Assembly: GCA_031278395.1 (NCBI GenBank)
Contig: JAITKM010000007.1
Coordinates: 64,981-128,980, forward strand
Source of the DNA: Deltaproteobacteria bacterium
GTDB lineage: Bacteria > Bdellovibrionota_C > UBA2361 > SZUA-149 > JAITKM01
Reading direction: 5' to 3'
Length of the DNA: 64,000 bases
In this document: piece after piece, positions 1-64,000 of the stretch
Layout of the letters: each line of letters starts with the position of its first letter
Position numbering within the stretch: the stretch's first letter is position 1
The notes under the pieces: model-generated
Told to the model about the DNA's origin: nothing
Databases searched by the model: none
What the model saw: the letters and a program-made list of their open reading frames with translations, nothing else
Translations under genes and position numbers: made by a program

Positions 1-688
1 TAAATATCAATTTGAGGATTTGCTCAGAATTTTATGCTTAGAAAGTATGAGAAACAAATGTATCGTTGTCTGCGAAGACTTAGGCACAGTGCCAGATGGT
101 TTTAGAAAAAAAATGGAAGAAAAAAAGATGCTGTCTTATAAGGTGCTATTCTTTATGAAAAAATGGGATGGTGGTTTTGAAGAGAATAATGCGTATCCAT
201 TTTTGTCATTAGTTACTGGAACAACACATGACATGATGACTCTTTGGGGGTATTGGCTTGAAGTTGATTTAGATGAAAGATTAAGGTTAGGCTGGTTAAA
301 TGAAGAAAGTTTTAAGACTGAGAAAGAAAATCGAAAACAAGAAAAGTTAGCTTTAATTAAATTACTGCAAGATAATAAATTTTTAGAAAAAGACTTTAAC
401 TTAGAAGCTGGAGAAGTAGATGAATATGTTTCTTTTAATCTTGAAGAAACTAAAAGCGTAATAGATGCGATACAATTGCCAGTTGAAATATTCGACGCCA
501 TTCAACACTTTCTTTTGGCAACACCAGCGCTGTTAAATGTTTTGCCACTAGAAGACTTAACTGGACAAACAGCCCAAGTTAATATACCAGGCATTGTTGA
601 TGAATATCCGTGTTGGCGTAATAAAATCCCTCTTAACGTCGAAGACATTTTAGAAGCCGCAGAAGAAGAATGTCAAAAATCTTGCTAA
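1..688 (+). CDS. malQ: 4-alpha-glucanotransferase (amylomaltase, GH77), C-terminal fragment; 5' end lies outside the window
   Basis: The frame is open from base 2 with no upstream stop. Motifs CEDLGTVP and VTGTTHDMMTLWGYW match the conserved GH77 catalytic and C-terminal signatures. Confidence 0.55.
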   Translation, partial: KYQFEDLLRILCLESMRNKCIVVCEDLGTVPDGFRKKMEEKKMLSYKVLFFMKKWDGGFEENNAYPFLSLVTGTTHDMMTLWGYWLEVDLDERLRLGWLNEESFKTEKENRKQEKLALIKLLQDNKFLEKDFNLEAGEVDEYVSFNLEETKSVIDAIQLPVEIFDAIQHFLLATPALLNVLPLEDLTGQTAQVNIPGIVDEYPCWRNKIPLNVEDILEAAEEECQKSC

Positions 689-738
689 TCCGTGGATAGT
701 CAAAAGAATCCAGTACTAGAACTCCTAAAAGAGCCATA

Positions 739-2154
739 TTATAATTCTTTCCAGCCGCCGCCCAAGGCTTCGCAAACACCGACAACCGCAAAAAGTTGAT
801 TTAGGTAGGCAGTCGCTAAGTCCATCTCGACTTGTAGTAGTCCACGTTCAACATCCAAAACATCTAAGATTCCGATTAAACCTGCAGTTTTTTGAATATT
901 GGCAAGTTCCACACTACGACGCAAAGCTGTAGTTTGCTCTAAACGCGAAGCTAAACTTTTTCTAGCTAAACGATTAGTCGTTAGCGCATCTAAAATATCT
1001 TTAAAAGCTGCCTGCACGGTTTTTTCGTATTTAGCTAACATCTCCTCTTTATAAGCCTTAGAGTATTTTAAACGAGCCACGAGACTACCGCCCTGAAAAA
1101 TAGGTAAACTAACACCACCGCTCCAATTCCAAACTTTTGATCCACCCTCAAACAAATTAGACAAATGCAAACTCTCGTTACCCAAACCAGCAGTCAGCGA
1201 AATAGAGGGAAAAAAAGCCGCTCGCGCTACACCAATTCTAGCATTTGCCGCAATTAACAACTGCTCTGCTTGAAAAATATCGGGTCGCATAGTTAGAACT
1301 TCTGACGGCAATTTGTCTGGTACTAAAGTAGTAATTGCCATCTCTTCTATTGGCTTGCCACGCTCTAGCACTTCTGAAGCAATTTGTCTTGGAGTTTTAC
1401 CAACTAATACAAATAACGCGGTTTGAGTTTGGGCGAGTTGATTTTCAAGTTCATAAACTTGAGACTCGACAGAATACATTTCAGCGGCAATACGTTTAAA
1501 ATCTAACTCTGAAACATAGCCATTGCGATATTGAATTTCATAGATTTGATAACTCTTTTGTCGCGATGCCCAAGTTTTTTTAGCTACCTCAAGTTTAGTA
1601 TCTAAAGTTCTAAGAGTAAAATAAGTTTTCACAGTATTAACTATCAACATCAATCTAACGGAATTATACGCAGCTTCTGTTGCTAGATACTCAGCCCAAG
1701 CAACAGTATCTAAATCGCGATATTTACCCCAAAGATCTAGCTCATATGAGGCACCGCCCAGTAATAAATAATCGGAAAACGTTTTCTCTGGCGAGACTGA
1801 CAAAGTATGTTCTGAGGGATGATTTTTATCATAAGTTCCTTTAACGCCTAAACTAGGCAATAAAGCTGAAAAAGCTACACGCGCCAGAGCTCTAGCCTCT
1901 GTTACACGCGCTAGAGCCTGTTTTAAATCTTTATTGTAGTCCAGAGTTTGCGTGATTAAAACATTTAAGACAGGGTCATCAAACATCTTCCACCACTCTG
2001 GATTAACAAAATCGCTAATGTCCACCACTTCATTAGGTTGCACCTGTTCTGTGGTCGGCAAATCCAAGGCTGGACGCTCGTAGTCTGGCGCCAGCGTGCA
2101 AGCCGCCAATAATAAACAACTACATAATAATATCTGTATCGAAATTTTTTGCAT
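739..2154 (-). CDS. RND efflux outer-membrane factor lipoprotein (NodT/OprM/TolC family)
   Basis: A lipoprotein signal (MQKISIQILLCSCLLLAAC) is present, and the length and paired helical/beta-barrel repeat composition are typical of OMF proteins. The ORF track starts at 2190; the internal ATG at 2154 gives a canonical lipobox. Confidence 0.75.
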   Translation of the reverse strand: MQKISIQILLCSCLLLAACTLAPDYERPALDLPTTEQVQPNEVVDISDFVNPEWWKMFDDPVLNVLITQTLDYNKDLKQALARVTEARALARVAFSALLPSLGVKGTYDKNHPSEHTLSVSPEKTFSDYLLLGGASYELDLWGKYRDLDTVAWAEYLATEAAYNSVRLMLIVNTVKTYFTLRTLDTKLEVAKKTWASRQKSYQIYEIQYRNGYVSELDFKRIAAEMYSVESQVYELENQLAQTQTALFVLVGKTPRQIASEVLERGKPIEEMAITTLVPDKLPSEVLTMRPDIFQAEQLLIAANARIGVARAAFFPSISLTAGLGNESLHLSNLFEGGSKVWNWSGGVSLPIFQGGSLVARLKYSKAYKEEMLAKYEKTVQAAFKDILDALTTNRLARKSLASRLEQTTALRRSVELANIQKTAGLIGILDVLDVERGLLQVEMDLATAYLNQLFAVVGVCEALGGGWKEL

Positions 2155-2274
2155 GATCAGGTCTTCTAAAAAGCACGTTAGCCCTAACAAATCAACTAAA
2201 TAAAGTCAAGATTGTAATAAGAGGTAATAAGTTTTAATTCAGTAAGACACAGGCAATCCCACCTGTGTCTGCGG

Positions 2275-3369
2275 TTAATATAACTTGCTCGCGAGTTCAA
2301 GTAACAACTCTTCTGTTTCTTCCCAGCCAATACATTCGTCTGTGATTGATACGCCGTAGCATAATGGCGTATTTGTTGCGAGCGTTTGTTTGCCGTGATG
2401 GATGTTACTTTCCAGCATTAGCCCTACAATTGATTGGTTACCGTTTTTAATTTGCGTTAAGCAATCATGCAAAACCTTGGCTTGATTGCTTGCTTTTTTT
2501 TGTGAATTATTATGGCTGCAATCAACAACAATTAACTGTTTTTGCTGGGCAGATGTTAGTTCGTCTTCTGCGGACTTAATACTTGCCGTATCATAATTAG
2601 GAGTTACTACATTTGCCGCTACCCCGCCTCGTAACACAATGTGCGCAAACTCGTTTCCAGCTGTGCGTTTAATTTGCAAACCATAACTGGGGTTGTGAGC
2701 TAAAAATGCGTGCGGATGCGTAACAGCCTCTAGGGCTTCAATGGCTTTGGTAATACTGCCATCAGTTGGATTTTTCAATCCGACTGGACAATCAAGTCCA
2801 CTTGCAATTTGACGATGAACTTGCGACTCACAAGTGCGAGCGCCAATTGCAACATATGAAATTAAGTCATTGAAAAATGGAAATATCATCGGATCAAGCA
2901 ACTCGGTAGCAGTTGGAACGCCTAAGCCCGCAATTTCAAGAAGTAGCTCTCTGGCTATTTTTATTCCTCGTCTAATGTCATATGAGCCGTCTAAGTCTGG
3001 ATCGCTGGCAAGACCTTTCCAACCAATTGTTGTGCGTGGCTTTTCAAAATATGTCCGCATAACGAGCATTAGTTTTTCATTTACTTTGGAAGTGAGTTTC
3101 AAAAGACGCTTGGCATAGTCAAGCGCGCAAATCGGGTCATGAATTGAACAGGGTCCGATAATTACCATTAAGCGCTTATCTTGTTTATTTAAAATTGTTT
3201 TAAGTTGTTGCCTGTAGGTTTGAACACTTTCTAAAATAAATTTGGGAACCAGTAAATTATTTAATAATTCGCTAGGCGCGGGAAATATTTCGTTACTAGT
3301 GGTATTGGTTACGATACTAGAGGAAATATTATTTATACTCTGTGTTTTCTGAATATCTAATGTTTTCAT
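2275..3369 (-). CDS. 3-deoxy-7-phosphoheptulonate (DAHP) synthase, class I (AroF/G/H type)
   Basis: Near-colinear match to E. coli AroG motifs: LxVIGPCSIHD, VMRVYFEKPRTTxGWKG, GARTxESQxHRxxASGL, ILRGG and SITDxCIGWE. Confidence 0.85.
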   Translation of the reverse strand: MKTLDIQKTQSINNISSSIVTNTTSNEIFPAPSELLNNLLVPKFILESVQTYRQQLKTILNKQDKRLMVIIGPCSIHDPICALDYAKRLLKLTSKVNEKLMLVMRTYFEKPRTTIGWKGLASDPDLDGSYDIRRGIKIARELLLEIAGLGVPTATELLDPMIFPFFNDLISYVAIGARTCESQVHRQIASGLDCPVGLKNPTDGSITKAIEALEAVTHPHAFLAHNPSYGLQIKRTAGNEFAHIVLRGGVAANVVTPNYDTASIKSAEDELTSAQQKQLIVVDCSHNNSQKKASNQAKVLHDCLTQIKNGNQSIVGLMLESNIHHGKQTLATNTPLCYGVSITDECIGWEETEELLLELASKLY

Positions 3370-3748
3370 GGCGTTTTTTTGAGTTTGAAAAATCGGTTAT
3401 TCTAGCCTCCCCTCCCAAAAAAATCAACCAATCATTTAAAGATTTAATTGGGAAAGAAAAAATAAATAAGACATGTGTGTGTAGAAAAATATTATTACCA
3501 GCGGAGCTGGTACCAAAAATAAGCAAAAAAGAAATTTGTTTGACTTGAGTTAGAATTCATAGCGTCGGCGCTTATAACAAAGTAAAATTTAAATATCAAG
3601 CAATTTTTAAGATTTTTTGTAGCGATCAACCCCGTTTTCTCTTTTTCGCTGTGTACGCGTTTGTCTCATGATTTGATAAAACATAATATACAAACCTTAA
3701 CAAATATCTGCCTGCCAATAAAATAGTAGGTTATCCTTACGATTTTTT

Positions 3749-6700
3749 CTATTTTTTTCCAGTAATTAAAACATAAAACGCGGGTACCAACAGAGGCGTA
3801 ATTAGCGTTGCTGCAAGCATGCCGCCAATCACTGCCATCCCCAGCGAAATGCGTGAGTTCGCACCTGCCCCTGAACTAAGCACGAGCGGCAAATTACCCG
3901 CAATAAAAACTAGCGACGTCATAATAATCGGACGAAATCTTAGCCGCGCCGCCTGAATTGCCGCCTCAATCGCCGACATTCCACCTGCTCGCGACGCCAC
4001 TGCAAACTCCACAATTAAAATCGCATTCTTGGCTGACAACCCAATCAAAGTAATCAAGGCAATCTGAAAATACATATCATTAGTCAAACCAAAAATATTA
4101 ACCGCAATTAATGCCCCAAACAATGCAAACGGCACTGCCAAAATCACCGCAAATGGCAAACTCCACCTCTCATACTGAGCTGCTAAAATCAAAAACACCA
4201 CTAACACTCCCAGCGCTAATGCCAGCGTTGAAGCACTACCACTCTCCTTTTGCTGATACGCCGAGCCTGTCCAAGAAAAACCATAATCACCATCCAAAAC
4301 TTCATTGGCTACCTCCTCAAACGCCATAATCCCCTCGCCCGTGCTATAGCCTGGCGCCGGGTCGGCTAATATTTTGGCAGATTTAAAGATGTTAAAATGA
4401 TCAACATTGGCTGTTCCACTTTTCGGAGTTAAGGTAATTAAACTAGACAGCGGAATCATGCCTCCAGTAGTAGTGGATTTAACAAAAACCCGATCGATTT
4501 TTTCAGCATAATCACGATACTCGCTTTGGGCTTGCAACATAACTTTTAAGCTTCTGCCAAACAAGGTAAAGTCATTAACATAGACTGTGCCAAAAGTAGC
4601 CTGCATGGCTGTATAAACATCTGTAATCGATACCCCCAACGAACGAGTTTTTATTTTATCCACTTGCATCTCATACTGCGGAGTTCGCGCATTAAAAGTT
4701 GTTTTCACATTAGTCAACTCTTTTCGCGCACTGGCTTTAGCTACTAACTCGCTTGCCTTATTAGCTAACTCTTCACTACTCACTCCCGTCTTACTCTGTA
4801 AATATCCTTCAAAACCGCCGGTCAAACTCATCCCTACAATTGGCGGTGGACTAAACGAAAGAACTATACCGGCCTGAATCGACTGCCCAAACTGTAAAAC
4901 TTTCCGCACTAAACTCTGCACAGACTCGGATTCTTTTTTTCTCTCACTCCACGGTTTAAGGGAAGCAAATAATACGCCCGAATCATTCTTAACTGAAGTG
5001 CTTAATAAATCAAAACCTGTAACTCCAGCTGTCTGATAAACTTCTTTTTGTTGTAAAATAAAATTTTCAACCGCATTTAGCGTTTCTTCAGTTCTGGTAA
5101 GCGCCGCGCCAGGATCCATTATCAGAGCCGTAATAAAAACTCCTTGATCTTCGTCTGGCACTAAACTAGTCGGCGTTTTTACAAACATCACCCCGCTAAT
5201 CAGCCAAATAAAAAGAGTTACAATTATCACAAACGGCAAACGTCGAACTAAAAAATTTACCATACCAGTATATTTACCAGTCAGGTTTTCAAAACTAGAA
5301 TCAAACTTATTAGTAAAGCGCTCCCACCAGCCAGAACGAGCAGATATTGCATGATGTTCACGTAACAACAGCACGCATAAAGCTGGAGTTAGAGTTAAAG
5401 CTACAAAGCCAGAAATAACTACAGACACAACAATTGTTACCGCAAACTGCTTATACATTACCCCCGCCATGCCGCTCATAAACGAAACTGGCACAAATAC
5501 CGCACACAATACCAAGACAATCGCAATAACTGGTTCTGTAACCTCCTGCATAGCTTTGATAGTTGCGTCCCGCACTGAAAGTTTTTCTTCTCGCATCAAC
5601 CGTTCGGTGTTTTCAATCACAATAATTGCATCATCCACCACAATTCCTACAGCTAGCACTAAACCAAATAAGGTCAGCGTATTAATTGAAAAACCAAAAG
5701 CCATCATCCCCGCAAACGCGCCAATAATTGAAACTGGAACAGCTAAACATGGAATTAAGGTTGCCCGCCAATCTTTAAGAAATAAAAAGACCACCAAGCA
5801 AACTAAAAAAATTGCATCTCGTAAAGTATCAACAACTTCTTCAATTGAAGCCTGAATAAATTTGGTCGTATCAAAAGGCACTGAATAATCCATATCGTTA
5901 GGAAAACTGCTCGCCAATTCAGCAATTTTTTTATCTATTCTAGCAGATGTTTCTAAAGCATTAGCACCCGGCGAAAGATAAAAAGAGATAGCAATTGAAG
6001 CCCGTCCTACATTTCGACCTTTAACCGCATAACTCAAGGCTCCTAGCTCGACGTCCGCCACATCTTTTAAGCGTAGCGTAGCGCCGTCTGGATAGGCTTT
6101 AATAATAATATTTTCAAACTCTTCGACAGTTTTAAAACGCCCTTCAGCAATAATTGAAAAGGCAAGCGGAACTTCCTTAGGCATTGGCGGAGAACCTATC
6201 ATACCTGCTGCCCGCTGCGAATTTTGCTCTCGAATTACTGCCACTACCTCTGTGATACTCAGCCCTAAATTAGCAATGCGATCGGGCTTAATCCAAACTC
6301 GCATTGAATACTCACTAACTCCCAGAATTGAAACATCTCCCACACCAGCAACGCGCTTTAACTCATCTAAAAGATAAACCGACGCGTAATTTCCAAGAAA
6401 GGTCGCATCCAAGGTGTTATTAGGCGAATATAAAGAAACCAGCTTTAACATGGTTGAGGAGCGCTTATTCACGGTTACGCCATAGCGCCGCACTTCTTCG
6501 GGCAAACTATTTAAAGCAACTTGCACTCTATTATTAACGTTAATCATCGCCTGATCTGGATCAGTTCCAACTTTAAAAAAAACTTGGATAGCTAGATCGC
6601 CATTACTGGAAGCAGTGGAATATAAATAAAGCGCGTCGTCAACGCCATTAATCTGTCGCTCTAGAGGACCCGCTACAGTTTCCGCAATAATTTCTGAACT

Positions 6701-6859
6701 TGCGCCGGGATATTGAGCACTCACCACAATAGTTGGCGGGGTTAGTTCTGGGTATTGTTCAACTGGAAGATTAATAACAGAAATAAGTCCAGCCATGACT
6801 ATCATTAACGAAAGAACTGACGAAAAAATAGGGCGCTGGATAAAAAATTTTGAAAACAT
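3749..6859 (-). CDS. RND multidrug efflux transporter, HAE1 family (AcrB/MexB-like), 1036 aa
   Basis: The N-terminus MFSKFFIQRPIFSSVLSLMIVMAGLISVINLPVEQYPELTPP is diagnostic. The 12-TM, two-large-periplasmic-loop architecture fits the family. Confidence 0.9.
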   Translation of the reverse strand: MFSKFFIQRPIFSSVLSLMIVMAGLISVINLPVEQYPELTPPTIVVSAQYPGASSEIIAETVAGPLERQINGVDDALYLYSTASSNGDLAIQVFFKVGTDPDQAMINVNNRVQVALNSLPEEVRRYGVTVNKRSSTMLKLVSLYSPNNTLDATFLGNYASVYLLDELKRVAGVGDVSILGVSEYSMRVWIKPDRIANLGLSITEVVAVIREQNSQRAAGMIGSPPMPKEVPLAFSIIAEGRFKTVEEFENIIIKAYPDGATLRLKDVADVELGALSYAVKGRNVGRASIAISFYLSPGANALETSARIDKKIAELASSFPNDMDYSVPFDTTKFIQASIEEVVDTLRDAIFLVCLVVFLFLKDWRATLIPCLAVPVSIIGAFAGMMAFGFSINTLTLFGLVLAVGIVVDDAIIVIENTERLMREEKLSVRDATIKAMQEVTEPVIAIVLVLCAVFVPVSFMSGMAGVMYKQFAVTIVVSVVISGFVALTLTPALCVLLLREHHAISARSGWWERFTNKFDSSFENLTGKYTGMVNFLVRRLPFVIIVTLFIWLISGVMFVKTPTSLVPDEDQGVFITALIMDPGAALTRTEETLNAVENFILQQKEVYQTAGVTGFDLLSTSVKNDSGVLFASLKPWSERKKESESVQSLVRKVLQFGQSIQAGIVLSFSPPPIVGMSLTGGFEGYLQSKTGVSSEELANKASELVAKASARKELTNVKTTFNARTPQYEMQVDKIKTRSLGVSITDVYTAMQATFGTVYVNDFTLFGRSLKVMLQAQSEYRDYAEKIDRVFVKSTTTGGMIPLSSLITLTPKSGTANVDHFNIFKSAKILADPAPGYSTGEGIMAFEEVANEVLDGDYGFSWTGSAYQQKESGSASTLALALGVLVVFLILAAQYERWSLPFAVILAVPFALFGALIAVNIFGLTNDMYFQIALITLIGLSAKNAILIVEFAVASRAGGMSAIEAAIQAARLRFRPIIMTSLVFIAGNLPLVLSSGAGANSRISLGMAVIGGMLAATLITPLLVPAFYVLITGKK

Positions 6860-6887
6860 TTCAACTTAACTTTATGAGATCTATAAA

Positions 6888-8090
6888 TTAATTCTGGGAA
6901 CCTCTAAACTCCTTAATTTCAGCTTTAGCCGGTTCACCAGATCTGACTTTTAATACACCTTCAGTGATTACTGTTTCGCCGCCGGCTAAGCCTTGCGTAA
7001 CAATGGCTAGATTGCCCATTTCCATAGCTTTAACTGGTTTAACAACAACTAGATCTTGCTCATCAACAACATAAACTATAGTCTTAGCGCCGGCTTTAAT
7101 TAAAGCATTTGACGGAACCATCACTGCATCTTTTAAAATAATTCCCGACAATCGAATCCGCACAAATTGTCCTGGCAACATTTTACTACGCTTGTTTTTT
7201 TGTTCTAAATCTAAAACTCCAGTGTTATCCCGAGAGCTACTGGGGTTTGGAAATTCGGCTTTAAAAGCTACGCTAGCTGTGCTACTGTCTTCGCTACTAT
7301 CAGAAAAAATAATTTTTCCTACCTCTGGAAAAGTTGAACCATCCGGCAAAATTGCTTCGACTTTTAAGCTGCTATTTTCTGGACCAGAAACCCGCCCCTT
7401 AGCTACAGCATCATAAAATTCTGTAACCTGTGAAGCAGGAATTGAAAAATTAACATGCAACGGATTAATCTGCACCATAGAGGTTAAAAGCCCTGCGTTA
7501 CCGGCAACTGAGATTAGGTTCCCCACAGATTTTTCTTCTTTGCGCACAATTCCAGAAATGGGAGCCGTAACTTTAGTATAGCCGAGATTAATTTGAGCTT
7601 CGTTGACCACAGCTTCTGCGGAGCGCAAATTAGCCTGTGTTGTTTCATAAGCATAGAGAGCATCATCATATTGTTTTTGGCTAATTGCTCCACTAGCATG
7701 TAGCGCTTTCATTCTTTCGTAATCGCGTTTAGCTCGATTGTTTTGAGCAATGGCCTGGCTCTTTGAGGCTTGGGCTTTTTTTAAAGCAATTTCGTAAGGT
7801 TCGGGGTCAATTAAAAATAGCTGGGCGCCTGCTTTAACAAATTGACCTTCTGAATAAGTGCGTTCTTTTAAAATTCCACCTACCTGCGCCCGAATTTCAA
7901 TTTCAAATGAACCTGTAACCTGCCCTGGAAAAGTTGCGGTTAACGGATAATCCTGCTTGAGGGATTTAACAGCTCCAACTAATACTGGCGGAGCTTTTTG
8001 TTGTTCATCTGTCGACTTATCACAGGAAGTTGTAAATAATAAGGTAACGGATAAGGAGATTAAAAAATAAGAAAAGAAAAATTTATTCAT
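6888..8090 (-). CDS. RND efflux membrane fusion protein (AcrA/MexA family), lipoprotein
   Basis: Lipobox LLFTTSC is present. Coiled-coil and beta-barrel MFP segments are visible. It lies immediately upstream of the RND pump gene with a 29-bp gap. Confidence 0.85.
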   Translation of the reverse strand: MNKFFFSYFLISLSVTLLFTTSCDKSTDEQQKAPPVLVGAVKSLKQDYPLTATFPGQVTGSFEIEIRAQVGGILKERTYSEGQFVKAGAQLFLIDPEPYEIALKKAQASKSQAIAQNNRAKRDYERMKALHASGAISQKQYDDALYAYETTQANLRSAEAVVNEAQINLGYTKVTAPISGIVRKEEKSVGNLISVAGNAGLLTSMVQINPLHVNFSIPASQVTEFYDAVAKGRVSGPENSSLKVEAILPDGSTFPEVGKIIFSDSSEDSSTASVAFKAEFPNPSSSRDNTGVLDLEQKNKRSKMLPGQFVRIRLSGIILKDAVMVPSNALIKAGAKTIVYVVDEQDLVVVKPVKAMEMGNLAIVTQGLAGGETVITEGVLKVRSGEPAKAEIKEFRGSQN

Positions 8091-8292
8091 TACAAGATAT
8101 TATGATTGTTTTATAAAATTAATGGGCGAAACAAATGACATATTTAATCAACTATGTCAATTCTAATAATTTCAATATATTACAAATTTTATTACCAAAA
8201 TTTGAATTAAATATTAAAAAACGATATAATCCCGCTTATTTTTCAAAAATAAACATAGTAATTTTGTATAACAATTATTTATTGGTTTTTCT

Positions 8293-9357
8293 ATGACTTT
8301 CTCGACATATAACGGTAACGGCGCAAATATGTTTAGCAAAATTCCGCCTGAATTATACTCTGATGATTCGCCTCTTAGTCATGATAATAAAAAATCAAAA
8401 ATTGTAACATATAAGCCTAGTGACTTTAACAAAACTACCGACTCAGTTTCGATTCCACTAAATGTCATAATTTTTGCAGTCATTATTTTTTTATTTTTAA
8501 TTCCGACTGCCATTATTTCTTATAAAACTATTAACAAAGGAATTGTGCGAGATATTTTCTTGGATGTTAACCCATATCTCGTACATAAAGAGGAAGTATT
8601 AAAACTTGCAGATAAATCCAAGCGTGTTACCGAATACGAAACAAAAATAAAATCTAAAGCCTTAGAGCTATCGCAAGTTGTCCAACAAGCTAAAGATAAT
8701 AGTTTAAAATCGCATATTGTTCCTAGCACTGAACTACAAAGTAAACCCAAAAGCTGGCGTGAGAAACTAGGATTAAACAGCGGCTCAGGCGGCGGCGAAG
8801 ATAGTCCGGCTAAAATAAAAAACATGTTAAATTCTGAAAATTCGAAACCAGCTACTACTAACAATCCGAGTTCAAAGCCGCTTAATGAACACGAAGTAAC
8901 GAGCCTGATTGACTCTATTACTCGCGATATTCTGGAGCTACCTATCGGTACGCCAGTGCAGGGCTTAGTAACTTCTGGTTATGGTCTAAGAAAATCTCCT
9001 TTTCATAAAGGAAAAACACAATTACATCTGGCAATTGATATTGCTACTTCGACTGGTACAGAGATTATTGCCACTGCTCCTGGTAAAATTAAACAAACTG
9101 GCTTTAGTAATACTCTGGGACTTTTTATAGTTATTGAACATGCAAACGGAATTTTAACACGCTATGGGCATTTATCAAAAATTAAAACTATAGTTGGCAA
9201 AAATGTTAAACGTAACCAAATTATTGGCGAAGTTGGTTCTACTGGACGCTCCACAGGTCCACACGTTCATTATGAAATTTACATGAACGGCAAACGTGTA
9301 AACCCTATTTACCTCATCCGTCTAGCCAATGAAATTGAAGATATCTGGAATACTTAG
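8293..9357 (+). CDS. Membrane-anchored M23 family metallopeptidase (LytM/NlpD-like)
   Basis: The C-terminal domain carries the HxxxD and HxH motifs (HLAIDIAT ... GPHVHYEIY). An N-terminal TM segment is present. Confidence 0.8.
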   Translation: MTFSTYNGNGANMFSKIPPELYSDDSPLSHDNKKSKIVTYKPSDFNKTTDSVSIPLNVIIFAVIIFLFLIPTAIISYKTINKGIVRDIFLDVNPYLVHKEEVLKLADKSKRVTEYETKIKSKALELSQVVQQAKDNSLKSHIVPSTELQSKPKSWREKLGLNSGSGGGEDSPAKIKNMLNSENSKPATTNNPSSKPLNEHEVTSLIDSITRDILELPIGTPVQGLVTSGYGLRKSPFHKGKTQLHLAIDIATSTGTEIIATAPGKIKQTGFSNTLGLFIVIEHANGILTRYGHLSKIKTIVGKNVKRNQIIGEVGSTGRSTGPHVHYEIYMNGKRVNPIYLIRLANEIEDIWNT

Positions 9358-9690
9358 TTTTTATTCTGTAACCGCGCACACCCGTAACACAACCAATTTT
9401 ACTATATACCAAAGTTGCAAGTAATAATTTCAATATACTCACAAGATTGCCTGGGCTACATTTATTTTTCCTCAAACATTGCTTATTTACCAAGCTTATT
9501 ATAGAAACAAAAATCAAATTACTTATTACGAGTAGAAGAGTTAAACTTTTGTTCAGTCGTTAATTTGCTTAAATAAAAATTAATGACCGAACAAAGGACG
9601 AAATTTAAGGTTTTTAATTATTGTAAGTCGCCAATGATTGTTCGAGAATAAGATGTAACTTTTTTTAAAAAAATTTGAAAGGAGTATAAA

Positions 9691-10593
9691 ATGCTTAGCT
9701 TTAATAAGGAAGCGTTGCTTCCAGAAGTTATTACCGGACTAATTCCGCAATCACCCTCTCAACCAATTCCAAAATATAACAATAATTCGATCGGGGTTTA
9801 TAAAACTCTAGGAGAATTAGAAATGGAAGCAAAACAGGAGATAAAGCAACCTAAGCTTTATTCATTTCTGCAAAACTCATACAAGATTATCCAACATGGA
9901 TATTTCTTAAATGATTTTGCTAAACAACCGGATGTAAACATTAGAAGGCTAATTTTGTTAGTCTATGGAAAGTATCCAGGCTTTCCAAAATTAGAAGATC
10001 GATGTATCTCCGAAGAATTTATCGAAAAAATTTTCGAAATACATAAAGTATTCCATGATCAAAAAGGACCGCTGCCACAAAGCATGTTACAGCAGATCTC
10101 CAAAGATTTTGGGATAGATTATGTATCTGCAAAAAATATTTTCGGCGAAGGAAAAGAAATTTTTTCTTTGTTTTTTTCAGATAAAAATGTTTTTCCACGA
10201 GAAGCCTATAAGAATATACTTCTTCATTGTAAGGTGTATCATCGCCTTCTGGCTGGGCAAGACATCACCAGCATTATAGAAGAAGTAGATGGGAAATCGG
10301 AGATTATTCTAAAAATAGTCAATCAGCTGCTGGAAGATACACTTTTCAAGCAAAAAACTAGTCAAAAAAATGATCTAGTTCCTTTGTGTCATGTCTTCCG
10401 TGATGAACGACCACCGCTTGAATTAGGTTTATACACTCTCTTTTTAGCGAAAGAGGGTGTCCCCAAAAAGCTGATCGGAGAAATTCTTGATGGTCTCCAT
10501 GATTGGATGATCATTAGAATTTTACACGGTCGATATCAACTTTCAGATTACATCAGAGAGCCAGAGGAAGAAATTCTTTACAATTTACCATAA
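9691..10593 (+). CDS. hypothetical protein, 300 aa
   Basis: Long ORF with plausible coding composition. No recognisable motif. Confidence 0.35.
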   Translation: MLSFNKEALLPEVITGLIPQSPSQPIPKYNNNSIGVYKTLGELEMEAKQEIKQPKLYSFLQNSYKIIQHGYFLNDFAKQPDVNIRRLILLVYGKYPGFPKLEDRCISEEFIEKIFEIHKVFHDQKGPLPQSMLQQISKDFGIDYVSAKNIFGEGKEIFSLFFSDKNVFPREAYKNILLHCKVYHRLLAGQDITSIIEEVDGKSEIILKIVNQLLEDTLFKQKTSQKNDLVPLCHVFRDERPPLELGLYTLFLAKEGVPKKLIGEILDGLHDWMIIRILHGRYQLSDYIREPEEEILYNLP

Positions 10594-10738
10594 GAAGTTC
10601 TTCTATGGGCTTCTTATGGCATTTGTATTTTTTTAAGGCTGTCAGATTCTTTTACCAGATATCAGAATCTGTCAGCCGTTTATTTTTTTATTTTGTCCTT
10701 TGTTTTCTTATAGATTTTAGGTGGTAGATAATTAATTT

Positions 10739-11347
10739 TTGTATAACACAAAAAAACATAGCGTTATGGATCTTTATTTTACAAATTTCACAACCACCCA
10801 ACGCTCCAAACAAACAGTTGAGTCTCAGGAGTTTATTAAAAAAACTCTAGCCAAATATTATCACTGTCAACCTCAAGACCTTATTTTAAATAAAACCCCA
10901 AATGGTAAGCCTTTTGTGTTAGAACCTAATCCTCAACCTTGTCCGTGCTATTTTAATCTTTCGCACAGTGGTGATTATCTGGCTTTGGCGGTCAATCAAC
11001 AACCAATTGGGATTGATTTGGAATACATGAAAGACAGAAATTTTTTAGCTCTTGCTAAAAATTACTTTCACCTTAGTGAAATTGAAAGCTTACAACAAGT
11101 TAGCCTATTAAAGCGGACAAACCAAAATAACCAAGAGTTAAAAAAACTTTTTTATACTTACTGGACGCTTAAAGAAGCCTTTATTAAATGCCAAGGCTCA
11201 ACCCTTGCTGCGCTGTTAAGAGAATTAGAATTTTCCGTAACCAATGGAAATTTCGCACTATTATCTCCTAAAAATAAACAGAACTATATTTTTACTTCAG
11301 AAACTGTGTTTGAAAATTACATTTGTTCTACCTGTTCTCCACTGTAG
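10739..11347 (+). CDS. 4'-phosphopantetheinyl transferase (Sfp/EntD type)
   Basis: The two PPTase signature blocks are present: FNLSHSGDYLALAVxxxPIGIDLE and WTLKEAFIKCQG. Confidence 0.7.
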   Translation: MYNTKKHSVMDLYFTNFTTTQRSKQTVESQEFIKKTLAKYYHCQPQDLILNKTPNGKPFVLEPNPQPCPCYFNLSHSGDYLALAVNQQPIGIDLEYMKDRNFLALAKNYFHLSEIESLQQVSLLKRTNQNNQELKKLFYTYWTLKEAFIKCQGSTLAALLRELEFSVTNGNFALLSPKNKQNYIFTSETVFENYICSTCSPL

Positions 11348-11454
11348 AGCCTTTCTTTTATCCTAAGGTTAACCCTTCACTATAAAACCTACCTGAGCTT
11401 GGGTGGGAGGTGGAAAGTAACACCAACAATAAAATTTTTTATTTTAGACGGAAA

Positions 11455-12291
11455 TTACGAGTAATCTCCAAGACGATCACCTAACCTAACCTCTCCTGAC
11501 TGTAAATTATATTTAGGATAAAATTGTTTCTGCATCAGTAAAATTACTGTTGAACCTAAGTTAAAGGTTCCGAGTTTTTGTCCTTTTTTGAAAAGGAGTT
11601 GTTGATCGTAATGTTTTATAATTGGTTTTTTAAAATAGTTAAAAGCGCCAACATTAGATTTGACATCGTCGAATTCGACGGAGATTGAACCAACTCCCGT
11701 AGCTCCGACTTTAACGACAGCAATATATCCTGTTTCTTGCGACTTAAGAACAGAAATTACTCTTTCATTAACTACAAATAATTTTTTAATATTCTCAATT
11801 GACCAGGCGTCAACATTCCATAATTTCCCTGGAACGTGAATAGATTCTACAATTTCACCGTCTATTGGGGTATGTATGTGATGATAGTTATATGGCGCAA
11901 GATAAATTGTAATGAAAAAACCGTCTTTAAAATGTTTAGCTAACTCTGGGTCTATTAAAAGTTCGTCTAAGGTATAGTCTATGCCTTTAGCCTGAATGAG
12001 GGTTGTATTTTTAATTTGTCCGAATTGTGTAATCTTTCCGTCAACCGGACTAACTAACCCAGCGGAAATTTCTCTAGCTCCACAAGCTAAATTACGTGTA
12101 AAAAATTCGTTTAAGCAAGTATAATCGCTAGGCGGTTTTTCAATTTCTTCTAAATTAATCTTATAGCATTTGATAAAATAGTTGATAGCAAGCTGAATTA
12201 AAAAACGAGGAGATTCTAACTTAGCCAATTTGCCAATCAGCAAACTGAGGTAATTTTTAGGCAAGAATTTTAATAAAGAATGACGAATCAT
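11455..12291 (-). CDS. psd: phosphatidylserine decarboxylase proenzyme
   Basis: YLAPYNYHHIHTPIDG matches the PSD consensus. The C-terminal LGSTV is the self-cleavage G-S-T site. Confidence 0.85.
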   Translation of the reverse strand: MIRHSLLKFLPKNYLSLLIGKLAKLESPRFLIQLAINYFIKCYKINLEEIEKPPSDYTCLNEFFTRNLACGAREISAGLVSPVDGKITQFGQIKNTTLIQAKGIDYTLDELLIDPELAKHFKDGFFITIYLAPYNYHHIHTPIDGEIVESIHVPGKLWNVDAWSIENIKKLFVVNERVISVLKSQETGYIAVVKVGATGVGSISVEFDDVKSNVGAFNYFKKPIIKHYDQQLLFKKGQKLGTFNLGSTVILLMQKQFYPKYNLQSGEVRLGDRLGDYS

Positions 12292-12377
12292 AATAATTTA
12301 ATTTTTTGGCGTCTGCAAAACCCTCTAATTTTTGCAAAAAAAAACAAAAAATGCAAACTACAAGCTACATAAACTTA

Positions 12378-12405
12378 TTGACAGTAACTATTTAGTAGCT
12401 ATAAG
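12378..12405 (+). promoter_or_regulatory. candidate sigma70-type promoter (TTGACA - 16 nt - TATAAG)
   Basis: A perfect -35 hexamer and a good -10 hexamer with a 16-nt spacer, about 100 bp upstream of the ORF at 12502. Confidence 0.4.
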
Positions 12406-12472
12406 TTGCAACCCTTCGCCCCGTGTGTTTTTGCTGTGCAAGAAATGCGGGGGCGATGGGTTGATATGCAAC
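12405..12472 (+). other. GC-rich imperfect hairpin (about 15-bp stem, about 24-nt loop) in the 5' leader of the TIMP-like gene
   Basis: caacccttcgccccg ... cgggggcgatgggttg, bracketed by the gttgcaac/ttgcaac palindrome. Confidence 0.4.
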
Positions 12473-12501
12473 AACTAAATTTTTTATAAATAAATTGAAC
12501 T

Positions 12502-12918
12502 ATGAAATTTCTATTTTCTTTATTATTTTTATCACTGTTTTTACCATTTCAAACTTTAAGTGCGGCAGAGTGTAGCTGTCCACCAATGGAAAATACGGAA
12601 ACCTCGTTTAGAAATTCCGATTTAGTAATGATTGGCACAGTGAATGATGTAGTTGTTAATAGCACTTTTAAATCAGGGTATTCAGAAATTACTTTTGATA
12701 TTCGCAAATTATTAAAGGCTGACAATGAGCTACAGAGTAGTCAGGTTGTGGTTTATGTTCCGAATAATGAATGTAAACCAGATTTTCAACATGGGTTTGA
12801 TTATATTATCTACGCTAAAGGTAATATTTTATTTTACCAAACCAATATTTGCGCTAGAAACAAATTTTTTGATAATGCCTACGATGAGATTGAAAAATTA
12901 AAAAAGTTTGATAAGTAA
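12502..12918 (+). CDS. small secreted protein with a TIMP/NTR-like N-terminal domain
   Basis: A signal peptide is followed by AECSCPPMENTETSFRNSDLVMIGTV. This matches the TIMP N-terminus pattern C-S-C-x-P-x5-[AS]-F-x-N-[AS]-D-[LV]-V. Confidence 0.4.
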   Translation: MKFLFSLLFLSLFLPFQTLSAAECSCPPMENTETSFRNSDLVMIGTVNDVVVNSTFKSGYSEITFDIRKLLKADNELQSSQVVVYVPNNECKPDFQHGFDYIIYAKGNILFYQTNICARNKFFDNAYDEIEKLKKFDK

Positions 12919-13053
12919 TTTTTTGTAGTATAGGCAATTATGTATGACAACATTATTATTTATCTTATGAATTGTTAAGTATTGCGGTTAGGCAAAACCG
13001 AATTTTTGTCCACGCCTGCACTATCACATAATATATTAAAATTAATTAAATAT

Positions 13054-13668
13054 ATGTTTAAAAATAAATTTTCACCAGAAGATCAGGAAAACAAAAATAA
13101 CCAAGCGAATAATAATGAAGCCGATGAGCTAATAGATGAACTAACAGACACGAATGATACAGATGTTGACCCGAACGCAGATACCTCGACAAAGCCTAAG
13201 ACTGAAACTTCTATCTTCAAGGCTCAAGCGGCTGAAAACTACGACAAATATCTGCGCACTGTAGCTGAATTAGAAAACTACAAAAAACGAGCTATCAAAG
13301 AACGCGCAGAATTAATTAAATATTCCGGCGAAAACTTAGCCAGAGATATTTTGAATGTCATTGATGATTTAGAACGCGCCCTGAATAATACCGAGAGTGG
13401 AATTGACGAGAATTTTGTTACTGGTGTAAAAATGATTTACAACAATTTCATTAGCGTTTTGAAGCAATACCAAATTACCACTGAACAAACAGTCGGAGAA
13501 AAATTTGACCCACAAAAGCACGAAGCTATGTCAATGGTTCCAACTGACGAATATGAGCCGGGAGTAGTCATGGAGGAAATTAGAAAATTATATTTATTTA
13601 AAGATAAAGTTTTAAGAGTTGGACAAGTTGTCGTAGCTATGGAAAAATCTGTCTCTGATAAAGATTAA
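13054..13668 (+). CDS. grpE: nucleotide exchange factor GrpE
   Basis: The GrpE core YLRTVAELENYKKRAIKERAELIKYSGENLARDILNVIDDLERAL is present. The ORF opens at 12982; the ATG at 13054 is the more likely start. Confidence 0.85.
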   Translation: MFKNKFSPEDQENKNNQANNNEADELIDELTDTNDTDVDPNADTSTKPKTETSIFKAQAAENYDKYLRTVAELENYKKRAIKERAELIKYSGENLARDILNVIDDLERALNNTESGIDENFVTGVKMIYNNFISVLKQYQITTEQTVGEKFDPQKHEAMSMVPTDEYEPGVVMEEIRKLYLFKDKVLRVGQVVVAMEKSVSDKD

Positions 13669-13835
13669 TATATTGTAATTATTAAGTTTTTATTAATATA
13701 AAATAATGTAAAAATTTTGAGAAAACTCTTGCATTGTAAATTGTTCATGGTTATTGAGGGCGGCGTTTTTGGCTATTTTGTCAATATTTTAGTCAATTAT
13801 TAATTGTTTATAAAAAGCTTTAGGAGATAAAAAAA

Positions 13836-15767
13836 ATGGCAAAAGTTATAGGTATAGATTTAGGAACAACAAATTCTTGTGTAGCTGTCTTGGAAGGCGG
13901 TGAGGTAAAAATTATATCCAATAGTGAAGGAGCAAGAACAACTCCCTCAGTTGTTGCAGTCAATGATTCTGGTGAAAGACTAGTTGGTCAAATTGCTAAA
14001 CGTCAAGCAGTAACCAATACAACTAATACAATCTTCGCTGTTAAAAGATTAATCGGAAGAAAATATACCAGTCCTGAAATCGATAAAAGTAGAAGGGTTT
14101 TGCCTTATGAAATTACAACTACGAATAATGGCGATGCTGCTGTGAGATTGAAAGGTGAAATTAAAACACCGCAAGAAATCTCATCTTATATTCTAACTAA
14201 AATGAAACAAACAGCTGAGGATTATTTAGGCGAACCTGTTTCTAAGGCTGTAATTACAGTGCCGGCATACTTTGACGATGCACAACGTCAGGCAACTAAA
14301 GATGCTGGACGAATTGCTGGGCTGGAAGTTTTACGTATTATCAACGAACCAACCGCTGCAGCGCTGGCATATGGTGAAGATAAAAAAGGTGATAAAAAAA
14401 TTGCAGTTTTTGATTTAGGCGGCGGCACATTTGATATTTCGATTCTTGAATTAGGCGGCGGCGTATTTGAAGTAAAATCAACTAATGGCGATACTTTTTT
14501 GGGTGGTGAAGACTTTGATCTAAAAATTGTTGAATATTTAGCCAATGAATTCTTAAGAGATCAAGGAATAGATTTAAGAAAGGATTCTATTGCCCTACAA
14601 AGACTAAAAGAAGCGGCAGAAAAAGCTAAACATGAATTATCTTCCTCTTTAGAAACAGATGTTAATTTGCCGTTTATCACTGCTGATCAGCGCGGTCCTA
14701 AGCATTTAAATTTAAAATTAACTCGTGCTAAATTAGAGGCTATTTGTGGAGATTTAATTGCTAGACTTGAGACTCCTTGTCTAACAGCTTTAAGAGATGC
14801 AGGCTATAATCCACGTGATATTGACGAGATTATCTTGGTTGGTGGTATGACCAGAATGCCGATTGTCCAAACTAAAGTTAGGGAAATTTTCCAAAGAGAG
14901 CCGAATAAAAGCGTTAATCCTGATGAAGCTGTAGCTGCCGGCGCTGCTATTCAGGCTGGCGTTTTACAGGGTGAAGTCAAGGATGTGTTGTTATTAGATG
15001 TTACTCCACTGAGTTTGGGTATCGAAACTCAAGGTGGCATCTTTACTAAGTTAATTGAAAAGAACACCACAATTCCAACTAAGAAAAGTCAAATCTTCTC
15101 GACTGCTAGTGATAATCAACCAGCAGTTGGAATTCATGTTTTACAAGGTGAACGAGAGCTTGCTTCTTATAATAAAACTTTAGGTAAGTTTGAGTTAGTT
15201 GGTATTCTACCAGCTCCGCGTGGTATTCCGCAGATTGAAGTAACTTTTGATATTGATGCTAATGGCATAACTCATGTATCAGCCAAAGATTTAGGAACTG
15301 GTAAAGAACAATCTATTCAAATTACTTCAAGTTCTGGCTTGTCTGAGGAAGATATTAAGCAAATGGTTAAGGAAGCAGAAGAACATTTCGCTGAAGATAA
15401 GAAACGTCGTGAAACTGTTGAAGCTAAAAATCATTTGGATGGTGTCTTGTATCAGACAGAACGTTCATTTAAGGAATATGGTAACTCTTTACCAGAAGCA
15501 GATAGAATTGAACTAGAAAGAACAATCGAAGATGCTAAAAGACTACTTAATGAATCAGATGATAGTAGCGACCTACGCTCAGTTGCAGATCGTTTAACTA
15601 GTCAAGCCCACAAGCTAGCGGAGGTTATGTATAAGAATGCTAACAATAATAATCAAACTGGCGGCGATGATGATAATTTTGGTGGTGACAGTTCTGGCGC
15701 ATTTGGCGGTAACAACGCAAAAGATGATAGCGATGTAGTCGATGCTGATTTCGAAGAAGTTAAATAA
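13836..15767 (+). CDS. dnaK: molecular chaperone DnaK (Hsp70)
   Basis: Canonical Hsp70 motifs are present: [22 protein letters not shown] and the C-terminal [11 protein letters not shown]. An RBS AGGAGAT lies upstream. Confidence 0.97.
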
Positions 15768-15783
15768 AAATCAACTATAAATA

Positions 15784-16911
15784 ATGGAAAAACGAGACTA
15801 CTATGAAGTGCTGGGGGTTGATCGAAGAGCTAATCTAGACACTATTAAGAATGCTTATAGAAAATTAGCTTTAAAATATCATCCGGATAAAAATCCAGGT
15901 AATAAAGCAGCCGAAGAAAAGTTTAAAGAAGCTAGCGAAGCCTATCAAGTTTTATCAACTGAAGAAACCCGTGCCCGTTATGACCGATTTGGACATGCTG
16001 GCTTAAATGGCATGGGTGGCAATAGTGGTAATTTTAGTTTTGACTTTGGCGATTTATTTGGCGATCTGTTTGGCTCTTTCTTTGGCGATCTTGGTGGACG
16101 ACCTAGAAATACCGCTGGAGTTGACTTGCAATGTAGGTTAAAAATTACGTTAGAAGAAGCAGCTTTTGGTTGTGAAAAAGAAATCTCTTATTCTAAGCCT
16201 TACCAATGTAGCGCTTGCGGTGGCAGTGGAGCAAAACAAGGAACTGAGCGAAAAACTTGCAGTAAGTGTCGTGGAGCAGGACAGGTTGCAATGCAACAAG
16301 GTTTTTTTACAGTAACTACAACTTGTGCGGCATGTTCTGGCAGAGGATTTGTGATTCCAACTCCATGCCCTGAATGTAATGCTAAAGGTCAAATAACAAA
16401 AAAAGTTAAATATAAACTCAAGGTTCCTGCTGGAATTGATCATCTGCAAAAGTTAAAAATTAGAGGTGAAGGCGGTGAAAGCCATGAAGGTGGCGCGCCA
16501 GGTAATCTTTACGTAGAAATTCAAATTGAAAAACATAAAACTTTTGCCAGAAAGGGCTGCGACATCTATAGTGTCACCCCGATTAATTATGCTAATGCTG
16601 TGTTAGGAGCTGAAATTCAGGTAGAAACTTTACATGGTAAGATCACGATTAAAATTCCACCTGGAACTCCATCAGACAAAGAATTTGTCTTGAAGTCTAA
16701 GGGAATTACAGATATTCATTCTAACCGCATTGGCGATCATCGCGTGAGGGTTGTGATCAATGTCCCTAAAGAAATTACAGAGGAACACAAAGAAGTTCTT
16801 AGTAAGCTTTTAACTATAGAAGGAACGATTAAACCTAATGAATCAAATAACAACGAATCTTACACATTTTTTGATAAAATTAAAGAACAAGTTAAAGAAC
16901 TATTCGATTAG
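15784..16911 (+). CDS. dnaJ: co-chaperone DnaJ
   Basis: J domain with the HPD motif (KYHPDKNP), a G/F-rich linker, and four CxxCxGxG zinc-finger repeats. Confidence 0.95.
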
Positions 16912-16918
16912 TCACCAT

Positions 16919-18793
16919 TTGGTATTACCAGTTTTTAGTATCTTAATACTAATCTTGCTTACTTCTTGTCCGTCGTATCAAAAACCAGCTCCGACTGTTC
17001 CAATCCCCAAACAAATTCAAAAAGAAATAACTTATTCTACTGTTACTCCACCTTGGAAGGTCTGGGAATATGAAGAAATTAAAGAGCAAGAGATAAATTA
17101 TATTGAAGCATTTGAACGTAAAGGACAATTAGAAGAAGCCTTTGAACGTTATCAACTACTAGAAAAAACAACCACTAACCAACTCACTAAAGATTTGGCT
17201 TTACTTTACAAACTAAACGTAGCTTTAAAGTTAGGTAAATCTGTCGAGGTTTTAAATGAACTAGTAGGATACGTTAAGGAGAAAAATATTGAGGAAACTA
17301 AGCTGCCCTCAAAGTTAATGTTGCTGGCGATTTATAGTTACTATCATCAGAACAAGTTAGACCAATGTTTTGCGTGGCTTAATCTCTTAGCCAAGAATAC
17401 AGAAGGAATAAATCAAAAAATGTTTTCTACGGCTCAAAAGACAGGACGAATGTTGGTTAGCACACTACCAACAGATAAATTTCAAGTTTATAAAAAACGT
17501 TGGGGTGAATTAAGTTTTTTAATACCATTCTTTAGAGAAGACGAGTATCGACGACTAAAAGATAATAAGCCTAAAGTGAACAAAATTAATTGGTTTAATT
17601 CAGCAGTCTATCAGCCGACAATTTCAGAAGAAGAGATTAAACCTGTAGAAAGTCTGCTTGAATATAAGGACAAAAAAATATCGTCATTACCTGATTTTAC
17701 AATTGCGGCAGTTTTGCCACTTACAGGAAGATATAAGGAACATGGCACGCGTGTCAGAAATGGAATTGATTTAGCGATGGAGCAGCATTTTGCTGGAACT
17801 GGACACATTCCGAGTGTGAATTATATAGATTCAGCTATTTACGATATGGAGTTAACGCGTGAGGTTAAAACTACCGACGAAGAAGGTAATGAAGTTGTGA
17901 TAATCGAGTCTATTCAAAGACCCGAATTAGAAATCCCGCTTGCAACTAAAATAATTTTAGGACCGATGGATGTTAAGGCTAATGAATTATTAGTTCAAGA
18001 ACCTCAGTTGCAAGACACGCCATTTATTAGTTTTACCAAAAAAGAAGGTATTGCAGAATTAGCGCCGGGCTGTTTTCGGCTTGGAGTCACGGCGAGTAAT
18101 CAAATCTCTGAATTAGTGGCATATGCAACTGTAGCGCTGGGTTATCAGAGTTTTAGTGTGTTTTATCCTGATAATGAAACAGGACGAGAGTTAGCGAATT
18201 TGTTTAATGCATATGTTACGGCAATGGATGGTGAGGTTGTCTCAAGCAATCCTTACAAGGTAAAAAATATTAGCAGTATGCGTTCGGCTTTTATTAAAGC
18301 TGATGGAAACCTAGGTGAGGCAGTATTTATTGCTGATGCTCCGGATGATACCAAATCGTTAATTAGTAATATCAAAAAACTTCAGCCAGAAATTGTATTT
18401 TTAGGCACTGCCTTATGGAATGATAAGGCAGTAATTTCGGCGTTAGGTTCGCAATTGGAAGGTTCGATTTTTGTTACTCCATTTTATTATTGGAGTGAGC
18501 AAGCGCGAGTTAAGGATTTTATTCAGGCGTATATTTGGAAGTATAGTAGTAAGCCTGATATTTTATCAGCCCAAGCTTACGATGCTACAAATTTAGTTCT
18601 TAATATTTTTGCCGATGATAGTTCTGCGTATCATAACTTTTTTGGCGCCTTAAAAAACGCTAAAACACTGCACGGCGTAACAGGCTTGCTGCAGATTTAT
18701 CCTAACAGGGAAATTAATCGTCGCATGACTGTTTTACAAGTTCAAGGTGGCGAAGCTCACGAAGTCATGACCAGTGGTAAGCGTCTTAGATAA
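16919..18793 (+). CDS. lipoprotein with TPR-like N-terminus and periplasmic-binding-protein type-1 C-terminal domain (LpoA/LppC-like)
   Basis: A TTG start gives MVLPVFSILILILLTSC (lipobox). The C-terminal segment FTIAAVLPLTGRYKEHGTRVRNGIDLAME resembles the LivJ/PBP1 fold used by PBP activator LpoA. The tracked ORF at 16838 overlaps dnaJ. Confidence 0.4.
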   Translation: MVLPVFSILILILLTSCPSYQKPAPTVPIPKQIQKEITYSTVTPPWKVWEYEEIKEQEINYIEAFERKGQLEEAFERYQLLEKTTTNQLTKDLALLYKLNVALKLGKSVEVLNELVGYVKEKNIEETKLPSKLMLLAIYSYYHQNKLDQCFAWLNLLAKNTEGINQKMFSTAQKTGRMLVSTLPTDKFQVYKKRWGELSFLIPFFREDEYRRLKDNKPKVNKINWFNSAVYQPTISEEEIKPVESLLEYKDKKISSLPDFTIAAVLPLTGRYKEHGTRVRNGIDLAMEQHFAGTGHIPSVNYIDSAIYDMELTREVKTTDEEGNEVVIIESIQRPELEIPLATKIILGPMDVKANELLVQEPQLQDTPFISFTKKEGIAELAPGCFRLGVTASNQISELVAYATVALGYQSFSVFYPDNETGRELANLFNAYVTAMDGEVVSSNPYKVKNISSMRSAFIKADGNLGEAVFIADAPDDTKSLISNIKKLQPEIVFLGTALWNDKAVISALGSQLEGSIFVTPFYYWSEQARVKDFIQAYIWKYSSKPDILSAQAYDATNLVLNIFADDSSAYHNFFGALKNAKTLHGVTGLLQIYPNREINRRMTVLQVQGGEAHEVMTSGKRLR

Positions 18794-18917
18794 TTAAGTA
18801 AGGGTAACTAAACACAACCTTTTTAGTTTTTCTAATATTCAAGACTTTTCTTTTTTTAACTCACTACTTCATATGTAACAACGCCTGATTTACCACTGAT
18901 AAAAGTTTCAAGCTTTT

Positions 18918-19706
18918 TTACATCTTACTAACAAAGTAAGTTTTTATCGCGCTAAAAGCAGTATCAACGTCATATACAACATCGCTACCTATAATTGGCA
19001 CAATATCTTGTCTAAATGATCCGTCCCGAATCTTATCTTCTAAATTAGTTAAATACTCCTTTGCAGAAGGAATTTTATTGTAGGCATACTCCATATACTT
19101 TTTATAGCAAATAATACAGCTATCTACGTCAAGTAACCCACTTTTTATCGCGCAATATAAATCAAATAAATCGCGCCCTTTTTTTCGTTGATACAGCGCA
19201 CGCAATTTCGTGCCAATCAGTTCATTAAAACAATATGTCTGAATTAAACAATTTCCACTATACCACTGATTCTTAATTTCAAACGGCGCTAACAGGGGTT
19301 CAAACATTGAAAAATGTTCCTGACAATTAATTTCTACTTTAAGTTTCATGACTGTTTCTGGCAAAAATGTAGTTGGAAATGTAAAAATCAAACTATTATT
19401 ATTTTCCTTTTGTTTTATCTTATGAATCTCAAGAAAAAATAATACTTCTTTTATTTTATCCAGTATTACACCAATTGGTCCGCTTGTGATTTGGACTAAA
19501 TCAATATCTTCAGAATACCTTTTTTGTGGAGAAAGAAACAATTTATGCAAAGCTGTGCCACCTCTAAAAGCTAGTTTCGTAGATAAAATTTTATCACTAA
19601 AAATAGCTTGCAAAGCACGACAAATTATTAAATCTTGTTCCACCTGATGCATATTTTTCCATGGCGCAAATTGCGTCCATTCAGTTATTGCAGCTCGTGG
19701 TATCAT
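18918..19706 (-). CDS. AbiEii/AbiGii-family nucleotidyltransferase toxin (DUF1814)
   Basis: The RGGTALHKLF...RYSEDIDL nucleotidyltransferase motif is present. It overlaps the upstream gene by 4 bp. Confidence 0.7.
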   Translation of the reverse strand: MIPRAAITEWTQFAPWKNMHQVEQDLIICRALQAIFSDKILSTKLAFRGGTALHKLFLSPQKRYSEDIDLVQITSGPIGVILDKIKEVLFFLEIHKIKQKENNNSLIFTFPTTFLPETVMKLKVEINCQEHFSMFEPLLAPFEIKNQWYSGNCLIQTYCFNELIGTKLRALYQRKKGRDLFDLYCAIKSGLLDVDSCIICYKKYMEYAYNKIPSAKEYLTNLEDKIRDGSFRQDIVPIIGSDVVYDVDTAFSAIKTYFVSKM

Positions 19707-20536
19707 ATATCTGCCTCTATTTTGTAGTTAATAATAATTTTCCATTTTGGATCTACAAAGTAAGTTTCTTTGCTGCTAACCTCCTGGCCCATTGCAACTA
19801 ATGGAATTTTTCTAAAAATTATTTTAGCCTGCTTGGATTTTTCTAATAAAACATTTGCTATGTTGTGCTCATTAAGAACGTTATCAAAAATGTATCCAAG
19901 ACGTTGAATAACAGCTACTGGAATATTATCAAAAAAATCTTTTTCTATCTTATTAAAGTCTATTTTTTCAGCTAGTTCATCTAAGACAGTTACAACGTGT
20001 AACAAACCTCCAGCTAGCTTATTGTAAAGTAATAAATCTACGGCTGTTAATTCTGGTGTGGAAACATTAATTGTTCCGCTATTCACAACTTTTTGATTTA
20101 CATATTTTTGAGGAATAATTTTTTTTTCGGCAAATTCAAGTTTTGAGCCATCTTTAACTTTAGCACGTAACTCTTTGTTGCAAACAACCATAAAAGTTTG
20201 TGGTTGTTGCTGGCTTGCACCGTATAAAGCGGCGGCGCTTAAGAGTGCAATATAATAATCAACACCAAGATACTTCATTAGCTGGTCAATGTATTCTGTG
20301 TGCGGAATGTTGCCTTCAATACCAAATTCATAAAGGACTATTGCATAAAATCCCTTCCAAACTGATTTAATTTTTCCAGATAATACAAGACGATGCAAAG
20401 TATTATGAAGATTTTGTCTTGGAGTATTTGGAAAAACCGCAAAGACCTCTTCTAGTGAAAATGTAGTTTTTCCCACTTTTGGCAATGCCTCAATCCAATA
20501 TCTAATTTTTCCAAATTGTTCTATTTTTTGCTGCAT
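19703..20536 (-). CDS. AbiEi-like antitoxin / transcriptional regulator
   Basis: Position and size immediately upstream of the DUF1814 gene. An N-terminal wHTH-like region is present. The start was moved to the internal ATG at 20536 (MQQKIEQFG...). Confidence 0.55.
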   Translation of the reverse strand: MQQKIEQFGKIRYWIEALPKVGKTTFSLEEVFAVFPNTPRQNLHNTLHRLVLSGKIKSVWKGFYAIVLYEFGIEGNIPHTEYIDQLMKYLGVDYYIALLSAAALYGASQQQPQTFMVVCNKELRAKVKDGSKLEFAEKKIIPQKYVNQKVVNSGTINVSTPELTAVDLLLYNKLAGGLLHVVTVLDELAEKIDFNKIEKDFFDNIPVAVIQRLGYIFDNVLNEHNIANVLLEKSKQAKIIFRKIPLVAMGQEVSSKETYFVDPKWKIIINYKIEADI

Positions 20537-20712
20537 AAAAAATGTTTTATAGATGATAATAATAAAAATATAGTTATTATTGCATCTGAAATACAGGATT
20601 AAACCCACTTTATTCATAATAAAAGTTGGTACAGGGTTACTTTCAGAAAGTCAAGAGTCCTCAGCACTATCTCTATAACCGTTTATTTTACTTAATTATG
20701 TAGTCTGAATTT

Positions 20713-20734
20713 TTAAACTACAGAGTGCTCAGAA
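20713..20734. repeat. intergenic repeat motif TTAAACYACAGAG..CAGA, copy 1
   Basis: ttaaactacagagtgctcagaa. The other copies are at 32315 and 53808. Confidence 0.4.
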
Positions 20735-21004
20735 TGGCAGAATGGTATAGGGTTACTTTTAGGTTGATTGGTTATTCATAATATCTTTAATAAATTAAAG
20801 ATATTATAGTTATAAATATAATGAAAAAAATAAGAAATAAAACAACTTGATATTAGCTAAAATTAATTATCAAATACATTGGATAATTATTAATAATAGT
20901 AGTAATAACCTACTGCATTTATCCTGAAAGACTTATCTTGCAAAGTATTAAAGTGAACAATAAAAATTCACTGAATTATTTAAAAACATACTGAAGTTGT
21001 TGTT

Positions 21005-23947
21005 ATGAATATATGTTGTAAATTTAGTAAAAAAGTAGTTTTTGTTTTTATTTTAGCCTTTATTCTAGTTTTAGCCTCAATAGTAGTTGCATTTATCAAA
21101 TTTAATCCAAATTATTCCAATTTCTATAAACGGACAGGCGACAATGATATTGCTAATAAACGGAATTTAGATCTTTTTTATAAATATAGCGCATCGCTAG
21201 AAAATTCAAACCTTGTAAATACCGACGCCGCAAACAATCCTGATATAGAACAAAATAACGCGTTACAAAAAAATACAAACATTGCAGATACTGATACAAA
21301 CTCTGGTAACGGTGCCGATAATGATAATACAATAGGTTCAAATAGCGATACAGGTTTAGGCTCGACTTTTAGCAAGACAGGTAATAGTGGCGACAACTAT
21401 GGCAACTCAAACAACAATGAGTTAAAAGACAATTTGGATAACGAAGACCAGCCCACCACTGCTAAGAAAAATAAACCGCCAAAAATAAACGAACAAACTC
21501 CTGCTAGAATTATAGCAAGAAGTGGTGGCGGTTATAACGGCGGAGCAGGTAGCAACGCATATTACAACGGCAATCATTTAACCAATTCATCTGGCACTAA
21601 TACTAATAACAACACTTCCAGTTGTCCTTCTTGTAATTATCGTCCTACGACACTAACTAATTTAATGGTCGGACTTACAATTCCGACAATAACTTCTAAG
21701 GGCGCGAATATCCATAATTATGCTGATTGGTTTCATAATTATAATTTACAGAATTTTGATCCGACAACTGATTCGACTGTCAAAAGTTTTATTGGCACGA
21801 CCGCAGGCTTTGAAACGACATGCGATTGGGTTCATAATGGCTATACTTCTGGTGCGATTGGATTTTGCACATTGTTTCCAACTGTTGCTGTTGTTGATTA
21901 TGGTGAACAATTCAATAAGTTGGATAAAATAAGCGAGCAATACGACGATACGTATTATTTTAATCATCTTATTTATTTAAAAAATCTTAAAGAAAACACT
22001 ACCTATTATTATCGTTATCGCGCGCTTGACAGAACAGGCAAAGTTACAACTTCGTCAGTGATGTCATTCAAAACAAAATCATTTTCTGATTTCGGCGTAA
22101 TTAAAGTTCCAGATGATTTACAACAAAAGCAAGCGCCGTATAAATTAGCTTGTGGTCAAGATAAAAAATATGTTTTGACGCAAGATATTATCGCGCAAAC
22201 GCAAGGTATTTTATTGTCAGGTCATAATTGTAATCTTGACCTCGATGGACACACAATTATATACGACGAAGGCAAACCAAAAGTTATTTCTACTTCTTGG
22301 TCTGATTATGCCTATAATAATGAAACAACAGCCGGTATTAAAGCTGAATTATGGAATTATACAAATTACGTGATTCGTAATGGTATAATTAAACAAGGTA
22401 AAAATGGTGGTAGTGGTATTAGCGGAACTGGCTTTAATCCAATTGCTCTCCAACATTCCGGCGGGCTATCTGATATACAGGGTGTAACCTTAGAATTTTA
22501 TGGCAATTCTATAAATGGTGTTATCCAAACTAATGGCAAAATTTTTTCGCATAATGTGTTGTATGACAAGGGCTGGGCAATTGATGATCGACATGCTCAA
22601 ATTAAAGCAGTTTCAAATTTTAAAACTTGTAATAAGCAAGATACTGTTTGCGCTGAAGTAGCATATAATTCTTTGCGCCGTTTTAGGCAGAGTGGATTTG
22701 CCGGCGCAGAGGGAAGTAATATTCACCACAATGAACTTTATATGGATAGTTTTGTGACGAATAGTTTTGGTATTGGTAATGCTAGTAACAGTAAGTCTGA
22801 ATATAATAAAATCTTCGGGGTTGGATATGCGCCAAATGGTTTAGGTAATGGCGGTGAAGGTTGTATCGTTTCTAATAATCTAATTTATATAAATTGCTAC
22901 GCTCCTGAACGACGCACGGATCAAAATGGTAATGATGAATACGGACGTGATTCTGCTATTTCTGGAATTCGTTATACTAATTATGGTTCAAATCCGGCGA
23001 GTAATCAAATTTATGAAAATAACACGATTGTTTTAAAAGCATATAATGGTTGTTCACAAGCGCGAGGACTATGGATAAGTAATGGAACAGATGACATGAA
23101 TAATATTATCCGTAACAATACGATTAAAGTTGAAGCCATGCCGGGAAATTTAAAAAGTGGAACGCCGCCAGACAACTATTATAATAACAATGTAAATTGG
23201 GTTCTTAGTCCAATTACAGGAACTGGTCCTACTGATTTAGATATATTTACTGATGATGGTAGCGGCATTTTAACTGCTCCAATTTATTTTTCTGAATCTA
23301 ATCGCATTTATAATAATAATATCCCATCGCCGATAATTTTTAGTAATAATCATCTTATTGGCAATGTTCAGTTAATCACGCTTGGTGAAGGCTATGGTAT
23401 TCTTGGTAATGCTTGGTTTTACAATACTAAGTTAGAAAGAATAAATCATGACGATTCGTTTTTTGCTCCAATTCGTTTGGGATTCTGGTGCTGGAATACT
23501 TTTGGTAATAGAATGGTGGACAATATTTTACTCGGTGGCATGACAGAAAATGATTTAACTCCACGATTTTTTGGCAGCACGGGCTATATGGATATACGCT
23601 ATGGAGTTTCAAAACAAATTAGTGTCTTTGATGGAAATGGCGAATCTCTTAAAAACACTGAACTGCATATTAAATTTCCTGACGGTTATTTTGATAAAGT
23701 AACTACGGACAATAATGGACGCGCTACTATCGATTGGTTGCAAATTAAACAAGTCAAAGCTGGCTCATGCCAAGATGGAACTTGCGGAGTTAGTTGTGGC
23801 GAAGGCAGTGGGCATAGTGGAACATTCCAAGGAATACCGACAAAAATTGAGTATTCGGAATTTACCATTAGCACTGCTGATGGCAAGCTGTCTGTTACAT
23901 ATCCTAAAAGTTATTTGTCTGGCTCTGGAAGGATTGATTTAAAATAG
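21005..23947 (+). CDS. large secreted or cell-surface protein with low-complexity N/G/S/T-rich region, FN3-like segment and parallel beta-helix (pectin-lyase-fold) repeats
   Basis: N-terminal signal/TM. Residues about 60-215 are Asn/Gly/Ser rich. TYYYRYRALD resembles an FN3/PAP-N-terminal motif. Repeated NNxI/NNTI beta-helix rungs occur (NNLIYINCY, NNTIVLKAYNGC, NNTIKVEAM, NNNIPSPIIFSNNHLIGN). Confidence 0.5.
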   Translation: MNICCKFSKKVVFVFILAFILVLASIVVAFIKFNPNYSNFYKRTGDNDIANKRNLDLFYKYSASLENSNLVNTDAANNPDIEQNNALQKNTNIADTDTNSGNGADNDNTIGSNSDTGLGSTFSKTGNSGDNYGNSNNNELKDNLDNEDQPTTAKKNKPPKINEQTPARIIARSGGGYNGGAGSNAYYNGNHLTNSSGTNTNNNTSSCPSCNYRPTTLTNLMVGLTIPTITSKGANIHNYADWFHNYNLQNFDPTTDSTVKSFIGTTAGFETTCDWVHNGYTSGAIGFCTLFPTVAVVDYGEQFNKLDKISEQYDDTYYFNHLIYLKNLKENTTYYYRYRALDRTGKVTTSSVMSFKTKSFSDFGVIKVPDDLQQKQAPYKLACGQDKKYVLTQDIIAQTQGILLSGHNCNLDLDGHTIIYDEGKPKVISTSWSDYAYNNETTAGIKAELWNYTNYVIRNGIIKQGKNGGSGISGTGFNPIALQHSGGLSDIQGVTLEFYGNSINGVIQTNGKIFSHNVLYDKGWAIDDRHAQIKAVSNFKTCNKQDTVCAEVAYNSLRRFRQSGFAGAEGSNIHHNELYMDSFVTNSFGIGNASNSKSEYNKIFGVGYAPNGLGNGGEGCIVSNNLIYINCYAPERRTDQNGNDEYGRDSAISGIRYTNYGSNPASNQIYENNTIVLKAYNGCSQARGLWISNGTDDMNNIIRNNTIKVEAMPGNLKSGTPPDNYYNNNVNWVLSPITGTGPTDLDIFTDDGSGILTAPIYFSESNRIYNNNIPSPIIFSNNHLIGNVQLITLGEGYGILGNAWFYNTKLERINHDDSFFAPIRLGFWCWNTFGNRMVDNILLGGMTENDLTPRFFGSTGYMDIRYGVSKQISVFDGNGESLKNTELHIKFPDGYFDKVTTDNNGRATIDWLQIKQVKAGSCQDGTCGVSCGEGSGHSGTFQGIPTKIEYSEFTISTADGKLSVTYPKSYLSGSGRIDLK

Positions 23948-24115
23948 TGAAAAAATGCAAAATGCTTTTCTTGTGTAAGCAAGTCGCGTGTCCTGAAAGT
24001 TTTATTGTTCCGCCGCAAATCATTCTTGGAAGGCTAGAATTTATGTTCTCAGCACTCAGTCAAGGATAAAAATATATGACATAGCCACAAAATTATAGTG
24101 AATTGTAGGTAGAAA

Positions 24116-24376
24116 CTAAACAGTTAGGACGCCTAAAATAAACTCCCAAACTGGCGTTAACCATTCTACAATTTTTTTTAAATAAAAAATTCCATCCACA
24201 CAAAAAATTAACAAAATCACCAAAGCCACAAAAATTAAGGGACCAAGTGTTGGTCTAGCGTGGTCATTACGGGAAATATTTTTTAAATATTTAGTATTGG
24301 CGTAAAATACTTGTTTTGATGCCTGCTCAGGTTTAGCATTCTTTCTGATTTTTTTGAGAGGATTAGCAGATGACAT
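24116..24376 (-). CDS. small hypothetical membrane protein (86 aa)
   Basis: ORF with a C-terminal hydrophobic segment. No recognisable motif. Confidence 0.25.
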   Translation of the reverse strand: MSSANPLKKIRKNAKPEQASKQVFYANTKYLKNISRNDHARPTLGPLIFVALVILLIFCVDGIFYLKKIVEWLTPVWEFILGVLTV

Positions 24377-24381
24377 TAAAT

Positions 24382-24480
24382 TTAATTCTTACCCTTTTTG
24401 CCTTTAGCTTTTGGTCTAACATTACCAAAAGAACCTTTAATAATTTTACCTCGTTTTGTCTTAGAATCTCCTTTTCCCAT
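24382..24480 (-). CDS. 30S ribosomal protein bTHX (32 aa), missing from the ORF track
   Basis: Translates to MGKGDSKTKRGKIIKGSFGNVRPKAKGKKGKN. This matches the bTHX pattern MGKGDxKTxRGKIxxGSxGxxRPxxxKK. Confidence 0.5.
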   Translation of the reverse strand: MGKGDSKTKRGKIIKGSFGNVRPKAKGKKGKN

Positions 24481-24513
24481 TTTTACCTTATCAAATATAG
24501 TTTTTAGTTATTA

Positions 24514-26034
24514 TTAATTCTCACCAAGAATGATTTGCGGCGGAACAATTTCTTTAGCACGGTCAACAAAATTCTTAGCAACTGCTGGATTAGTTCCCCA
24601 ATGCACTTGGGCAATACTTAACATAATATTTGGTCCAATGCAGAAGCCACCATTATGCGCAATGATATCCCTTTTATTTTCTTTACAAGACGCAACTTCG
24701 GCTTGATCGAAAAGTTCAAAACAACACGGCACAGAGCTTTCTAATTTTAAAGACCAGCGCCCATCACGCACACCACGTAATAAGCCACCATTATGAATTA
24801 AGAAGTTATTTTGAGTGCCACGAATTGAACAAAGTGAAAAATAATCACTATCAAATTTTTCCATGAAAGCCGTAGCGACTGCTGGTATAATGCCTAAACC
24901 GTGCTGCTTTTCGCCAGCATCGATTAACTCTAACTCTTTGCAAAAATAAACACAGGCATCACCTTCGGCATAAATCATGCCGCCTTGCTCGGCAAAGGAT
25001 CTGATAGCATTGAGCATCTGCTTATTATTAAATAATTCTTTTAAATAGAGTTTTACTTGACCGCTGGGAAAGTATAAGGCGTGGCAATGTTCTGGAATTG
25101 TCGAAGCTGAAAGCGGAGAAAAACTTTTTAACTCAGCTCCACTTTGTCTTAAAATATTCAGATTATCCTGAATTACTAAATGAAAAGCTGCATCATCAGC
25201 AACACCGATACGACAACAAATTTCTTGTTGTTCTGTAGCCATTGGGTCAAAAGGAAGTGGAGAGGCAGTTCTAGCTAGTTCTAATATACCATCGATATTA
25301 ACAAAATCTTTAACTCTGGTCTGATAAGATTGGAGTTGGGGTTTAGTTATCAGACTAGGATTGATGTTGTTGAATACAGGTATTGCGTTATGTTCAAAGG
25401 GAATGCCGCCTAAATATCTAATTGAAGTTACAGAATTAATAGCTGTTTTAATTCTTTCATCTTGTTCGGCATCTTTAACTTTATTGGCAACTACACCAAT
25501 AATTCGAACTCCGGGATTATAATTACAGCAACCCAACACAAAAACTGCTACGTTTTCAGTCATTGCCGAAGCGTCAACAACTAAAATAGCTGGGGTTTGG
25601 CTAGCTTTTAGAATATCAGCATCTGACAAGCCAGAAAAAGCAGCTGGACGTTTGTCAAATAAGCCTCTTTCGCCGATTAAAAGGGTTAGTTTTGCGCCTT
25701 TACTCAGGCGGGAAAGTGAGGAAAGCATTTGAGATTTATTTAAGAGCCAGGGGTCTAAGGTGTGAGATAAACAACGAGTAATTCTTCTGTAATGTGTAGT
25801 TTCAATTAAGGAACTGTTTAATTTGGCTGTGGCGACTGGCACACCTCTTTGATTTAGTTCAGTTAGTAGTCCTAAGACAAACGAAGAAACGCCAGCGCCT
25901 TTGCTTGCGCCAACTATAGCTAGGCGGGGGGCTGTGTTTAAAAGAGATTTTCTTGTTTCTTCAACATTTATTTTTTCAGTTTTATTTCTACTAATATTAT
26001 TTTTATTTTTACTAATATTATTCATTGGCGCCAA
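24514..26034 (-). CDS. cobyrinic acid a,c-diamide synthase family protein (CbiA/CobB-like), standalone
   Basis: The N-terminal ATPase domain (RLAIVGASKGAGVSS...LDPWLL) and the C-terminal GATase-3 domain are both present. The canonical YAECGG nucleophile motif reads YAEGDAC here. Confidence 0.55.
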   Translation of the reverse strand: MAPMNNISKNKNNISRNKTEKINVEETRKSLLNTAPRLAIVGASKGAGVSSFVLGLLTELNQRGVPVATAKLNSSLIETTHYRRITRCLSHTLDPWLLNKSQMLSSLSRLSKGAKLTLLIGERGLFDKRPAAFSGLSDADILKASQTPAILVVDASAMTENVAVFVLGCCNYNPGVRIIGVVANKVKDAEQDERIKTAINSVTSIRYLGGIPFEHNAIPVFNNINPSLITKPQLQSYQTRVKDFVNIDGILELARTASPLPFDPMATEQQEICCRIGVADDAAFHLVIQDNLNILRQSGAELKSFSPLSASTIPEHCHALYFPSGQVKLYLKELFNNKQMLNAIRSFAEQGGMIYAEGDACVYFCKELELIDAGEKQHGLGIIPAVATAFMEKFDSDYFSLCSIRGTQNNFLIHNGGLLRGVRDGRWSLKLESSVPCCFELFDQAEVASCKENKRDIIAHNGGFCIGPNIMLSIAQVHWGTNPAVAKNFVDRAKEIVPPQIILGEN

Positions 26035-26415
26035 AATGTTTGTAAAACGATAATATGTGAAAATGTTTCCAGATTTAAAATTTAGGCGACTTTATAGTGT
26101 ATATTTAAATTACTGTAAATAGGTAAGTTAATAAAAATAAGTTTTTCAATAATAGTTTCTAGTTATTTAAACAACTTATACTTGCTATTCTAGATAATAT
26201 TTATAGATGGGTCAAATTATCCTGCATTATTATTGCCTACTAATCGCCATATGCACAATTAGCACACAATCCAAACACTGCTCGTCACAGCCAACTGTGA
26301 ACGCTCCTTCAAAACACGATTTAGTTCCAGAACATTCTGTAAATGCTTGGGATGAAAAACAAAAGAAAAACATCACCAAAATATTACACTTGCGACATTT
26401 CGCGAAGTTCTATCT

Positions 26416-29400
26416 TCATAAAACTTCAAACTTACCAGCCGAGGTGCAAGCTGAGACGCTATTATTATAAAGTGAATTGACGTAGGTTGGCGGAACAACA
26501 AATTTGCCGCGGGCTGTTAGCTTGACTTTAAAAGTTATCTGCTGAGTATTAGAGTTCGCCGACAAAAACAATATAACTCGATCATCACGAATATTTACCT
26601 GCGCTAAACTCAAGGAAGTAGACAAACTATCACGCACAACTTCAAACCCCCCAGGCAATAACTCAACCACCACTAAATTATCAAGACTTTCAGCCTTGGT
26701 AGAACTCAAAACCCTTAGTTTTAAATTGACAATCAACTCATCTCCCACATTAGCCTGCTGCACTACATTGCCACTCTGATCTAAATATTCTTTAAAAATT
26801 TCAACTTGCCTAGCCTCCGCCTGGCTTGGCAGAGTTTTAGAAAACCCCTGCTGCACAACATTATAATACAACGGTTTGCTCGCAGAAATTTCCACTTTTT
26901 GCACAGAAGTGTCAAACTCAAAATCCGAAACTAAATCCTTAACGCTTTTTTCAAGCGTAACTTCTTTGCCAGTTTGGCTTGTAGTCTTAAAAGTAATTGT
27001 ATCGCTAAAATGCAAATCATCCGACAAAACGGTTAAGGCTAAAATTGAATTAGCCGAAAGCAACGTATTATAGTCGCGATTTTTTAAAGGAGCTAACAAA
27101 TTTTCAATGCCTTTTTCTTGCAACGTAGAGATTTTCAGAGGAAAGTGTTTGCCGACTAAATAATAATATTTAGCGTTTCTTAGACTGCCTGTACCAAAAT
27201 CAGAATCAAACCCATTGTCACCTGATTTTTCTTTGACTATTACGTATTTTTTAATAATTCGTTCTGCTTTCTGTTCGTCCTGCAACAGCTTATAGCTTGC
27301 CGCAATATAAGCGCCCACCAAGTCAGACTGCCATATATCTTGATAGTTGGTTTCCAAATATTCTACTAAGTGTAACAAATAATTGGTAGTTACAATTTCG
27401 TTTAAAGTCAGCACATAAATTCCATATCCCGTCAATCTAGCAGACTCTAAATTACTCGGAGTTTCCCCAACTAACTGCTTGAGCCAATCCACCCCCTCGT
27501 TTAGCATTTCTTTTGGAACAGAATAATTTAGCCTTTGGGCTTCAGTTAGAAAATGCAGCGCATAAACGCTATGCTCTTTGTCAACCACCCCGTAATTATT
27601 CCACGCGGCAAAACCGCCACTTGTTACTTGCCGCATCTGTAAAATATTAATTGTGTCTTGATATAAGTTTTGCAATTTTTCTAAACCATCTTTTTCAAAG
27701 AGAGCTGGATACTTATGGGCTAACATAATCGCCGCAAAAACCTTGCTAGTTATTTGCTCTGAACACAAATATGGAAACTCTTCCAGATATTGCAAAAGCC
27801 CTTGAGCTAAAATCAAAGGCGAGGTTGAAACATTAATTACCTGCTTGCGATAAGCGCTAAACAAATTTAAGGCAAAATTATTTAAGCTAATAGTTTTTTT
27901 CTCATACCCTGATAAAACTTCATTCTGATAGGCAGCTGCTGGACGAACACTAAGCACTGTCGAAATCTTGGCTGGTTTACCTGGCAACTTATCACTATCC
28001 TGATTAGTAGCAACAAAAGTTAAACTACCCGCCCCAAGTTGATTTTTAGCTCTAGCTTTAAAGGTAACTATTTTTTCGCTGCCTTCATTAATTTCAAGCC
28101 AAACTGCAGTATTTTCGACTAACTCCAAATACTTATCATCGGCTGTAGCTTTAACCATAATTTTAACCATGTCGCCTGACCCCTTGAGCTGATTTGAAAC
28201 ATTAAGACTAACAATAAATTCGTCTCCCGGCGCCACGTGTGTTGGATAATTCGGAGTAAGTATAAAATCTCCATGCACATAAACATTTTTTTCGGTTGAA
28301 CCAATACTGGTTGCATTTGAAGCAACTGCCATAATTCTTAGTTGCCCATTAAAATAATCTGGCACTTGATACTTATATGTCTGGACTTCGCTACTGGCTT
28401 TTAAAACACCAGACCAAAAAACAACAGGCTGATAATCCTTTCTAGCAAAAGGATTTAAACTGCTTGCCGACATTTCCAATGCCTCATCACCGCCAGCTGC
28501 CATTAATTCCCGAACTATCCTAAACTCTGGCATAATCAAGTGCATGATTTGAAAGGTTTGAACTTGCAAAGCTAGTTTAGCAAAAAACGTCTCCAACGGC
28601 TTAGGTAACTTATAACGAGCGACCTGCAGTATGCCTTCGTCTACGCCGTATAAGATTAGAGACGACGGCTGCGCAGTTTGGTATTTAATTTCCAAGGTCT
28701 CACTCGGTCTCACTCTTTCAGGCAGACCGCTTAGAGTTATGCTTTGTTTCTTGTGGTCAAGATTGATTTTAAAGGGACTAACTGCGTAGCTAATCGGGCT
28801 CATAAAAATTTCTTTTGAATCAAAATCTCTAATAAAAGATACGTTCACATATGCATTACCTGACAAATTTTGGGGAACAGTAATAGTTTGAAGTGTGCTT
28901 TTAGCCTCGGTTTTAAACCACTTAAAGGCAAAGACTGATTCACGCTCGATTGTAATTAACCCATAACCACTATACGGTGTTGTAATTTGCATTTCTATAG
29001 TTTCGCCGTTCTTATATTCTGTTTGGTTTAAACGCAGATCAAGCTCAGCTTCTTTGTCTAAAGCAAAATCCAGATTGCTACTGCCAGCTACCAAATAATC
29101 AACTTTAGAGATTATATTTCCATCGCAATCTTCCAGGCGCAAAGCAAACTCTCCCGGCTTAGCTGTTGGGAGTGCGATCTTTAAAGGTTTATCCTGCGGA
29201 ATAGCAGTTGTATTTTTTTCCAGCACAGATTCATGTTGCACGGTTTGGTAACCGAAAGTTCCATCAGCTTGTTGAATAAGCGAGACTGTATTTTTCTTTT
29301 CAACTAACACAGCGGAAATATTAGCAACCGTGACATTTTGAACCTCTGAATTTAGGGCAATAAATTCTACACTTCTTTGGCTGTCCTTCTTAATATAATC

Positions 29401-32070
29401 CAGCTTGCCATTAGCTTTAAAGCCAACAATATAAGCCAAAGGCGAAATTAAAAAAGTTTTCTTATGAACAACCGCCCTGCCACCTTCTGCCTCAAAACCT
29501 TCGCTATAAAGATTTAGGCTATATGTTCCTCTAGTATAGTCCGCTAGGTTAATTTCAAACTTGGTTGTCCCAAATTCATTGGTTGTTTGAACGGGCAGAC
29601 TTTCGTTAATTTCTTTTAAAGTTGACTTTGGATTACGGAGGGCATCAGTAAAATTCCAGTCTGGGTAAGCTTTAAAAATAAAATTAGTCGGCGCTAAACT
29701 AAAATTTTGTTTAACCATTCGATTTTGCGCTGCTGTACCAAATAAATTAGTTAGCGTCACCATGCCTTTAATTACAGTCGCTTGGCTCCAGCCTGTGTTT
29801 TTTTCATCTTCTAGGACAACATTAATTTTCATATTATCTGGGACAAATTGTTCCAGCTTAATAGCTTTATAGCCTAAATATCGGTCGCGATAGTTTGACT
29901 TAAGGCTGCCTTTAATTAAATAGACATAAAAATTATAAATTCCAGTTTGATATTCAGACTTAGTCTCCAGGCTAAATTCAAACAGCCCATCCTCTGAAAC
30001 AGAAAGATGTCGAGTATTAATTTCTTTGCCTAGAGGATCAGTTAAAACAACTTCTAGAGGAATGCCAGTCGGTACTTTAAAATTGCTGGTGCGCACCAGA
30101 CTAGCCACCTGAATAGTTTCGCCAGGACGGTATAAATCGCGGTCAGTCCAGAGATGAACTAAGACTTTGTCTTCAGTTGCAGTTTCATAATTTCCATCAA
30201 CTTCAAATTTAGTGAAATTCAGAAAATTATCCGAACGATTGAGAGGAATAAAAGATACATCCGAGCCATTAGTTACTACAAAAGCGATTGGTTTTTGCGG
30301 ACCTTTAAAACTGGCTAACTGTTGAAAAGCGACATGCCCTTCTGGGTCAGTTAATTTTGAAGTAACTTCTAAGCCGTTTAAACCTAGAACTTGAACTTTT
30401 GCCTTAGCTAAAGGCGTTCCGCTTTTGATGGAAGCGACAAAAACATCATATGTATCGGCATAGTTTTGCTTGGCTAACACGCCGATATCTGTCAGCATGA
30501 TTAATCTGCGATCTTTGATGTGAGTTAGTTTGGTATTAGTTTGCGGGTCATAGGCGTAGACGTCAATGATAAAAAGTCCTTTTTGGTTTTCAAAATATTG
30601 CGAGAGATTAAGAGCTGAATAATTAGCTTGAGCTGGATGTTGTTTTAACAGAGAAATGTTTTTCGAGAAAAGCTGCGCCAGATTATTTTGGTTAAAATTA
30701 TAGTTAGAAAAGTTGGGATTTTTGAGCGAGCCGTAAGTTTGGCTGATTAGGTTATTAATGTTGAGTGTATCGATTTTATAAATTTCGACTTGGAGTTCGC
30801 TTAACCCGCGGGACAAAAAGGTTAGTTCTTTTGTTCCGCTAGCCGATAAGATTGCTCCGTCAAAAGCGATTTTTAATTCTAATGGATAGGGACTAATATT
30901 AAGTAAACCAGTCCAGTCTTTGGACATGCTAAATTCGTCCTGAGAAACTAGACCTTGAGCGATTATAACTTCAAGGCACATTTTTTTTGTCTCTGGCAGG
31001 TCAAACTTAAAAGCATATACTTTTGAATATTCATCTTCATTTGGCAGCAGCGTGAGGGGGAGTGGACTTTTGCTCACCAAATGTTTTTTATCGATTTCTT
31101 TTAAATTATTATAAGAACAGCTAGCTTGAGTAGTTTGGATAAGGTTAGCTAGAAGTTTGTTTCTAAGGTCTTCTGCCTTGACTGGGGAGGTAAAGGTAAG
31201 CAATAAAACCTGTTCTGGCTCGTCATTTTTTTGTTTATTCCGCAGAATTGAAGTTTTAACATCGGCAACTCGAAAGTAATTTTCTATGTTTGGAATACGA
31301 ACATTTTGTTTAGCGGGAGTGTTTAAGCTAGCGCTTTGGCTAGCGTCTTTAATTTTGTTTAGTTCTAAATAAACAAAACTTTCTTGTTCTCGAATTGGAA
31401 CTGCAGCGGAGTGCAAATAAACTACAGTATCCGCTTGGGCATATTGTAGTTCAAAGTCTAGTTTAGTTTGATCTAGTTTGAGGGAGAGTTTTTTTTCTAA
31501 ATCTTGGCGCTGGATTGGGTAATTAAAATTTATCTGGGCAACAATTTTTTTTTCTTTTAAGTCAAGTGGATTTTCATAAAGTCGCAGGTTACTAATTTGG
31601 GCTAGCAAAGGTTGAGTTTTGAAAGTGTGAGTTAAACTAGCTAGTTTATGATTGGGTTTAAATGTTTTTTTATTAAAGCTGACAGTATATTCCTTATTAG
31701 GAGATAAGTTTTGGTTAGGGCTGAATTTAATTTTGTTTTCAGCTATCCAAACCCACTGACCTTTAGTGGCTGGGCTAATTTTTATAGGAATCGGAATTGT
31801 CTTATTATATTCAAGTTCTAGTGGTTTGAGGTTTTCTGAAAAAACGATTTCAACATTTTGTGGTAGAAGTTTATTATCTTCGAATGTGATTTTTGAAATG
31901 TAAAAATCAACTGTGGCAAGGAGTAGCTTGGGGCTGTGGTTAATTATGCAAATCGCTGAGAAGGTAATAATTAATAGCAAAGCTGCAAAGCAGGCTGTTT
32001 TTTTCCAGTGAGTTTTAGAATATGCAATTATTTTAGCTGGTTTAATTATTGATTTAAAAGAAATCTTCAT
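26416..32070 (-). CDS. bacterial alpha-2-macroglobulin family protein (YfhM-like), 1884 aa
   Basis: The size fits. A thioester-type CSEQ motif occurs in PYLCSEQITSK. There is an N-terminal TM/anchor. It sits next to a pbpC-type gene, as in yfhM-pbpC pairs. Confidence 0.8.
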   Translation of the reverse strand: MKISFKSIIKPAKIIAYSKTHWKKTACFAALLLIITFSAICIINHSPKLLLATVDFYISKITFEDNKLLPQNVEIVFSENLKPLELEYNKTIPIPIKISPATKGQWVWIAENKIKFSPNQNLSPNKEYTVSFNKKTFKPNHKLASLTHTFKTQPLLAQISNLRLYENPLDLKEKKIVAQINFNYPIQRQDLEKKLSLKLDQTKLDFELQYAQADTVVYLHSAAVPIREQESFVYLELNKIKDASQSASLNTPAKQNVRIPNIENYFRVADVKTSILRNKQKNDEPEQVLLLTFTSPVKAEDLRNKLLANLIQTTQASCSYNNLKEIDKKHLVSKSPLPLTLLPNEDEYSKVYAFKFDLPETKKMCLEVIIAQGLVSQDEFSMSKDWTGLLNISPYPLELKIAFDGAILSASGTKELTFLSRGLSELQVEIYKIDTLNINNLISQTYGSLKNPNFSNYNFNQNNLAQLFSKNISLLKQHPAQANYSALNLSQYFENQKGLFIIDVYAYDPQTNTKLTHIKDRRLIMLTDIGVLAKQNYADTYDVFVASIKSGTPLAKAKVQVLGLNGLEVTSKLTDPEGHVAFQQLASFKGPQKPIAFVVTNGSDVSFIPLNRSDNFLNFTKFEVDGNYETATEDKVLVHLWTDRDLYRPGETIQVASLVRTSNFKVPTGIPLEVVLTDPLGKEINTRHLSVSEDGLFEFSLETKSEYQTGIYNFYVYLIKGSLKSNYRDRYLGYKAIKLEQFVPDNMKINVVLEDEKNTGWSQATVIKGMVTLTNLFGTAAQNRMVKQNFSLAPTNFIFKAYPDWNFTDALRNPKSTLKEINESLPVQTTNEFGTTKFEINLADYTRGTYSLNLYSEGFEAEGGRAVVHKKTFLISPLAYIVGFKANGKLDYIKKDSQRSVEFIALNSEVQNVTVANISAVLVEKKNTVSLIQQADGTFGYQTVQHESVLEKNTTAIPQDKPLKIALPTAKPGEFALRLEDCDGNIISKVDYLVAGSSNLDFALDKEAELDLRLNQTEYKNGETIEMQITTPYSGYGLITIERESVFAFKWFKTEAKSTLQTITVPQNLSGNAYVNVSFIRDFDSKEIFMSPISYAVSPFKINLDHKKQSITLSGLPERVRPSETLEIKYQTAQPSSLILYGVDEGILQVARYKLPKPLETFFAKLALQVQTFQIMHLIMPEFRIVRELMAAGGDEALEMSASSLNPFARKDYQPVVFWSGVLKASSEVQTYKYQVPDYFNGQLRIMAVASNATSIGSTEKNVYVHGDFILTPNYPTHVAPGDEFIVSLNVSNQLKGSGDMVKIMVKATADDKYLELVENTAVWLEINEGSEKIVTFKARAKNQLGAGSLTFVATNQDSDKLPGKPAKISTVLSVRPAAAYQNEVLSGYEKKTISLNNFALNLFSAYRKQVINVSTSPLILAQGLLQYLEEFPYLCSEQITSKVFAAIMLAHKYPALFEKDGLEKLQNLYQDTINILQMRQVTSGGFAAWNNYGVVDKEHSVYALHFLTEAQRLNYSVPKEMLNEGVDWLKQLVGETPSNLESARLTGYGIYVLTLNEIVTTNYLLHLVEYLETNYQDIWQSDLVGAYIAASYKLLQDEQKAERIIKKYVIVKEKSGDNGFDSDFGTGSLRNAKYYYLVGKHFPLKISTLQEKGIENLLAPLKNRDYNTLLSANSILALTVLSDDLHFSDTITFKTTSQTGKEVTLEKSVKDLVSDFEFDTSVQKVEISASKPLYYNVVQQGFSKTLPSQAEARQVEIFKEYLDQSGNVVQQANVGDELIVNLKLRVLSSTKAESLDNLVVVELLPGGFEVVRDSLSTSLSLAQVNIRDDRVILFLSANSNTQQITFKVKLTARGKFVVPPTYVNSLYNNSVSACTSAGKFEVL

Positions 32071-32314
32071 TGTTCTACCTTTTGTTTTAATTTAAAAGAC
32101 GCAATTTTTGGTATTTACCAAATAGCCCATTAATCAAAGCGGACAAGTTTAACATAGTCTCTCTTGAATATCAACGAACGCCAAGATTTAAGATTAAGCT
32201 GTAAATAATGCTAACTACTTAGAAAAGGCTTAAATTATTACATCACTTTGTAACATCATAATTTGCGAATAATTGTAGTAGAGTGTAACATCTTAAACCT
32301 CACAACTAGAATTT

Positions 32315-32338
32315 TTAAACCACAGAGAATATAGAGAA
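32315..32338. repeat. intergenic repeat motif TTAAACCACAGAG, copy 2
   Basis: ttaaaccacagagaatatagagaa. A degenerate half-copy ttaaacctcacaa lies 22 bp upstream. Confidence 0.4.
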
Positions 32339-32475
32339 GCATAAGCCAAAGGCAATGTCCTTAGCAAAATTTGTAGTTAAAATTCGCTGTGATTATGTTT
32401 GCGCTACTACCAAAGGTGGTGCGAATTTTGTCCTACATCTGGAAGTTATTGGGAGTTAATTAAAGAAGAACATAA

Positions 32476-34821
32476 GTGAAAAAATATTATATTCTAGGTG
32501 CTGTTTGTATTAGTCTTATTTATGTTCTGTATCTTAGAGCTACAAAAGTTCCTCTTTTGCAAGAGGTGAGTTTTTCAACAGCGGTTTATGATCGCCGTGG
32601 CGAACTGTTAAGATTGGTTTTAGCTGCGGATGATACCTATCGGCTTTTTGTGCCTCTTGAAGCCATGCCACTTAAATTAAGAGAAGCGGTTTTGAAATAT
32701 GAAGATCAATATTTTTATTGGCATTGGGGAATTAACCCCGTGTCTTTATTACGAGCTATAAAAAGTTATCTGCAACCAACTGGCAGAATTGTCGGAGCCT
32801 CGACTATCACCATGCAACTTGCCAGAATCTATTATCAGTTAGATTCTTCTTCGCTTAGTGGAAAATTATGGCAAATGCTTTATGCTTTGAAATTTGAATT
32901 GCTTTATTCCAAAGCTGAAATTTTAACAGCCTATTTAAACCTTGCTCCATATGGACATAATATTGAAGGCGTAGGAGCAGCTAGTCTAATTTATTTTGGC
33001 AGACCTGTGGCTAAACTAACTTTTCCTGAAATACTGGCTTTAGCTGTGCTTCCACAAAATCCAACTAAACGCACACCTACTAGACAATCAGGTTTACAAG
33101 AGTTAGAACGAATCCGGTTGAAGTTAGCTCGTAAATTTCCAAATGAAGAAAATGCAAGCCTACCAATTGCTGCCAGAAAATTGCAGCAATTACCACAACA
33201 GGCGCCGCATTTTGTTAATCAGCTTTTAGAGCAACAAAAATATTGGGGAAAATCTGTCAAAACCAGTTTAGATTTAAAAATTCAAAAAGTCTTTGAAGAA
33301 CAAATGCGAACCTATATTTGGCGTAACAGTAGCTTAGGCGTTACTAACGCCGCGGCACTATTAGTGGACTGGAGAAGCCTGGAAGTCTTGGCAATGGTTG
33401 GTTCTAATAATTTCTATCACGAGCAAATCCAAGGACAAGTCAACGGCACAAATGCACTGCGTTCACCTGGTTCAGCAACTAAGCCGTTCATTTACGCTTT
33501 AGCTTTAGAACAAGGACTAATTCATCCACTGACGATGTTAAAAGATGCCCCGAAAAATTTTGGTTACTATTCTCCAAAAAATTTTGATAAAGATTTTATG
33601 GGCGCTCTCTCGGCTAGCGACGCTCTAGTTTTTAGTCGAAATATTCCGGCAGTAGATTTATTATTAAAGCTGGAACCGGGAAGTTTTTATAATATTCTCA
33701 AAACTCTCGGAGTGCGAAATTTAAAAACTGAGGATTTTTACGGCTTAGCTCTGGCGTTAGGCGGTTTTGAAATTTCAATGCAGGATTTGGCGCGCTTATA
33801 TGCTAGTCTAGCTAATTTGGGAGTGTTAAGAGATTTGCAGTTTGAAGTTGAAGCTAGCCGCAAGAATAATCCAGTAACCCGTTTGTTTTCTCCAGAAGCA
33901 GCGTATCTGACTTTGTCTATGCTGGAGCATAATCTTGCAGTGGACGCTCTGCCGCAACACTCACAAAATGTGCAAAAGGAATATAAAATTTATTGGAAGA
34001 CTGGAACTTCTTGGGGGTTTCGAGATGCGTGGGCAGTTGGTGTTTTTGGGCAGTATGTGCTTGTAGTTTGGGTTGGTAATTTCGACGGCAGCTCCAATAT
34101 GCATTTTATAGGTAGAAGCATGGCAGGACCTTTATTTTTTGAGCTAATTCGCGCCATGGCGGTTAAGGAAAAAGATTTAGCGCAGTTTAACGCTACACCA
34201 ACTGGATTAAATATTATTCAAACTAAAGTGTGCGCGGTAACAGGACATTTGGATACGCCAAGCTGCCCTAAAGCTAGGACTGTTGAATTTATACCGGGCA
34301 AATCCCCGATTAAAAGTTGCGCCGTGCACAAAAGCATTCCGATTAATATATTGACTGGCAAGCGGGCTTGTTTTTACGACCCGCAAAAAACAGTTTTGCA
34401 GACTTTTGAGTTTTTGGATTCTGATTTATTAAAGATTTATTCCAGAGCCGGTATTACCAAAAAGACACCGCCAGCCTTTGAGGATGATTGTCCGCTAGAT
34501 ATAACTCGAAATCTTGGACAGGTTCCGAGTATTACACTGCCAGCTGCTGGCGTGGCTTATAATGTTTGGGGTGAAGAGGAAATTTCGCAAATTCCATTTC
34601 AAGCTGTGGCGGATAGTGATGTGCAGCAACTGCACTGGTTTGTTCAAGATAAATATGTAGCAAGTTCCGCTGTGCATGAAGTAGTGTTTTGGCAAGTTAA
34701 AGCTCGCGATTTAAGCGCGGCGGGTAGTAGCAGAGAGTATGAGGTTAAAGTTGTGGATAATTTTGGCAGATTTGCAGTTAGAAAAATGAAAATAGGAATA
34801 ATTACCAAAAATACTAAATAA
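32476..34821 (+). CDS. pbpC: penicillin-binding protein 1C (bifunctional glycosyltransferase/transpeptidase)
   Basis: GT51 motifs (EDQYFYWHWGINP, GASTITMQLAR) and transpeptidase motifs (SPGSATKP, SRN, KTGTS) are present. Confidence 0.85.
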   Translation: MKKYYILGAVCISLIYVLYLRATKVPLLQEVSFSTAVYDRRGELLRLVLAADDTYRLFVPLEAMPLKLREAVLKYEDQYFYWHWGINPVSLLRAIKSYLQPTGRIVGASTITMQLARIYYQLDSSSLSGKLWQMLYALKFELLYSKAEILTAYLNLAPYGHNIEGVGAASLIYFGRPVAKLTFPEILALAVLPQNPTKRTPTRQSGLQELERIRLKLARKFPNEENASLPIAARKLQQLPQQAPHFVNQLLEQQKYWGKSVKTSLDLKIQKVFEEQMRTYIWRNSSLGVTNAAALLVDWRSLEVLAMVGSNNFYHEQIQGQVNGTNALRSPGSATKPFIYALALEQGLIHPLTMLKDAPKNFGYYSPKNFDKDFMGALSASDALVFSRNIPAVDLLLKLEPGSFYNILKTLGVRNLKTEDFYGLALALGGFEISMQDLARLYASLANLGVLRDLQFEVEASRKNNPVTRLFSPEAAYLTLSMLEHNLAVDALPQHSQNVQKEYKIYWKTGTSWGFRDAWAVGVFGQYVLVVWVGNFDGSSNMHFIGRSMAGPLFFELIRAMAVKEKDLAQFNATPTGLNIIQTKVCAVTGHLDTPSCPKARTVEFIPGKSPIKSCAVHKSIPINILTGKRACFYDPQKTVLQTFEFLDSDLLKIYSRAGITKKTPPAFEDDCPLDITRNLGQVPSITLPAAGVAYNVWGEEEISQIPFQAVADSDVQQLHWFVQDKYVASSAVHEVVFWQVKARDLSAAGSSREYEVKVVDNFGRFAVRKMKIGIITKNTK

Positions 34822-35107
34822 AGTAATTATGCAAGCCACACACTATTATTGCTCCATTGATGTTTGGGGAATGTTTGATAAAAAATCGAAAATACTGATT
34901 TTTAGTTTACAAGAATCAAAATTTGTTTAAAACTTACTAAACTAGCTAAAAATATTAATAAAACAATTATCTATTAAAAAACACAAGAAAGCATAAACTA
35001 TAAAAAAATTATACTTGATATTAATCTATAAACTACATATTATCCACCCCGTTTTCATTTTAGAATTTGTTTATTATTCATCTTACAATAATTAAAAGGA
35101 GTCCGTC

Positions 35108-35683
35108 GTGTTTAGAAAATTTTTCATTACAACATTATTCTTAGCTTTATCAACTGCCGGCTTAACTAGTTGCACACAATCAACAGGTAGCGGAACTGGT
35201 GAAGGCTATGAAGAAGGCTATGACTATACAACAGGACAAGACTTTGCTGACAGTGCGTCTTCTGGTAACGAAAATCCAGAACTTGCCGCGCGCTTTGATG
35301 GCGCTAATATTCCTAATCCAGAAAAAGACGCAAACAGCAAATTTAATGACGTCCATTTTGGTTACGATTCATCAAAAATTAGCCAAGAAGATTTAGATAC
35401 TATCAAAGCGGTTACTGAATATCTAACTAATAATCCAACAGTCGTAGTTGAACTAGAAGGACATTGCGACAAACGCGGAACAAGCGAGTATAACCTAGCA
35501 CTTGGTAATTACAGAGCTAGATCGGTTGCTGCTGCTTTAGTTAAAAAAGGAGTTGCTGCAAAAAGAATCAGCACAGTGAGTTACGGCGCGGAGCTGCCTT
35601 TAGATCCAGCTGCCAATGAAGTTGCATATGCTAAAAACCGTCGTGTTCACTTTGTGTTATATACAAAAGATGCTGGAAAATAA
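35108..35683 (+). CDS. OmpA-family peptidoglycan-associated lipoprotein (Pal-like)
   Basis: Lipobox LTSC. The OmpA C-terminal domain is present (ELEGHCDKRGTSEYNLALGNYRARSV ... NRRVHFVL). Confidence 0.8.
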   Translation: MFRKFFITTLFLALSTAGLTSCTQSTGSGTGEGYEEGYDYTTGQDFADSASSGNENPELAARFDGANIPNPEKDANSKFNDVHFGYDSSKISQEDLDTIKAVTEYLTNNPTVVVELEGHCDKRGTSEYNLALGNYRARSVAAALVKKGVAAKRISTVSYGAELPLDPAANEVAYAKNRRVHFVLYTKDAGK

Positions 35684-35741
35684 TTAAAATTGACCAGGTT
35701 AATTTTTAATTTTGTTGTTGCACTGGATATGTATCTACCCC

Positions 35742-35764
35742 GCATTTTTGCTATGCAAAAATGC
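35742..35764. promoter_or_regulatory. perfect 10-bp inverted repeat with 3-nt loop (gcatttttgc tat gcaaaaatgc)
   Basis: Lies between the pal-like gene and the first moxR. It could be an operator or a weak terminator. Confidence 0.3.
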
Positions 35765-35911
35765 CTCCTACAAAAAATGTAAAGGATATTTACTTCACAA
35801 ATTCCTCTGCATTTTTACTTCAACACCACTTAGGTGGTATTGAAGCCTATTCTAGGAGGGAACTTGTGGAGTTTTACTTGTTGTAACAACACCGTAAAAA
35901 GTCTGTTTCTC

Positions 35912-36901
35912 ATGTCTAATATTCAACAACAAATCAACGATAGTCTGAAAATTGTTCAAAAAATCAACGAGTCCATCTCCAAAACAGTTATTGGACAGCC
36001 AGAACTAAAACGTAAACTTGTCATGGCTTTGCTCACCGATGGGCATGTTCTCTTAGAAGGCGTGCCGGGACTTGCCAAAACTTTGTCGATAAAAGCCTTA
36101 GCTAGCGCTGTGCAAGGTAGTTTCCAACGTATTCAATTTACGCCAGATTTATTGCCAGCTGATTTAATCGGAACAGAAATTTACCGACACCAAGATGGAA
36201 TGTTTCTTGTTCGCAAAGGTCCACTTTTCGCTAATTTCATTTTAGCGGATGAAATCAATCGCGCCCCTGCCAAAGTGCAGTCAGCTTTGCTAGAAACTAT
36301 GCAAGAAAAACAAGTTACAATTGGTAATCAAACCTATAAAGTGCCAGACCCATTTTTTGTGTTAGCCACGCAAAATCCAATTGAACAAGAAGGAACCTAT
36401 CCGCTCCCCGAAGCCCAGATTGATAGGTTTATCATGAAAATCAAAGTTACATATCCTCATCCAGAAGAGGAAATAAAAATTTTAGATTCTTATACTAATA
36501 GCAGAACACAAGACACAACAGACACGGAACGGACTGTCGTCAGCCTAGATGATCTGGCGACTATTAAGGAAGTCTCTCAGCAGGTTTATACAGATGATAA
36601 AATCAAACAATATATTATGAATATCGTACAAGCCACCAGATCTGGCGCAACTCTTGAGAATAAACATCTGACTAACCTAATTTATACAGGAGCCTCACCG
36701 CGAGCCACCATTGCCCTCTTTTTGTGCTCACGAGCTTTAGCTTATTTAGAAGGCAGTACTTTTGTTGTGCCGCAACATGTCAAAGACGTAGCTCATGATG
36801 TTTTGCGACATCGAGTTATTTTATCCTATGAGGCAGAAGCCGAAGGTTTAAATACAGATAAAATTATTTCCATGATTTTAGAACAAGTTCCAGTCCCATA
36901 A
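35912..36901 (+). CDS. MoxR-family AAA+ ATPase
   Basis: Walker A (GVPGLAKT), Walker B (ILADEINRAP) and MoxR-typical length. The start was set at the internal ATG (MSNIQQQ...). Confidence 0.9.
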   Translation: MSNIQQQINDSLKIVQKINESISKTVIGQPELKRKLVMALLTDGHVLLEGVPGLAKTLSIKALASAVQGSFQRIQFTPDLLPADLIGTEIYRHQDGMFLVRKGPLFANFILADEINRAPAKVQSALLETMQEKQVTIGNQTYKVPDPFFVLATQNPIEQEGTYPLPEAQIDRFIMKIKVTYPHPEEEIKILDSYTNSRTQDTTDTERTVVSLDDLATIKEVSQQVYTDDKIKQYIMNIVQATRSGATLENKHLTNLIYTGASPRATIALFLCSRALAYLEGSTFVVPQHVKDVAHDVLRHRVILSYEAEAEGLNTDKIISMILEQVPVP

Positions 36902-36911
36902 TGTAATAGCC

Positions 36912-38000
36912 ATGAATCTATCACCAGAAATCATCGCCGAGTTAAAGACACTTCAAATCACCACCAAAAAATTGGTCACTGCTTCAATTTCTGGGCAGTA
37001 TCGCAGTGTTTTTAAGGGGCGTGGTATTGAATTTGAGGACTTAAAAAACTATCAAGCAGGAGATGATGTGCGCACGATAGATTGGAAAGTTACTGCCCGT
37101 TCGCAACATCCATATATTCGCACTTACCGCGAAGAACGCGAGTTAAATGTGGTGGTGGCGGTTGATATTAGCGGCTCAACGAGCACTGGTTTGCAAGACA
37201 AGTTAAAGAAAGACTTAATTGCTCAAGTTGGGGCAAGTCTTGCGTTAATCGCGCTAAATAACAATGATAAAATTGGGTTAGTAACTTTCTCTGATAAAAT
37301 TGAACAGTATCTTCCGCCACGTAAAGCCCGAAGTGCTGTTTGGCAAATTGGGCAAAAAGTTTTGGCGCCCCATCAAGTTCAAACTCAAGCTCAAACTAAA
37401 TTAGAGATAGTTTTTAATTTTTTAGCTAAGGTTTTAAAACAGCGGGCGATCATTTTTGTCATTTCCGATTTTTTAGATTCTGGTTATGAAAAATCTTTAG
37501 TTCACCTTACTAAAAAACACGACTTAACAACTATTGTGGTAGAAACGCCGATAGATTTAATTCCAGTTCCAAGCAGTAGCTCAAAAGTTGTTAAGTCTGA
37601 CTCAAATCTTCTAAACCAATTCCTCAATACTATGCCAGAAGTAAAACATGCTCTTTCTTACACGCTAGCTCAAGCTAAGAAGCATCCGACTTATAATTCT
37701 TTTCAACCTGCATTAAATTCGACTTTAAATTCTTTACGTTCGACTAGTTTAAAAATACCAAATTCTAAATCTTCCTTAATTAATGTGGTAGATCCAGAAT
37801 CTGGAGCAGAATATACTTTAGATTTTTCAGACAAAGCTTTTCGAGAAAGTTATCTGCAAGCCTATCAGCAAAATAAACAATTGCTGCATGAGTTATTTTC
37901 AAGAAACAAAATTAACGTTATTGAGTTAAGAACTGACGAGCCATTTATGCCTAAATTAAAGGCTTACTTTAATAGTAAGCTAAAGCAGCAACATCCATAA
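36912..38000 (+). CDS. DUF58 (vWA-like) domain protein, MoxR partner
   Basis: DWKVTARSQHPYIRTYREERELNVVVAVDISGS is the DUF58 signature. The gene is immediately downstream of moxR. Confidence 0.8.
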   Translation: MNLSPEIIAELKTLQITTKKLVTASISGQYRSVFKGRGIEFEDLKNYQAGDDVRTIDWKVTARSQHPYIRTYREERELNVVVAVDISGSTSTGLQDKLKKDLIAQVGASLALIALNNNDKIGLVTFSDKIEQYLPPRKARSAVWQIGQKVLAPHQVQTQAQTKLEIVFNFLAKVLKQRAIIFVISDFLDSGYEKSLVHLTKKHDLTTIVVETPIDLIPVPSSSSKVVKSDSNLLNQFLNTMPEVKHALSYTLAQAKKHPTYNSFQPALNSTLNSLRSTSLKIPNSKSSLINVVDPESGAEYTLDFSDKAFRESYLQAYQQNKQLLHELFSRNKINVIELRTDEPFMPKLKAYFNSKLKQQHP

Positions 38001-38001
38001 T

Positions 38002-38619
38002 ATGCCAATAGCTTCTGAAAAAATTTCTACTCTGCATGATGCCCGTCTGGGGTTTGCGGATATTGCTCCGTTGCCACATTTTAAATACTCTTTTTGGACA
38101 ACGGAGAGTGTAAGTATTTTAATACTTTCTCTAGCCACAGTGATTTTAACATGGCTTTATCTTTGGCATAAATTTAAATCGCGACCTGTTGTCCTACCTG
38201 AGCTTTCAGTTAATCAAGTGGTGCATCAAAAAATTAACGACTTATTAAATTTAGTACAGACTGATTCAATTTCGCTAAAAGACTTAGCGGTCAATTTATC
38301 AGAAATAATGCGATTTTTTTTAACTAAGCAAATTAACTTTCAAACTGTTGGACTGACAGTGAGAGAAATTTATTTTATGCTTGCGGATAGTTTAGCAAAA
38401 AATTTACTTAATTCTGAAAAAGTAGAATTAGAAATTCTTGAAGCCAAGATAAAAAACTTTTTTAATTTAACTGAAAATTATATTTTTGCTAAATCCAGCC
38501 AGCAAACTGCCGAGCTTCAAATTGCGCTCATCAATCAAGCTAAGGAAATTATCGAAATCATAAATGGGGAAATAATAAAGCAACCCGATACCAGCGAAAA
38601 ACAGAATAAAAATATCTAG
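38002..38619 (+). CDS. membrane protein of the aerotolerance-operon type (DUF4381-like)
   Basis: A single TM and the position after moxR-DUF58, as in Bacteroides-type bat loci. Confidence 0.35.
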   Translation: MPIASEKISTLHDARLGFADIAPLPHFKYSFWTTESVSILILSLATVILTWLYLWHKFKSRPVVLPELSVNQVVHQKINDLLNLVQTDSISLKDLAVNLSEIMRFFLTKQINFQTVGLTVREIYFMLADSLAKNLLNSEKVELEILEAKIKNFFNLTENYIFAKSSQQTAELQIALINQAKEIIEIINGEIIKQPDTSEKQNKNI

Positions 38620-38818
38620 TATCGGGTTAGGAATGAATTTCATTATAACTTTTAAAGTAAACGATATATAAATTAAGATTGCTTAATCTTAGAATGTATA
38701 TCTAAGTCCAAGCAGGAGTTCATGAGATTGAATCATCTTTCCCTTTACTTTAGGAGTATCCCCGTTAGAGACCTTTGTCCTGAAGTTTAACTCTTCCCCA
38801 AATGTAGTTTTTTTAACT

Positions 38819-40810
38819 TTACCAATCTTTATTAGGTAATTTGTTGTTATACTTTTTGAGTTGTTTAATTGCTTCGACACGCCTAAATTCTTTTAGCGCT
38901 CCTCGATCCTCCTTTAAGGCATTTAATAAGGCTTCACCAGCAATAGCAGATTGTTCCTTTAAATCCTGCCTTTCTTCGCTAGGGTGGAAATTAAAATCTT
39001 CACCAGCCGACTGATTATCTGCACTCGCCTCATTACCCTGAACAACATCATTCAAATCTTGAGAACTATCTTCATCAGCCGCAACCTCTGAGCTGGCGCT
39101 CTGCCCAACATCAAAGCTGCTAGACTGTTCTGAACTTTGCTGACCCGTCTGCCCAGCTCCTGAATCTTTATTCGAACTATTACTAACATTATCTTGCTCT
39201 TCTTCAGGTTCTGTAGATTGTTGCTCAGATTCATCAACATTAGAATTTTCTGACTTAGAATTATTAGCTGAAGATTGGCTTATTTCTGAATTAATCTCTG
39301 CAGCTTGGCTCTGAGCTGTAGAGTTGTTTTGCTGTTCATTATCTTGTCGCTCTTGATTCTGCTCTTGATCAGCATTGTCTTGGGGTTGATTTTCTACTTG
39401 CAATAATTTTTTAGCGTATTCCAAATTATTAGTTACAGCTTTTTGATTTGGCATTATCTTTAAACTCTCCTGATACGCACTAACAGCTTCCTGATACTTT
39501 CCCAACTGCACTAAACTATTTCCTAAATTATAAAAAGCCTCTGCTTTTTGCTGCGCATCTGCCTGCTGGACAGCTTGCTTAAAGTATTGTTCAGCTTCAG
39601 CAAACTTATTCTGTCGATAATAACTATTTCCAAGCCCCAAATTAAGTTTATAATTATCCGGCTCCTGTTCTAACGCCTGCTTAAAAATTTGACTAGCCGT
39701 TTCAAAGTCGCCAAACCTATAGCGCTCCGCTGCTAATTTTCCCAACCCCTCAGCTGATTCAGCAAAAGCTGGAGTGACCAAAAAAAATGTAATTAAAAGC
39801 AAACTATTTGCCCGCCCTACACCTCTAAGCAATAACATTAAAACTGCCAAAAACAGCGGAAGTTGATACCATTCATTCCAAACTTTAGTTTGATTTGTTT
39901 CAAAATCTATATCGTTTAAGCTGGCTTTAATTCGTCGATAAATAGTCTTTGCTGCATTACTATCAGCCAAAGCTGGCAGATAAATTCCACCAGTAGCTTG
40001 CGCTAAATTTTCTAAAAACTCTCCATTTAATTTTGAAATAATAATATTACCCTGCGCATCCTTTTTATAATTATTGCCGTTACCAACTGGAATAGGCGCG
40101 CCAGCTTTAGTGCCAATACCTAAAATATAAAGCTTAATCCCCAGCTCAGTAATTTTTTGTTTAACCCTATCTAAATTACCATCTAACTCTTCACCATCAG
40201 TCAACATAAAAATAGCGCGACTATTATTAGCCACACCCGCTGCACTACTAGTGAAAGCTTCAATACTTTTCTCAAAAGCCAGTTCAAAATTAGTCCCCTG
40301 CACCGGCACAAGATTGGTATTTAACGAATTTAAAAACAACTTAAATGTCGCCATATCTTCGGTCAGTGGCGTTTCAATAAACGCTGTCCCAGCAAAAATC
40401 ACTAAAGACACACGATCACCTTGAAGAATATTGAGCAAATCTGTAATTGCTCTTTTTGCGATTTGTAGACGATCGGGCGACACATCTTTTGCTAACATGC
40501 TTTGCGACACATCAATAGCGACCACAATATCAATGCCTTTTTTATGATTCTCGCGCCAGTTCCAACCATATTGTGGTCGCAGCAGAGCTATAGTTAAAAA
40601 CAAGAGCCAAAGCAGCATAAAATACACTTGCCGTTTTAGGTGTTTTTTATAGGCTTTAAAATCCGGAATAAGCTCCGCCAAAGTTTTAGTTGTCCCTAGC
40701 TGCTTTAAATCTCGGATTTTTCTTTTATAAATAAATAATCTCCCTAGCAACCCTAATAACGGCAGCAAAAATAAAAGAAACAATAAATTGGCATTCCCAA
40801 AGTTCATCAT
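38819..40810 (-). CDS. BatB-like vWA protein fused to TPR repeats (BatB/BatC-like) with acidic Q/S/E/N-rich low-complexity tail
   Basis: The BatA/B N-terminal TM is followed by a vWA MIDAS (VVAIDVSQSM), a second TM, TPR repeats, then a ~150-aa polar low-complexity region. Confidence 0.7.
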   Translation of the reverse strand: MMNFGNANLLFLLFLLPLLGLLGRLFIYKRKIRDLKQLGTTKTLAELIPDFKAYKKHLKRQVYFMLLWLLFLTIALLRPQYGWNWRENHKKGIDIVVAIDVSQSMLAKDVSPDRLQIAKRAITDLLNILQGDRVSLVIFAGTAFIETPLTEDMATFKLFLNSLNTNLVPVQGTNFELAFEKSIEAFTSSAAGVANNSRAIFMLTDGEELDGNLDRVKQKITELGIKLYILGIGTKAGAPIPVGNGNNYKKDAQGNIIISKLNGEFLENLAQATGGIYLPALADSNAAKTIYRRIKASLNDIDFETNQTKVWNEWYQLPLFLAVLMLLLRGVGRANSLLLITFFLVTPAFAESAEGLGKLAAERYRFGDFETASQIFKQALEQEPDNYKLNLGLGNSYYRQNKFAEAEQYFKQAVQQADAQQKAEAFYNLGNSLVQLGKYQEAVSAYQESLKIMPNQKAVTNNLEYAKKLLQVENQPQDNADQEQNQERQDNEQQNNSTAQSQAAEINSEISQSSANNSKSENSNVDESEQQSTEPEEEQDNVSNSSNKDSGAGQTGQQSSEQSSSFDVGQSASSEVAADEDSSQDLNDVVQGNEASADNQSAGEDFNFHPSEERQDLKEQSAIAGEALLNALKEDRGALKEFRRVEAIKQLKKYNNKLPNKDW

Positions 40811-41835
40811 GGAATTACTCTCAACACAGTTGCCACTAACAATTCATAAATAAAAATCAAAACCACTCCCAACGAAAGCGGTAACATGAAATAATCTTTA
40901 TACTCTACATACTGCACAATTTTATCTTCTCGCATTTCAAGTTTATTTATTTCATCATAAATTTTAACCAAAGTTTCTGTATCTTTGGCATAAAAATATT
41001 GACCGCCTGTAGTTTCCGCGATTTCTCTTAAGGTCTTTTCATCTAAGGGCAAGACTTGATAAGTCAAGACGGTTTGCTGCCAAATATTTTCAGTCGGAAA
41101 CGGAACTTTTTCCGAAGACCCAATCCCGATCGTGTAAATCTTTATCCCTAATTCTTTGGCGATACTAGCTGCCCGCAAAGGATGTAAAATACCAGCATTA
41201 CTTTCGCCATCTGAAACTAAAACTACAACTTTTGACTCCCCTTTTAGATCTTTTAAATGTTTGAGAGCTACACCAATCCCGTCACCAATTGCTGTGCTGC
41301 CACCAGCCATGCCAGCTTGAATCAATTTTAAGTATTCTTGAAGAGTTTTTTGGTCTAAGGTTAAAGGACATTGTGTCCAGGCAGTCTCGCCAAAAACAAC
41401 TAAACCAATCCGATCACCTTTGCGTTTTTCAATAAAATCTTGCACGACTTTTTTTAGCGCTGTAATTCGATCAATGCGATTTCTATCATAGAAAAAATCC
41501 AAAGCTCGCATACTATTAGAAACATCAAGAGTTAACATAATGTCCCGCCCGCTAGCGTCCAACTCTGTAAAATACGATCCAGTTTGCGGACGAGCTAAAG
41601 CCAGCACGAATAAGCTGAAAATAGCTATTTTAACGGTATTTAACAGGGGTTTGCGAATTGTGGATCTAAAACTAGGTTGAATTTTTTGGAGCTCAACATT
41701 AGTAGAAAATTTAAGTCTGCTTTGCTGAGTAGTCAGCCAGAAGTTGACAAAGCTTCTCTGCCTTCCCCTGCGTTCCAATAAAAAGGGAATAAAAAATAAC
41801 AATAATAGAAAATATGGACTGGCAAAGTGCAGCAC
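40807..41835 (-). CDS. BatA-like vWA membrane protein
   Basis: BatA N-terminal domain plus vWA MIDAS (MLTLDVSNSM ... VVLVSDGESN). It overlaps the next gene by 4 bp. Confidence 0.8.
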   Translation of the reverse strand: MLHFASPYFLLLLFFIPFLLERRGRQRSFVNFWLTTQQSRLKFSTNVELQKIQPSFRSTIRKPLLNTVKIAIFSLFVLALARPQTGSYFTELDASGRDIMLTLDVSNSMRALDFFYDRNRIDRITALKKVVQDFIEKRKGDRIGLVVFGETAWTQCPLTLDQKTLQEYLKLIQAGMAGGSTAIGDGIGVALKHLKDLKGESKVVVLVSDGESNAGILHPLRAASIAKELGIKIYTIGIGSSEKVPFPTENIWQQTVLTYQVLPLDEKTLREIAETTGGQYFYAKDTETLVKIYDEINKLEMREDKIVQYVEYKDYFMLPLSLGVVLIFIYELLVATVLRVIP

Positions 41836-42121
41836 TGCTAACTTATTTATAAACTTTTACTTGATCTTTAACAGGAGTTACTTTTTTCTTAAAATTTTTC
41901 TCCTTTTTTTATTGCGTTTTAGCCCAGCCCTTAAGAACTGCCTCTGGGTAAAGACACGAGAAAATGCCACGATTTTTAAGCTCTTTCAATTTTTTTCTGG
42001 TTTTTCTGGTATCAATTATTTTTGTAAATCGTAATGTATTAAAATTATTAATTAAAAAAATAAAACTAAATAAACAGACAAGACATTTTTCATCCACGAA
42101 TGTTTAGATTTTTTTATTATT

Positions 42122-42988
42122 TTATAATTCTCGTAAAATTTTCCACAAAAACTTAGGTTTCATATTCCACGAACACCGCCAAAACCAAACTCCAAAATGA
42201 CAAACTTTAAAGATAAAAAATTCCTTCATAAACTCTTGATATTTACCCAATTTTTGCAATTTTTCTTTAATAATTCTAGCAACTTTGAAGATGTCAAAAA
42301 TCTGATAAGTTGCATGCGACGAACTCATAATTGAACCAACCGAACCTTTACGGTGGTAATACAGATTTTTATGTAAAACATTAATACTACTTGCCTGTAA
42401 CAAAACCTCCATCATAAAAGGTCCATCCTCATAAAGTAAACCTTCTGAAAAAAATATCTGACGCTCTCTGAGAAAGTTTGTCTTATACAGTCTGGCATAA
42501 ACAGAAATACGACGGTTTAAAACTAAACCTTTAATATCCTGATAAACAATTGTTTTTTTAAATTTAGCACAACCAGTAAAATTAATACGCTGAATCTTTC
42601 CACCATTGGCAAAAAACATATTAAACAACACTAAATCAACCTTGCCATATGTCGCCTTGTTATAGGCGAGCTGACACATTGAGGTCTCAACCCAATCGTC
42701 CGAATCCACAAAAGTCAAATATTCCCCTTTAGCTAGATTAATTCCTAAATTTCTCGCTGATGACGGACCGCCGTTGTCTTTATTAATAATTTTTATTCTC
42801 TTATCCTGTTTAGCGTATTGATTTAGAATTACTAAAGAACCATCAGTTGAACCATCATTGACACAAATAATTTCTATCTCTTTTAAGGTCTGGTTAACTA
42901 AACTATCCAAACACTGAACTAGATATTTTTCTGTATTATATACTGGCACTATCACGGAAACTTTAATTGAACTCTTAATAAAAGACAT
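42122..42988 (-). CDS. glycosyltransferase family 2
   Basis: VSVIVPVYNTEKYL ... VNDGSTDGS ... FVDSDDW matches the GT2 DxD architecture. Confidence 0.8.
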   Translation of the reverse strand: MSFIKSSIKVSVIVPVYNTEKYLVQCLDSLVNQTLKEIEIICVNDGSTDGSLVILNQYAKQDKRIKIINKDNGGPSSARNLGINLAKGEYLTFVDSDDWVETSMCQLAYNKATYGKVDLVLFNMFFANGGKIQRINFTGCAKFKKTIVYQDIKGLVLNRRISVYARLYKTNFLRERQIFFSEGLLYEDGPFMMEVLLQASSINVLHKNLYYHRKGSVGSIMSSSHATYQIFDIFKVARIIKEKLQKLGKYQEFMKEFFIFKVCHFGVWFWRCSWNMKPKFLWKILREL

Positions 42989-43038
42989 AATGGGTTTAAT
43001 TTGTAATTTTCGTAACTATTCCGTAACAGCTCGCGACC

Positions 43039-43458
43039 ATGAATAACCTAGTAGGGGCGCCCCCTACAAAGGAACTCGTCGTTATTCATTTCAGCAAGGT
43101 TATTCAGTTCTGCGCCGTTTTTGTTTTTTTATTAACCGAACAACTCCCAAGGGCTTCTAAAAAATGGGTTGACAAACTACTACATACATCTATATACGGC
43201 AACACTTTTATGGATATTAACAACACATCAATTACTATAGAGCAGCTAGCGTATAAGATAAAAAAACTTAAACTAGAAACTCCGGCGCTGTTATTTCTGG
43301 AAATGCACAAGCCATTAACTTCGCTGTTGCATCATGGAACAGTTTTTTTTGCTCCTCTGGTTGCCCCACTTTTTGGTCTAAAGCGTTATTCAAAAATACA
43401 AACTTTGCTTGCCGACCGAAATAATATTGAACAACTAATCAAAAAACTAACTACTTAA
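43039..43458 (+). CDS. hypothetical protein (139 aa; may start internally)
   Basis: ORF only. Confidence 0.25.
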   Translation: MNNLVGAPPTKELVVIHFSKVIQFCAVFVFLLTEQLPRASKKWVDKLLHTSIYGNTFMDINNTSITIEQLAYKIKKLKLETPALLFLEMHKPLTSLLHHGTVFFAPLVAPLFGLKRYSKIQTLLADRNNIEQLIKKLTT

Positions 43459-43462
43459 ATAG

Positions 43463-44296
43463 ATGTCTCAAGCTAGCCCTTTCGATTTAGTTTTTATTTT
43501 CTTCTGTCTCATTGTCTTGGGGTATTGTATCCTTGCAGCTTACCGTGGAAAAAATATTTTTGTTAGAAAGATTAGCGGGATTGCTGCTATCGATGAAACT
43601 ATTGGCAGAAGTATTGAGCTGGGACGTCCCATTTCTTTTACCTCTGGGCTAGCTAGTATTGGTCCTGTTTTTTATGCCTGCTTAAGCGTGCTGCAGCATA
43701 TAGCCCGAAAAGTTGCGAGCTTTAACGCTAAGCTTTTTGTGCCTTGTTACGACCCTGAAACATTAGTCCTCAGCGATATTACTATTCAAAACGCCTATAA
43801 AAAAGAAAAACGTTTTGCTAACTATGACCCCGGCACAACTCGTTATTTATCGTCTAGTCAGTTTGCTTTTGCCAGTGGTTATATTGGTATTATTCAGCGT
43901 GAAAATGTAGGCGGCGCCTTTTTATTTGGCACATATGCTGCGGAGTCTTTAATCTTAGCTTCGGCAGGGCAAGAAATAGGCGCAATGCAGGTTGCAGCCA
44001 CGACCTCAAACGAGCAAATTCCGTTTTTTATCACCACCTGCGACTATACTTTAATTGGCGAAGAGTTATTTGCAGCTGGAGCTTATCTATCCCAAGACCC
44101 TGTACAAACAGGAAGTTTAAAAGCTCAAGACATTATTAAATCCTCATTATTAGTATTAATTATAGTAGGAGTTTTAATTTCAACAGGAATCTCAATTCTG
44201 GATAAACCAGATTCAAAAAATCTTTCTTTTAAAACCTGGAGTAAGCAAATGGAACAAAATAATTTTTTAGCTCAAGCGCTAAAAAGTAAATGGTAA
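43463..44296 (+). CDS. hypothetical bitopic membrane protein (277 aa)
   Basis: N- and C-terminal TM segments flank a ~200-aa domain. It starts 5 bp after the previous ORF. Confidence 0.35.
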   Translation: MSQASPFDLVFIFFCLIVLGYCILAAYRGKNIFVRKISGIAAIDETIGRSIELGRPISFTSGLASIGPVFYACLSVLQHIARKVASFNAKLFVPCYDPETLVLSDITIQNAYKKEKRFANYDPGTTRYLSSSQFAFASGYIGIIQRENVGGAFLFGTYAAESLILASAGQEIGAMQVAATTSNEQIPFFITTCDYTLIGEELFAAGAYLSQDPVQTGSLKAQDIIKSSLLVLIIVGVLISTGISILDKPDSKNLSFKTWSKQMEQNNFLAQALKSKW

Positions 44297-44639
44297 ATCA
44301 AAAACCAGTTATCAGTTATATATCTTTTGCGGTTGCGCTGTTACAGCTCTTCATTGGAAACAACGAGGTTACTAATCGACACCATCGCAAAAATAAAAAC
44401 AAAGACAACTCATATTCAAGTGAGGGATATACAAAGTAATGCTATAAAGAAAGAAAAAATTCTGAATATTTAGATGGTTATAAAAAAAAAGTTAAAATCA
44501 GTGTATTGTCAACCTAGACGTAATTTTGTAAAGACGACAAACGCACAAGAGAAAAAGCAATTTATTTAATTACTCAGTGGGTTGAGCAGTTCTGTAATTC
44601 TATACACTTCACGCTTACCTTTCGTTATAATAAAAGGTA

Positions 44640-45842
44640 ATGTTGTTTATGGTACACTATATGAATATCTTTCAACTATCATACAAAAATCTCTTACGGC
44701 GCAAGCTGCGCACCACTTTTACTATTTTGGGGATTACACTTTCAGCCTGGGTGTTAATTACACTGCTGGGTTTTAACAATGGCTATGAAAATTCTCTTAA
44801 CAAAGACATTGAGGGGATGGGGTTCCAAATTGTGCTAACTGCTAAAGGCTGCCCTTACGAAGCAGCAACTTTAATGTTAAAAGGTGGAACTGGTCTCAGA
44901 TATATGCCTGAAGAAATTGTTCAAGGAGTTGCTAACGATCCCGACGTCGCGCAAACTACCGCTATGTTAATGCATGCCGAATTTGACCCTGATAAAGGCG
45001 AAAATGGCGGAACCATTGTGTATTTAGGAATTGATATTCCAAGCTATCCTGAGCTAAAGCCTTATTTAACTTTTAAACAAGGCGCTTGGTTTCAAAATGC
45101 GGCTGAACGCAAAGTTGTGCTAGGATTTGAGGCAGCTGAGCTAGAACAACGTGAAGTTGGCGATTCAATGCTACTTCCCGGCAGTGCTGAAGAATATCAA
45201 GTTGTTGGTATTTTAAAGCGCACTGGCACACAAGACGATGGCATGATTTTCCTACCGCTTAAAACAGTGCAAAAAGTTTTTAATAAAGAAGGGCAACTGA
45301 CTATGCTCGGTATACGTTTAAAACAAACTGCGGACGCTAATGCTTTTGAAGAAAAACTCTATAGCTTGCCAGATGTGCAAGTAGTCTCTATGGCGCAGGT
45401 GAAAAATACTATTTTAGGACTAGTTTCAAGCGCCAAAGTTATTGTATTATCCATTGCCTTTATTGCGTTTGTAATTGCGATGTTTGGCGTTCTCAATACC
45501 GTATTAATGTCAGTCTTTGAACGTTACCAAGAGATTGGAATTTTAAAAAGTATGGGCGCTTTGCCCAAAGATATTTTTGTCATGATTTTAATTGAGACTA
45601 CCCTACTTTGCACCTTAGGCGGAATATTGGGAATTTCGCTGGCATTTGTATTTTCGGGCGCATCGGAAATGGCAATTCGTTTTTTTCTGCCTTTTACTCC
45701 AAACGGAAATTTAATTTTAATTACCACCCCGACTGTTGTTTGGTCTTTTCTAACAATTGCCTTAATCGGAATTATTGGCGGAATTTATCCTGCTCAGCGG
45801 GCAGCCCATATCCGCCCTTTAGATGCTATTCGGAGTGAATAA
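44640..45842 (+). CDS. ABC transporter permease, FtsX/MacB/LolE family
   Basis: Four TMs with a large extracytoplasmic domain. The FtsX C-terminal region is present. Confidence 0.8.
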   Translation: MLFMVHYMNIFQLSYKNLLRRKLRTTFTILGITLSAWVLITLLGFNNGYENSLNKDIEGMGFQIVLTAKGCPYEAATLMLKGGTGLRYMPEEIVQGVANDPDVAQTTAMLMHAEFDPDKGENGGTIVYLGIDIPSYPELKPYLTFKQGAWFQNAAERKVVLGFEAAELEQREVGDSMLLPGSAEEYQVVGILKRTGTQDDGMIFLPLKTVQKVFNKEGQLTMLGIRLKQTADANAFEEKLYSLPDVQVVSMAQVKNTILGLVSSAKVIVLSIAFIAFVIAMFGVLNTVLMSVFERYQEIGILKSMGALPKDIFVMILIETTLLCTLGGILGISLAFVFSGASEMAIRFFLPFTPNGNLILITTPTVVWSFLTIALIGIIGGIYPAQRAAHIRPLDAIRSE

Positions 45843-45848
45843 AATTAT

Positions 45849-46538
45849 ATGAATATCATTACTGCAAAGAACCTAACTAAAATTTATGCTCGTGGAGTAG
45901 AAAAAGTTTTTGCTCTAAATGACGCTAGTTTTGTTATTAAAAAAGGCGAAATTCTGTCTATTACTGGCGCTTCTGGTTCGGGCAAAACGACCTTAGTTAA
46001 TATTTTAGGTTGTCTTGATAATCCAACTTCGGGAGTTTTAACTGTGGCTGAACAACAAGTTTTTGGCGAACAAAAGGAGTTGTCCGAAGCAGCTTTAACT
46101 TTGATTCGACGCCAATATTTTGGTTATGTATTTCAAAAATTTTTCTTAATTCCAACTCTGACGGTTCAAGAAAATATTATGTTGCCGTCGATTTTTCAGA
46201 AAAACCTCCAAACTAATCTGCAAAACCTACAGCCTACTTTAGAAATACTGGGATTAACTCAGCGGGCGAGGCATTTGCCGGCAGAGCTGTCTGGTGGTGA
46301 AATGCAACGGGTAGCCATTGCCAGAGCGTTAATTAATAAGCCGCAAGTTTTGCTTGCTGATGAACCAACCGGTAATTTGGATAGTAAGCGTTCTGACGAA
46401 ATTAAAAATTTGTTAGTAACTCTCAACCGCGAACAGGGAATTACAATAATTTTAGTAACTCACAATCCAGATTTAGCTAAAATTGGCTCGTCAGCAATTG
46501 AGCTGCTAGATGGAAAAATATTAAAAAAATCATGTTAG
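45849..46538 (+). CDS. ABC transporter ATP-binding protein (LolD/MacB-ATPase-like)
   Basis: Walker A GASGSGKTT, ABC signature LSGGEMQRVAIARAL, Walker B LLADEPTGNLD. Confidence 0.9.
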   Translation: MNIITAKNLTKIYARGVEKVFALNDASFVIKKGEILSITGASGSGKTTLVNILGCLDNPTSGVLTVAEQQVFGEQKELSEAALTLIRRQYFGYVFQKFFLIPTLTVQENIMLPSIFQKNLQTNLQNLQPTLEILGLTQRARHLPAELSGGEMQRVAIARALINKPQVLLADEPTGNLDSKRSDEIKNLLVTLNREQGITIILVTHNPDLAKIGSSAIELLDGKILKKSC

Positions 46539-47173
46539 TTTTAACTAGAAAAACAGGACAAGGCATAAATATCAGTAATGAGATAGTTATCACGATTAAA
46601 GAAATTAAGGGTAATCAAGTGCGACTAGGGATTGAAGCTAGCTCAAACTTTAAGATTTACCGTAGTGAAATTTATGAACAAATCAAAGCTGAAAACACAC
46701 AGGCGCTAAATTTATCTCAAGAAACGCCGAAAAATTTAAGCAACTTTGCCAATACACAAAAGATTAAATTCAATAGTAGCCGCTTTGGCGAGCTGGAAAT
46801 TAATCCGTCTGCAGTAATTGAATTTCCTTTTGGGTTAGTTGGGATACCTGATGCGCATCAATTTGTAATGCTTGAATATAGTTCGCCCTTTTCTTGGTTA
46901 CATTCAATAGACCACCCAGATATTGCATTTGTAGTTATTAACGGAGCTGAATTGGAGCCGCAATTTGATGTGCAAGTTTTGACAGCTGATAAAGATATTG
47001 ATTTAAGACCAAACGATGAAATTGCGCTAATTAATGTTGTAACTGTTCGACCTAATATTCAGGCAAGCACAGTCAATGTAAAAGCTCCGATTGTAGTCAA
47101 TATGAGAAATAAAAAAGCCAAACAAATAATTATCGACTCTACAGATTTATCGATAAATTTACCTCTGTTTTAG
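46532..47173 (+). CDS. CsrA-FliW fusion protein (carbon storage regulator domain fused to flagellar assembly factor FliW domain)
   Basis: Residues 1-60 (MLVLTRKTGQGINISNEIVITIKEIKGNQVRLGIEASSNFKIYRSEIY) match CsrA. Residues ~95-213 (FPFGLVGIP...PFSWLHSID...STVNVKAPIVVN..KKAKQIII) match FliW. The ORF is continuous and overlaps the preceding ABC ATPase gene by 7 nt. Confidence 0.7.
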   Translation: MLVLTRKTGQGINISNEIVITIKEIKGNQVRLGIEASSNFKIYRSEIYEQIKAENTQALNLSQETPKNLSNFANTQKIKFNSSRFGELEINPSAVIEFPFGLVGIPDAHQFVMLEYSSPFSWLHSIDHPDIAFVVINGAELEPQFDVQVLTADKDIDLRPNDEIALINVVTVRPNIQASTVNVKAPIVVNMRNKKAKQIIIDSTDLSINLPLF

Positions 47174-47254
47174 TTTTTAATAAAAACAAGATAAACCTTA
47201 TTTAAGAAAGATAAGGTTTTTTCCAAGAAAAATATGATTGTGATTTGACTATCT

Positions 47255-47818
47255 TTAACCAGCAACTTTCAAATCCCATAATGAATCCGGCGAACTGAAT
47301 TTGTCATTGTAAGCCTCGATACACTTCTGAATAATCTCTGTAGCTTCCTCACGATTTAAAACACCGATCACCTCTGTTTCGTATTCTTCCAGTATCTTAT
47401 AAACAGTAAAGAAATGCTCTATTTCTTTAAAAACATGGTTAGGTAACTGAGAAATGTCTTGATAACTATTATAATGCGGGTCTTTACATGGGATAGAAAT
47501 AATTTTTTCATCAACCTCGCCCTTATCAAACATTGTAATCACCCCAATAGAATAACATCTAACTAAAGTCATGGGCAGGATTATTTCACTAGAGAGAACT
47601 AAGGCGTCTAACGGATCATTATCGCCAGCATATGTACGTGGAATAAAGCCGTAATTAGCTGGATAATGAGTTGAAGTATGCAATACTCGATCAAGACGTA
47701 GCATACCAGTTTCCTTGTCTAGCTCATACTTGTTCTTACCACCGCGTGAAATTTCAATCACAACCTCAAACTCTTCTTTAGTAATCCTCGATGGATTTAT
47801 ATCATGCCAAATATTCAT
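47255..47818 (-). CDS. ppa: inorganic pyrophosphatase (family I)
   Basis: DNDPLDALVL and GDxDP-type motifs are present. Length 187 aa. Confidence 0.9.
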   Translation of the reverse strand: MNIWHDINPSRITKEEFEVVIEISRGGKNKYELDKETGMLRLDRVLHTSTHYPANYGFIPRTYAGDNDPLDALVLSSEIILPMTLVRCYSIGVITMFDKGEVDEKIISIPCKDPHYNSYQDISQLPNHVFKEIEHFFTVYKILEEYETEVIGVLNREEATEIIQKCIEAYNDKFSSPDSLWDLKVAG

Positions 47819-47901
47819 TTTAATCTCGCTTTAATTTGGGAAACAAATATTTCTCTAAAATTTCCTATTCTCTACACAGGCAAGATTGCCTGTACTACAT
47901 T

Positions 47902-48546
47902 CTAACGCCATATAGTCTCGGAGGTTGATAAGTCAACCCATTTATCAATACCATGCCAACTATCCGATTTACCGTATGAACCAAAATCAACTAACATTAT
48001 CTCGACTCCAAATTGACGACAAACGTATAAAACATAACTTAGCTCGCGGCTAGGACAGAGCACAATTGCTGTCCGTTTAATAGACAAATCTTTTTCTTGT
48101 GACAAATCTAAATTAAAATCCCTACTCTCCAAATCATCTGTAATTTGTATATTGTCAGAGCCAGACTGCGACAAAGAGTGATTTAAAAAATTCCCTGTCG
48201 CAAAAAGCATTAAATCAGTCGCCATATGCACGTCCATGGCAACTTTTCTTTGCACATTTTTTGGCGGCAGTCTTTTGGCAATAACTTCAAGTCCTGATCG
48301 CTCGACAGCCGACAGAAAAGAGAACTGACGCGCATCATCTTCGTAAGGAACTAGAGTATAATAACGAGAAATTTCTGGAACTAAACCTTCGCTCAGGCTA
48401 GTAACTAATTTTCCTAAGTCAAGTTTTTTTTCTAAACGATAGATTGCTCTATCTAGACTCATCCCATCAATGAACAAACCAACTGCCCTTTTGTTTCTTC
48501 TACGCACTGCACCATTTTTTAATTTCTCTATTTCTAGTCTACTCAT
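47902..48546 (-). CDS. NYN-domain (LabA-like) protein, predicted RNase
   Basis: VGLFIDGMSL matches the FIDGxNL motif. Later acidic motifs are consistent with the NYN fold. Confidence 0.5.
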   Translation of the reverse strand: MSRLEIEKLKNGAVRRRNKRAVGLFIDGMSLDRAIYRLEKKLDLGKLVTSLSEGLVPEISRYYTLVPYEDDARQFSFLSAVERSGLEVIAKRLPPKNVQRKVAMDVHMATDLMLFATGNFLNHSLSQSGSDNIQITDDLESRDFNLDLSQEKDLSIKRTAIVLCPSRELSYVLYVCRQFGVEIMLVDFGSYGKSDSWHGIDKWVDLSTSETIWR

Positions 48547-48671
48547 ATATATTTTTTAATGTGTTTTAATTAATTCAAGACTCTTGTTCTTCGTTATATT
48601 GACTTTCGCCAGAAGTGTTGCGTAATATGAGAAAAAAATTAAATAGTCAAATAATTTAATACGTTATCTAT

Positions 48672-49850
48672 ATGTTACAAAATTTACACCTCCCTCAATA
48701 TTATAAATCAACCTTGATTGAACAGATAAAATCGCAAGCTCCAAATTCTGCGCGAGATCAAACTCCATATACAGTTCAGTTAGGCAAGCTAACTTTTAAA
48801 TTAGCAAGACACTTTGGTTTTTGTTTTGGGGTGCAGCAGGCGTTAAGTTTAGCTTATAAAACTATTGCTGAAAATAAAGGCAAACGTGTTTTTCTTTTAA
48901 GTGAAATAATTCATAACCCTATTATTTATGACGATCTAGTTAAACAAGGTATAAAGTTTTTAATGGATTCTAAAAGTAATATTTTAATTCCATTTGAAAC
49001 CTTAAAACCTGACGACATTGTGTTGATTCCGGCTTTTGGCATTACTTTAGAATTGCGAAAACATTTGCAAGATTTAGGAATTGACATTTTAAGATACGAC
49101 ACGACCTGTCCTTTTGTGCAAAAAGTCTGGAACACCGTGAAAAAACTAGGACAAACTGGCTATACAATTATTATCCATGGCAATCCAAACCATGAAGAAA
49201 CCAAGGCTACTTTTTCATATGCTCAAGCTATCGCTCCGACTTTAATTCTTAAAAATAAAAATGAAGCTTTAAAATTAGCAGATTTTATTAAAGACAGGAC
49301 TGAGTTAAGTAAATTTAATGCTAATTTTAGGCATTGTTCTAAAAATTTTGACCCGCAACAAGATTTAATCAAAATCGGCTTAGTTCAACAAACTACAATG
49401 TTAACTAATGAAACCGAAGAGATAAGCGAGATTTTAAAAACCGCTCTTAACCAAAAAAACAAAGCTGAGAATATCGGAGAAGCTATTTTTGCTGATACTA
49501 AGCATACCCTTTGTTATGCCACGCAAGCCAATCAATTAGCTACTAAAGTTTTATGTCAAACTAGTAATGCTGATTTAGCGTTCATTGTGGGTGGCTATAA
49601 TAGTTCAAATACTAAGCACTTGGTTGAGTTAGCTTCGCAAGATTTAAAAACATTTTTTATTAAAGATAGTGCGGAGATTTTAAACTCAAAAACAATCCGG
49701 CATTTTGATATTCAGACCTCTACAATCCAAGAAACCACAGACTGGCTACCTACCAAAAGCAACTTAATAATTGCTATTTCCGCTGGTGCAAGCTGCCCTG
49801 ACAAGGCGCTTGAGGAGGTTATGTTAAAAATCCAAGCTTTGGCGACATAA
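48672..49850 (+). CDS. ispH: 4-hydroxy-3-methylbut-2-enyl diphosphate reductase
   Basis: LytB-family motifs (FGFCFGVQQA, conserved Cys positions). A long-form IspH. Confidence 0.8.
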   Translation: MLQNLHLPQYYKSTLIEQIKSQAPNSARDQTPYTVQLGKLTFKLARHFGFCFGVQQALSLAYKTIAENKGKRVFLLSEIIHNPIIYDDLVKQGIKFLMDSKSNILIPFETLKPDDIVLIPAFGITLELRKHLQDLGIDILRYDTTCPFVQKVWNTVKKLGQTGYTIIIHGNPNHEETKATFSYAQAIAPTLILKNKNEALKLADFIKDRTELSKFNANFRHCSKNFDPQQDLIKIGLVQQTTMLTNETEEISEILKTALNQKNKAENIGEAIFADTKHTLCYATQANQLATKVLCQTSNADLAFIVGGYNSSNTKHLVELASQDLKTFFIKDSAEILNSKTIRHFDIQTSTIQETTDWLPTKSNLIIAISAGASCPDKALEEVMLKIQALAT

Positions 49851-49878
49851 AGTCCCCCTACTTGATAAGAGAGAATTA

Positions 49879-50049
49879 TATCCCTTCCCCCATGGTCTCA
49901 CGCCAACTTTTAGGAATGTTAGCAGCTCCTTTAGTATTCATATATCGTGTAACTTCACGTTTCTCTTGTGCCGTATTTTGTTCCTGAAAAATAATCGTCC
50001 CACCAAAAATACATAGAAATAAAAAAACTATAATAAAAAGCCATTTCAT
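49879..50049 (-). CDS. possible small membrane/secreted peptide (56 aa)
   Basis: ATG ORF MKWLFIIVFLFLCIFGG... with a hydrophobic N-terminus. It is not in the ORF track and could be spurious. Confidence 0.15.
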
Positions 50050-50693
50050 AAAATTGTCTCTTGTTTTTTTTGATAAAATTTGTAACTATTCAGTAGTGGT
50101 AAAATCTAGTATCCTGCCACCATAAATAACAATATAACTGTGACTTCTTCGTAGAGACTCACACTTCAAAAAAAAGCTATTATTATGAGTATCAGCAATG
50201 TTGTTTATATAATTTCTGTTTTTTACAAAAAAAACCAATAAGTTTAATATATTAAAATTTACAGAAACAACCCGATACCAAAAAAAATATTAGAGAGTAA
50301 AGATAAAAATTAATACTATTAATGTTATTACAATTTTTTTCTAAATGTCACATTTTTTCAGTATTAAATAATAACCATATTACAACAAATTGTTTAAAGT
50401 AGATGTGAGAAAACGAGCGTCTCGTCTAGCTAAGATTAGTTATAGAAATTAGAAAACTTATTTCACCCCGATTACGCCAAGTGGTGACTGTTTACAGTTG
50501 TAAAAAGTTTAAGACTGGATCGAACCCCTCAGAAAAAAAAGATAGGACCTCTCTCCTTTATATTTTCATATTTATTTTATCGTGGAACTATTGCTAATCG
50601 TTTTATTTTTTGTTATGCATTCCGCCCGCGTTTAATATGTAATGCGTTTAATCTTATAAAATTTTTTATATTGAGTAGAAGAGTCTAAGGATA

Positions 50694-50745
50694 AAGCCAA
50701 CATTTATAACAACTTAGAGTTTTGTTATAGATGTTGGCTTTTTTA
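50694..50745 (+). terminator. rho-independent terminator (19-bp stem, 9-nt loop, T6 tail)
   Basis: aagccaacatttataacaa / ttgttatagatgttggctt pair with one mismatch and are followed by tttttt. Confidence 0.6.
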
Positions 50746-50802
50746 TGCAAAAGGTTGTCTTTTGTTGGTCAACAAATAATCTTAAAAAGAAAGGGTTAGT
50801 TT

Positions 50803-51141
50803 ATGAAAACCACAAAAGAGAAAGTAGAAACAATCAGTTCTATCTTGCAAAAATTTCCTTCTTTAAAAGAACTGTTAGAAGGAGATACTTACAAGATTCG
50901 CAACATCCTCAACGAAGATCCAAGATTAATTTGTATAGCAAGAAATTTCATCAATGATTATATTTACCTAATAAAATATAACATCCAACAGTTAGAAATC
51001 CAGCTTAACTGTTGTAATGAAAAAGAAAAACGTAATCAAATGGTTGTTCAAATATCAAAAATTGATCAATTTCTGACATTTTTAAACGACAGAGACTGTT
51101 GGTTAGAAAAGTTACAAATAGAATTCGCTGATCATTGCTAA
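50803..51141 (+). CDS. hypothetical protein (112 aa), monocistronic
   Basis: The ORF is bracketed by intrinsic terminators on both sides. Confidence 0.35.
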   Translation: MKTTKEKVETISSILQKFPSLKELLEGDTYKIRNILNEDPRLICIARNFINDYIYLIKYNIQQLEIQLNCCNEKEKRNQMVVQISKIDQFLTFLNDRDCWLEKLQIEFADHC

Positions 51142-51162
51142 CCAACTTCTTTCACGGCTTTT

Positions 51163-51230
51163 AACTTGTGTTAAAATTTTACTTTTCTCCACTTTGATCA
51201 TAAAATTTTAACACAAGTTTTTTTGTTTTT
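51163..51230 (+). terminator. rho-independent terminator (perfect 18-bp stem, T-rich tail)
   Basis: aacttgtgttaaaatttt ... aaaattttaacacaagtt followed by tttttttgttttt. Confidence 0.65.
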
Positions 51231-51400
51231 CCCAAAAGGTTTTAACTGTATAAACAAGTCAATAAAATTTCTTCTAACCCTTTAGAAAAAATGGTAATTT
51301 TTATTTGTCCTTATCATCATCTAGTAACCAATCAGGGGCAGACATCACATAATTTTTATCTCTATAATACTACCAAATTGAACTCGCCAATATCCCTAAA

Positions 51401-52036
51401 TCATCTCGCCGCGCAAAAATGCTTAATAACACACCGTTCACAAGCTGGTTTGCGGGCAAAACAAACAGCCCGTCCGTGCAAAATAATTCTCAAGCTAAAA
51501 TTACTCCACTCCCTTTTAGGCACAATCTCACACAAATCAGCCTCAACTTTCTGTGGACTGCTTTGGGTAGTCAACCCTAGCCGATTAGCAATGCGCAAAA
51601 CATGCGTATCTACTGGAAGTCCAGGCACTCCAAAAGCTTGACCTAAAATTACATTAGCAGTCTTTCGCCCAACACCCGACAACTTAACTAAATCCTCCAT
51701 ACTACACGGAACTTGCCCCTGGTATTGGCTTAAAATTATCTCTGCTGTCTTTTTAAGACTTTTCGCCTTTTGCCGAAAAAATCCAACTGAATGAATTAAC
51801 TTCTCTAATCGCGCCTGTGGACATTGAACATAATCCTGCACCTGCCTTAACTGCTTAAACAACACTTGAGTAACTTCATTAACTCGCACATCTGTGCACT
51901 GAGCAGATAAAATCGTCGCTACCAATAATTCAAAGGGATTTGAAAAATTAAGCGGTGGCGTTGTATCAGGATAACTCTTTTTTAGTTCAGCATTAATAGC
52001 TTTAGCTTGTGCCTTGAGCGCAACTTTAGTTTTCAT
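51401..52036 (-). CDS. nth: endonuclease III
   Basis: HhH-GPD motif (LSGVGRKTANVILGQAFG) and a C-terminal [4Fe-4S] Cys cluster (CxxxxxxCxxCxxxxxC). Confidence 0.9.
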   Translation of the reverse strand: MKTKVALKAQAKAINAELKKSYPDTTPPLNFSNPFELLVATILSAQCTDVRVNEVTQVLFKQLRQVQDYVQCPQARLEKLIHSVGFFRQKAKSLKKTAEIILSQYQGQVPCSMEDLVKLSGVGRKTANVILGQAFGVPGLPVDTHVLRIANRLGLTTQSSPQKVEADLCEIVPKREWSNFSLRIILHGRAVCFARKPACERCVIKHFCAAR

Positions 52037-52041
52037 AAATT

Positions 52042-53745
52042 TTAGTCACCCTTTTTCGACTTCCATAAACGCAAAATAAAATCAAGCAGCAAAATTAGTC
52101 CAGCCAACAAAATCAAAAGCTGCCACAATTCTTGCCGCTTTTCATTTTCAGCTTTTTTACTCTCCGCATTAAGGTTCTCAAGATTCAAATCCTCATTAAC
52201 ATAAAATTTATGTCTCAGATTAGTATTAGACTCTGTTGGATCAGCTATTTCATTGGCAAATCCTGCGCTACTACTATTTAACCAATCGATTAAGTTTAAA
52301 AACATAATTGAAGTTAAGGGAGTTTTTGCTCCCTCAAAAGGCAATAACTCAAACCCAATGCCTGCAAATCTTGTTCCTTCATTCTCACCAGCCACCATAA
52401 TTGCTCCCTGTTCTGTATTAATTATTGCCTGCGCCCACTTAGAAGGTTTAAAAATTAAAGAAGTCTTAAGCTCTAACAAGTTTAATTTTAAATACGAAGT
52501 AAGTATATGAGTATTTTCAAATGACGTAACCTTAGGCAAATTAACTTTAAGAGGTGAATTTTGTTTATCTAGCGCCAAAGGAAAAAGCGGGTTTTCCCTT
52601 GGCGGCAAAATTAAAAGTGTCGGGATATGTTCGGCATATAATGGTGCTGTCCGATGAAAAATTAAAGTAGCGTACCGCTGAACTTCATTATGCGCTAATT
52701 TATTAAACTCCTCTGGCGCAATAACTTTAAATTTAAAATTAGAAATATTTTTTAAACCTAGTTTTTCTTTTGCCAACTGTGAAATAACTAAAATGCTACT
52801 GGCAGCCGTATCAGCAACTGCAAGCTGGGCAGTATTATCCAAGGCTATGGAATCTATAAAATCCGCGGTCTGGTTCGGAAAAATTTCGAGTTTATAATTA
52901 ACAGCGTCCGCTTGTTTCTCAGCTAATACAGTTTGGGCATTAAACAACACTTGAGCATTTGCGCCGGCTAGAAGTTTGATTTTTTGTTCCTCGATTAACT
53001 TAAAATCAGAGTTGCCTACTTGCTTAAATAATTTAACTGGAAATGTCGCGGAGCCAACTCCGGAATAAAATACTCCAGCTTGAAGTTTGCCATCTTGATT
53101 AAGTCTCAAACTATTAATATAGGCATTGGACTGGGGGATACCGACAACTAAACTCGTTACCCGCTGAGTTAGTTGTTTTGTATCTCCCGCTATTTTATCG
53201 CTAACTACCAAGATTTTATTAAATACTGGATTCTGCAAAAGTTCAGCTAAGTTTAAGGTTAGATTATCCGAAGTTTTAGAAACTGTTATTTGATTTATAG
53301 CCCTTAGCACTTCGTTTTTATCAGCCTCTTCTAAAACTTTCTCTAATTTAGGTGAGGTTTTAAAAACTGTCCAACTCCTGCTCTTAGGTTCAGTATTAAG
53401 TTGCTCTCTAACTTTTTCCACAGCTAACTGTAAATGACTAACTCCGCTTTTTGAAACTGAGGACATGCTTAACGAATTATCAAACAAAATAACGTTGGTT
53501 GGCTTATACTTTTTAAGACTAGGCTGAATTAAAGCTAAAATTAACAAGCTTAAAGCTGTAAGTTCCAAAAAAAAACGCAGAGGTAATTTAATTTTTTGTT
53601 TAATAACCTTCCGTGCCGCAAGTTGTTTATAGATTAAGATACTCGAAACCTTCTTTAAATTACCTTGCGTTCGGTTCAAGTAGGCAAAGGCGAGCAGCGG
53701 CAAGGCGAACAATAAAAACAAAAACGGTAAATTACCAAAAATCAT
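52042..53745 (-). CDS. membrane protein with BatA-type N-terminal double-TM domain and vWA-like MIDAS, C-terminal TM anchor (567 aa)
   Basis: MIFGNLPFLFLLFALPLLAFAYLNR is the BatA N-terminal domain. DNSLSMS is MIDAS-like. A C-terminal TM is present. Confidence 0.55.
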   Translation of the reverse strand: MIFGNLPFLFLLFALPLLAFAYLNRTQGNLKKVSSILIYKQLAARKVIKQKIKLPLRFFLELTALSLLILALIQPSLKKYKPTNVILFDNSLSMSSVSKSGVSHLQLAVEKVREQLNTEPKSRSWTVFKTSPKLEKVLEEADKNEVLRAINQITVSKTSDNLTLNLAELLQNPVFNKILVVSDKIAGDTKQLTQRVTSLVVGIPQSNAYINSLRLNQDGKLQAGVFYSGVGSATFPVKLFKQVGNSDFKLIEEQKIKLLAGANAQVLFNAQTVLAEKQADAVNYKLEIFPNQTADFIDSIALDNTAQLAVADTAASSILVISQLAKEKLGLKNISNFKFKVIAPEEFNKLAHNEVQRYATLIFHRTAPLYAEHIPTLLILPPRENPLFPLALDKQNSPLKVNLPKVTSFENTHILTSYLKLNLLELKTSLIFKPSKWAQAIINTEQGAIMVAGENEGTRFAGIGFELLPFEGAKTPLTSIMFLNLIDWLNSSSAGFANEIADPTESNTNLRHKFYVNEDLNLENLNAESKKAENEKRQELWQLLILLAGLILLLDFILRLWKSKKGD

Positions 53746-53807
53746 AAAATATTATTCTAGTAGCTTGTAATATTTAAAACTTGTTCCCTACCCCTCTTCT
53801 TAGAAAA

Positions 53808-53878
53808 TTAAACCACAGAGCGCACAGAGAACAAAGAGTTTTTTATTAGAATCCTCCTCTGTACTCTCGGTAGTTTAA
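53808..53878. repeat. intergenic repeat motif copy 3 plus its imperfect inverted partner (palindromic, REP/MITE-like unit)
   Basis: ttaaaccacagagcgcacagag ... 27 nt ... ctctgtactctcggtagtttaa. Confidence 0.4.
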
Positions 53879-53917
53879 AAAAACCAGTTGTAAAGTTTTA
53901 GATGTACACCCTACTGG

Positions 53918-54805
53918 TTAGCGTAATAATCCTAAACTTGGCAGTCGTTGTAGCAGGACACTTTCTATATCTTCAGCAGTTGAAATCAGAACGTGCGGCA
54001 CACCGGACTTTTTAGCAAATTTCTCTATTTGCTCAATATGATCTACTAAAATTTTAAGATATTCACGTTTTGACTTCTCATCTAAAGCCAGCTCAATTAC
54101 TGCATTACTTTCAACGTCCAACACCTTGGTAGTTGTTAAATTTAATTCCAAATTTAACTCAGCTGGAGTTAGCACTTGCAATAAGACAACTTCAAAATTT
54201 TTCCCCACTAATAATTTAATGCCTGCAATTATTTGTTCTAAATTACAAAGAAAATCAGAAATCACAAAACATTTTCCAGGGGTTTTGAGTTTTTGGACTG
54301 CTAACCCTAGCTCCAATGGCAAATCAATTTCTCCGCAAGGCGTAATTTTATTTAAAAAATTTTCAGCTTTGGCAATTAATCTTGGATTAATAAATTTTGG
54401 TGAATTCTCTTGTCCTAACACAGAAAAAGTTACAGTATCTCCATCAGTCAAGGCAACATACCCTAAGGCTAAGGCTAACTTGGAACAAAAAGCAAACTTA
54501 TGATCCTCACTCTGCATTGAACCACTACCATCTAGCAGAAACATAACATTTAAGTCCTGCTCTTCACGAAATTGTTTAATATATAATCTATCCGAACGAG
54601 CGAAGGCTCCCCAGTCAATATTTCTAAAATCATCACCTGGCGTATAAAGTTTATAATCTGAAAACTCTAAGCCATGCCCCTTTCTAAGCGAATTATGTCC
54701 GCCTTGACGTGAGCCTAAAAACACACGTCGAGTATGAATTTTTAGCTGTTGTAACTGTTTATAAAAGCGCGGGGAAAAAGAGGATAGTAATAATTCGTCA
54801 CTCAT
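53918..54805 (-). CDS. DUF58 (vWA-like) domain protein, second copy
   Basis: DWGAFARSDRLYIKQFREEQDLNVMFLLDGSGSM is the DUF58 signature. Confidence 0.8.
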   Translation of the reverse strand: MSDELLLSSFSPRFYKQLQQLKIHTRRVFLGSRQGGHNSLRKGHGLEFSDYKLYTPGDDFRNIDWGAFARSDRLYIKQFREEQDLNVMFLLDGSGSMQSEDHKFAFCSKLALALGYVALTDGDTVTFSVLGQENSPKFINPRLIAKAENFLNKITPCGEIDLPLELGLAVQKLKTPGKCFVISDFLCNLEQIIAGIKLLVGKNFEVVLLQVLTPAELNLELNLTTTKVLDVESNAVIELALDEKSKREYLKILVDHIEQIEKFAKKSGVPHVLISTAEDIESVLLQRLPSLGLLR

Positions 54806-54818
54806 AAAACGATGAACC

Positions 54819-55820
54819 TTATTTTTTCACCACTTCCTTAATCAAGGAATCTGCTGTAATACCTTCGGCTTCAGCTTGGTAATTCAAAATCAAGCGATGG
54901 CGCAGAGCTGGGGCCAGAGCAGAATTAATATCTTCATATGCTAAGTTTAGCCGACCATCTAACAAAGCGAAAACTTTAGCCGCCAGCAGCACTGATTGCG
55001 CACCGCGTGGACCTGGTCCAAAACGAACATATTCAGCTGTGGCATCCGTGCAATTTTTACTATTCGGCGTTAAGGCAAAAATTGTTCCAATTAGCAAATC
55101 CTCAAGTGGCGGAGCAATTACTACACGTCGCACTAAAGTCCGCATCTGCATAATAATATTGGTAGTCTCAGCAGGCTCAAAAATTGGAGCAAGTTTGATA
55201 TTCTGGGTGCTAGTTGTGCGTGAAAGAATTTCTTTTAATTCAGTCGAGTTTGGCGAGGGCATTAAAACTTTAAATAAAAAGCGGTCAAGTTGAGCTTCGG
55301 GCAAAGGATATGTGCCTTCTAATTCAACTGGGTTTTGAGTTGCCAACACAAAAAATGGCTCTGGCAAACGGTGAGTTGTGCCTAGCACGCTGACTTGATG
55401 TTCTTCCATTGCCTCAAGCAAGGCTGATTGGGTTTTAGGTCCAGTGCGGTTAACTTCGTCGGCAAGCACAATATTTGAAAAAATAGGACCTGGCTTAAAA
55501 ACAAAAGAACGCCTACCGTGTTCGTCTTCGGTTAAAACCTGTGTGCCTGTAACATCGCTAGGCATTAAGTCAGAAGTAAATTGAATACGGTGAAATGATA
55601 GTCCCATGGTTTGGGCGATAGATTTGACTAGTAAAGTTTTGCCTAATCCAGGCGCACCTTCCAGTAAAACATGACCGCCCGCAAAAATAGCAGTTAAAGC
55701 TAGACGAATTGCTTCGGTCTGCCCGACGATTAATCTTGAAATTTCTGATTCAAGACGCTGAAAGGTGTTGGCAAATTCTGTAACTTGGCTACGTAATTCA
55801 TTTTGATTATTTGGTTCCAT
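54819..55820 (-). CDS. MoxR-family AAA+ ATPase, second copy
   Basis: GAPGLGKT Walker A, VLADEVNRTGP Walker B. It is paralogous to the gene at 35912-36901. Confidence 0.9.
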   Translation of the reverse strand: MEPNNQNELRSQVTEFANTFQRLESEISRLIVGQTEAIRLALTAIFAGGHVLLEGAPGLGKTLLVKSIAQTMGLSFHRIQFTSDLMPSDVTGTQVLTEDEHGRRSFVFKPGPIFSNIVLADEVNRTGPKTQSALLEAMEEHQVSVLGTTHRLPEPFFVLATQNPVELEGTYPLPEAQLDRFLFKVLMPSPNSTELKEILSRTTSTQNIKLAPIFEPAETTNIIMQMRTLVRRVVIAPPLEDLLIGTIFALTPNSKNCTDATAEYVRFGPGPRGAQSVLLAAKVFALLDGRLNLAYEDINSALAPALRHRLILNYQAEAEGITADSLIKEVVKK

Positions 55821-56064
55821 AGTAATATTATTGATAATATTTAGAGCTGCACAAAAACACTGGGAAAGGGCTATACTAAGCTTCTTTTGATTTGTCTATA
55901 CAATCATATTTTAAGTTAAAAATCAGAACTTGCCTAATAAAACAAATTAATTGTAAGCCTAGAACTAGGTGGTTCAGAGAAACAAAACGGTAATGACAAA
56001 TTAGTAATTATTTGGTCTACAGGTAGACTAAATTATTACATAACCAACATTAATAAAACAATTT

Positions 56065-56748
56065 ATGAAAACTGGAAAACTGATTGTTGTAGAAGGGACT
56101 GATTGTTCTGGTAAGGAAACGCAGACGAATTTATTAATTGAACGTCTCAAATCTGAAAATAGAAAAATAAAAAAACTTAGTTTTCCTGCATATAATACTC
56201 CAACGGGTAAAATTGTTGGCGGTTCATATCTGGGCAAAGAACATATTGGGCAAGGTCTATTTCCTGAAGGTGCAGCAAATGTTGACCCTAAGGTTGCAGC
56301 ACTCTACTTTGCCGCTGACAGAAAATACAATGCTAAAAAGGTTATAGATTTGCTAGCTAACGGCACAAGCGTTTTACTTGACCGCTATATTGAAAGTAAT
56401 ATGGCGCATCAGGGTGGCAAATTAGTAAGCCCAGCTGAGCGCAGGGCAATGTATAATTGGCTTGAAAAGTTGGAATATGAATTGCTTGAACTACCACGAC
56501 CAGATTTAACAATTTTTTTATATATGCCGTACCAATTTGCATTAGAATTAAAGAAAAACCGAGCTGAAACAGCTGATCAACATGAAAACAGCGTAGAGCA
56601 TTTTTTACAGGCAGAAAAAGCTTTTCTTGAACTAGCTGAGCTTTACAAATTCCACCGAATCGATTGCGTGAAAAATAACCAAATCCGTAGTATTGATGAG
56701 ATTCATCAAGAAGTTGCTTCCTTAGTGTCTGGGTTAATTTTTTCTTGA
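56065..56748 (+). CDS. tmk: thymidylate kinase
   Basis: IVVEGTDCSGKETQ P-loop and DRY-like motif (LDRYIESN). Confidence 0.85.
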   Translation: MKTGKLIVVEGTDCSGKETQTNLLIERLKSENRKIKKLSFPAYNTPTGKIVGGSYLGKEHIGQGLFPEGAANVDPKVAALYFAADRKYNAKKVIDLLANGTSVLLDRYIESNMAHQGGKLVSPAERRAMYNWLEKLEYELLELPRPDLTIFLYMPYQFALELKKNRAETADQHENSVEHFLQAEKAFLELAELYKFHRIDCVKNNQIRSIDEIHQEVASLVSGLIFS

Positions 56749-56755
56749 CTAGACA

Positions 56756-57598
56756 CTAATACCTAAAAACTCGTTCGTGCAGACGATTTACAGGGAGAGT
56801 TGTTTTATTACGAATTAGACTAAATTCTGACCAATCCAGCGGAATGTTAAAATTTGCTCCAAATAACCAATGAGTATCAAGTAAATCTCGATCAAAGTAA
56901 TATTGAAACGCAAATTGTATGAATTGAACTGGATTATAAGTTGCCTTGAGTTTTAAAGAATCTCGATTACTAATACCTCTAGCATTAAAATCGTCATAAC
57001 CCAAATAAACACGAGTTACTCCATAATCTTCTGAAAATGGAAGTCGAATTCCTAATTCAGCATTATAACCCCAGAACGCATATTCATTTGAGCCGTTTAA
57101 AACTGAATGAATTGCAGTCGTATTAAAATAAGTTTGGCGAGTTTTGCCCGCAACCCCTTCTTTTCTGGAGAAAGGTATAAAGCCATTAACTCTGGCGTCA
57201 AAATATTCTGACAAAAATTCCATCCCGATCCCCAACTGGTTATAAGTGTTATCATTAACTGTCCACTGTCTATCATAATAAACATTGGCTCCAACAACAG
57301 CTCCTTCATAAAAAAAGTTTGGTGTCCAAAGCCGAATACCAGCGCCAAGATTTAACTCTTCGCTCCTCCCACCGGCTTTCCAATTATTAGAATGAGTCCA
57401 AGCTGGATCAATAAAAAACACTGCATTAGAATTCCCAGTTACATTTGTAAGACCGTCAAAGTGAAAATCGCCTGTATTTCGACTAGCTAAAAAATTAAAG
57501 TTAGGATTAGTAGTGTTTTGTGGATATTCAGCCAGAGCTAAAGTAGTTACATTTAACAAAATGAGGCAAGAGATTAGAGTTTTTTTAAAGTTGTTCAT
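56756..57598 (-). CDS. putative outer-membrane beta-barrel protein
   Basis: Signal peptide (MNNFKKTLISCLILLNVTTLALA). Alternating aromatic-rich strands. The C-terminus ends in FRY. Confidence 0.35.
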   Translation of the reverse strand: MNNFKKTLISCLILLNVTTLALAEYPQNTTNPNFNFLASRNTGDFHFDGLTNVTGNSNAVFFIDPAWTHSNNWKAGGRSEELNLGAGIRLWTPNFFYEGAVVGANVYYDRQWTVNDNTYNQLGIGMEFLSEYFDARVNGFIPFSRKEGVAGKTRQTYFNTTAIHSVLNGSNEYAFWGYNAELGIRLPFSEDYGVTRVYLGYDDFNARGISNRDSLKLKATYNPVQFIQFAFQYYFDRDLLDTHWLFGANFNIPLDWSEFSLIRNKTTLPVNRLHERVFRY

Positions 57599-57709
57599 AT
57601 TATTCTTCCTTTGTTTGGGAGAGCTCATTAAAAATTTCTTGCCTCCTAGCATGTTTTTATGATTAGCAAAACAAAATATTAAGCTCAAGCTCCTTATTAC
57701 TAAATCCTT

Positions 57710-57946
57710 ATGTTAAACCCAATTGACTCAATAATCTTTGTAATTTTGAACGCCTTAGGTATTGTGCTGGCGTTTGTCTTAATCAAAACTTTGTGGTTTT
57801 CAATCAAACAATTACTCCGAGAGCGAAACTTAGCCTTTAACAACTCGAATAAAAAAACAACTAAAGTTAACCAATATCTCAAAGTAATTGACCTTGAAAT
57901 AGCTAAACAAAAACAAAAAGAAAAAGAAAAAAAGATTATTCACTAA
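57710..57946 (+). CDS. small hypothetical membrane protein (78 aa)
   Basis: ORF with one TM and a K/E-rich tail. Weak support. Confidence 0.2.
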   Translation: MLNPIDSIIFVILNALGIVLAFVLIKTLWFSIKQLLRERNLAFNNSNKKTTKVNQYLKVIDLEIAKQKQKEKEKKIIH

Positions 57947-58129
57947 ATTATAACCAAATCAACTATCTACACACGAACTGGAGACAACGGCAAAACAAGT
58001 ATATTAAGATGTTAAATGAACCGGATATGGCACGCCTTTTTTATCCATTCCTAGTTTAAATAAAGAGTAAGCGTCATTAGCCAGATTTACTTCATCTTGA
58101 TGCACACCGTAAAGAATTTCTCCAAGCAG

Positions 58130-59554
58130 TTACTTTGAAATCAAACCAGTTTTGGTTATTAATGAACCTTCCTGATAATTATCATAATCCGTATTGACTG
58201 ACCACAAATCATAATTTTTTCCACCAAGTAAATTCTGCGCAAGCATCCACCCCATCAGAATGGAATGATCCTGATTGTTATATTTAAAGGCGCCATAGCG
58301 ACCTATAAAATGACAATTCTTAATTCCTCTCAAATATTGTTCAATTGGCTGAAGATCATTTCTATAATCTTTGTGATAGGTCGGATAAGATTTTGGTATT
58401 TTATATACAAATCCAGCTAAAATCTGGCACCTCTTTAATAAACCTGTTTGCTCAAGCTCGTTAGTCGCTAAACAGATATATTCTTCATTCGAATATTGCC
58501 ATAACTTATCTTCGTTATAACACCAATATTCTAACGCTAAAATAGTATAGTCATTTTCTCCATACAACTCTGGTACCCAATTCCTAAAATTAGTAATGCG
58601 CCCTAAATGCAATTCAGGCGAGTGCACATATAACCAATTATCGGAAAACAAATCTGTGCCTTCAACTTTTAGATAAACCATCACTGTATTACGGTAACAT
58701 AATTTTTCGGCTTTCGCTTTGATAGCTGCGGGAACTTCTTGCATGCTGTTTAGCGCATCCGTAAGCGACATAGTAGAAATCACTTCATCATATGGCTCAA
58801 CCGTTTTATTGTCATTTAACAGCACACCTTGGGCAACATTATTTCTTACTACAACACCTTGCACACTGTGATTGTAATAAATTGTGCCGCCACGCTGGAG
58901 AACAGCATCCGCCATTCTCTGATACATGCTACCTGTTCCACCAACTGGATACGCAAATTCATCGACTAATGTTTTATGCGATGTTTTCCCTATTTTAAAA
59001 GCATTTAAAATAACTGCCATTAACGATAAATTTTTGATTCGTTGCGCCGCAAAATCATCGTCTAAATTACGACAACTAACTCCCCATAGTTTTTCGCTAT
59101 AGGTTTTGAAAAACATCTGATAGAGTTTTTTTCCAAAACGGCGCGTAACCCAGGTTTCAAATGAACCATCTTGTTTGGTCGGTATGATTTTTTCCTTGAG
59201 ATAAGCCAAAACACATTGCGCGGCTGTCCAGCAGCCAACTTTTGTTAGCGCATCAAAAGGCGCTATCGGATATAAAAAGAATTTTTTATTATAGTAGATA
59301 CGCGTCAGACGATTAACCATTTTATAATCCTGTCCCACGACTTCAAGCCATAATTTATTGACTCGTGTGTCGTAAGAGAAAAAACGGTGCGGACCAAGAT
59401 CCACTATACAATCCCATAAGCGCAAACTTTTGCACATCCCTCCAACACTGTCGCTAGCTTCATAAACCACGACTTTCGTTGCAGGGTCTTTGGATAATTC
59501 AAACGCGGCTGTTAAGCCCGCTGCTCCAGCGCCGATAATTGCTATTTTTTTCAT
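58130..59554 (-). CDS. FAD-dependent oxidoreductase (amine oxidase / protoporphyrinogen oxidase superfamily)
   Basis: MKKIAIIGAGAAGLTAAFEL ... VVYEASDSVGGM is an FAD dinucleotide-binding motif. An RBS GGAGG lies upstream of the ATG at 59554. Confidence 0.7.
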   Translation of the reverse strand: MKKIAIIGAGAAGLTAAFELSKDPATKVVVYEASDSVGGMCKSLRLWDCIVDLGPHRFFSYDTRVNKLWLEVVGQDYKMVNRLTRIYYNKKFFLYPIAPFDALTKVGCWTAAQCVLAYLKEKIIPTKQDGSFETWVTRRFGKKLYQMFFKTYSEKLWGVSCRNLDDDFAAQRIKNLSLMAVILNAFKIGKTSHKTLVDEFAYPVGGTGSMYQRMADAVLQRGGTIYYNHSVQGVVVRNNVAQGVLLNDNKTVEPYDEVISTMSLTDALNSMQEVPAAIKAKAEKLCYRNTVMVYLKVEGTDLFSDNWLYVHSPELHLGRITNFRNWVPELYGENDYTILALEYWCYNEDKLWQYSNEEYICLATNELEQTGLLKRCQILAGFVYKIPKSYPTYHKDYRNDLQPIEQYLRGIKNCHFIGRYGAFKYNNQDHSILMGWMLAQNLLGGKNYDLWSVNTDYDNYQEGSLITKTGLISK

Positions 59555-59565
59555 ATTAAACCTCC

Positions 59566-61329
59566 CTACCAATCTTTAAAAACAAACCAATAAGAATTAA
59601 AAATTAAACTACAAATCACAAACAAAACTAGCGTGCAATATAACACCAGAACAGCAAAGTAGCTTTTTTCGTTTCTTAATTTTTCTAAGAACAAGCCTAG
59701 AAATATAAAAAACGGAATTAAGATAGGATACACATAGCGAAAATCTTGTGCGCAAGAAAACGAATAGCGAATAACTGTAAAAATTAAAGCTGCAATACTA
59801 ATTCCTAAGTAGCCAAATAAAAATATTTTTTTAATATTCCAGTCTGCAGCCTTAGATCTAAAAAAATAAAAAATATTATATCCTACTAGAATTAACCAAA
59901 GAAAAGATAGCCAGTGTATCATTAAGGTTTGAGTCTTTTGGGGAAAATTCCATTCGCCATTAATAGCTGATTTTAAAAAATAATTCCAAAAGTATTGTCG
60001 TCCTGCCACATCGGAAAATGATTGAATCGCTGGTTCTTTTAAAAAAGTATAAACATCAAGCCACACGAAATTATAAAATTTTCCAGCTATTCTTAAAGCA
60101 CTTCCTAACCCATCGTAATTCCCAATCACCCCAGTTAGTATAACTTCCCTAGCCAAAAAAGCTAACCCGATAATAAAGCTTAAAATAACTAACTTTGTCT
60201 TAAGTAGCCATTGCCATGAACGTTTTTCATAAAAAATCCAGGTGTATCCAAATAACAACCCGATTAAGATTAAATTAATAAAACCATTGAGCTTGGCAAA
60301 AAGCGAAAATAAAGCAGCTAAGGCTGCAAAAACTAAAAAATTTTTCTGTCTAGTTTCTAAAAAAGTAAGACCATAAAATAAAGTCATTGCACTTAGTAAA
60401 TAAAACAAACTATCATTACCAACTCGCACTGAGTGTATAACCATACTTGGCATGAGCAGTAAGGCGCTAGCGATTAAATAATAATCTACTTTTTTAGAAA
60501 TAAACTTTCTAAGAATTAATAAGGCGTAAGTTACAAAACCTAAGCTTATAAAAAATGTAAAAACTTGCAGCTTTTTTTCAAAGCCAATAGCTGCTGGTAA
60601 AATGTAATTGGCAATTGCCGCTAGCACAAAATACAAAGCTGGATGATAACAACTCCAGCACTGATTTTTTGTAGGCAGTCGAAAGTTATCTAAGATATAA
60701 GCAACATAATCTCTATGTCCTTCGGCGTCATTAGAAAATTGCGAGATACTAAGTTCAACTAACAATAATGAGGAAAAACAAAAAAATAACAAAATTATTC
60801 CAAACTCTATTGGTGAAAATATTTTCTTAAAAAGCGCAATAAACAATAAAAAGATTAAGACAAATAGAAAAACATAAATAATATAGGCAAATGTCCTATT
60901 GAAATTATTGTTCACTTTTAAACCATATGTTCCCCCATAATCAGTTGTATCAAAAACGATTGAATTAGCGCCTGTCTTTAAGACGTCTTTTAAATCAATT
61001 CTAAAACCATTATGATAATCACGAAGTTTGTTACCAAAATGAGAAATATCTACTGCTTGACCATTAACTTCTAAGGCATTTAATTTATCATCCACTACGA
61101 TATGAAAAACCGTATTAAAAAAAATTTTGGAGGTAGTTATAGTTCCTTTATAAATTATTTGACGTTTCTTATCTTTTGATTTTTTTGAAAACGGCAGCTT
61201 AACTGTTTGCTCAAGCTTACCAGCCGCGTCATAAACTTCAAAAGTAGATAGTTCTGTTAGCGGATTAAAAAAAAATAAAGTATTTAAAAAACAGTAAAAA
61301 CAAACAAAAAAGATGATAAATTTTTTCAT
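59566..61329 (-). CDS. polytopic membrane glycosyltransferase, ArnT/PMT-like (GT39/GT83-type)
   Basis: An N-terminal extracytoplasmic segment is followed by more than 10 TMs. Overall similarity to undecaprenyl/dolichyl-phosphate sugar transferases. Confidence 0.45.
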   Translation of the reverse strand: MKKFIIFFVCFYCFLNTLFFFNPLTELSTFEVYDAAGKLEQTVKLPFSKKSKDKKRQIIYKGTITTSKIFFNTVFHIVVDDKLNALEVNGQAVDISHFGNKLRDYHNGFRIDLKDVLKTGANSIVFDTTDYGGTYGLKVNNNFNRTFAYIIYVFLFVLIFLLFIALFKKIFSPIEFGIILLFFCFSSLLLVELSISQFSNDAEGHRDYVAYILDNFRLPTKNQCWSCYHPALYFVLAAIANYILPAAIGFEKKLQVFTFFISLGFVTYALLILRKFISKKVDYYLIASALLLMPSMVIHSVRVGNDSLFYLLSAMTLFYGLTFLETRQKNFLVFAALAALFSLFAKLNGFINLILIGLLFGYTWIFYEKRSWQWLLKTKLVILSFIIGLAFLAREVILTGVIGNYDGLGSALRIAGKFYNFVWLDVYTFLKEPAIQSFSDVAGRQYFWNYFLKSAINGEWNFPQKTQTLMIHWLSFLWLILVGYNIFYFFRSKAADWNIKKIFLFGYLGISIAALIFTVIRYSFSCAQDFRYVYPILIPFFIFLGLFLEKLRNEKSYFAVLVLYCTLVLFVICSLIFNSYWFVFKDW

Positions 61330-61411
61330 GATGTTTGGGAAATAAGATGCTTTTAATACAAAAAATTTTGATTAGCTCTCAAATATGGACCTTCTAAATT
61401 TTAATTATAAT

Positions 61412-61903
61412 TTACCGCCTTAAATACTCGGAAAAGTTTTCTAAACAATATTGAACTGCTTTAGTGTAAGCCTCCTTTTTAAAACCAATAACTTTACTTA
61501 GAAATACATCAGCTCCCACCCAATCTACATTGATAAACTCTTGGGGGAAAAAAGTTCTAATATTTATTTTTGAAACATCATTTAACTTTACTAAAAAATA
61601 AATCTGCTCCTGACCATCGTATTGGGCTTTCAGACTTTCGCTCTTTTGTGATTTTAAATCATCTGGAAATAAATATTTTATAGTATGTGGAAATCTAGCA
61701 ATAATCTCAACCTCATTTGTCCCTATCTCCTCTTTTAGCTCACGCAACAAAGCCTCCTCTGGAGTCTCTTTGCCATCAATTCCTCCCTGCGGTAATTGCC
61801 AGACATACGGTAAATCGCACCTAGCGCAAATTAGCATTTCCTGTTTATCGTTAACCACAATTGCGGCAACATTCTTACGGTATTGCTTTTTAAAATTGTC
61901 CAT
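61412..61903 (-). CDS. NUDIX hydrolase (RppH-like)
   Basis: Nudix box GGIDGKETPEEALLRELKEEIG. Confidence 0.8.
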   Translation of the reverse strand: MDNFKKQYRKNVAAIVVNDKQEMLICARCDLPYVWQLPQGGIDGKETPEEALLRELKEEIGTNEVEIIARFPHTIKYLFPDDLKSQKSESLKAQYDGQEQIYFLVKLNDVSKINIRTFFPQEFINVDWVGADVFLSKVIGFKKEAYTKAVQYCLENFSEYLRR

Positions 61904-62028
61904 AAATAAAAATCTTCTTGCCTTGCGTTGGTTACGTAGGCTACGTTTCCTAAGTTTTTTAGCCTATACCTCTCCTAAAGATGAGGCGAGGATATGCTAT
62001 AATATTAATGTATTGTCAATTTTAAATT

Positions 62029-62724
62029 ATGCGAATTGCTTGGTTTTCAGATTTTTCAACAGGAGATTTTTCTAGTAAAAGCGCTTATTTTTCGAACTTA
62101 GTTTTACCGTTGTTAATTGTAAACAACGAAATCGATAATTATGGTAACGAATTATTAGAAGTTGAAAATTTTAAAATTCTACCCTTTACCTCAGCTATCA
62201 ATAATCACCGCAAACTTCCTTACGACACTTTCATTTATCAAGTAGAAAACAATACTAAACTTGAATTTATCTTTAAACTCTTAAAACAGATACCTGGAGT
62301 AGTAATTGTTCATGATTTAAATTGCTCTAGTTTTGATAGTTCAGGCTTTGCCTTAGAACATCCGCAAAAAGACAGTTTAACTCCACGCATTTTTTCAGAC
62401 TTATCAAATTTTGATTTAATTAACCCACTCCTCGACAGCTTTAACCTAGAACCTTATACCTCTAGTTTAATCAGAATTTTTACTAATCCTAGAAATCATA
62501 CTAACTGGCTTGACTTTTGCGCTAAACAAAATATTTTTGGCAATAAAATTCAAGATCAACACGCATATATTGTCCCCTGCTTACAAGCTTTTACTAGCGG
62601 CAAACAGGAAGATTTGCGCTTAATTGTCGACCACCTACAAGAGATTTTAATTACTAACGAATTTTACTTAAAAAGTAGTTTAGCTAAATGGGAACGCTAC
62701 ACCTTTTATCGAGGCAATTGTTAA
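62029..62724 (+). CDS. hypothetical protein (231 aa)
   Basis: ORF only. Divergent from the NUDIX gene. Confidence 0.3.
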   Translation: MRIAWFSDFSTGDFSSKSAYFSNLVLPLLIVNNEIDNYGNELLEVENFKILPFTSAINNHRKLPYDTFIYQVENNTKLEFIFKLLKQIPGVVIVHDLNCSSFDSSGFALEHPQKDSLTPRIFSDLSNFDLINPLLDSFNLEPYTSSLIRIFTNPRNHTNWLDFCAKQNIFGNKIQDQHAYIVPCLQAFTSGKQEDLRLIVDHLQEILITNEFYLKSSLAKWERYTFYRGNC

Positions 62725-62770
62725 ATTGTAAAATGTAATTATTTATCCTATGAGGATTTATATTTGGCTT

Positions 62771-63253
62771 TTATACTGATTCTTTATTATTTCTTTCTTC
62801 TACTACGACGTTTATCCATTGGCAAAAACGTCGTTTGAGCATTTTGGTTCTTTCAAACAAAAACATTAACTCGTTTTCGACTTGTGCAAAAGTAATGCTT
62901 TCTATTTCTCCTTTAGCTATAATAACTAAGTCGAACGTCGAAACAAGTTTATGTCTATGGATTCTAAAAACCTCACGAATTAATCTTTTGAGACGATTAC
63001 GACAAACTGCTCGCTTATCGTTTTTCTTGGTAATAGTTATACCTAACCTTGGGCTAGCGTTTTTTAAATCGTCTCTAACAACTCGTCTATAGGTAATTAC
63101 GAAATGCCTTGAATGATATTTTGCGCATTGTTTTTGAATAACCAAAAATTCAGAACGCTTTTTAATTCTGCAATTTTGAGGAAACTTACAACGTCTTGGC
63201 GGCCTTGGCTTTTTTTCTTTGACTTTCTTTTTTTTTCTTCTTTTGACAACCAC
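62771..63253 (-). CDS. rnpA: ribonuclease P protein component with Lys/Arg-rich N-terminal extension
   Basis: [13 protein letters not shown] ... [29 protein letters not shown] matches RnpA. Confidence 0.75.
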
Positions 63254-63256
63254 TTA

Positions 63257-63520
63257 TTACCCAAGGGCATTGACTTTCTTAGTTAATCTTGAAATTTTAC
63301 GCGCAACATTTTTCTTGTGTAATAAGCCTTTGTTACCCGCCTTAGCGATCAAACTTGTAGTTTTAGTTAAATTCGACTTAGCTTTCAAAGAGTCTTTTGC
63401 CACAACACTAGTTGTAACTTCTTTAATAGCGGTTCTGACTGTTGCACGGGTTTGTCTATTTCTTGTATTTAATTTTTTATTCTGCCGATTTCTCTTCTCT
63501 GCTGATACCTTTGTTGCCAT
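63257..63520 (-). CDS. rpsT: 30S ribosomal protein S20
   Basis: MATKVSAEKRNRQNKK...NKGLLHKKNVARKISRL matches the S20 consensus. Confidence 0.85.
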   Translation of the reverse strand: MATKVSAEKRNRQNKKLNTRNRQTRATVRTAIKEVTTSVVAKDSLKAKSNLTKTTSLIAKAGNKGLLHKKNVARKISRLTKKVNALG

Positions 63521-63697
63521 ATATAAATATAAAAATGTTGATAAAAATTTCCCAAAAACGCGGGGGCTTATAAGCGATTATCAAAAAATTGTAAATATCG
63601 CTTTTTATATAACTCACGTTGCAATTTTTTCTAATAGTTACGTTATGTTATAGCCGTAATAATTCGAAATGCAAAATTCCTAATTAAAAATTCAGAA

Positions 63698-64000
63698 TTA
63701 CATATTATCTTGATCCAGTGACATGCCAAATTCATTAAATAAGAAATTTGATAACAACCCAGCAACTGCTGCCTCACTTGAATACACAACATCCGCCCCA
63801 GCAGCTCGCAGCTTTTCAACATCGCCCATGTAAGTAGTATTAATTAAAATTTGAATCTTCTTATTCAGCGAACGCACCTGCTCAATAACTGCTTTTGCCT
63901 CAACAGTAGGAGAAGAAATAATTATGGCTTTAGCAGTCTCTATTCCAGCATGTAATAATATTTCACGCTGTGTAGCATCACCATTAATAGCAACAATCCC
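63698..64000 (-). CDS. TrkA-N / RCK (NAD-binding) domain protein, C-terminal fragment; 5' end lies outside the window
   Basis: The reverse strand is open to the window edge and encodes GIVAINGDATQREILLHAGIETAKAIIISSPTVEAKAVIEQVRS..., typical of the K+ transport RCK N-domain. Confidence 0.45.
   Translation of the reverse strand, partial: GIVAINGDATQREILLHAGIETAKAIIISSPTVEAKAVIEQVRSLNKKIQILINTTYMGDVEKLRAAGADVVYSSEAAVAGLLSNFLFNEFGMSLDQDNM

Follow-up and report, generated by a model that had tools for sequence, protein, structure and literature searches.

Two adjacent genes on the minus strand of the window (the whole stretch of DNA analysed here, 64,000 nucleotides), at 18918-19706 (262 aa) and 19703-20536 (277 aa), very likely form an intact AbiE toxin-antitoxin/abortive-infection module, in which a COG5340 antitoxin is paired with a DUF1814/COG2253 toxin, and which was probably gained horizontally. 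The family membership of the pair, the folds as modelled, the conservation of the catalytic residues and the layout as an operon are established here; what is said of toxicity and its neutralisation, of the tRNA target, of phosphorylation and of phage resistance is carried over from homologues, at only about 11-17% identity to solved structures. The pair is an ordinary AbiE system of an already known kind, and identical proteins are already so named in NCBI, the toxin (P0001) as an AbiEii/AbiGii toxin and the antitoxin (P0127, 277 aa) as an AbiEi family antitoxin.

The preliminary description had proposed two minus-strand genes with a 4-bp overlap, and this is what the sequence holds: the stop codon of the upstream gene, abiEi, and the start codon of the downstream gene, abiEii, share the 4 nt ATGA on the coding strand (19703-19706), an arrangement that suggests translational coupling and is identical to the 4-nt overlap of S. 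agalactiae abiE (PMC3985639). The antitoxin gene comes first here, as it does in 75 of the 75 related loci for which upstream DNA is available; an antitoxin gene in first position with a short overlap to its toxin gene is the bicistronic layout that marks members of the family. As also described earlier, the pair lies between a dnaK-dnaJ-lpoA-like block on one side and a gene for a 980-aa protein on the other.

The toxin gene, abiEii (18918-19706, minus strand), encodes a 262-aa DUF1814 nucleotidyltransferase, as Pfam, PADLOC, motifs and structural model all indicate. It matches Pfam PF08843, the family suggested at the outset for AbiEii, with 101.5 bits (E 9.2e-29), well above the gathering score (cutoff 22.5), so the family assignment was right; against the PADLOC AbiEii model PDLC02294 it gives an E of 3.2e-103, with profile positions 1-260 of 260 covered. 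The DUF1814 motif of the type RGGTALHKLF...RYSEDIDL that had been read in the downstream gene is indeed there, as ...AFRGGTALHKLF...RYSEDIDL... in residues 46-70. In an alignment of 34 homologues, the invariant residues are G49, G50, R63, S65, D67, D69, E125, K167, R174, R178, D179 and D182, and all four family motifs as defined in PMC3985639 are present and invariant in the same 34 homologues: motif I (hGG) as F47-R48-G49-G50, motif II (RxS/TxDhD) as R63-Y-S65-E-D67-I-D69, motif III (KLxAaxxR) as K167-L-R-A-L-Y-Q-R174, and motif IV (+DxxD) as R178-D179-L-F-D182. Motifs I and II together are those of a Pol-beta-type nucleotidyltransferase, and in S. agalactiae AbiEii the mutation of G49, R63, D67 or D69, which carry the same residue numbers here, abolishes toxicity (PMC3985639). 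The invariant Ser65 precedes the first catalytic Asp by two residues and is the predicted equivalent of the phospho-acceptor position, T65 in AbiEii and S78 in MenT3 (bioRxiv 10.64898/2026.01.19.700257).

The antitoxin gene, abiEi (19703-20536, minus strand), encodes a 277-aa antitoxin/repressor in which a winged helix at the N-terminus is followed by a C-terminal AbiEi_1 domain. Its identification as an AbiEi-type regulator stands at the level of the family, although the match is to a different Pfam entry from the one first suggested: PF13338 gave no match at E<=0.01, whereas PF09407 (AbiEi_1) matches residues 77-218 with an E of 1.7e-24 and 87.1 bits (cutoff 22.2). The PADLOC AbiEi model matches over nearly the full length (E 1.3e-76); the NCBIfam AbiEi equivalog model NF047376 scores 22.7 bits, below its cutoff of 150. 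The reading frame can be extended to an ATG at 20617 (304 aa), but we rejected this longer form: profiles and homologues align from residues 1-14 of the 277-aa form onwards, the added stretch is a low-complexity translation of AT-rich DNA, and the identical NCBI protein is the shorter one.

Neither sequence alone matched PDB chains directly, with only a weak match to MenT4 (E 0.08) in a profile search, and with non-significant winged-helix hits; fold searches were therefore used instead. The toxin, whose AlphaFold model has a pLDDT of 93.4 and a pTM of 0.90, takes in this model the DUF1814 nucleotidyltransferase fold of the MenT/JHP933 structures: the top 15 Foldseek matches in the PDB include MenT3/TglT, MenT4, JHP933 and MenT1, with E from 2e-8 to 8e-4. 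For the antitoxin model (pLDDT 89.4), the best fold matches are Rv2827c (1zel, TM 0.64, E 2e-7) and S. agalactiae AbiEi (6y8q, E 9e-6), and its N-terminal ~55 residues match winged-helix domains.

By analogy with characterised homologues, AbiEii would be a Mg2+-dependent nucleotidyltransferase that adds nucleotides to the 3' ends of tRNAs, which would arrest translation and growth. AbiEi would be made first from the shared transcript; its C-terminal domain is predicted to bind the toxin and to induce auto-phosphorylation of Ser65 (the counterpart of S. agalactiae Thr65), switching the toxin off, while its N-terminal winged helix would repress the operon through repeated upstream sites, for which two 20-nt direct repeats and/or a 30-bp palindrome are the candidates here. 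Phage infection, or loss of the antitoxin supply, could then release the toxin in its active form and halt the cell.

The two direct repeats occupy 20627-20646 (91-110 nt upstream of the abiEi ATG; a candidate operator) and 20743-20762 (207-226 nt upstream). Reported earlier as 19-nt repeats, both are real, the first starting at 20628 and not at 20629; the 19-nt cores are GGTACAGGGTTACTTTCAG (20628-20646) and GGTATAGGGTTACTTTTAG (20744-20762), one further nucleotide at the left end of each (20627 and 20743) brings them to 20 nt with 18 of 20 positions identical, and 2 matches are observed where 0.02 are expected. The copies are 116 nt apart, which is about 11 helical turns. A TTGACT hexamer stands immediately upstream of the first copy on the coding strand; a simple scan for a sigma-70 promoter at the repeats gave none that was convincing. 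The perfect 12-bp AT palindrome placed at 20780-20805 likewise exists, but its size had been understated: it measures 30 bp (20778-20807) with arms of 14 nt (20778-20791 and 20794-20807). Across the 64-kb window no other perfect palindrome has arms of 11 nt or more, and none of 1000 shuffles produced one to match it; outside this site, the half-site shows no enrichment in the window. The window-wide motif that had been noted upstream of the pair is present between the repeats, as TTAAACYACAGAG at 20713-20725, one of 5 sites in the window where 0.22 would be expected. A structured RNA or a riboswitch was considered for the repeat region and dropped: there was no Rfam match even at E<=1, nor any across the whole window, and the folding z-scores were +1.2 and -0.1.

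Repeated promoter sites spanning up to 131 bp are known targets of AbiEi and Rv2827c (PMC7319586). In the characterised AbiEi operators the repeats are inverted, stand close together and overlap the promoter; those here are direct, 116 nt apart and 91-226 nt from the start codon, which speaks against the operator reading. Similar two-copy repeat layouts are found upstream of abiEi in three related loci (L007, L021 and L034), and among 72 related upstream regions, palindromes in 13 and paired direct repeats in 10 beat all 30 shuffles (about 2 expected); the repeat sequence of the window itself is absent from 71 related upstream regions and is not a conserved abiE operator motif. We consider it more likely that the direct repeats are operator-type sites than that they are insertion scars. 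The palindrome may be a binding site for the abiE regulator or for a regulator of the 980-aa gene. That the repeats and the palindrome regulate only the divergently transcribed 980-aa surface-protein gene, or that the pair is a decayed and non-functional remnant, are readings that we regard as unlikely. The abiEi start codon is indeed far from the repeats, the palindrome in this divergent intergenic region is about equally near to the 980-aa gene (198 nt) and to abiEi (242 nt), and the TTAAACYACAGAG copy between the repeats faces the 980-aa gene, with two other sites of this motif also facing a gene start; against control of that gene alone, paired repeats and palindromes recur upstream of abiEi in the related loci. 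Decay is made unlikely by the two reading frames, which are full length relative to the profiles, and by the catalytic residues, which are all intact. We assign a slightly lower likelihood still to the speculation that the two direct 20-nt sites 116 bp apart and the 30-bp palindrome make up an unusual AbiE operator, at which AbiEi represses by DNA looping and/or co-regulates the 980-aa surface-protein gene; if true, this would tie a toxin-antitoxin repressor to the expression of a cell-surface (phage-receptor) protein. The non-canonical layout is in itself only a mildly useful lead, which invites comparison with the operators of S. agalactiae and Rv2827c in any work on autoregulation in the Bacteroidota-type AbiE subfamily.

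The module had also been described as a compact insertion flanked by the direct repeats, and of this only a part survives. Both repeat copies lie upstream of abiEi, with no copy on the abiEii side; the cassette is not bracketed by them, so they are not scars of an insertion. When one flank is compared with the other, the best direct match is 9 nt (200 of 300 shuffles do equally well) and the best inverted match 12 nt (13 of 300). Universal conservation of the pair at this position, named beforehand as the outcome that would speak against an insertion, was not found: 3 of 3 relatives that are readable there (L002, L003 and L005) carry no such pair after the lpoA-like gene. In these relatives the lpoA-like gene is followed by rsmB-like, lysS and surA-like genes and not by the 980-aa gene, so that an insertion between two otherwise adjacent neighbours is at most a candidate reading. 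On the left (junction 18784-18917), nucleotide homology to the closest relative, L002, stops at 18783, within the final codons of the lpoA-like gene, and a 124-nt spacer then leads to the abiEii stop codon. A metagenome scan gave no relatives of the 980-aa protein and a genome-collection scan none of the lpoA-like protein, and the right boundary of a putative insertion is thus not definable.

A discrete mobile element, with the 19-nt repeats as target-site duplication or attachment scars, would fit the statistical reality of the repeats, the lack of the pair in the three relatives, and a homology to the closest relative that stops exactly at the lpoA-like 3' end. We nonetheless hold this to be highly improbable, given that both copies (20627-20646 and 20743-20762) are on one side with no match on the abiEii side, that the flank-against-flank comparison is at chance level, that no integrase, transposase or tRNA gene was found around the pair, and that its composition is not deviant. 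No target-site duplication was found around the pair, and integration linked to a tRNA was discarded, as the window contains no tRNA or tmRNA gene. The pair has a GC content of 0.324-0.326, where the genes average 0.366 (z about -1.3), and GC3 z-scores of -1.2 to -1.8; both lie inside the spread of the neighbouring genes. The pair was found in a 'Deltaproteobacteria' metagenome-assembled genome (MAG) from a low-GC, very sparsely sampled lineage, and the nearest homologues, 47-61% identical, belong to unrelated phyla, with members in Bacteroidota, Treponema, Clostridia, Coriobacteriia and candidate phyla radiation (CPR) bacteria; the maximum identity to any other known member is 61% for the toxin and 53% for the antitoxin. 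Carriage of close relatives by phages or plasmids was looked for as well, and only two unannotated faecal 'phage' contigs (48-49% identity) and distant plasmid copies (<=45% identity, on large plasmids of Rhizobium, Agrobacterium and Legionella) came up. On this indirect evidence, we suggest that horizontal transfer probably brought the pair into a housekeeping region of the chromosome.

The same biochemistry could also serve a role other than phage defence, with the pair acting as a selfish chromosomal addiction module, which persists because its loss is toxic, or as a stress-response toxin-antitoxin system like M. tuberculosis MenAT; we see this as a real possibility, if the less probable one. 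The cassette stands alone amid housekeeping genes with no defence genes adjoining, AbiE is able to stabilise plasmids (PMC3985639) and distant relatives reside on the large Rhizobium, Agrobacterium and Legionella plasmids, while the antitoxin model is closest to Rv2827c, a MenA4-type antitoxin. S. agalactiae AbiE in E. coli protected against 0 of 32 coliphages, and a defence role is therefore not guaranteed. On the other hand, L. lactis AbiE and the related DUF1814 systems RlegTA and SanaTA confer phage resistance, and PADLOC, proposed as a check from the start, does class both proteins in its AbiE defence models; moreover, defence and addiction or stress roles are not mutually exclusive.

Beyond its correct annotation, the locus matters little: the AbiE module described here is one more intact pair, from a sparsely sampled 'Deltaproteobacteria' lineage, that illustrates the patchy, horizontally spread distribution of the family. 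The best structural matches of both proteins are the M. tuberculosis pairs Rv2827c-Rv2826c (MenA4-MenT4) and Rv1044-Rv1045 (MenA3-MenT3/TglT), with a TM of 0.64 over about 280 columns between Rv2827c (1zel) and the antitoxin, and of about 0.6 between 6y56/6j7n/6y5u and the toxin; sequence identity to these pairs is, however, only 11-15%. Rv2827c is a large antitoxin, as is the one here, and has several operator repeats across about 130 bp; in the M. tuberculosis Men systems the toxin is neutralised via phosphorylation of an active-site Ser. The AbiE of S. agalactiae and L. lactis is the founding system of type IV, a label now under revision to type VII (bioRxiv 10.64898/2026.01.19.700257). It shares with the present pair the antitoxin-first bicistron with its 4-nt overlap, the DUF1814 motifs I-IV at equal residue numbers (G49/G50, R63, D67/D69), a Ser/Thr at position 65, and an antitoxin made of a winged-helix N-terminal and an AbiEi C-terminal domain. 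The antitoxin here is larger (277 aa vs about 195 aa) and matches S. agalactiae AbiEi (6y8q) only partially, with a query-normalised TM of 0.38, and its direct repeats are 116 nt apart, whereas S. agalactiae has two 23-bp inverted repeats separated by 3 bp. Profile matches run end to end with the Bacteroidota-dominated AbiE subfamily (PADLOC PDLC02294 for the toxin; PDLC02266/02252/02282 for the antitoxin), in which relatives that share the 262-aa toxin length and the gene order occur in at least 592 species genomes; among these, the copy in this sparsely sampled 'Deltaproteobacteria' MAG is an outlier in terms of its host.

The identity of the gene pair as AbiE is solid. The 262-aa toxin encoded by abiEii (18918-19706, minus strand) matches Pfam PF08843 (AbiEii; E 9.2e-29, 101.5 bits, cutoff 22.5) and PADLOC PDLC02294 (AbiEii; E 3.2e-103, profile positions 1-260 of 260), while the 277-aa antitoxin encoded by abiEi (19703-20536, minus strand, with a possible extension back to an ATG at 20617) matches PF09407 (AbiEi_1, antitoxin C-terminal domain; E 1.7e-24) and, end to end, PADLOC PDLC02266 (AbiEi; E 1.3e-76). 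These matches bear out the AbiE assignment of the preliminary description; PF13338, which it had proposed for the antitoxin, gave no match in the Pfam search, PF09407 taking its place. In NCBIfam, the antitoxin scores far under the cutoff of the AbiEi equivalog, and the toxin has no match. Copies of both proteins with 100% identity are present at NCBI on a 302-kb contig of a 'Deltaproteobacteria bacterium' MAG, named 'nucleotidyl transferase AbiEii/AbiGii toxin family protein' and 'type IV toxin-antitoxin system AbiEi family antitoxin'. The pair is a textbook AbiE, known as such to public annotation and so nothing new as a system; 'defence or stabilisation cassette' is a reasonable, if provisional, label for the module.

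An alignment of 34 toxin homologues has invariant columns that include G49 and G50; R63, S65, E66, D67 and D69; K123 and E125; K167, R169 and R174; and R178, D179 and D182, corresponding to motifs I (hGG), II (R..DhD), III (KLxAaxxR) and IV (+DxxD), which were defined by Dy et al. and are essential for the toxicity of S. agalactiae AbiEii (PMC3985639). In that protein G49, R63, D67 and D69 carry the same residue numbers (PMC3985639), and Ser65 of our toxin occupies the place of Thr65, which is auto-phosphorylated upon AbiEi binding, the observation on which a proposal to move AbiE to type VII rests (bioRxiv 10.64898/2026.01.19.700257). Neither protein has a sequence match among PDB chains, and a toxin profile search reaches MenT4 at E 0.08 only. 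Both AlphaFold models are confident all the same. That of the toxin (pLDDT 93.4) matches the structures of MenT3/TglT, MenT4, H. pylori JHP933 and MenT1; that of the antitoxin (pLDDT 89.4) matches Rv2827c (TM 0.64, ~280 columns) and S. agalactiae AbiEi, its first ~55 residues matching winged-helix domains. Both in size and in fold, the antitoxin thus resembles Rv2827c (MenA4) more than it does the short AbiEi of streptococci.

DUF1814 toxins put pyrimidine nucleotides on tRNA 3' ends and block translation (for MenT, PMC7450476, PMC10435456); AbiEii prefers UTP over CTP on tRNAs, and Serratia AbiE perturbs tRNA levels. By homology, AbiEii would here block translation by the same addition to tRNA 3' ends, AbiEi would inactivate the toxin by inducing its auto-phosphorylation, and the winged helix of AbiEi would repress its own operon. 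The sequence features needed for all these steps appear to be present at the locus.

Relatives of the pair occur in at least 592 species genomes. Bacteroidota supply most of the nearest homologues (toxin 47-61% identity, antitoxin 30-53%), with others in Treponema, Clostridia, Coriobacteriia, Ignavibacteria, Polyangiaceae and CPR bacteria; this low identity and scattered host range fit horizontal spread. Copies on plasmid- or phage-labelled contigs are distant ones only. In related abiE loci (L006-L085) the antitoxin is the faster-diverging partner (30-51% identity to the window copy, vs 47-54% for the toxin). One metagenomic protein (P0190, 462 aa) has both PF09407 and PF08843; it is an AbiEi-AbiEii fusion or else two genes merged in calling.

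The module had been described as a compact insertion flanked by short direct repeats, and the sequence does contain the two genes with their overlap, the motifs, the repeats and the palindrome that it listed. The abiEi stop and abiEii start share an ATGA tetranucleotide, giving a 4-nt overlap. The pair is separated by 124 nt from the stop of a 651-aa lpoA/LppC-like gene (16838-18793, a periplasmic-binding lipoprotein) that comes after grpE-dnaK-dnaJ, and by 468 nt from a divergently transcribed 980-aa gene (21005-23947); within ~10 kb there are no further defence genes and no genes for an integrase, a transposase or a tRNA. The two direct repeats (20 nt each, 18/20 identical; 2 matches vs 0.02 expected) are found at 20627-20646 and 20743-20762, 91-110 and 207-226 nt upstream of the abiEi ATG. 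Both are thus on the same side of the cassette, so they do not flank it and cannot be target-site duplications; a comparison of the left flank (18760-18917) with the right (20537-21004) gave chance-level matches only, and the idea of an insertion scar is wrong.

Only five homologues of the lpoA-like protein turn up in a collection of 5.8 billion proteins, a sign that sampling of the host lineage is very sparse. One belongs to this very genome (100% identity across 21.9 kb) and the contig of another (L004) ends, leaving three readable relatives (L002, L003 and L005). All three conserve the dnaK-dnaJ-lpoA-like order and lack the AbiE pair, which is therefore not universally conserved at this position. 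In the closest, L002 (79% nucleotide identity), homology ends at 18783, within the last codons of the lpoA-like gene, whose protein tail is 10 residues longer there, and a plus-strand rsmB-like gene follows after 148 nt; lysS follows in L003 and a surA-like gene in L005. Because the 980-aa gene is not beside the lpoA-like gene in these relatives either, and a pattern-based metagenome scan found no relative of its protein, the locus is a synteny breakpoint and not demonstrably a clean insertion. As gene order past dnaK-dnaJ-lpoA-like differs in every relative, the breakpoint is a recurrent one. Base composition gives no independent support for acquisition: GC is 0.324-0.326 in the abiE genes and averages 0.366 (sd 0.031) over genes.

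An N-terminal membrane anchor and a low-complexity Asn/Gly/Ser-rich region mark the 980-aa protein, which matches Pur_ac_phosph_N below threshold only (27.4 bits, cutoff 30). Just past the stop of its gene lies one arm (24004-24029) of a 26-nt perfect inverted repeat (TTGTTCCGCCGCAAATCATTCTTGG...), the other (24524-24549) being the 3' end of a CobQ-like gene (24514-26034, minus strand); the 494 nt enclosed, with an 86-aa ORF and a Thx ribosomal protein gene, could be a segment that inverts, or the scar of an inversion. The motif TTAAACYACAGAG occurs at 20713, 32315, 51082 and 53808 (+) and 53866 (-), all intergenic (5 sites vs 0.22 expected), with a common extended context ..CTnGAaTTTTTAAACnACAGAG; three of the five face a gene that begins 121-292 nt downstream, and those at 53808 and 53866 make an inverted repeat. 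The motif may serve as a lineage-specific promoter or regulator site.

Upstream of abiEi there is also a perfect palindrome (20778-20807), present as first described but larger, its arms being 14 nt. It is the sole perfect palindrome with arms of at least 11 nt in the 64-kb window (reached in 0 of 1000 shuffles); its half-site is not enriched elsewhere in the window, and the upstream interval has no sign of structured RNA. A 12-nt perfect direct repeat, TTATTCATAATA (20610-20621 and 20772-20783), lies immediately outside the 20-nt repeats in an A-B...B-A order, its second copy overlapping the left palindrome arm; at up to 1 mismatch it has 5 matches in the window vs 1.45 expected. In sequence, the 20-nt repeats are not conserved among 72 related abiE loci. 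Over-represented in these loci are strong palindromes between roughly -50 and -10 (L083, L009, L039, L055) and long direct-repeat pairs 85-178 nt apart (L007, L021, L034), one class beating all 30 shuffles in 10 and the other in 13 of the 72, vs ~2 expected. Because Rv2827c binds four repeats over 131 bp, the most economical reading is that the repeats and palindrome are candidate sites for regulator binding within a divergent promoter region. We infer this with caution, since no clear sigma-70 promoter was found in the upstream region and the layout is unlike that of characterised AbiE operators; this non-canonical repeat and palindrome architecture is the only residual curiosity of the locus.

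Follow-up and report, generated by a model that had tools for sequence, protein, structure and literature searches.

Few translational regulators of bacteria have been studied as thoroughly as CsrA, whose antagonist outside the Gammaproteobacteria is the protein FliW. In the stretch of DNA analysed here (64 000 nt, referred to below as the window), an initial annotation had recognized both proteins in a single reading frame. The locus therefore raises the question of whether this frame is a genuine gene for a CsrA–FliW fusion and, if so, how a regulator joined to its own antagonist might work. The features that bear on this question are as follows.

44640–45842 (+), MacB/FtsX-type permease, co-oriented with and upstream of the fusion, assigned from Pfam domains
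45849–46538 (+), ABC ATPase, likewise co-oriented, upstream and assigned from Pfam domains
46532–47173 (+), CsrA–FliW fusion ORF, ATG start, 213 codons and a TAG stop; the product is the same as NCBI entry MDR2337243.1
46532–46538 (+), 7 nt overlap ATGTTAG, containing the ATG of the fusion and the TAG stop of the ABC ATPase gene
46532–46705 (+), CsrA core domain, residues 1–58, from PF02599, TIGR00202, alignments and Foldseek
46706–46765 (+), junction, residues 59–78, consisting of the CsrA C-terminal extension and a few linker residues
46766–47170 (+), FliW domain, residues 79–213, from PF02623, sequence matches to 5DMB_A and 2AJ7, and Foldseek
47193–47225 (+), terminator-like AT-rich hairpin with a U-run, directly 3′ of the fusion and between convergent genes

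The fusion frame runs from its ATG to its TAG without an in-frame stop, and the description of one uninterrupted 213-codon ORF is thus borne out. No ATG, GTG or TTG occurs in frame within codons 59–80, which makes an internal start for a separate FliW impossible. A Pfam search had been named beforehand as a check, and both halves were matched above their cut-offs: PF02599 on residues 1–52 with 76.8 bits (cut-off 27) and PF02623 on residues 96–211 with 100 bits (cut-off 25), the latter over profile positions 1–121 of 122. The chain accordingly holds a full CsrA and a full FliW. The csrA model TIGR00202 of NCBIfam also exceeds its threshold (75.4 against 70.1), and the NCBIfam FliW equivalog models match residues 79–213 with scores that all lie below their strict cut-offs, the best being NF009793 (99.1 bits versus 130). 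As judged from its sequence, the FliW half is a divergent member of its family.

The assignments agree with what is known from solved structures. In a sequence search of the PDB, chain D (CsrA) of entry 5DMB aligned with fusion residues 2–70 and chain A (FliW) with residues 83–207. The CsrA half has both Asn55 and the C-terminal extension of the FliW-type proteins, the alignment with 5DMB_D running through residue 70. When the AlphaFold2 monomer model was compared with known structures using Foldseek, CsrA entries gave TMt values of 0.65–0.77, while the FliW half, with the β-barrel-like fold of its family, matched 5DMD_B (TMt 0.81, r.m.s.d. 2.6 Å over 139 columns) and 5DMB_A (TMt 0.80). The RNA-binding positions of CsrA are reportedly Leu2, Leu4, Arg6, Arg/Lys7, Val/Ile42, Arg44 and Ile47 in E. 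coli numbering, a set said to come from work by Mercante in 2006; all are present in the window protein, as Leu2, Leu4, Arg6, Lys7, Ile42, Arg44 and Ile47.

The contact between the two proteins can be compared with that in the Hag–FliW–CsrA partner-switch of B. subtilis, which Mukherjee is said to have described in 2011 and 2016. This switch has also been treated by Oshiro (2019; PMC6529632) and by Oshiro & Kearns (2020; bioRxiv 10.1101/2020.07.02.184341). In the latter study CsrA Asn55 is contacted by FliW Phe58, Asn108, Ala111 and Gln124, and mutation of CsrA Asn55 or of FliW Asn108 or Gln124 abolishes both binding and antagonism. The window residues Phe133, Asn182, Ala185, Ala196, Lys197 and Gln198 correspond to Phe58, Asn108, Ala111, Ala122, Lys123 and Gln124 of B. 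subtilis FliW. In an alignment of 79 fusions Arg44 is invariant and Leu2, Leu4, Arg6 and Asn55 are at least 90% conserved in the CsrA half, and Asn182, Pro186 and Gln198 are invariant in the FliW half. The canonical FliW signature is wholly retained in the window clade. One difference concerns the Asp41–Lys123 salt bridge, which is required for antagonism in B. subtilis and has been reported to be specific to the Bacillales (bioRxiv 10.1101/2020.07.02.184341); it is absent from the window protein, in which position 41 is a lysine that faces the lysine equivalent to FliW Lys123. With a CsrA domain followed by a FliW domain in one polypeptide the regulator is tethered to its own antagonist, as had been proposed, and on this point the domain HMMs, the homology to solved structures, the predicted fold, the contact residues and the recurrence described below are in agreement.

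The connection between the domains proved to be shorter than the ~35 aa linker of the initial annotation. The N-terminal strand of FliW begins at about residue 77, and the junction comprises about 20 residues (59–78), most of which belong to the native C-terminal extension of a FliW-type CsrA, so that two full-length proteins are joined almost head to tail. The AlphaFold2 monomer model (pLDDT 80.8, pTM 0.75) is of low confidence at residues 61–77 only, where the pLDDT falls to ~50 and the chain is predicted to be flexible; these scores fit a model in which the domains take up a definite position relative to each other. The model of a short-linker homologue (P0003) has the same pTM of 0.75 with a low-confidence junction, and does not discriminate between docking in cis and in trans. 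Among the CsrA–FliW fusions the linkers range from 6 to 43 residues.

Since the csrA and fliW genes of a neighbouring-gene ancestor overlap by only 4 nt, one erroneous insertion or deletion could be enough to give a false fusion, and the exact window protein has been found on a single contig. The chance that two adjacent genes were merged by an error of sequencing or assembly, or by a recent pseudogenizing frameshift, is nevertheless negligible. An 80%-identical homologue (P0002) on an independent JGI contig (L042) is fused with its frame kept; its similarity to the window begins one nucleotide ahead of the start codon and stops one nucleotide short of the stop codon's end, beyond which the flanks are unrelated. 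Over the 20 junction codons of these two genes, eight are identical, ten differ synonymously and two non-synonymously. Divergence across the junction of an independent fusion is thus mostly synonymous, and the comparison indicates that the junction sequence is under purifying selection. A sister clade of four 205 aa proteins from ENA assemblies, 51–53% identical to the window protein, is fused as well. Beyond these, at least 79 clusters (at 90% identity) in public data carry both Pfam domains, and in at least 18 clusters (at 50% identity) the representative covers CsrA and FliW continuously; the assemblies behind the fused clusters are from JGI, ENA, NCBI and Logan. A scan of species-representative genome contigs returned only three fliW–csrA loci, unrelated and unfused, and among the matches listed from metagenome contigs there were no further members of the 213 aa clade, only unfused pairs. 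The sequence comparisons indicate that the window ORF is a real gene maintained by selection, with CsrA and FliW in one chain as its product, and that this architecture is not unique to the window but recurrent in metagenomes.

The domain order had been described as the reverse of the usual gene order. This is correct with respect to the canonical fliW–csrA arrangement, which is found in 21 of the 26 unfused loci listed, but the order is the same as that of the nearest unfused relatives, with csrA before fliW in L001, L002, L014, L017 and L019. The nearest standalone FliW (P0008, 53–54% identity) lies in a flgK–flgL–csrA–fliW cluster in which csrA and fliW overlap by 4 nt. Taking P0008 and P0010 together, the FliW domain of the window is 50–54% identical to these free proteins; with P0063 and P0024, which stand for the other fusion clades in the comparison, it shares only 26–34% identity. 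The csrA–fliW pairs of the two free proteins (L001/P0008 and L044/P0010), from related uncultured bacteria, share the order of the fusion and sit behind flgK–flgL in the flagellar hook-associated cluster; they differ from the single ORF of the window in being two ORFs with a 4 nt overlap, and in that their CsrA bears a basic or disordered tail of 66 aa. They probably represent the ancestral state. The fusion would then have arisen from an overlapping csrA–fliW pair of this type, in which a frameshift or small deletion near the 4 nt overlap could have eliminated the stop codon of csrA along with the start codon of fliW.

More than one such event is indicated. In a neighbour-joining tree the fusions are scattered among free FliWs, and one protein, P0007, is standalone, with its own start codon and an in-frame stop upstream; it is ~60% identical to both of the fused sub-clades, which are 49–56% identical to each other. 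On these relationships we regard the fusions as polyphyletic, having arisen repeatedly in uncultured bacteria, and the pattern as one of repeated fusion or fission. Among 284 retrieved proteins 99 have the order CsrA–FliW and none the order FliW–CsrA.

Upstream, the fusion gene adjoins the ABC/FtsX exporter genes; its other neighbour encodes an inorganic pyrophosphatase, and the setting is not a late-flagellar cluster. The earlier statement that the 64 kb contain no flagellar genes holds: when Pfam was searched with the 45 ORFs of at least 120 aa judged to be real, no flagellar family was returned, and hence no flagellin, flgK/L or fliS. Custom CsrA and FliW HMMs, run on the window ORFs of at least 45 aa, detected no further copy of either gene, and an Rfam scan of the window gave no RNA family, hence no CsrB-like sponge RNA. 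Folding of the hairpin at 47193–47225 gave ΔG = −9.8 kcal mol−1 (z = −3.5). A promoter and terminator consensus scan of the window stayed at background level and missed this hairpin because its stem has few G–C pairs.

The arrangement with the exporter invites the suggestion that the fusion is a dedicated regulator of the adjacent MacB/FtsX–ABC system, an operon partner that controls or senses export. The genes lie on the same strand with overlapping start and stop codons, no terminator is predicted between them, and the terminator-like hairpin follows only after the fusion. The 7 nt overlap is real, and translational coupling to the ABC ATPase gene is likely in the window genome. It is also lineage-specific, being absent from the 80%-identical L042 homologue, which has a 290 nt upstream spacer and a RelB-like gene downstream, and the exporter is absent from every other fusion context examined; other fusion clades adjoin clpA/B-like or mfd genes. 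The exporter was rejected as a functional partner for want of conserved synteny, and a regulatory role of this kind is very improbable. As gene order is compared across the fusions, the ABC/FtsX genes appear as neighbours only, and the coupling as an accident of gene order that lies outside the mechanism.

In our view, the most consistent interpretation is that the protein is a self-tethered 1:1 module of CsrA and its antagonist which would be released by a ligand of FliW, presumably flagellin; we place the probability of this reading at about 60%. By analogy with the separate proteins, dimerization, docking in cis, auto-inhibition and release by ligand would proceed as follows. The N-terminal CsrA domains would dimerize in the intertwined manner usual for the family and bind GGA motifs in the leaders of mRNAs, and in each chain a flexible tether of ~17 residues, derived from the CsrA C-terminal extension, would hold that chain's FliW domain. 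The FliW domain would dock on helix α1 around Asn55, in a contact equivalent to Asn55–Gln124 of B. subtilis, and this docking would make non-competitive antagonism the default state of CsrA. Capture of the FliW domain by its ligand, in flagellated cells unsecreted flagellin, would leave CsrA free to repress translation. Stoichiometry is important in B. subtilis and is enforced there by translational coupling (PMC6529632). The fusion would fix the ratio at one FliW per CsrA chain and raise the local concentration of the antagonist, which would shift the set-point of the partner-switch and abolish any pool of free FliW. We also examined the spacers upstream of fusion genes for GGA, a possible sign of autoregulation, and found no consistent enrichment (ten occurrences against 5.5 expected in L009, and at or below expectation in the others).

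Two other accounts of the architecture have to be weighed against the self-tethered module. Fusions of interacting partners often reflect pressure for co-expression, and the domains could in principle work independently, with CsrA constitutively active and FliW serving as a flagellin-binding or chaperone module. The predicted flexibility of the linker and the absence of the Bacillales Asp41–Lys123 salt bridge, which is needed for the inhibitory step, would fit such an arrangement, in which the only benefit of fusion would be synthesis in equal amounts or the proximity of flagellin to its own mRNA. We consider it improbable, since domains that had ceased to touch would not readily account for a set of residues (Asn55, Gln198 and Asn182) that is invariant or nearly so in 79 fusions, and since the strict order of CsrA then FliW fits the geometry around the C-terminal binding site of CsrA.

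The second account retains auto-inhibition and dispenses with the flagellum: the FliW domain would sense another protein ligand or none, and CsrA would act on non-flagellar mRNAs. Of the fused genes, most are found away from flagellar loci, the six separate contexts being the window, L042, L004, L009, L011 and L013, so that the flagellin input may have been lost. Desulfobaccales is the label of the largest fusion clade; the type species of this order is non-motile and has only 14 COG-N genes (PMC3156406), and the clade is altered at several positions that are conserved in free FliW (Trp122 to Cys, Arg84 to Ala, Phe85 to Leu and Ala185 to Ser). Roles of FliW and CsrA beyond motility are also reported, in Geobacter and in strains of C. 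difficile that are non-motile. On the other side, the window clade keeps essentially all of the residues conserved in free FliW, its nearest relatives sit in flagellar loci, and one fusion (P0024, in L008) directly follows a FlgL-like gene. By its DnaK the organism groups, moreover, with Bdellovibrionota-like MAGs, and many members of that phylum are flagellated. Repurposing of this kind is possible, but for the window protein we would not favour it. A broader proposal is that CsrA–FliW fusions are a class of their own: self-contained translational repressors, each an RNA-binding domain with an allosteric antagonist covalently attached, that are auto-inhibited and have repeatedly been uncoupled from the flagellum. 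In non-motile lineages such as Desulfobaccales they would respond to some ligand that is not flagellin, and the window protein would be a member situated in a housekeeping or exporter operon of a Bdellovibrionota-like bacterium. This proposal we put forward as speculative and rather doubtful.

The Desulfobaccales-type fusions (234–253 aa; for example MGO9621183.1 and MGP8050534.1) resemble the window protein in domain order, in the Asn55, Asn, Pro and Gln set and in their non-flagellar loci. Their FliW domain, in contrast, is only 26–33% identical to that of the window clade (P0063), which suggests a separate origin. Their linker is 36 aa long, several canonical FliW positions are altered, and their genes are monocistronic, divergent from mfd–surA and preceded by a spacer of 440–720 nt.

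Compared with the B. subtilis system, the window protein belongs to the same families and has Asn55, the equivalents of Phe58, Asn108, Ala111 and Gln124, the RNA-binding residues and the CsrA C-terminal extension. It differs in being one CsrA–FliW chain where B. subtilis has two translationally coupled genes, fliW–csrA, and in lying outside a flagellar locus with no flagellin gene within 64 kb. The ratio also differs, at ~1 FliW per CsrA dimer in B. subtilis and fixed at 2:2 per dimer in the window protein; as one FliW per dimer suffices in B. subtilis, the tethered 2:2 complex might be permanently off. Both chains of the FliW–CsrA heterotetramer of Geobacillus thermodenitrificans (PDB entry 5DMB) are matched by sequence and predicted fold (TMt 0.80 and 0.65). 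That complex is non-covalent, whereas in the window protein the C-terminus of CsrA leads to the N-terminus of FliW with only ~6–12 unaligned residues between them. In the CesT–CsrA complex (PDB entry 5Z38) CsrA is likewise controlled by a protein and not by an sRNA, but CesT is unrelated to FliW and binds competitively at the RNA-binding face of CsrA. We know of no case in which CesT is fused to CsrA.

Antagonism between CsrA and FliW was already known from separate proteins; what appears to be new here is the natural fusion architecture. We found no published account of natural CsrA–FliW fusions, and a mention in Mukherjee 2011/2016 or Altegoer 2016 is possible. With their ratio fixed, natural single-chain versions are tools for the study of non-competitive inhibition by FliW and of its tightly held stoichiometry, and they could serve, as they stand, for structural studies and for the complementation assays already established in B. 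subtilis. They also define which termini can be joined, always the C-terminus of CsrA to the N-terminus of FliW (99 cases to 0). The repeated occurrence of fused genes outside flagellar loci, together with the label of the largest clade as an order with a non-motile type species, makes the long-suspected flagellum-independent role of FliW and CsrA testable. We note finally that the NCBI name of MDR2337243.1 is 'CsrA' only, and that annotation pipelines call such fusions 'CsrA' at NCBI or 'FliW' at JGI, labels which hide the fusion architecture.

The fusion gene is a single reading frame, followed by a terminator-like element:
46532-47173, plus strand: CsrA-FliW fusion ORF, 213 codons, ATG to TAG, uninterrupted
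47193-47225, plus strand: AT-rich terminator-like hairpin and U-run, 3' of the fusion gene (dG -9.8 kcal/mol, z -3.5)
The product (NCBI MDR2337243.1, on a 301,962-bp contig of a MAG labelled 'Deltaproteobacteria bacterium') matches the Pfam families CsrA (PF02599; residues 1-52, 76.8 bits) and FliW (PF02623; residues 96-211, 100 bits), each far over the gathering score. The initial annotation, which had described one 213-codon ORF with a CsrA domain followed by a FliW domain and had proposed this search, is borne out. Among the NCBIfam models, the csrA equivalog TIGR00202 is passed (75.4 versus a cut-off of 70.1) and the FliW equivalog models cover residues 79-213 with scores under their strict cut-offs. 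A PDB sequence search matches both halves to the Geobacillus FliW-CsrA complex (5DMB), residues 2-70 to the CsrA chain 5DMB_D and residues 83-207 to the FliW chain 5DMB_A. By these matches, the linker is in fact the C-terminal extension that a FliW-type CsrA natively has, plus at most a handful of added residues. The N-terminal FliW strand KIKFNSSRFGELEI starts at about residue 77, and the linker of about 35 residues originally described is thus mostly CsrA extension. No in-frame ATG, GTG or TTG was found in codons 59-80, which rules out an internal start of a separate FliW.

The fused gene is real. A fusion 80% identical to that in the window occurs on an independent JGI contig (L042), and the junction codons 59-78 of the two genes comprise eight identical, ten synonymous and two nonsynonymous pairs. 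The corresponding counts are 27, 22 and 9 for the CsrA core and 52, 51 and 32 for the FliW part. Since change at the junction is mostly synonymous, it is translated in the fusion frame and under purifying selection. Fusions of 205 residues, with 51-53% identity to the window protein and a junction 13 residues shorter, occur on four ENA contigs. In an exhaustive HMMER search over 1.84 billion representatives, the representatives of 18 clusters (50% identity) match the fusion profile over its whole length as a single stretch, and a profile search of a 5.8-billion-cluster collection gave at least 79 clusters (90% identity) carrying both Pfam domains. An assembly artefact was rejected on the basis of the L042 homologue with its synonymous-dominated junction, the four ENA fusions and both cluster counts; the two domains genuinely lie in one chain and are not two genes joined by error.

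The residues needed for RNA binding and for contact between the partners were also compared. The CsrA part keeps Leu2, Leu4, Arg6, Lys7, Ile42, Arg44 and Ile47, of which Arg44 is invariant in 79 fusions. In B. subtilis, CsrA Asn55 contacts FliW Gln124; Phe58, Asn108, Ala111 and Gln124 of FliW are needed for binding and Ala122/Lys123 for the inhibitory step, and Asn55 and Gln124 are invariant wherever CsrA and FliW co-occur (Oshiro & Kearns, bioRxiv 10.1101/2020.07.02.184341). The window protein has Asn55, Phe133, Asn182, Ala185, Ala196, Lys197 and Gln198 at exactly the equivalent positions. Across the fusion family Asn182, Pro186 and Gln198 are invariant and Asn55 is at least 90% conserved. 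The Asp41-Lys123 salt bridge of Bacillales, which is reported to be specific to that group (bioRxiv 10.1101/2020.07.02.184341), is absent from the window protein, in which residue 41 is a lysine. The window clade retains nearly all positions conserved across 181 free FliWs, and the Desulfobaccales-type clade is altered at several of them (e.g. Trp122 to Cys, Arg84 to Ala and Ala185 to Ser). Judged by sequence, both halves are intact and remain matched to each other.

The structure prediction suggested at the outset recovered both folds. The AlphaFold2 single-chain model, based on an alignment of 79 sequences, has a pLDDT of 80.8 and a pTM of 0.75, with strands in residues 11-36, a helix at 45-60, a flexible, low-confidence tether at 61-77 and a confident FliW domain. 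In Foldseek comparisons the FliW domain matches 5DMD and 5DMB_A (TMt 0.80-0.81) and the CsrA part matches CsrA structures (TMt 0.65-0.77). For a monomer with two domains, the pTM of 0.75 is consistent with a defined arrangement of the domains; the model of a homologue with a short linker reached an equal pTM, and its junction is disordered.

The domain order had been described as the reverse of the usual gene order. This holds against the textbook order, fliW then csrA, but not against the nearest free relatives. The closest free FliWs (P0008 and P0010, 50-54% identity) are both encoded 3' of csrA; P0008 lies in a cluster flgK-flgL-csrA-fliW in which the csrA stop and fliW start overlap by 4 nt (ATGA), and the CsrA encoded with it has a basic tail of 66 residues. 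The fusion therefore keeps the local gene order of its lineage, and it could have arisen via a frameshift or small deletion near such an overlap. Among the matches listed, three further metagenomic loci have csrA then fliW and 21 have fliW then csrA. In a set of 284 retrieved proteins, 99 were CsrA-FliW and none FliW-CsrA, with fusion linkers of 6 to 43 residues. That the fused orientation is strict whereas unfused pairs are mostly fliW then csrA suggests a structural constraint, which may lie in the CsrA C-terminal extension being the FliW-binding element and in the N-terminal Leu2, Leu4 and Arg6 being in the RNA-binding/dimer interface.

The fusion event itself is evolutionarily labile. One free FliW, P0007, starts at a codon of its own, 18 nt downstream of an in-frame stop, and shows about 60% identity to each of the two fused sub-clades, whose identity to one another is only 49-56%. 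The FliW domain of the window protein has only 26-34% identity to those of the two other fusion clades compared (P0063 and P0024), and in a crude neighbour-joining distance tree of about 135 columns fusions branch from among free FliWs in roughly ten separate places.

Pfam was used to scan the 45 ORFs of 120 residues or more in the window that were judged real genes. Only housekeeping and envelope functions were found, including:
RND efflux operon
grpE-dnaK-dnaJ
pyrophosphatase, IspH, endonuclease III and others
None of these 45 ORFs matched a flagellar family, in agreement with the earlier reading of the 64 kb; a search of the window ORFs of 45 residues or more, using HMMs made from fusion-family sequences, turned up no further csrA or fliW, and Rfam found no RNA family in the window. 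The window has a GC content of about 36%, and the nearest named relatives of its DnaK (72-76% identity) are MAGs labelled by their depositors as Bdellovibrionales, Bdellovibrionota and Oligoflexia.

As first noted, the start codon of the fusion and the stop of the ABC ATPase ORF before it lie within a 7-nt overlap (ATGTTAG), and co-transcription with the ABC exporter is likely in this genome. The proposed coupling stands to that extent, but a functional link to the exporter is not supported; the overlap is a local accident, because the context of the fusion differs across clades. Similarity between L042 and the window runs from 1 nt before the start codon to 1 nt before the end of the stop codon, and the L042 gene is flanked by a 290-nt spacer upstream and a RelB-family antitoxin gene downstream. 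In the 205-residue clade the fusion sits 3' of a ClpA/B-like ATPase gene. In the large clade of 234-253 residues, labelled Desulfobaccales at NCBI, the gene is monocistronic. In three different species it is divergent from mfd-surA-aaRS, and flagellar genes are absent within 10 kb of it at the three loci. The upstream spacers of these genes are unusually long, at 440-720 nt (L009 9561-10000, L011 9390-10000 and L013 9278-10000), without consistent enrichment of GGA motifs. The P0024 fusion (locus L008, 2-1941) lies directly 3' of an FlgL-like ORF matching Flagellin_N, and a further, free fliW comes after it, so that this genome has both tethered and free FliW.

If the fusion works like its B. 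subtilis and Geobacillus homologues, it would dimerize via its CsrA domains, and each tethered FliW domain would sit on the Asn55 surface and hold CsrA antagonized. A FliW ligand, which is flagellin in flagellated cells, would draw FliW off, leaving CsrA able to repress the leaders it targets. Translational coupling enforces the FliW:CsrA ratio in B. subtilis, where that ratio is critical (PMC6529632); fusion would be the most robust way of fixing this ratio and would also raise the effective concentration of the antagonist. The main rival to this flagellin-responsive switch is a fusion protein that has lost flagellin as its input or has exchanged it for another. In its favour, fused genes are repeatedly found outside flagellar loci, and the largest fused clade bears the label of an order, Desulfobaccales, whose type species is non-motile with just 14 motility-category genes (PMC3156406).

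Fusion proteins are already in public databases, named just 'CsrA' (NCBI) or 'FliW' (JGI). CsrA, FliW and their interaction are textbook knowledge. We found no paper that describes the single-chain form, its repeated occurrence, the fixed order of its domains or how frequently it lies in a non-flagellar context, although some key subscription papers were outside our reach. In our view this is of moderate to good interest for specialists.

Other single-chain arrangements of these domains occur in P0072, P0101, P0119, P0141, P0099 and P0048 and at locus L030 (1116-1523): CsrA-CsrA proteins in tandem, in effect a 'dimer' with a covalent link, one 303-residue protein with four CsrA domains and one CsrA-CsrA-FliW protein. 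Five clear tandem FliW-FliW proteins of 260-326 residues (P0023, P0031, P0034, P0043 and P0054) are among the best FliW matches. P0103 (195 residues) is also classified as such by HMM, yet its sequence resembles a single FliW with an acidic insert. Unfused CsrAs of a sister lineage (L001 9630-10004; P0020) carry Lys/Arg/Gly/Ser-rich C-terminal tails of about 65 residues past the FliW-binding extension, which is unusual for a protein that usually has 60-80 residues.

Several other loci in the window are also recorded:
18918-20617, minus strand: AbiEi antitoxin/AbiEii nucleotidyltransferase toxin pair (type IV toxin-antitoxin/abortive-infection module), downstream of the dnaK operon
35834-41835 and 52042-55820: two separate MoxR AAA+/DUF58/vWA/BatA-TPR clusters (Bat 'aerotolerance'-like operons)
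43039-44296, plus strand: 139-residue ORF with no Pfam match and, 4 nt later, a DUF6754 protein (261.9 bits); the FtsX/ABC genes lie downstream of the pair, their permease 344 nt away
49850-51400: stretch of about 1.5 kb with short ORFs only (116 residues at most) and no Rfam match
47902-48546, minus strand: NYN-domain protein (predicted RNase), 214 residues, adjoining the pyrophosphatase gene and convergent with the fusion neighbourhood
26416-32070, minus strand: alpha-2-macroglobulin gene, 1,884 residues
32476-34821, plus strand: PBP1C-type transglycosylase/transpeptidase gene
The last two genes are divergent from each other, and a bacterial alpha-2-macroglobulin with a PBP1C-type gene is a known pairing.
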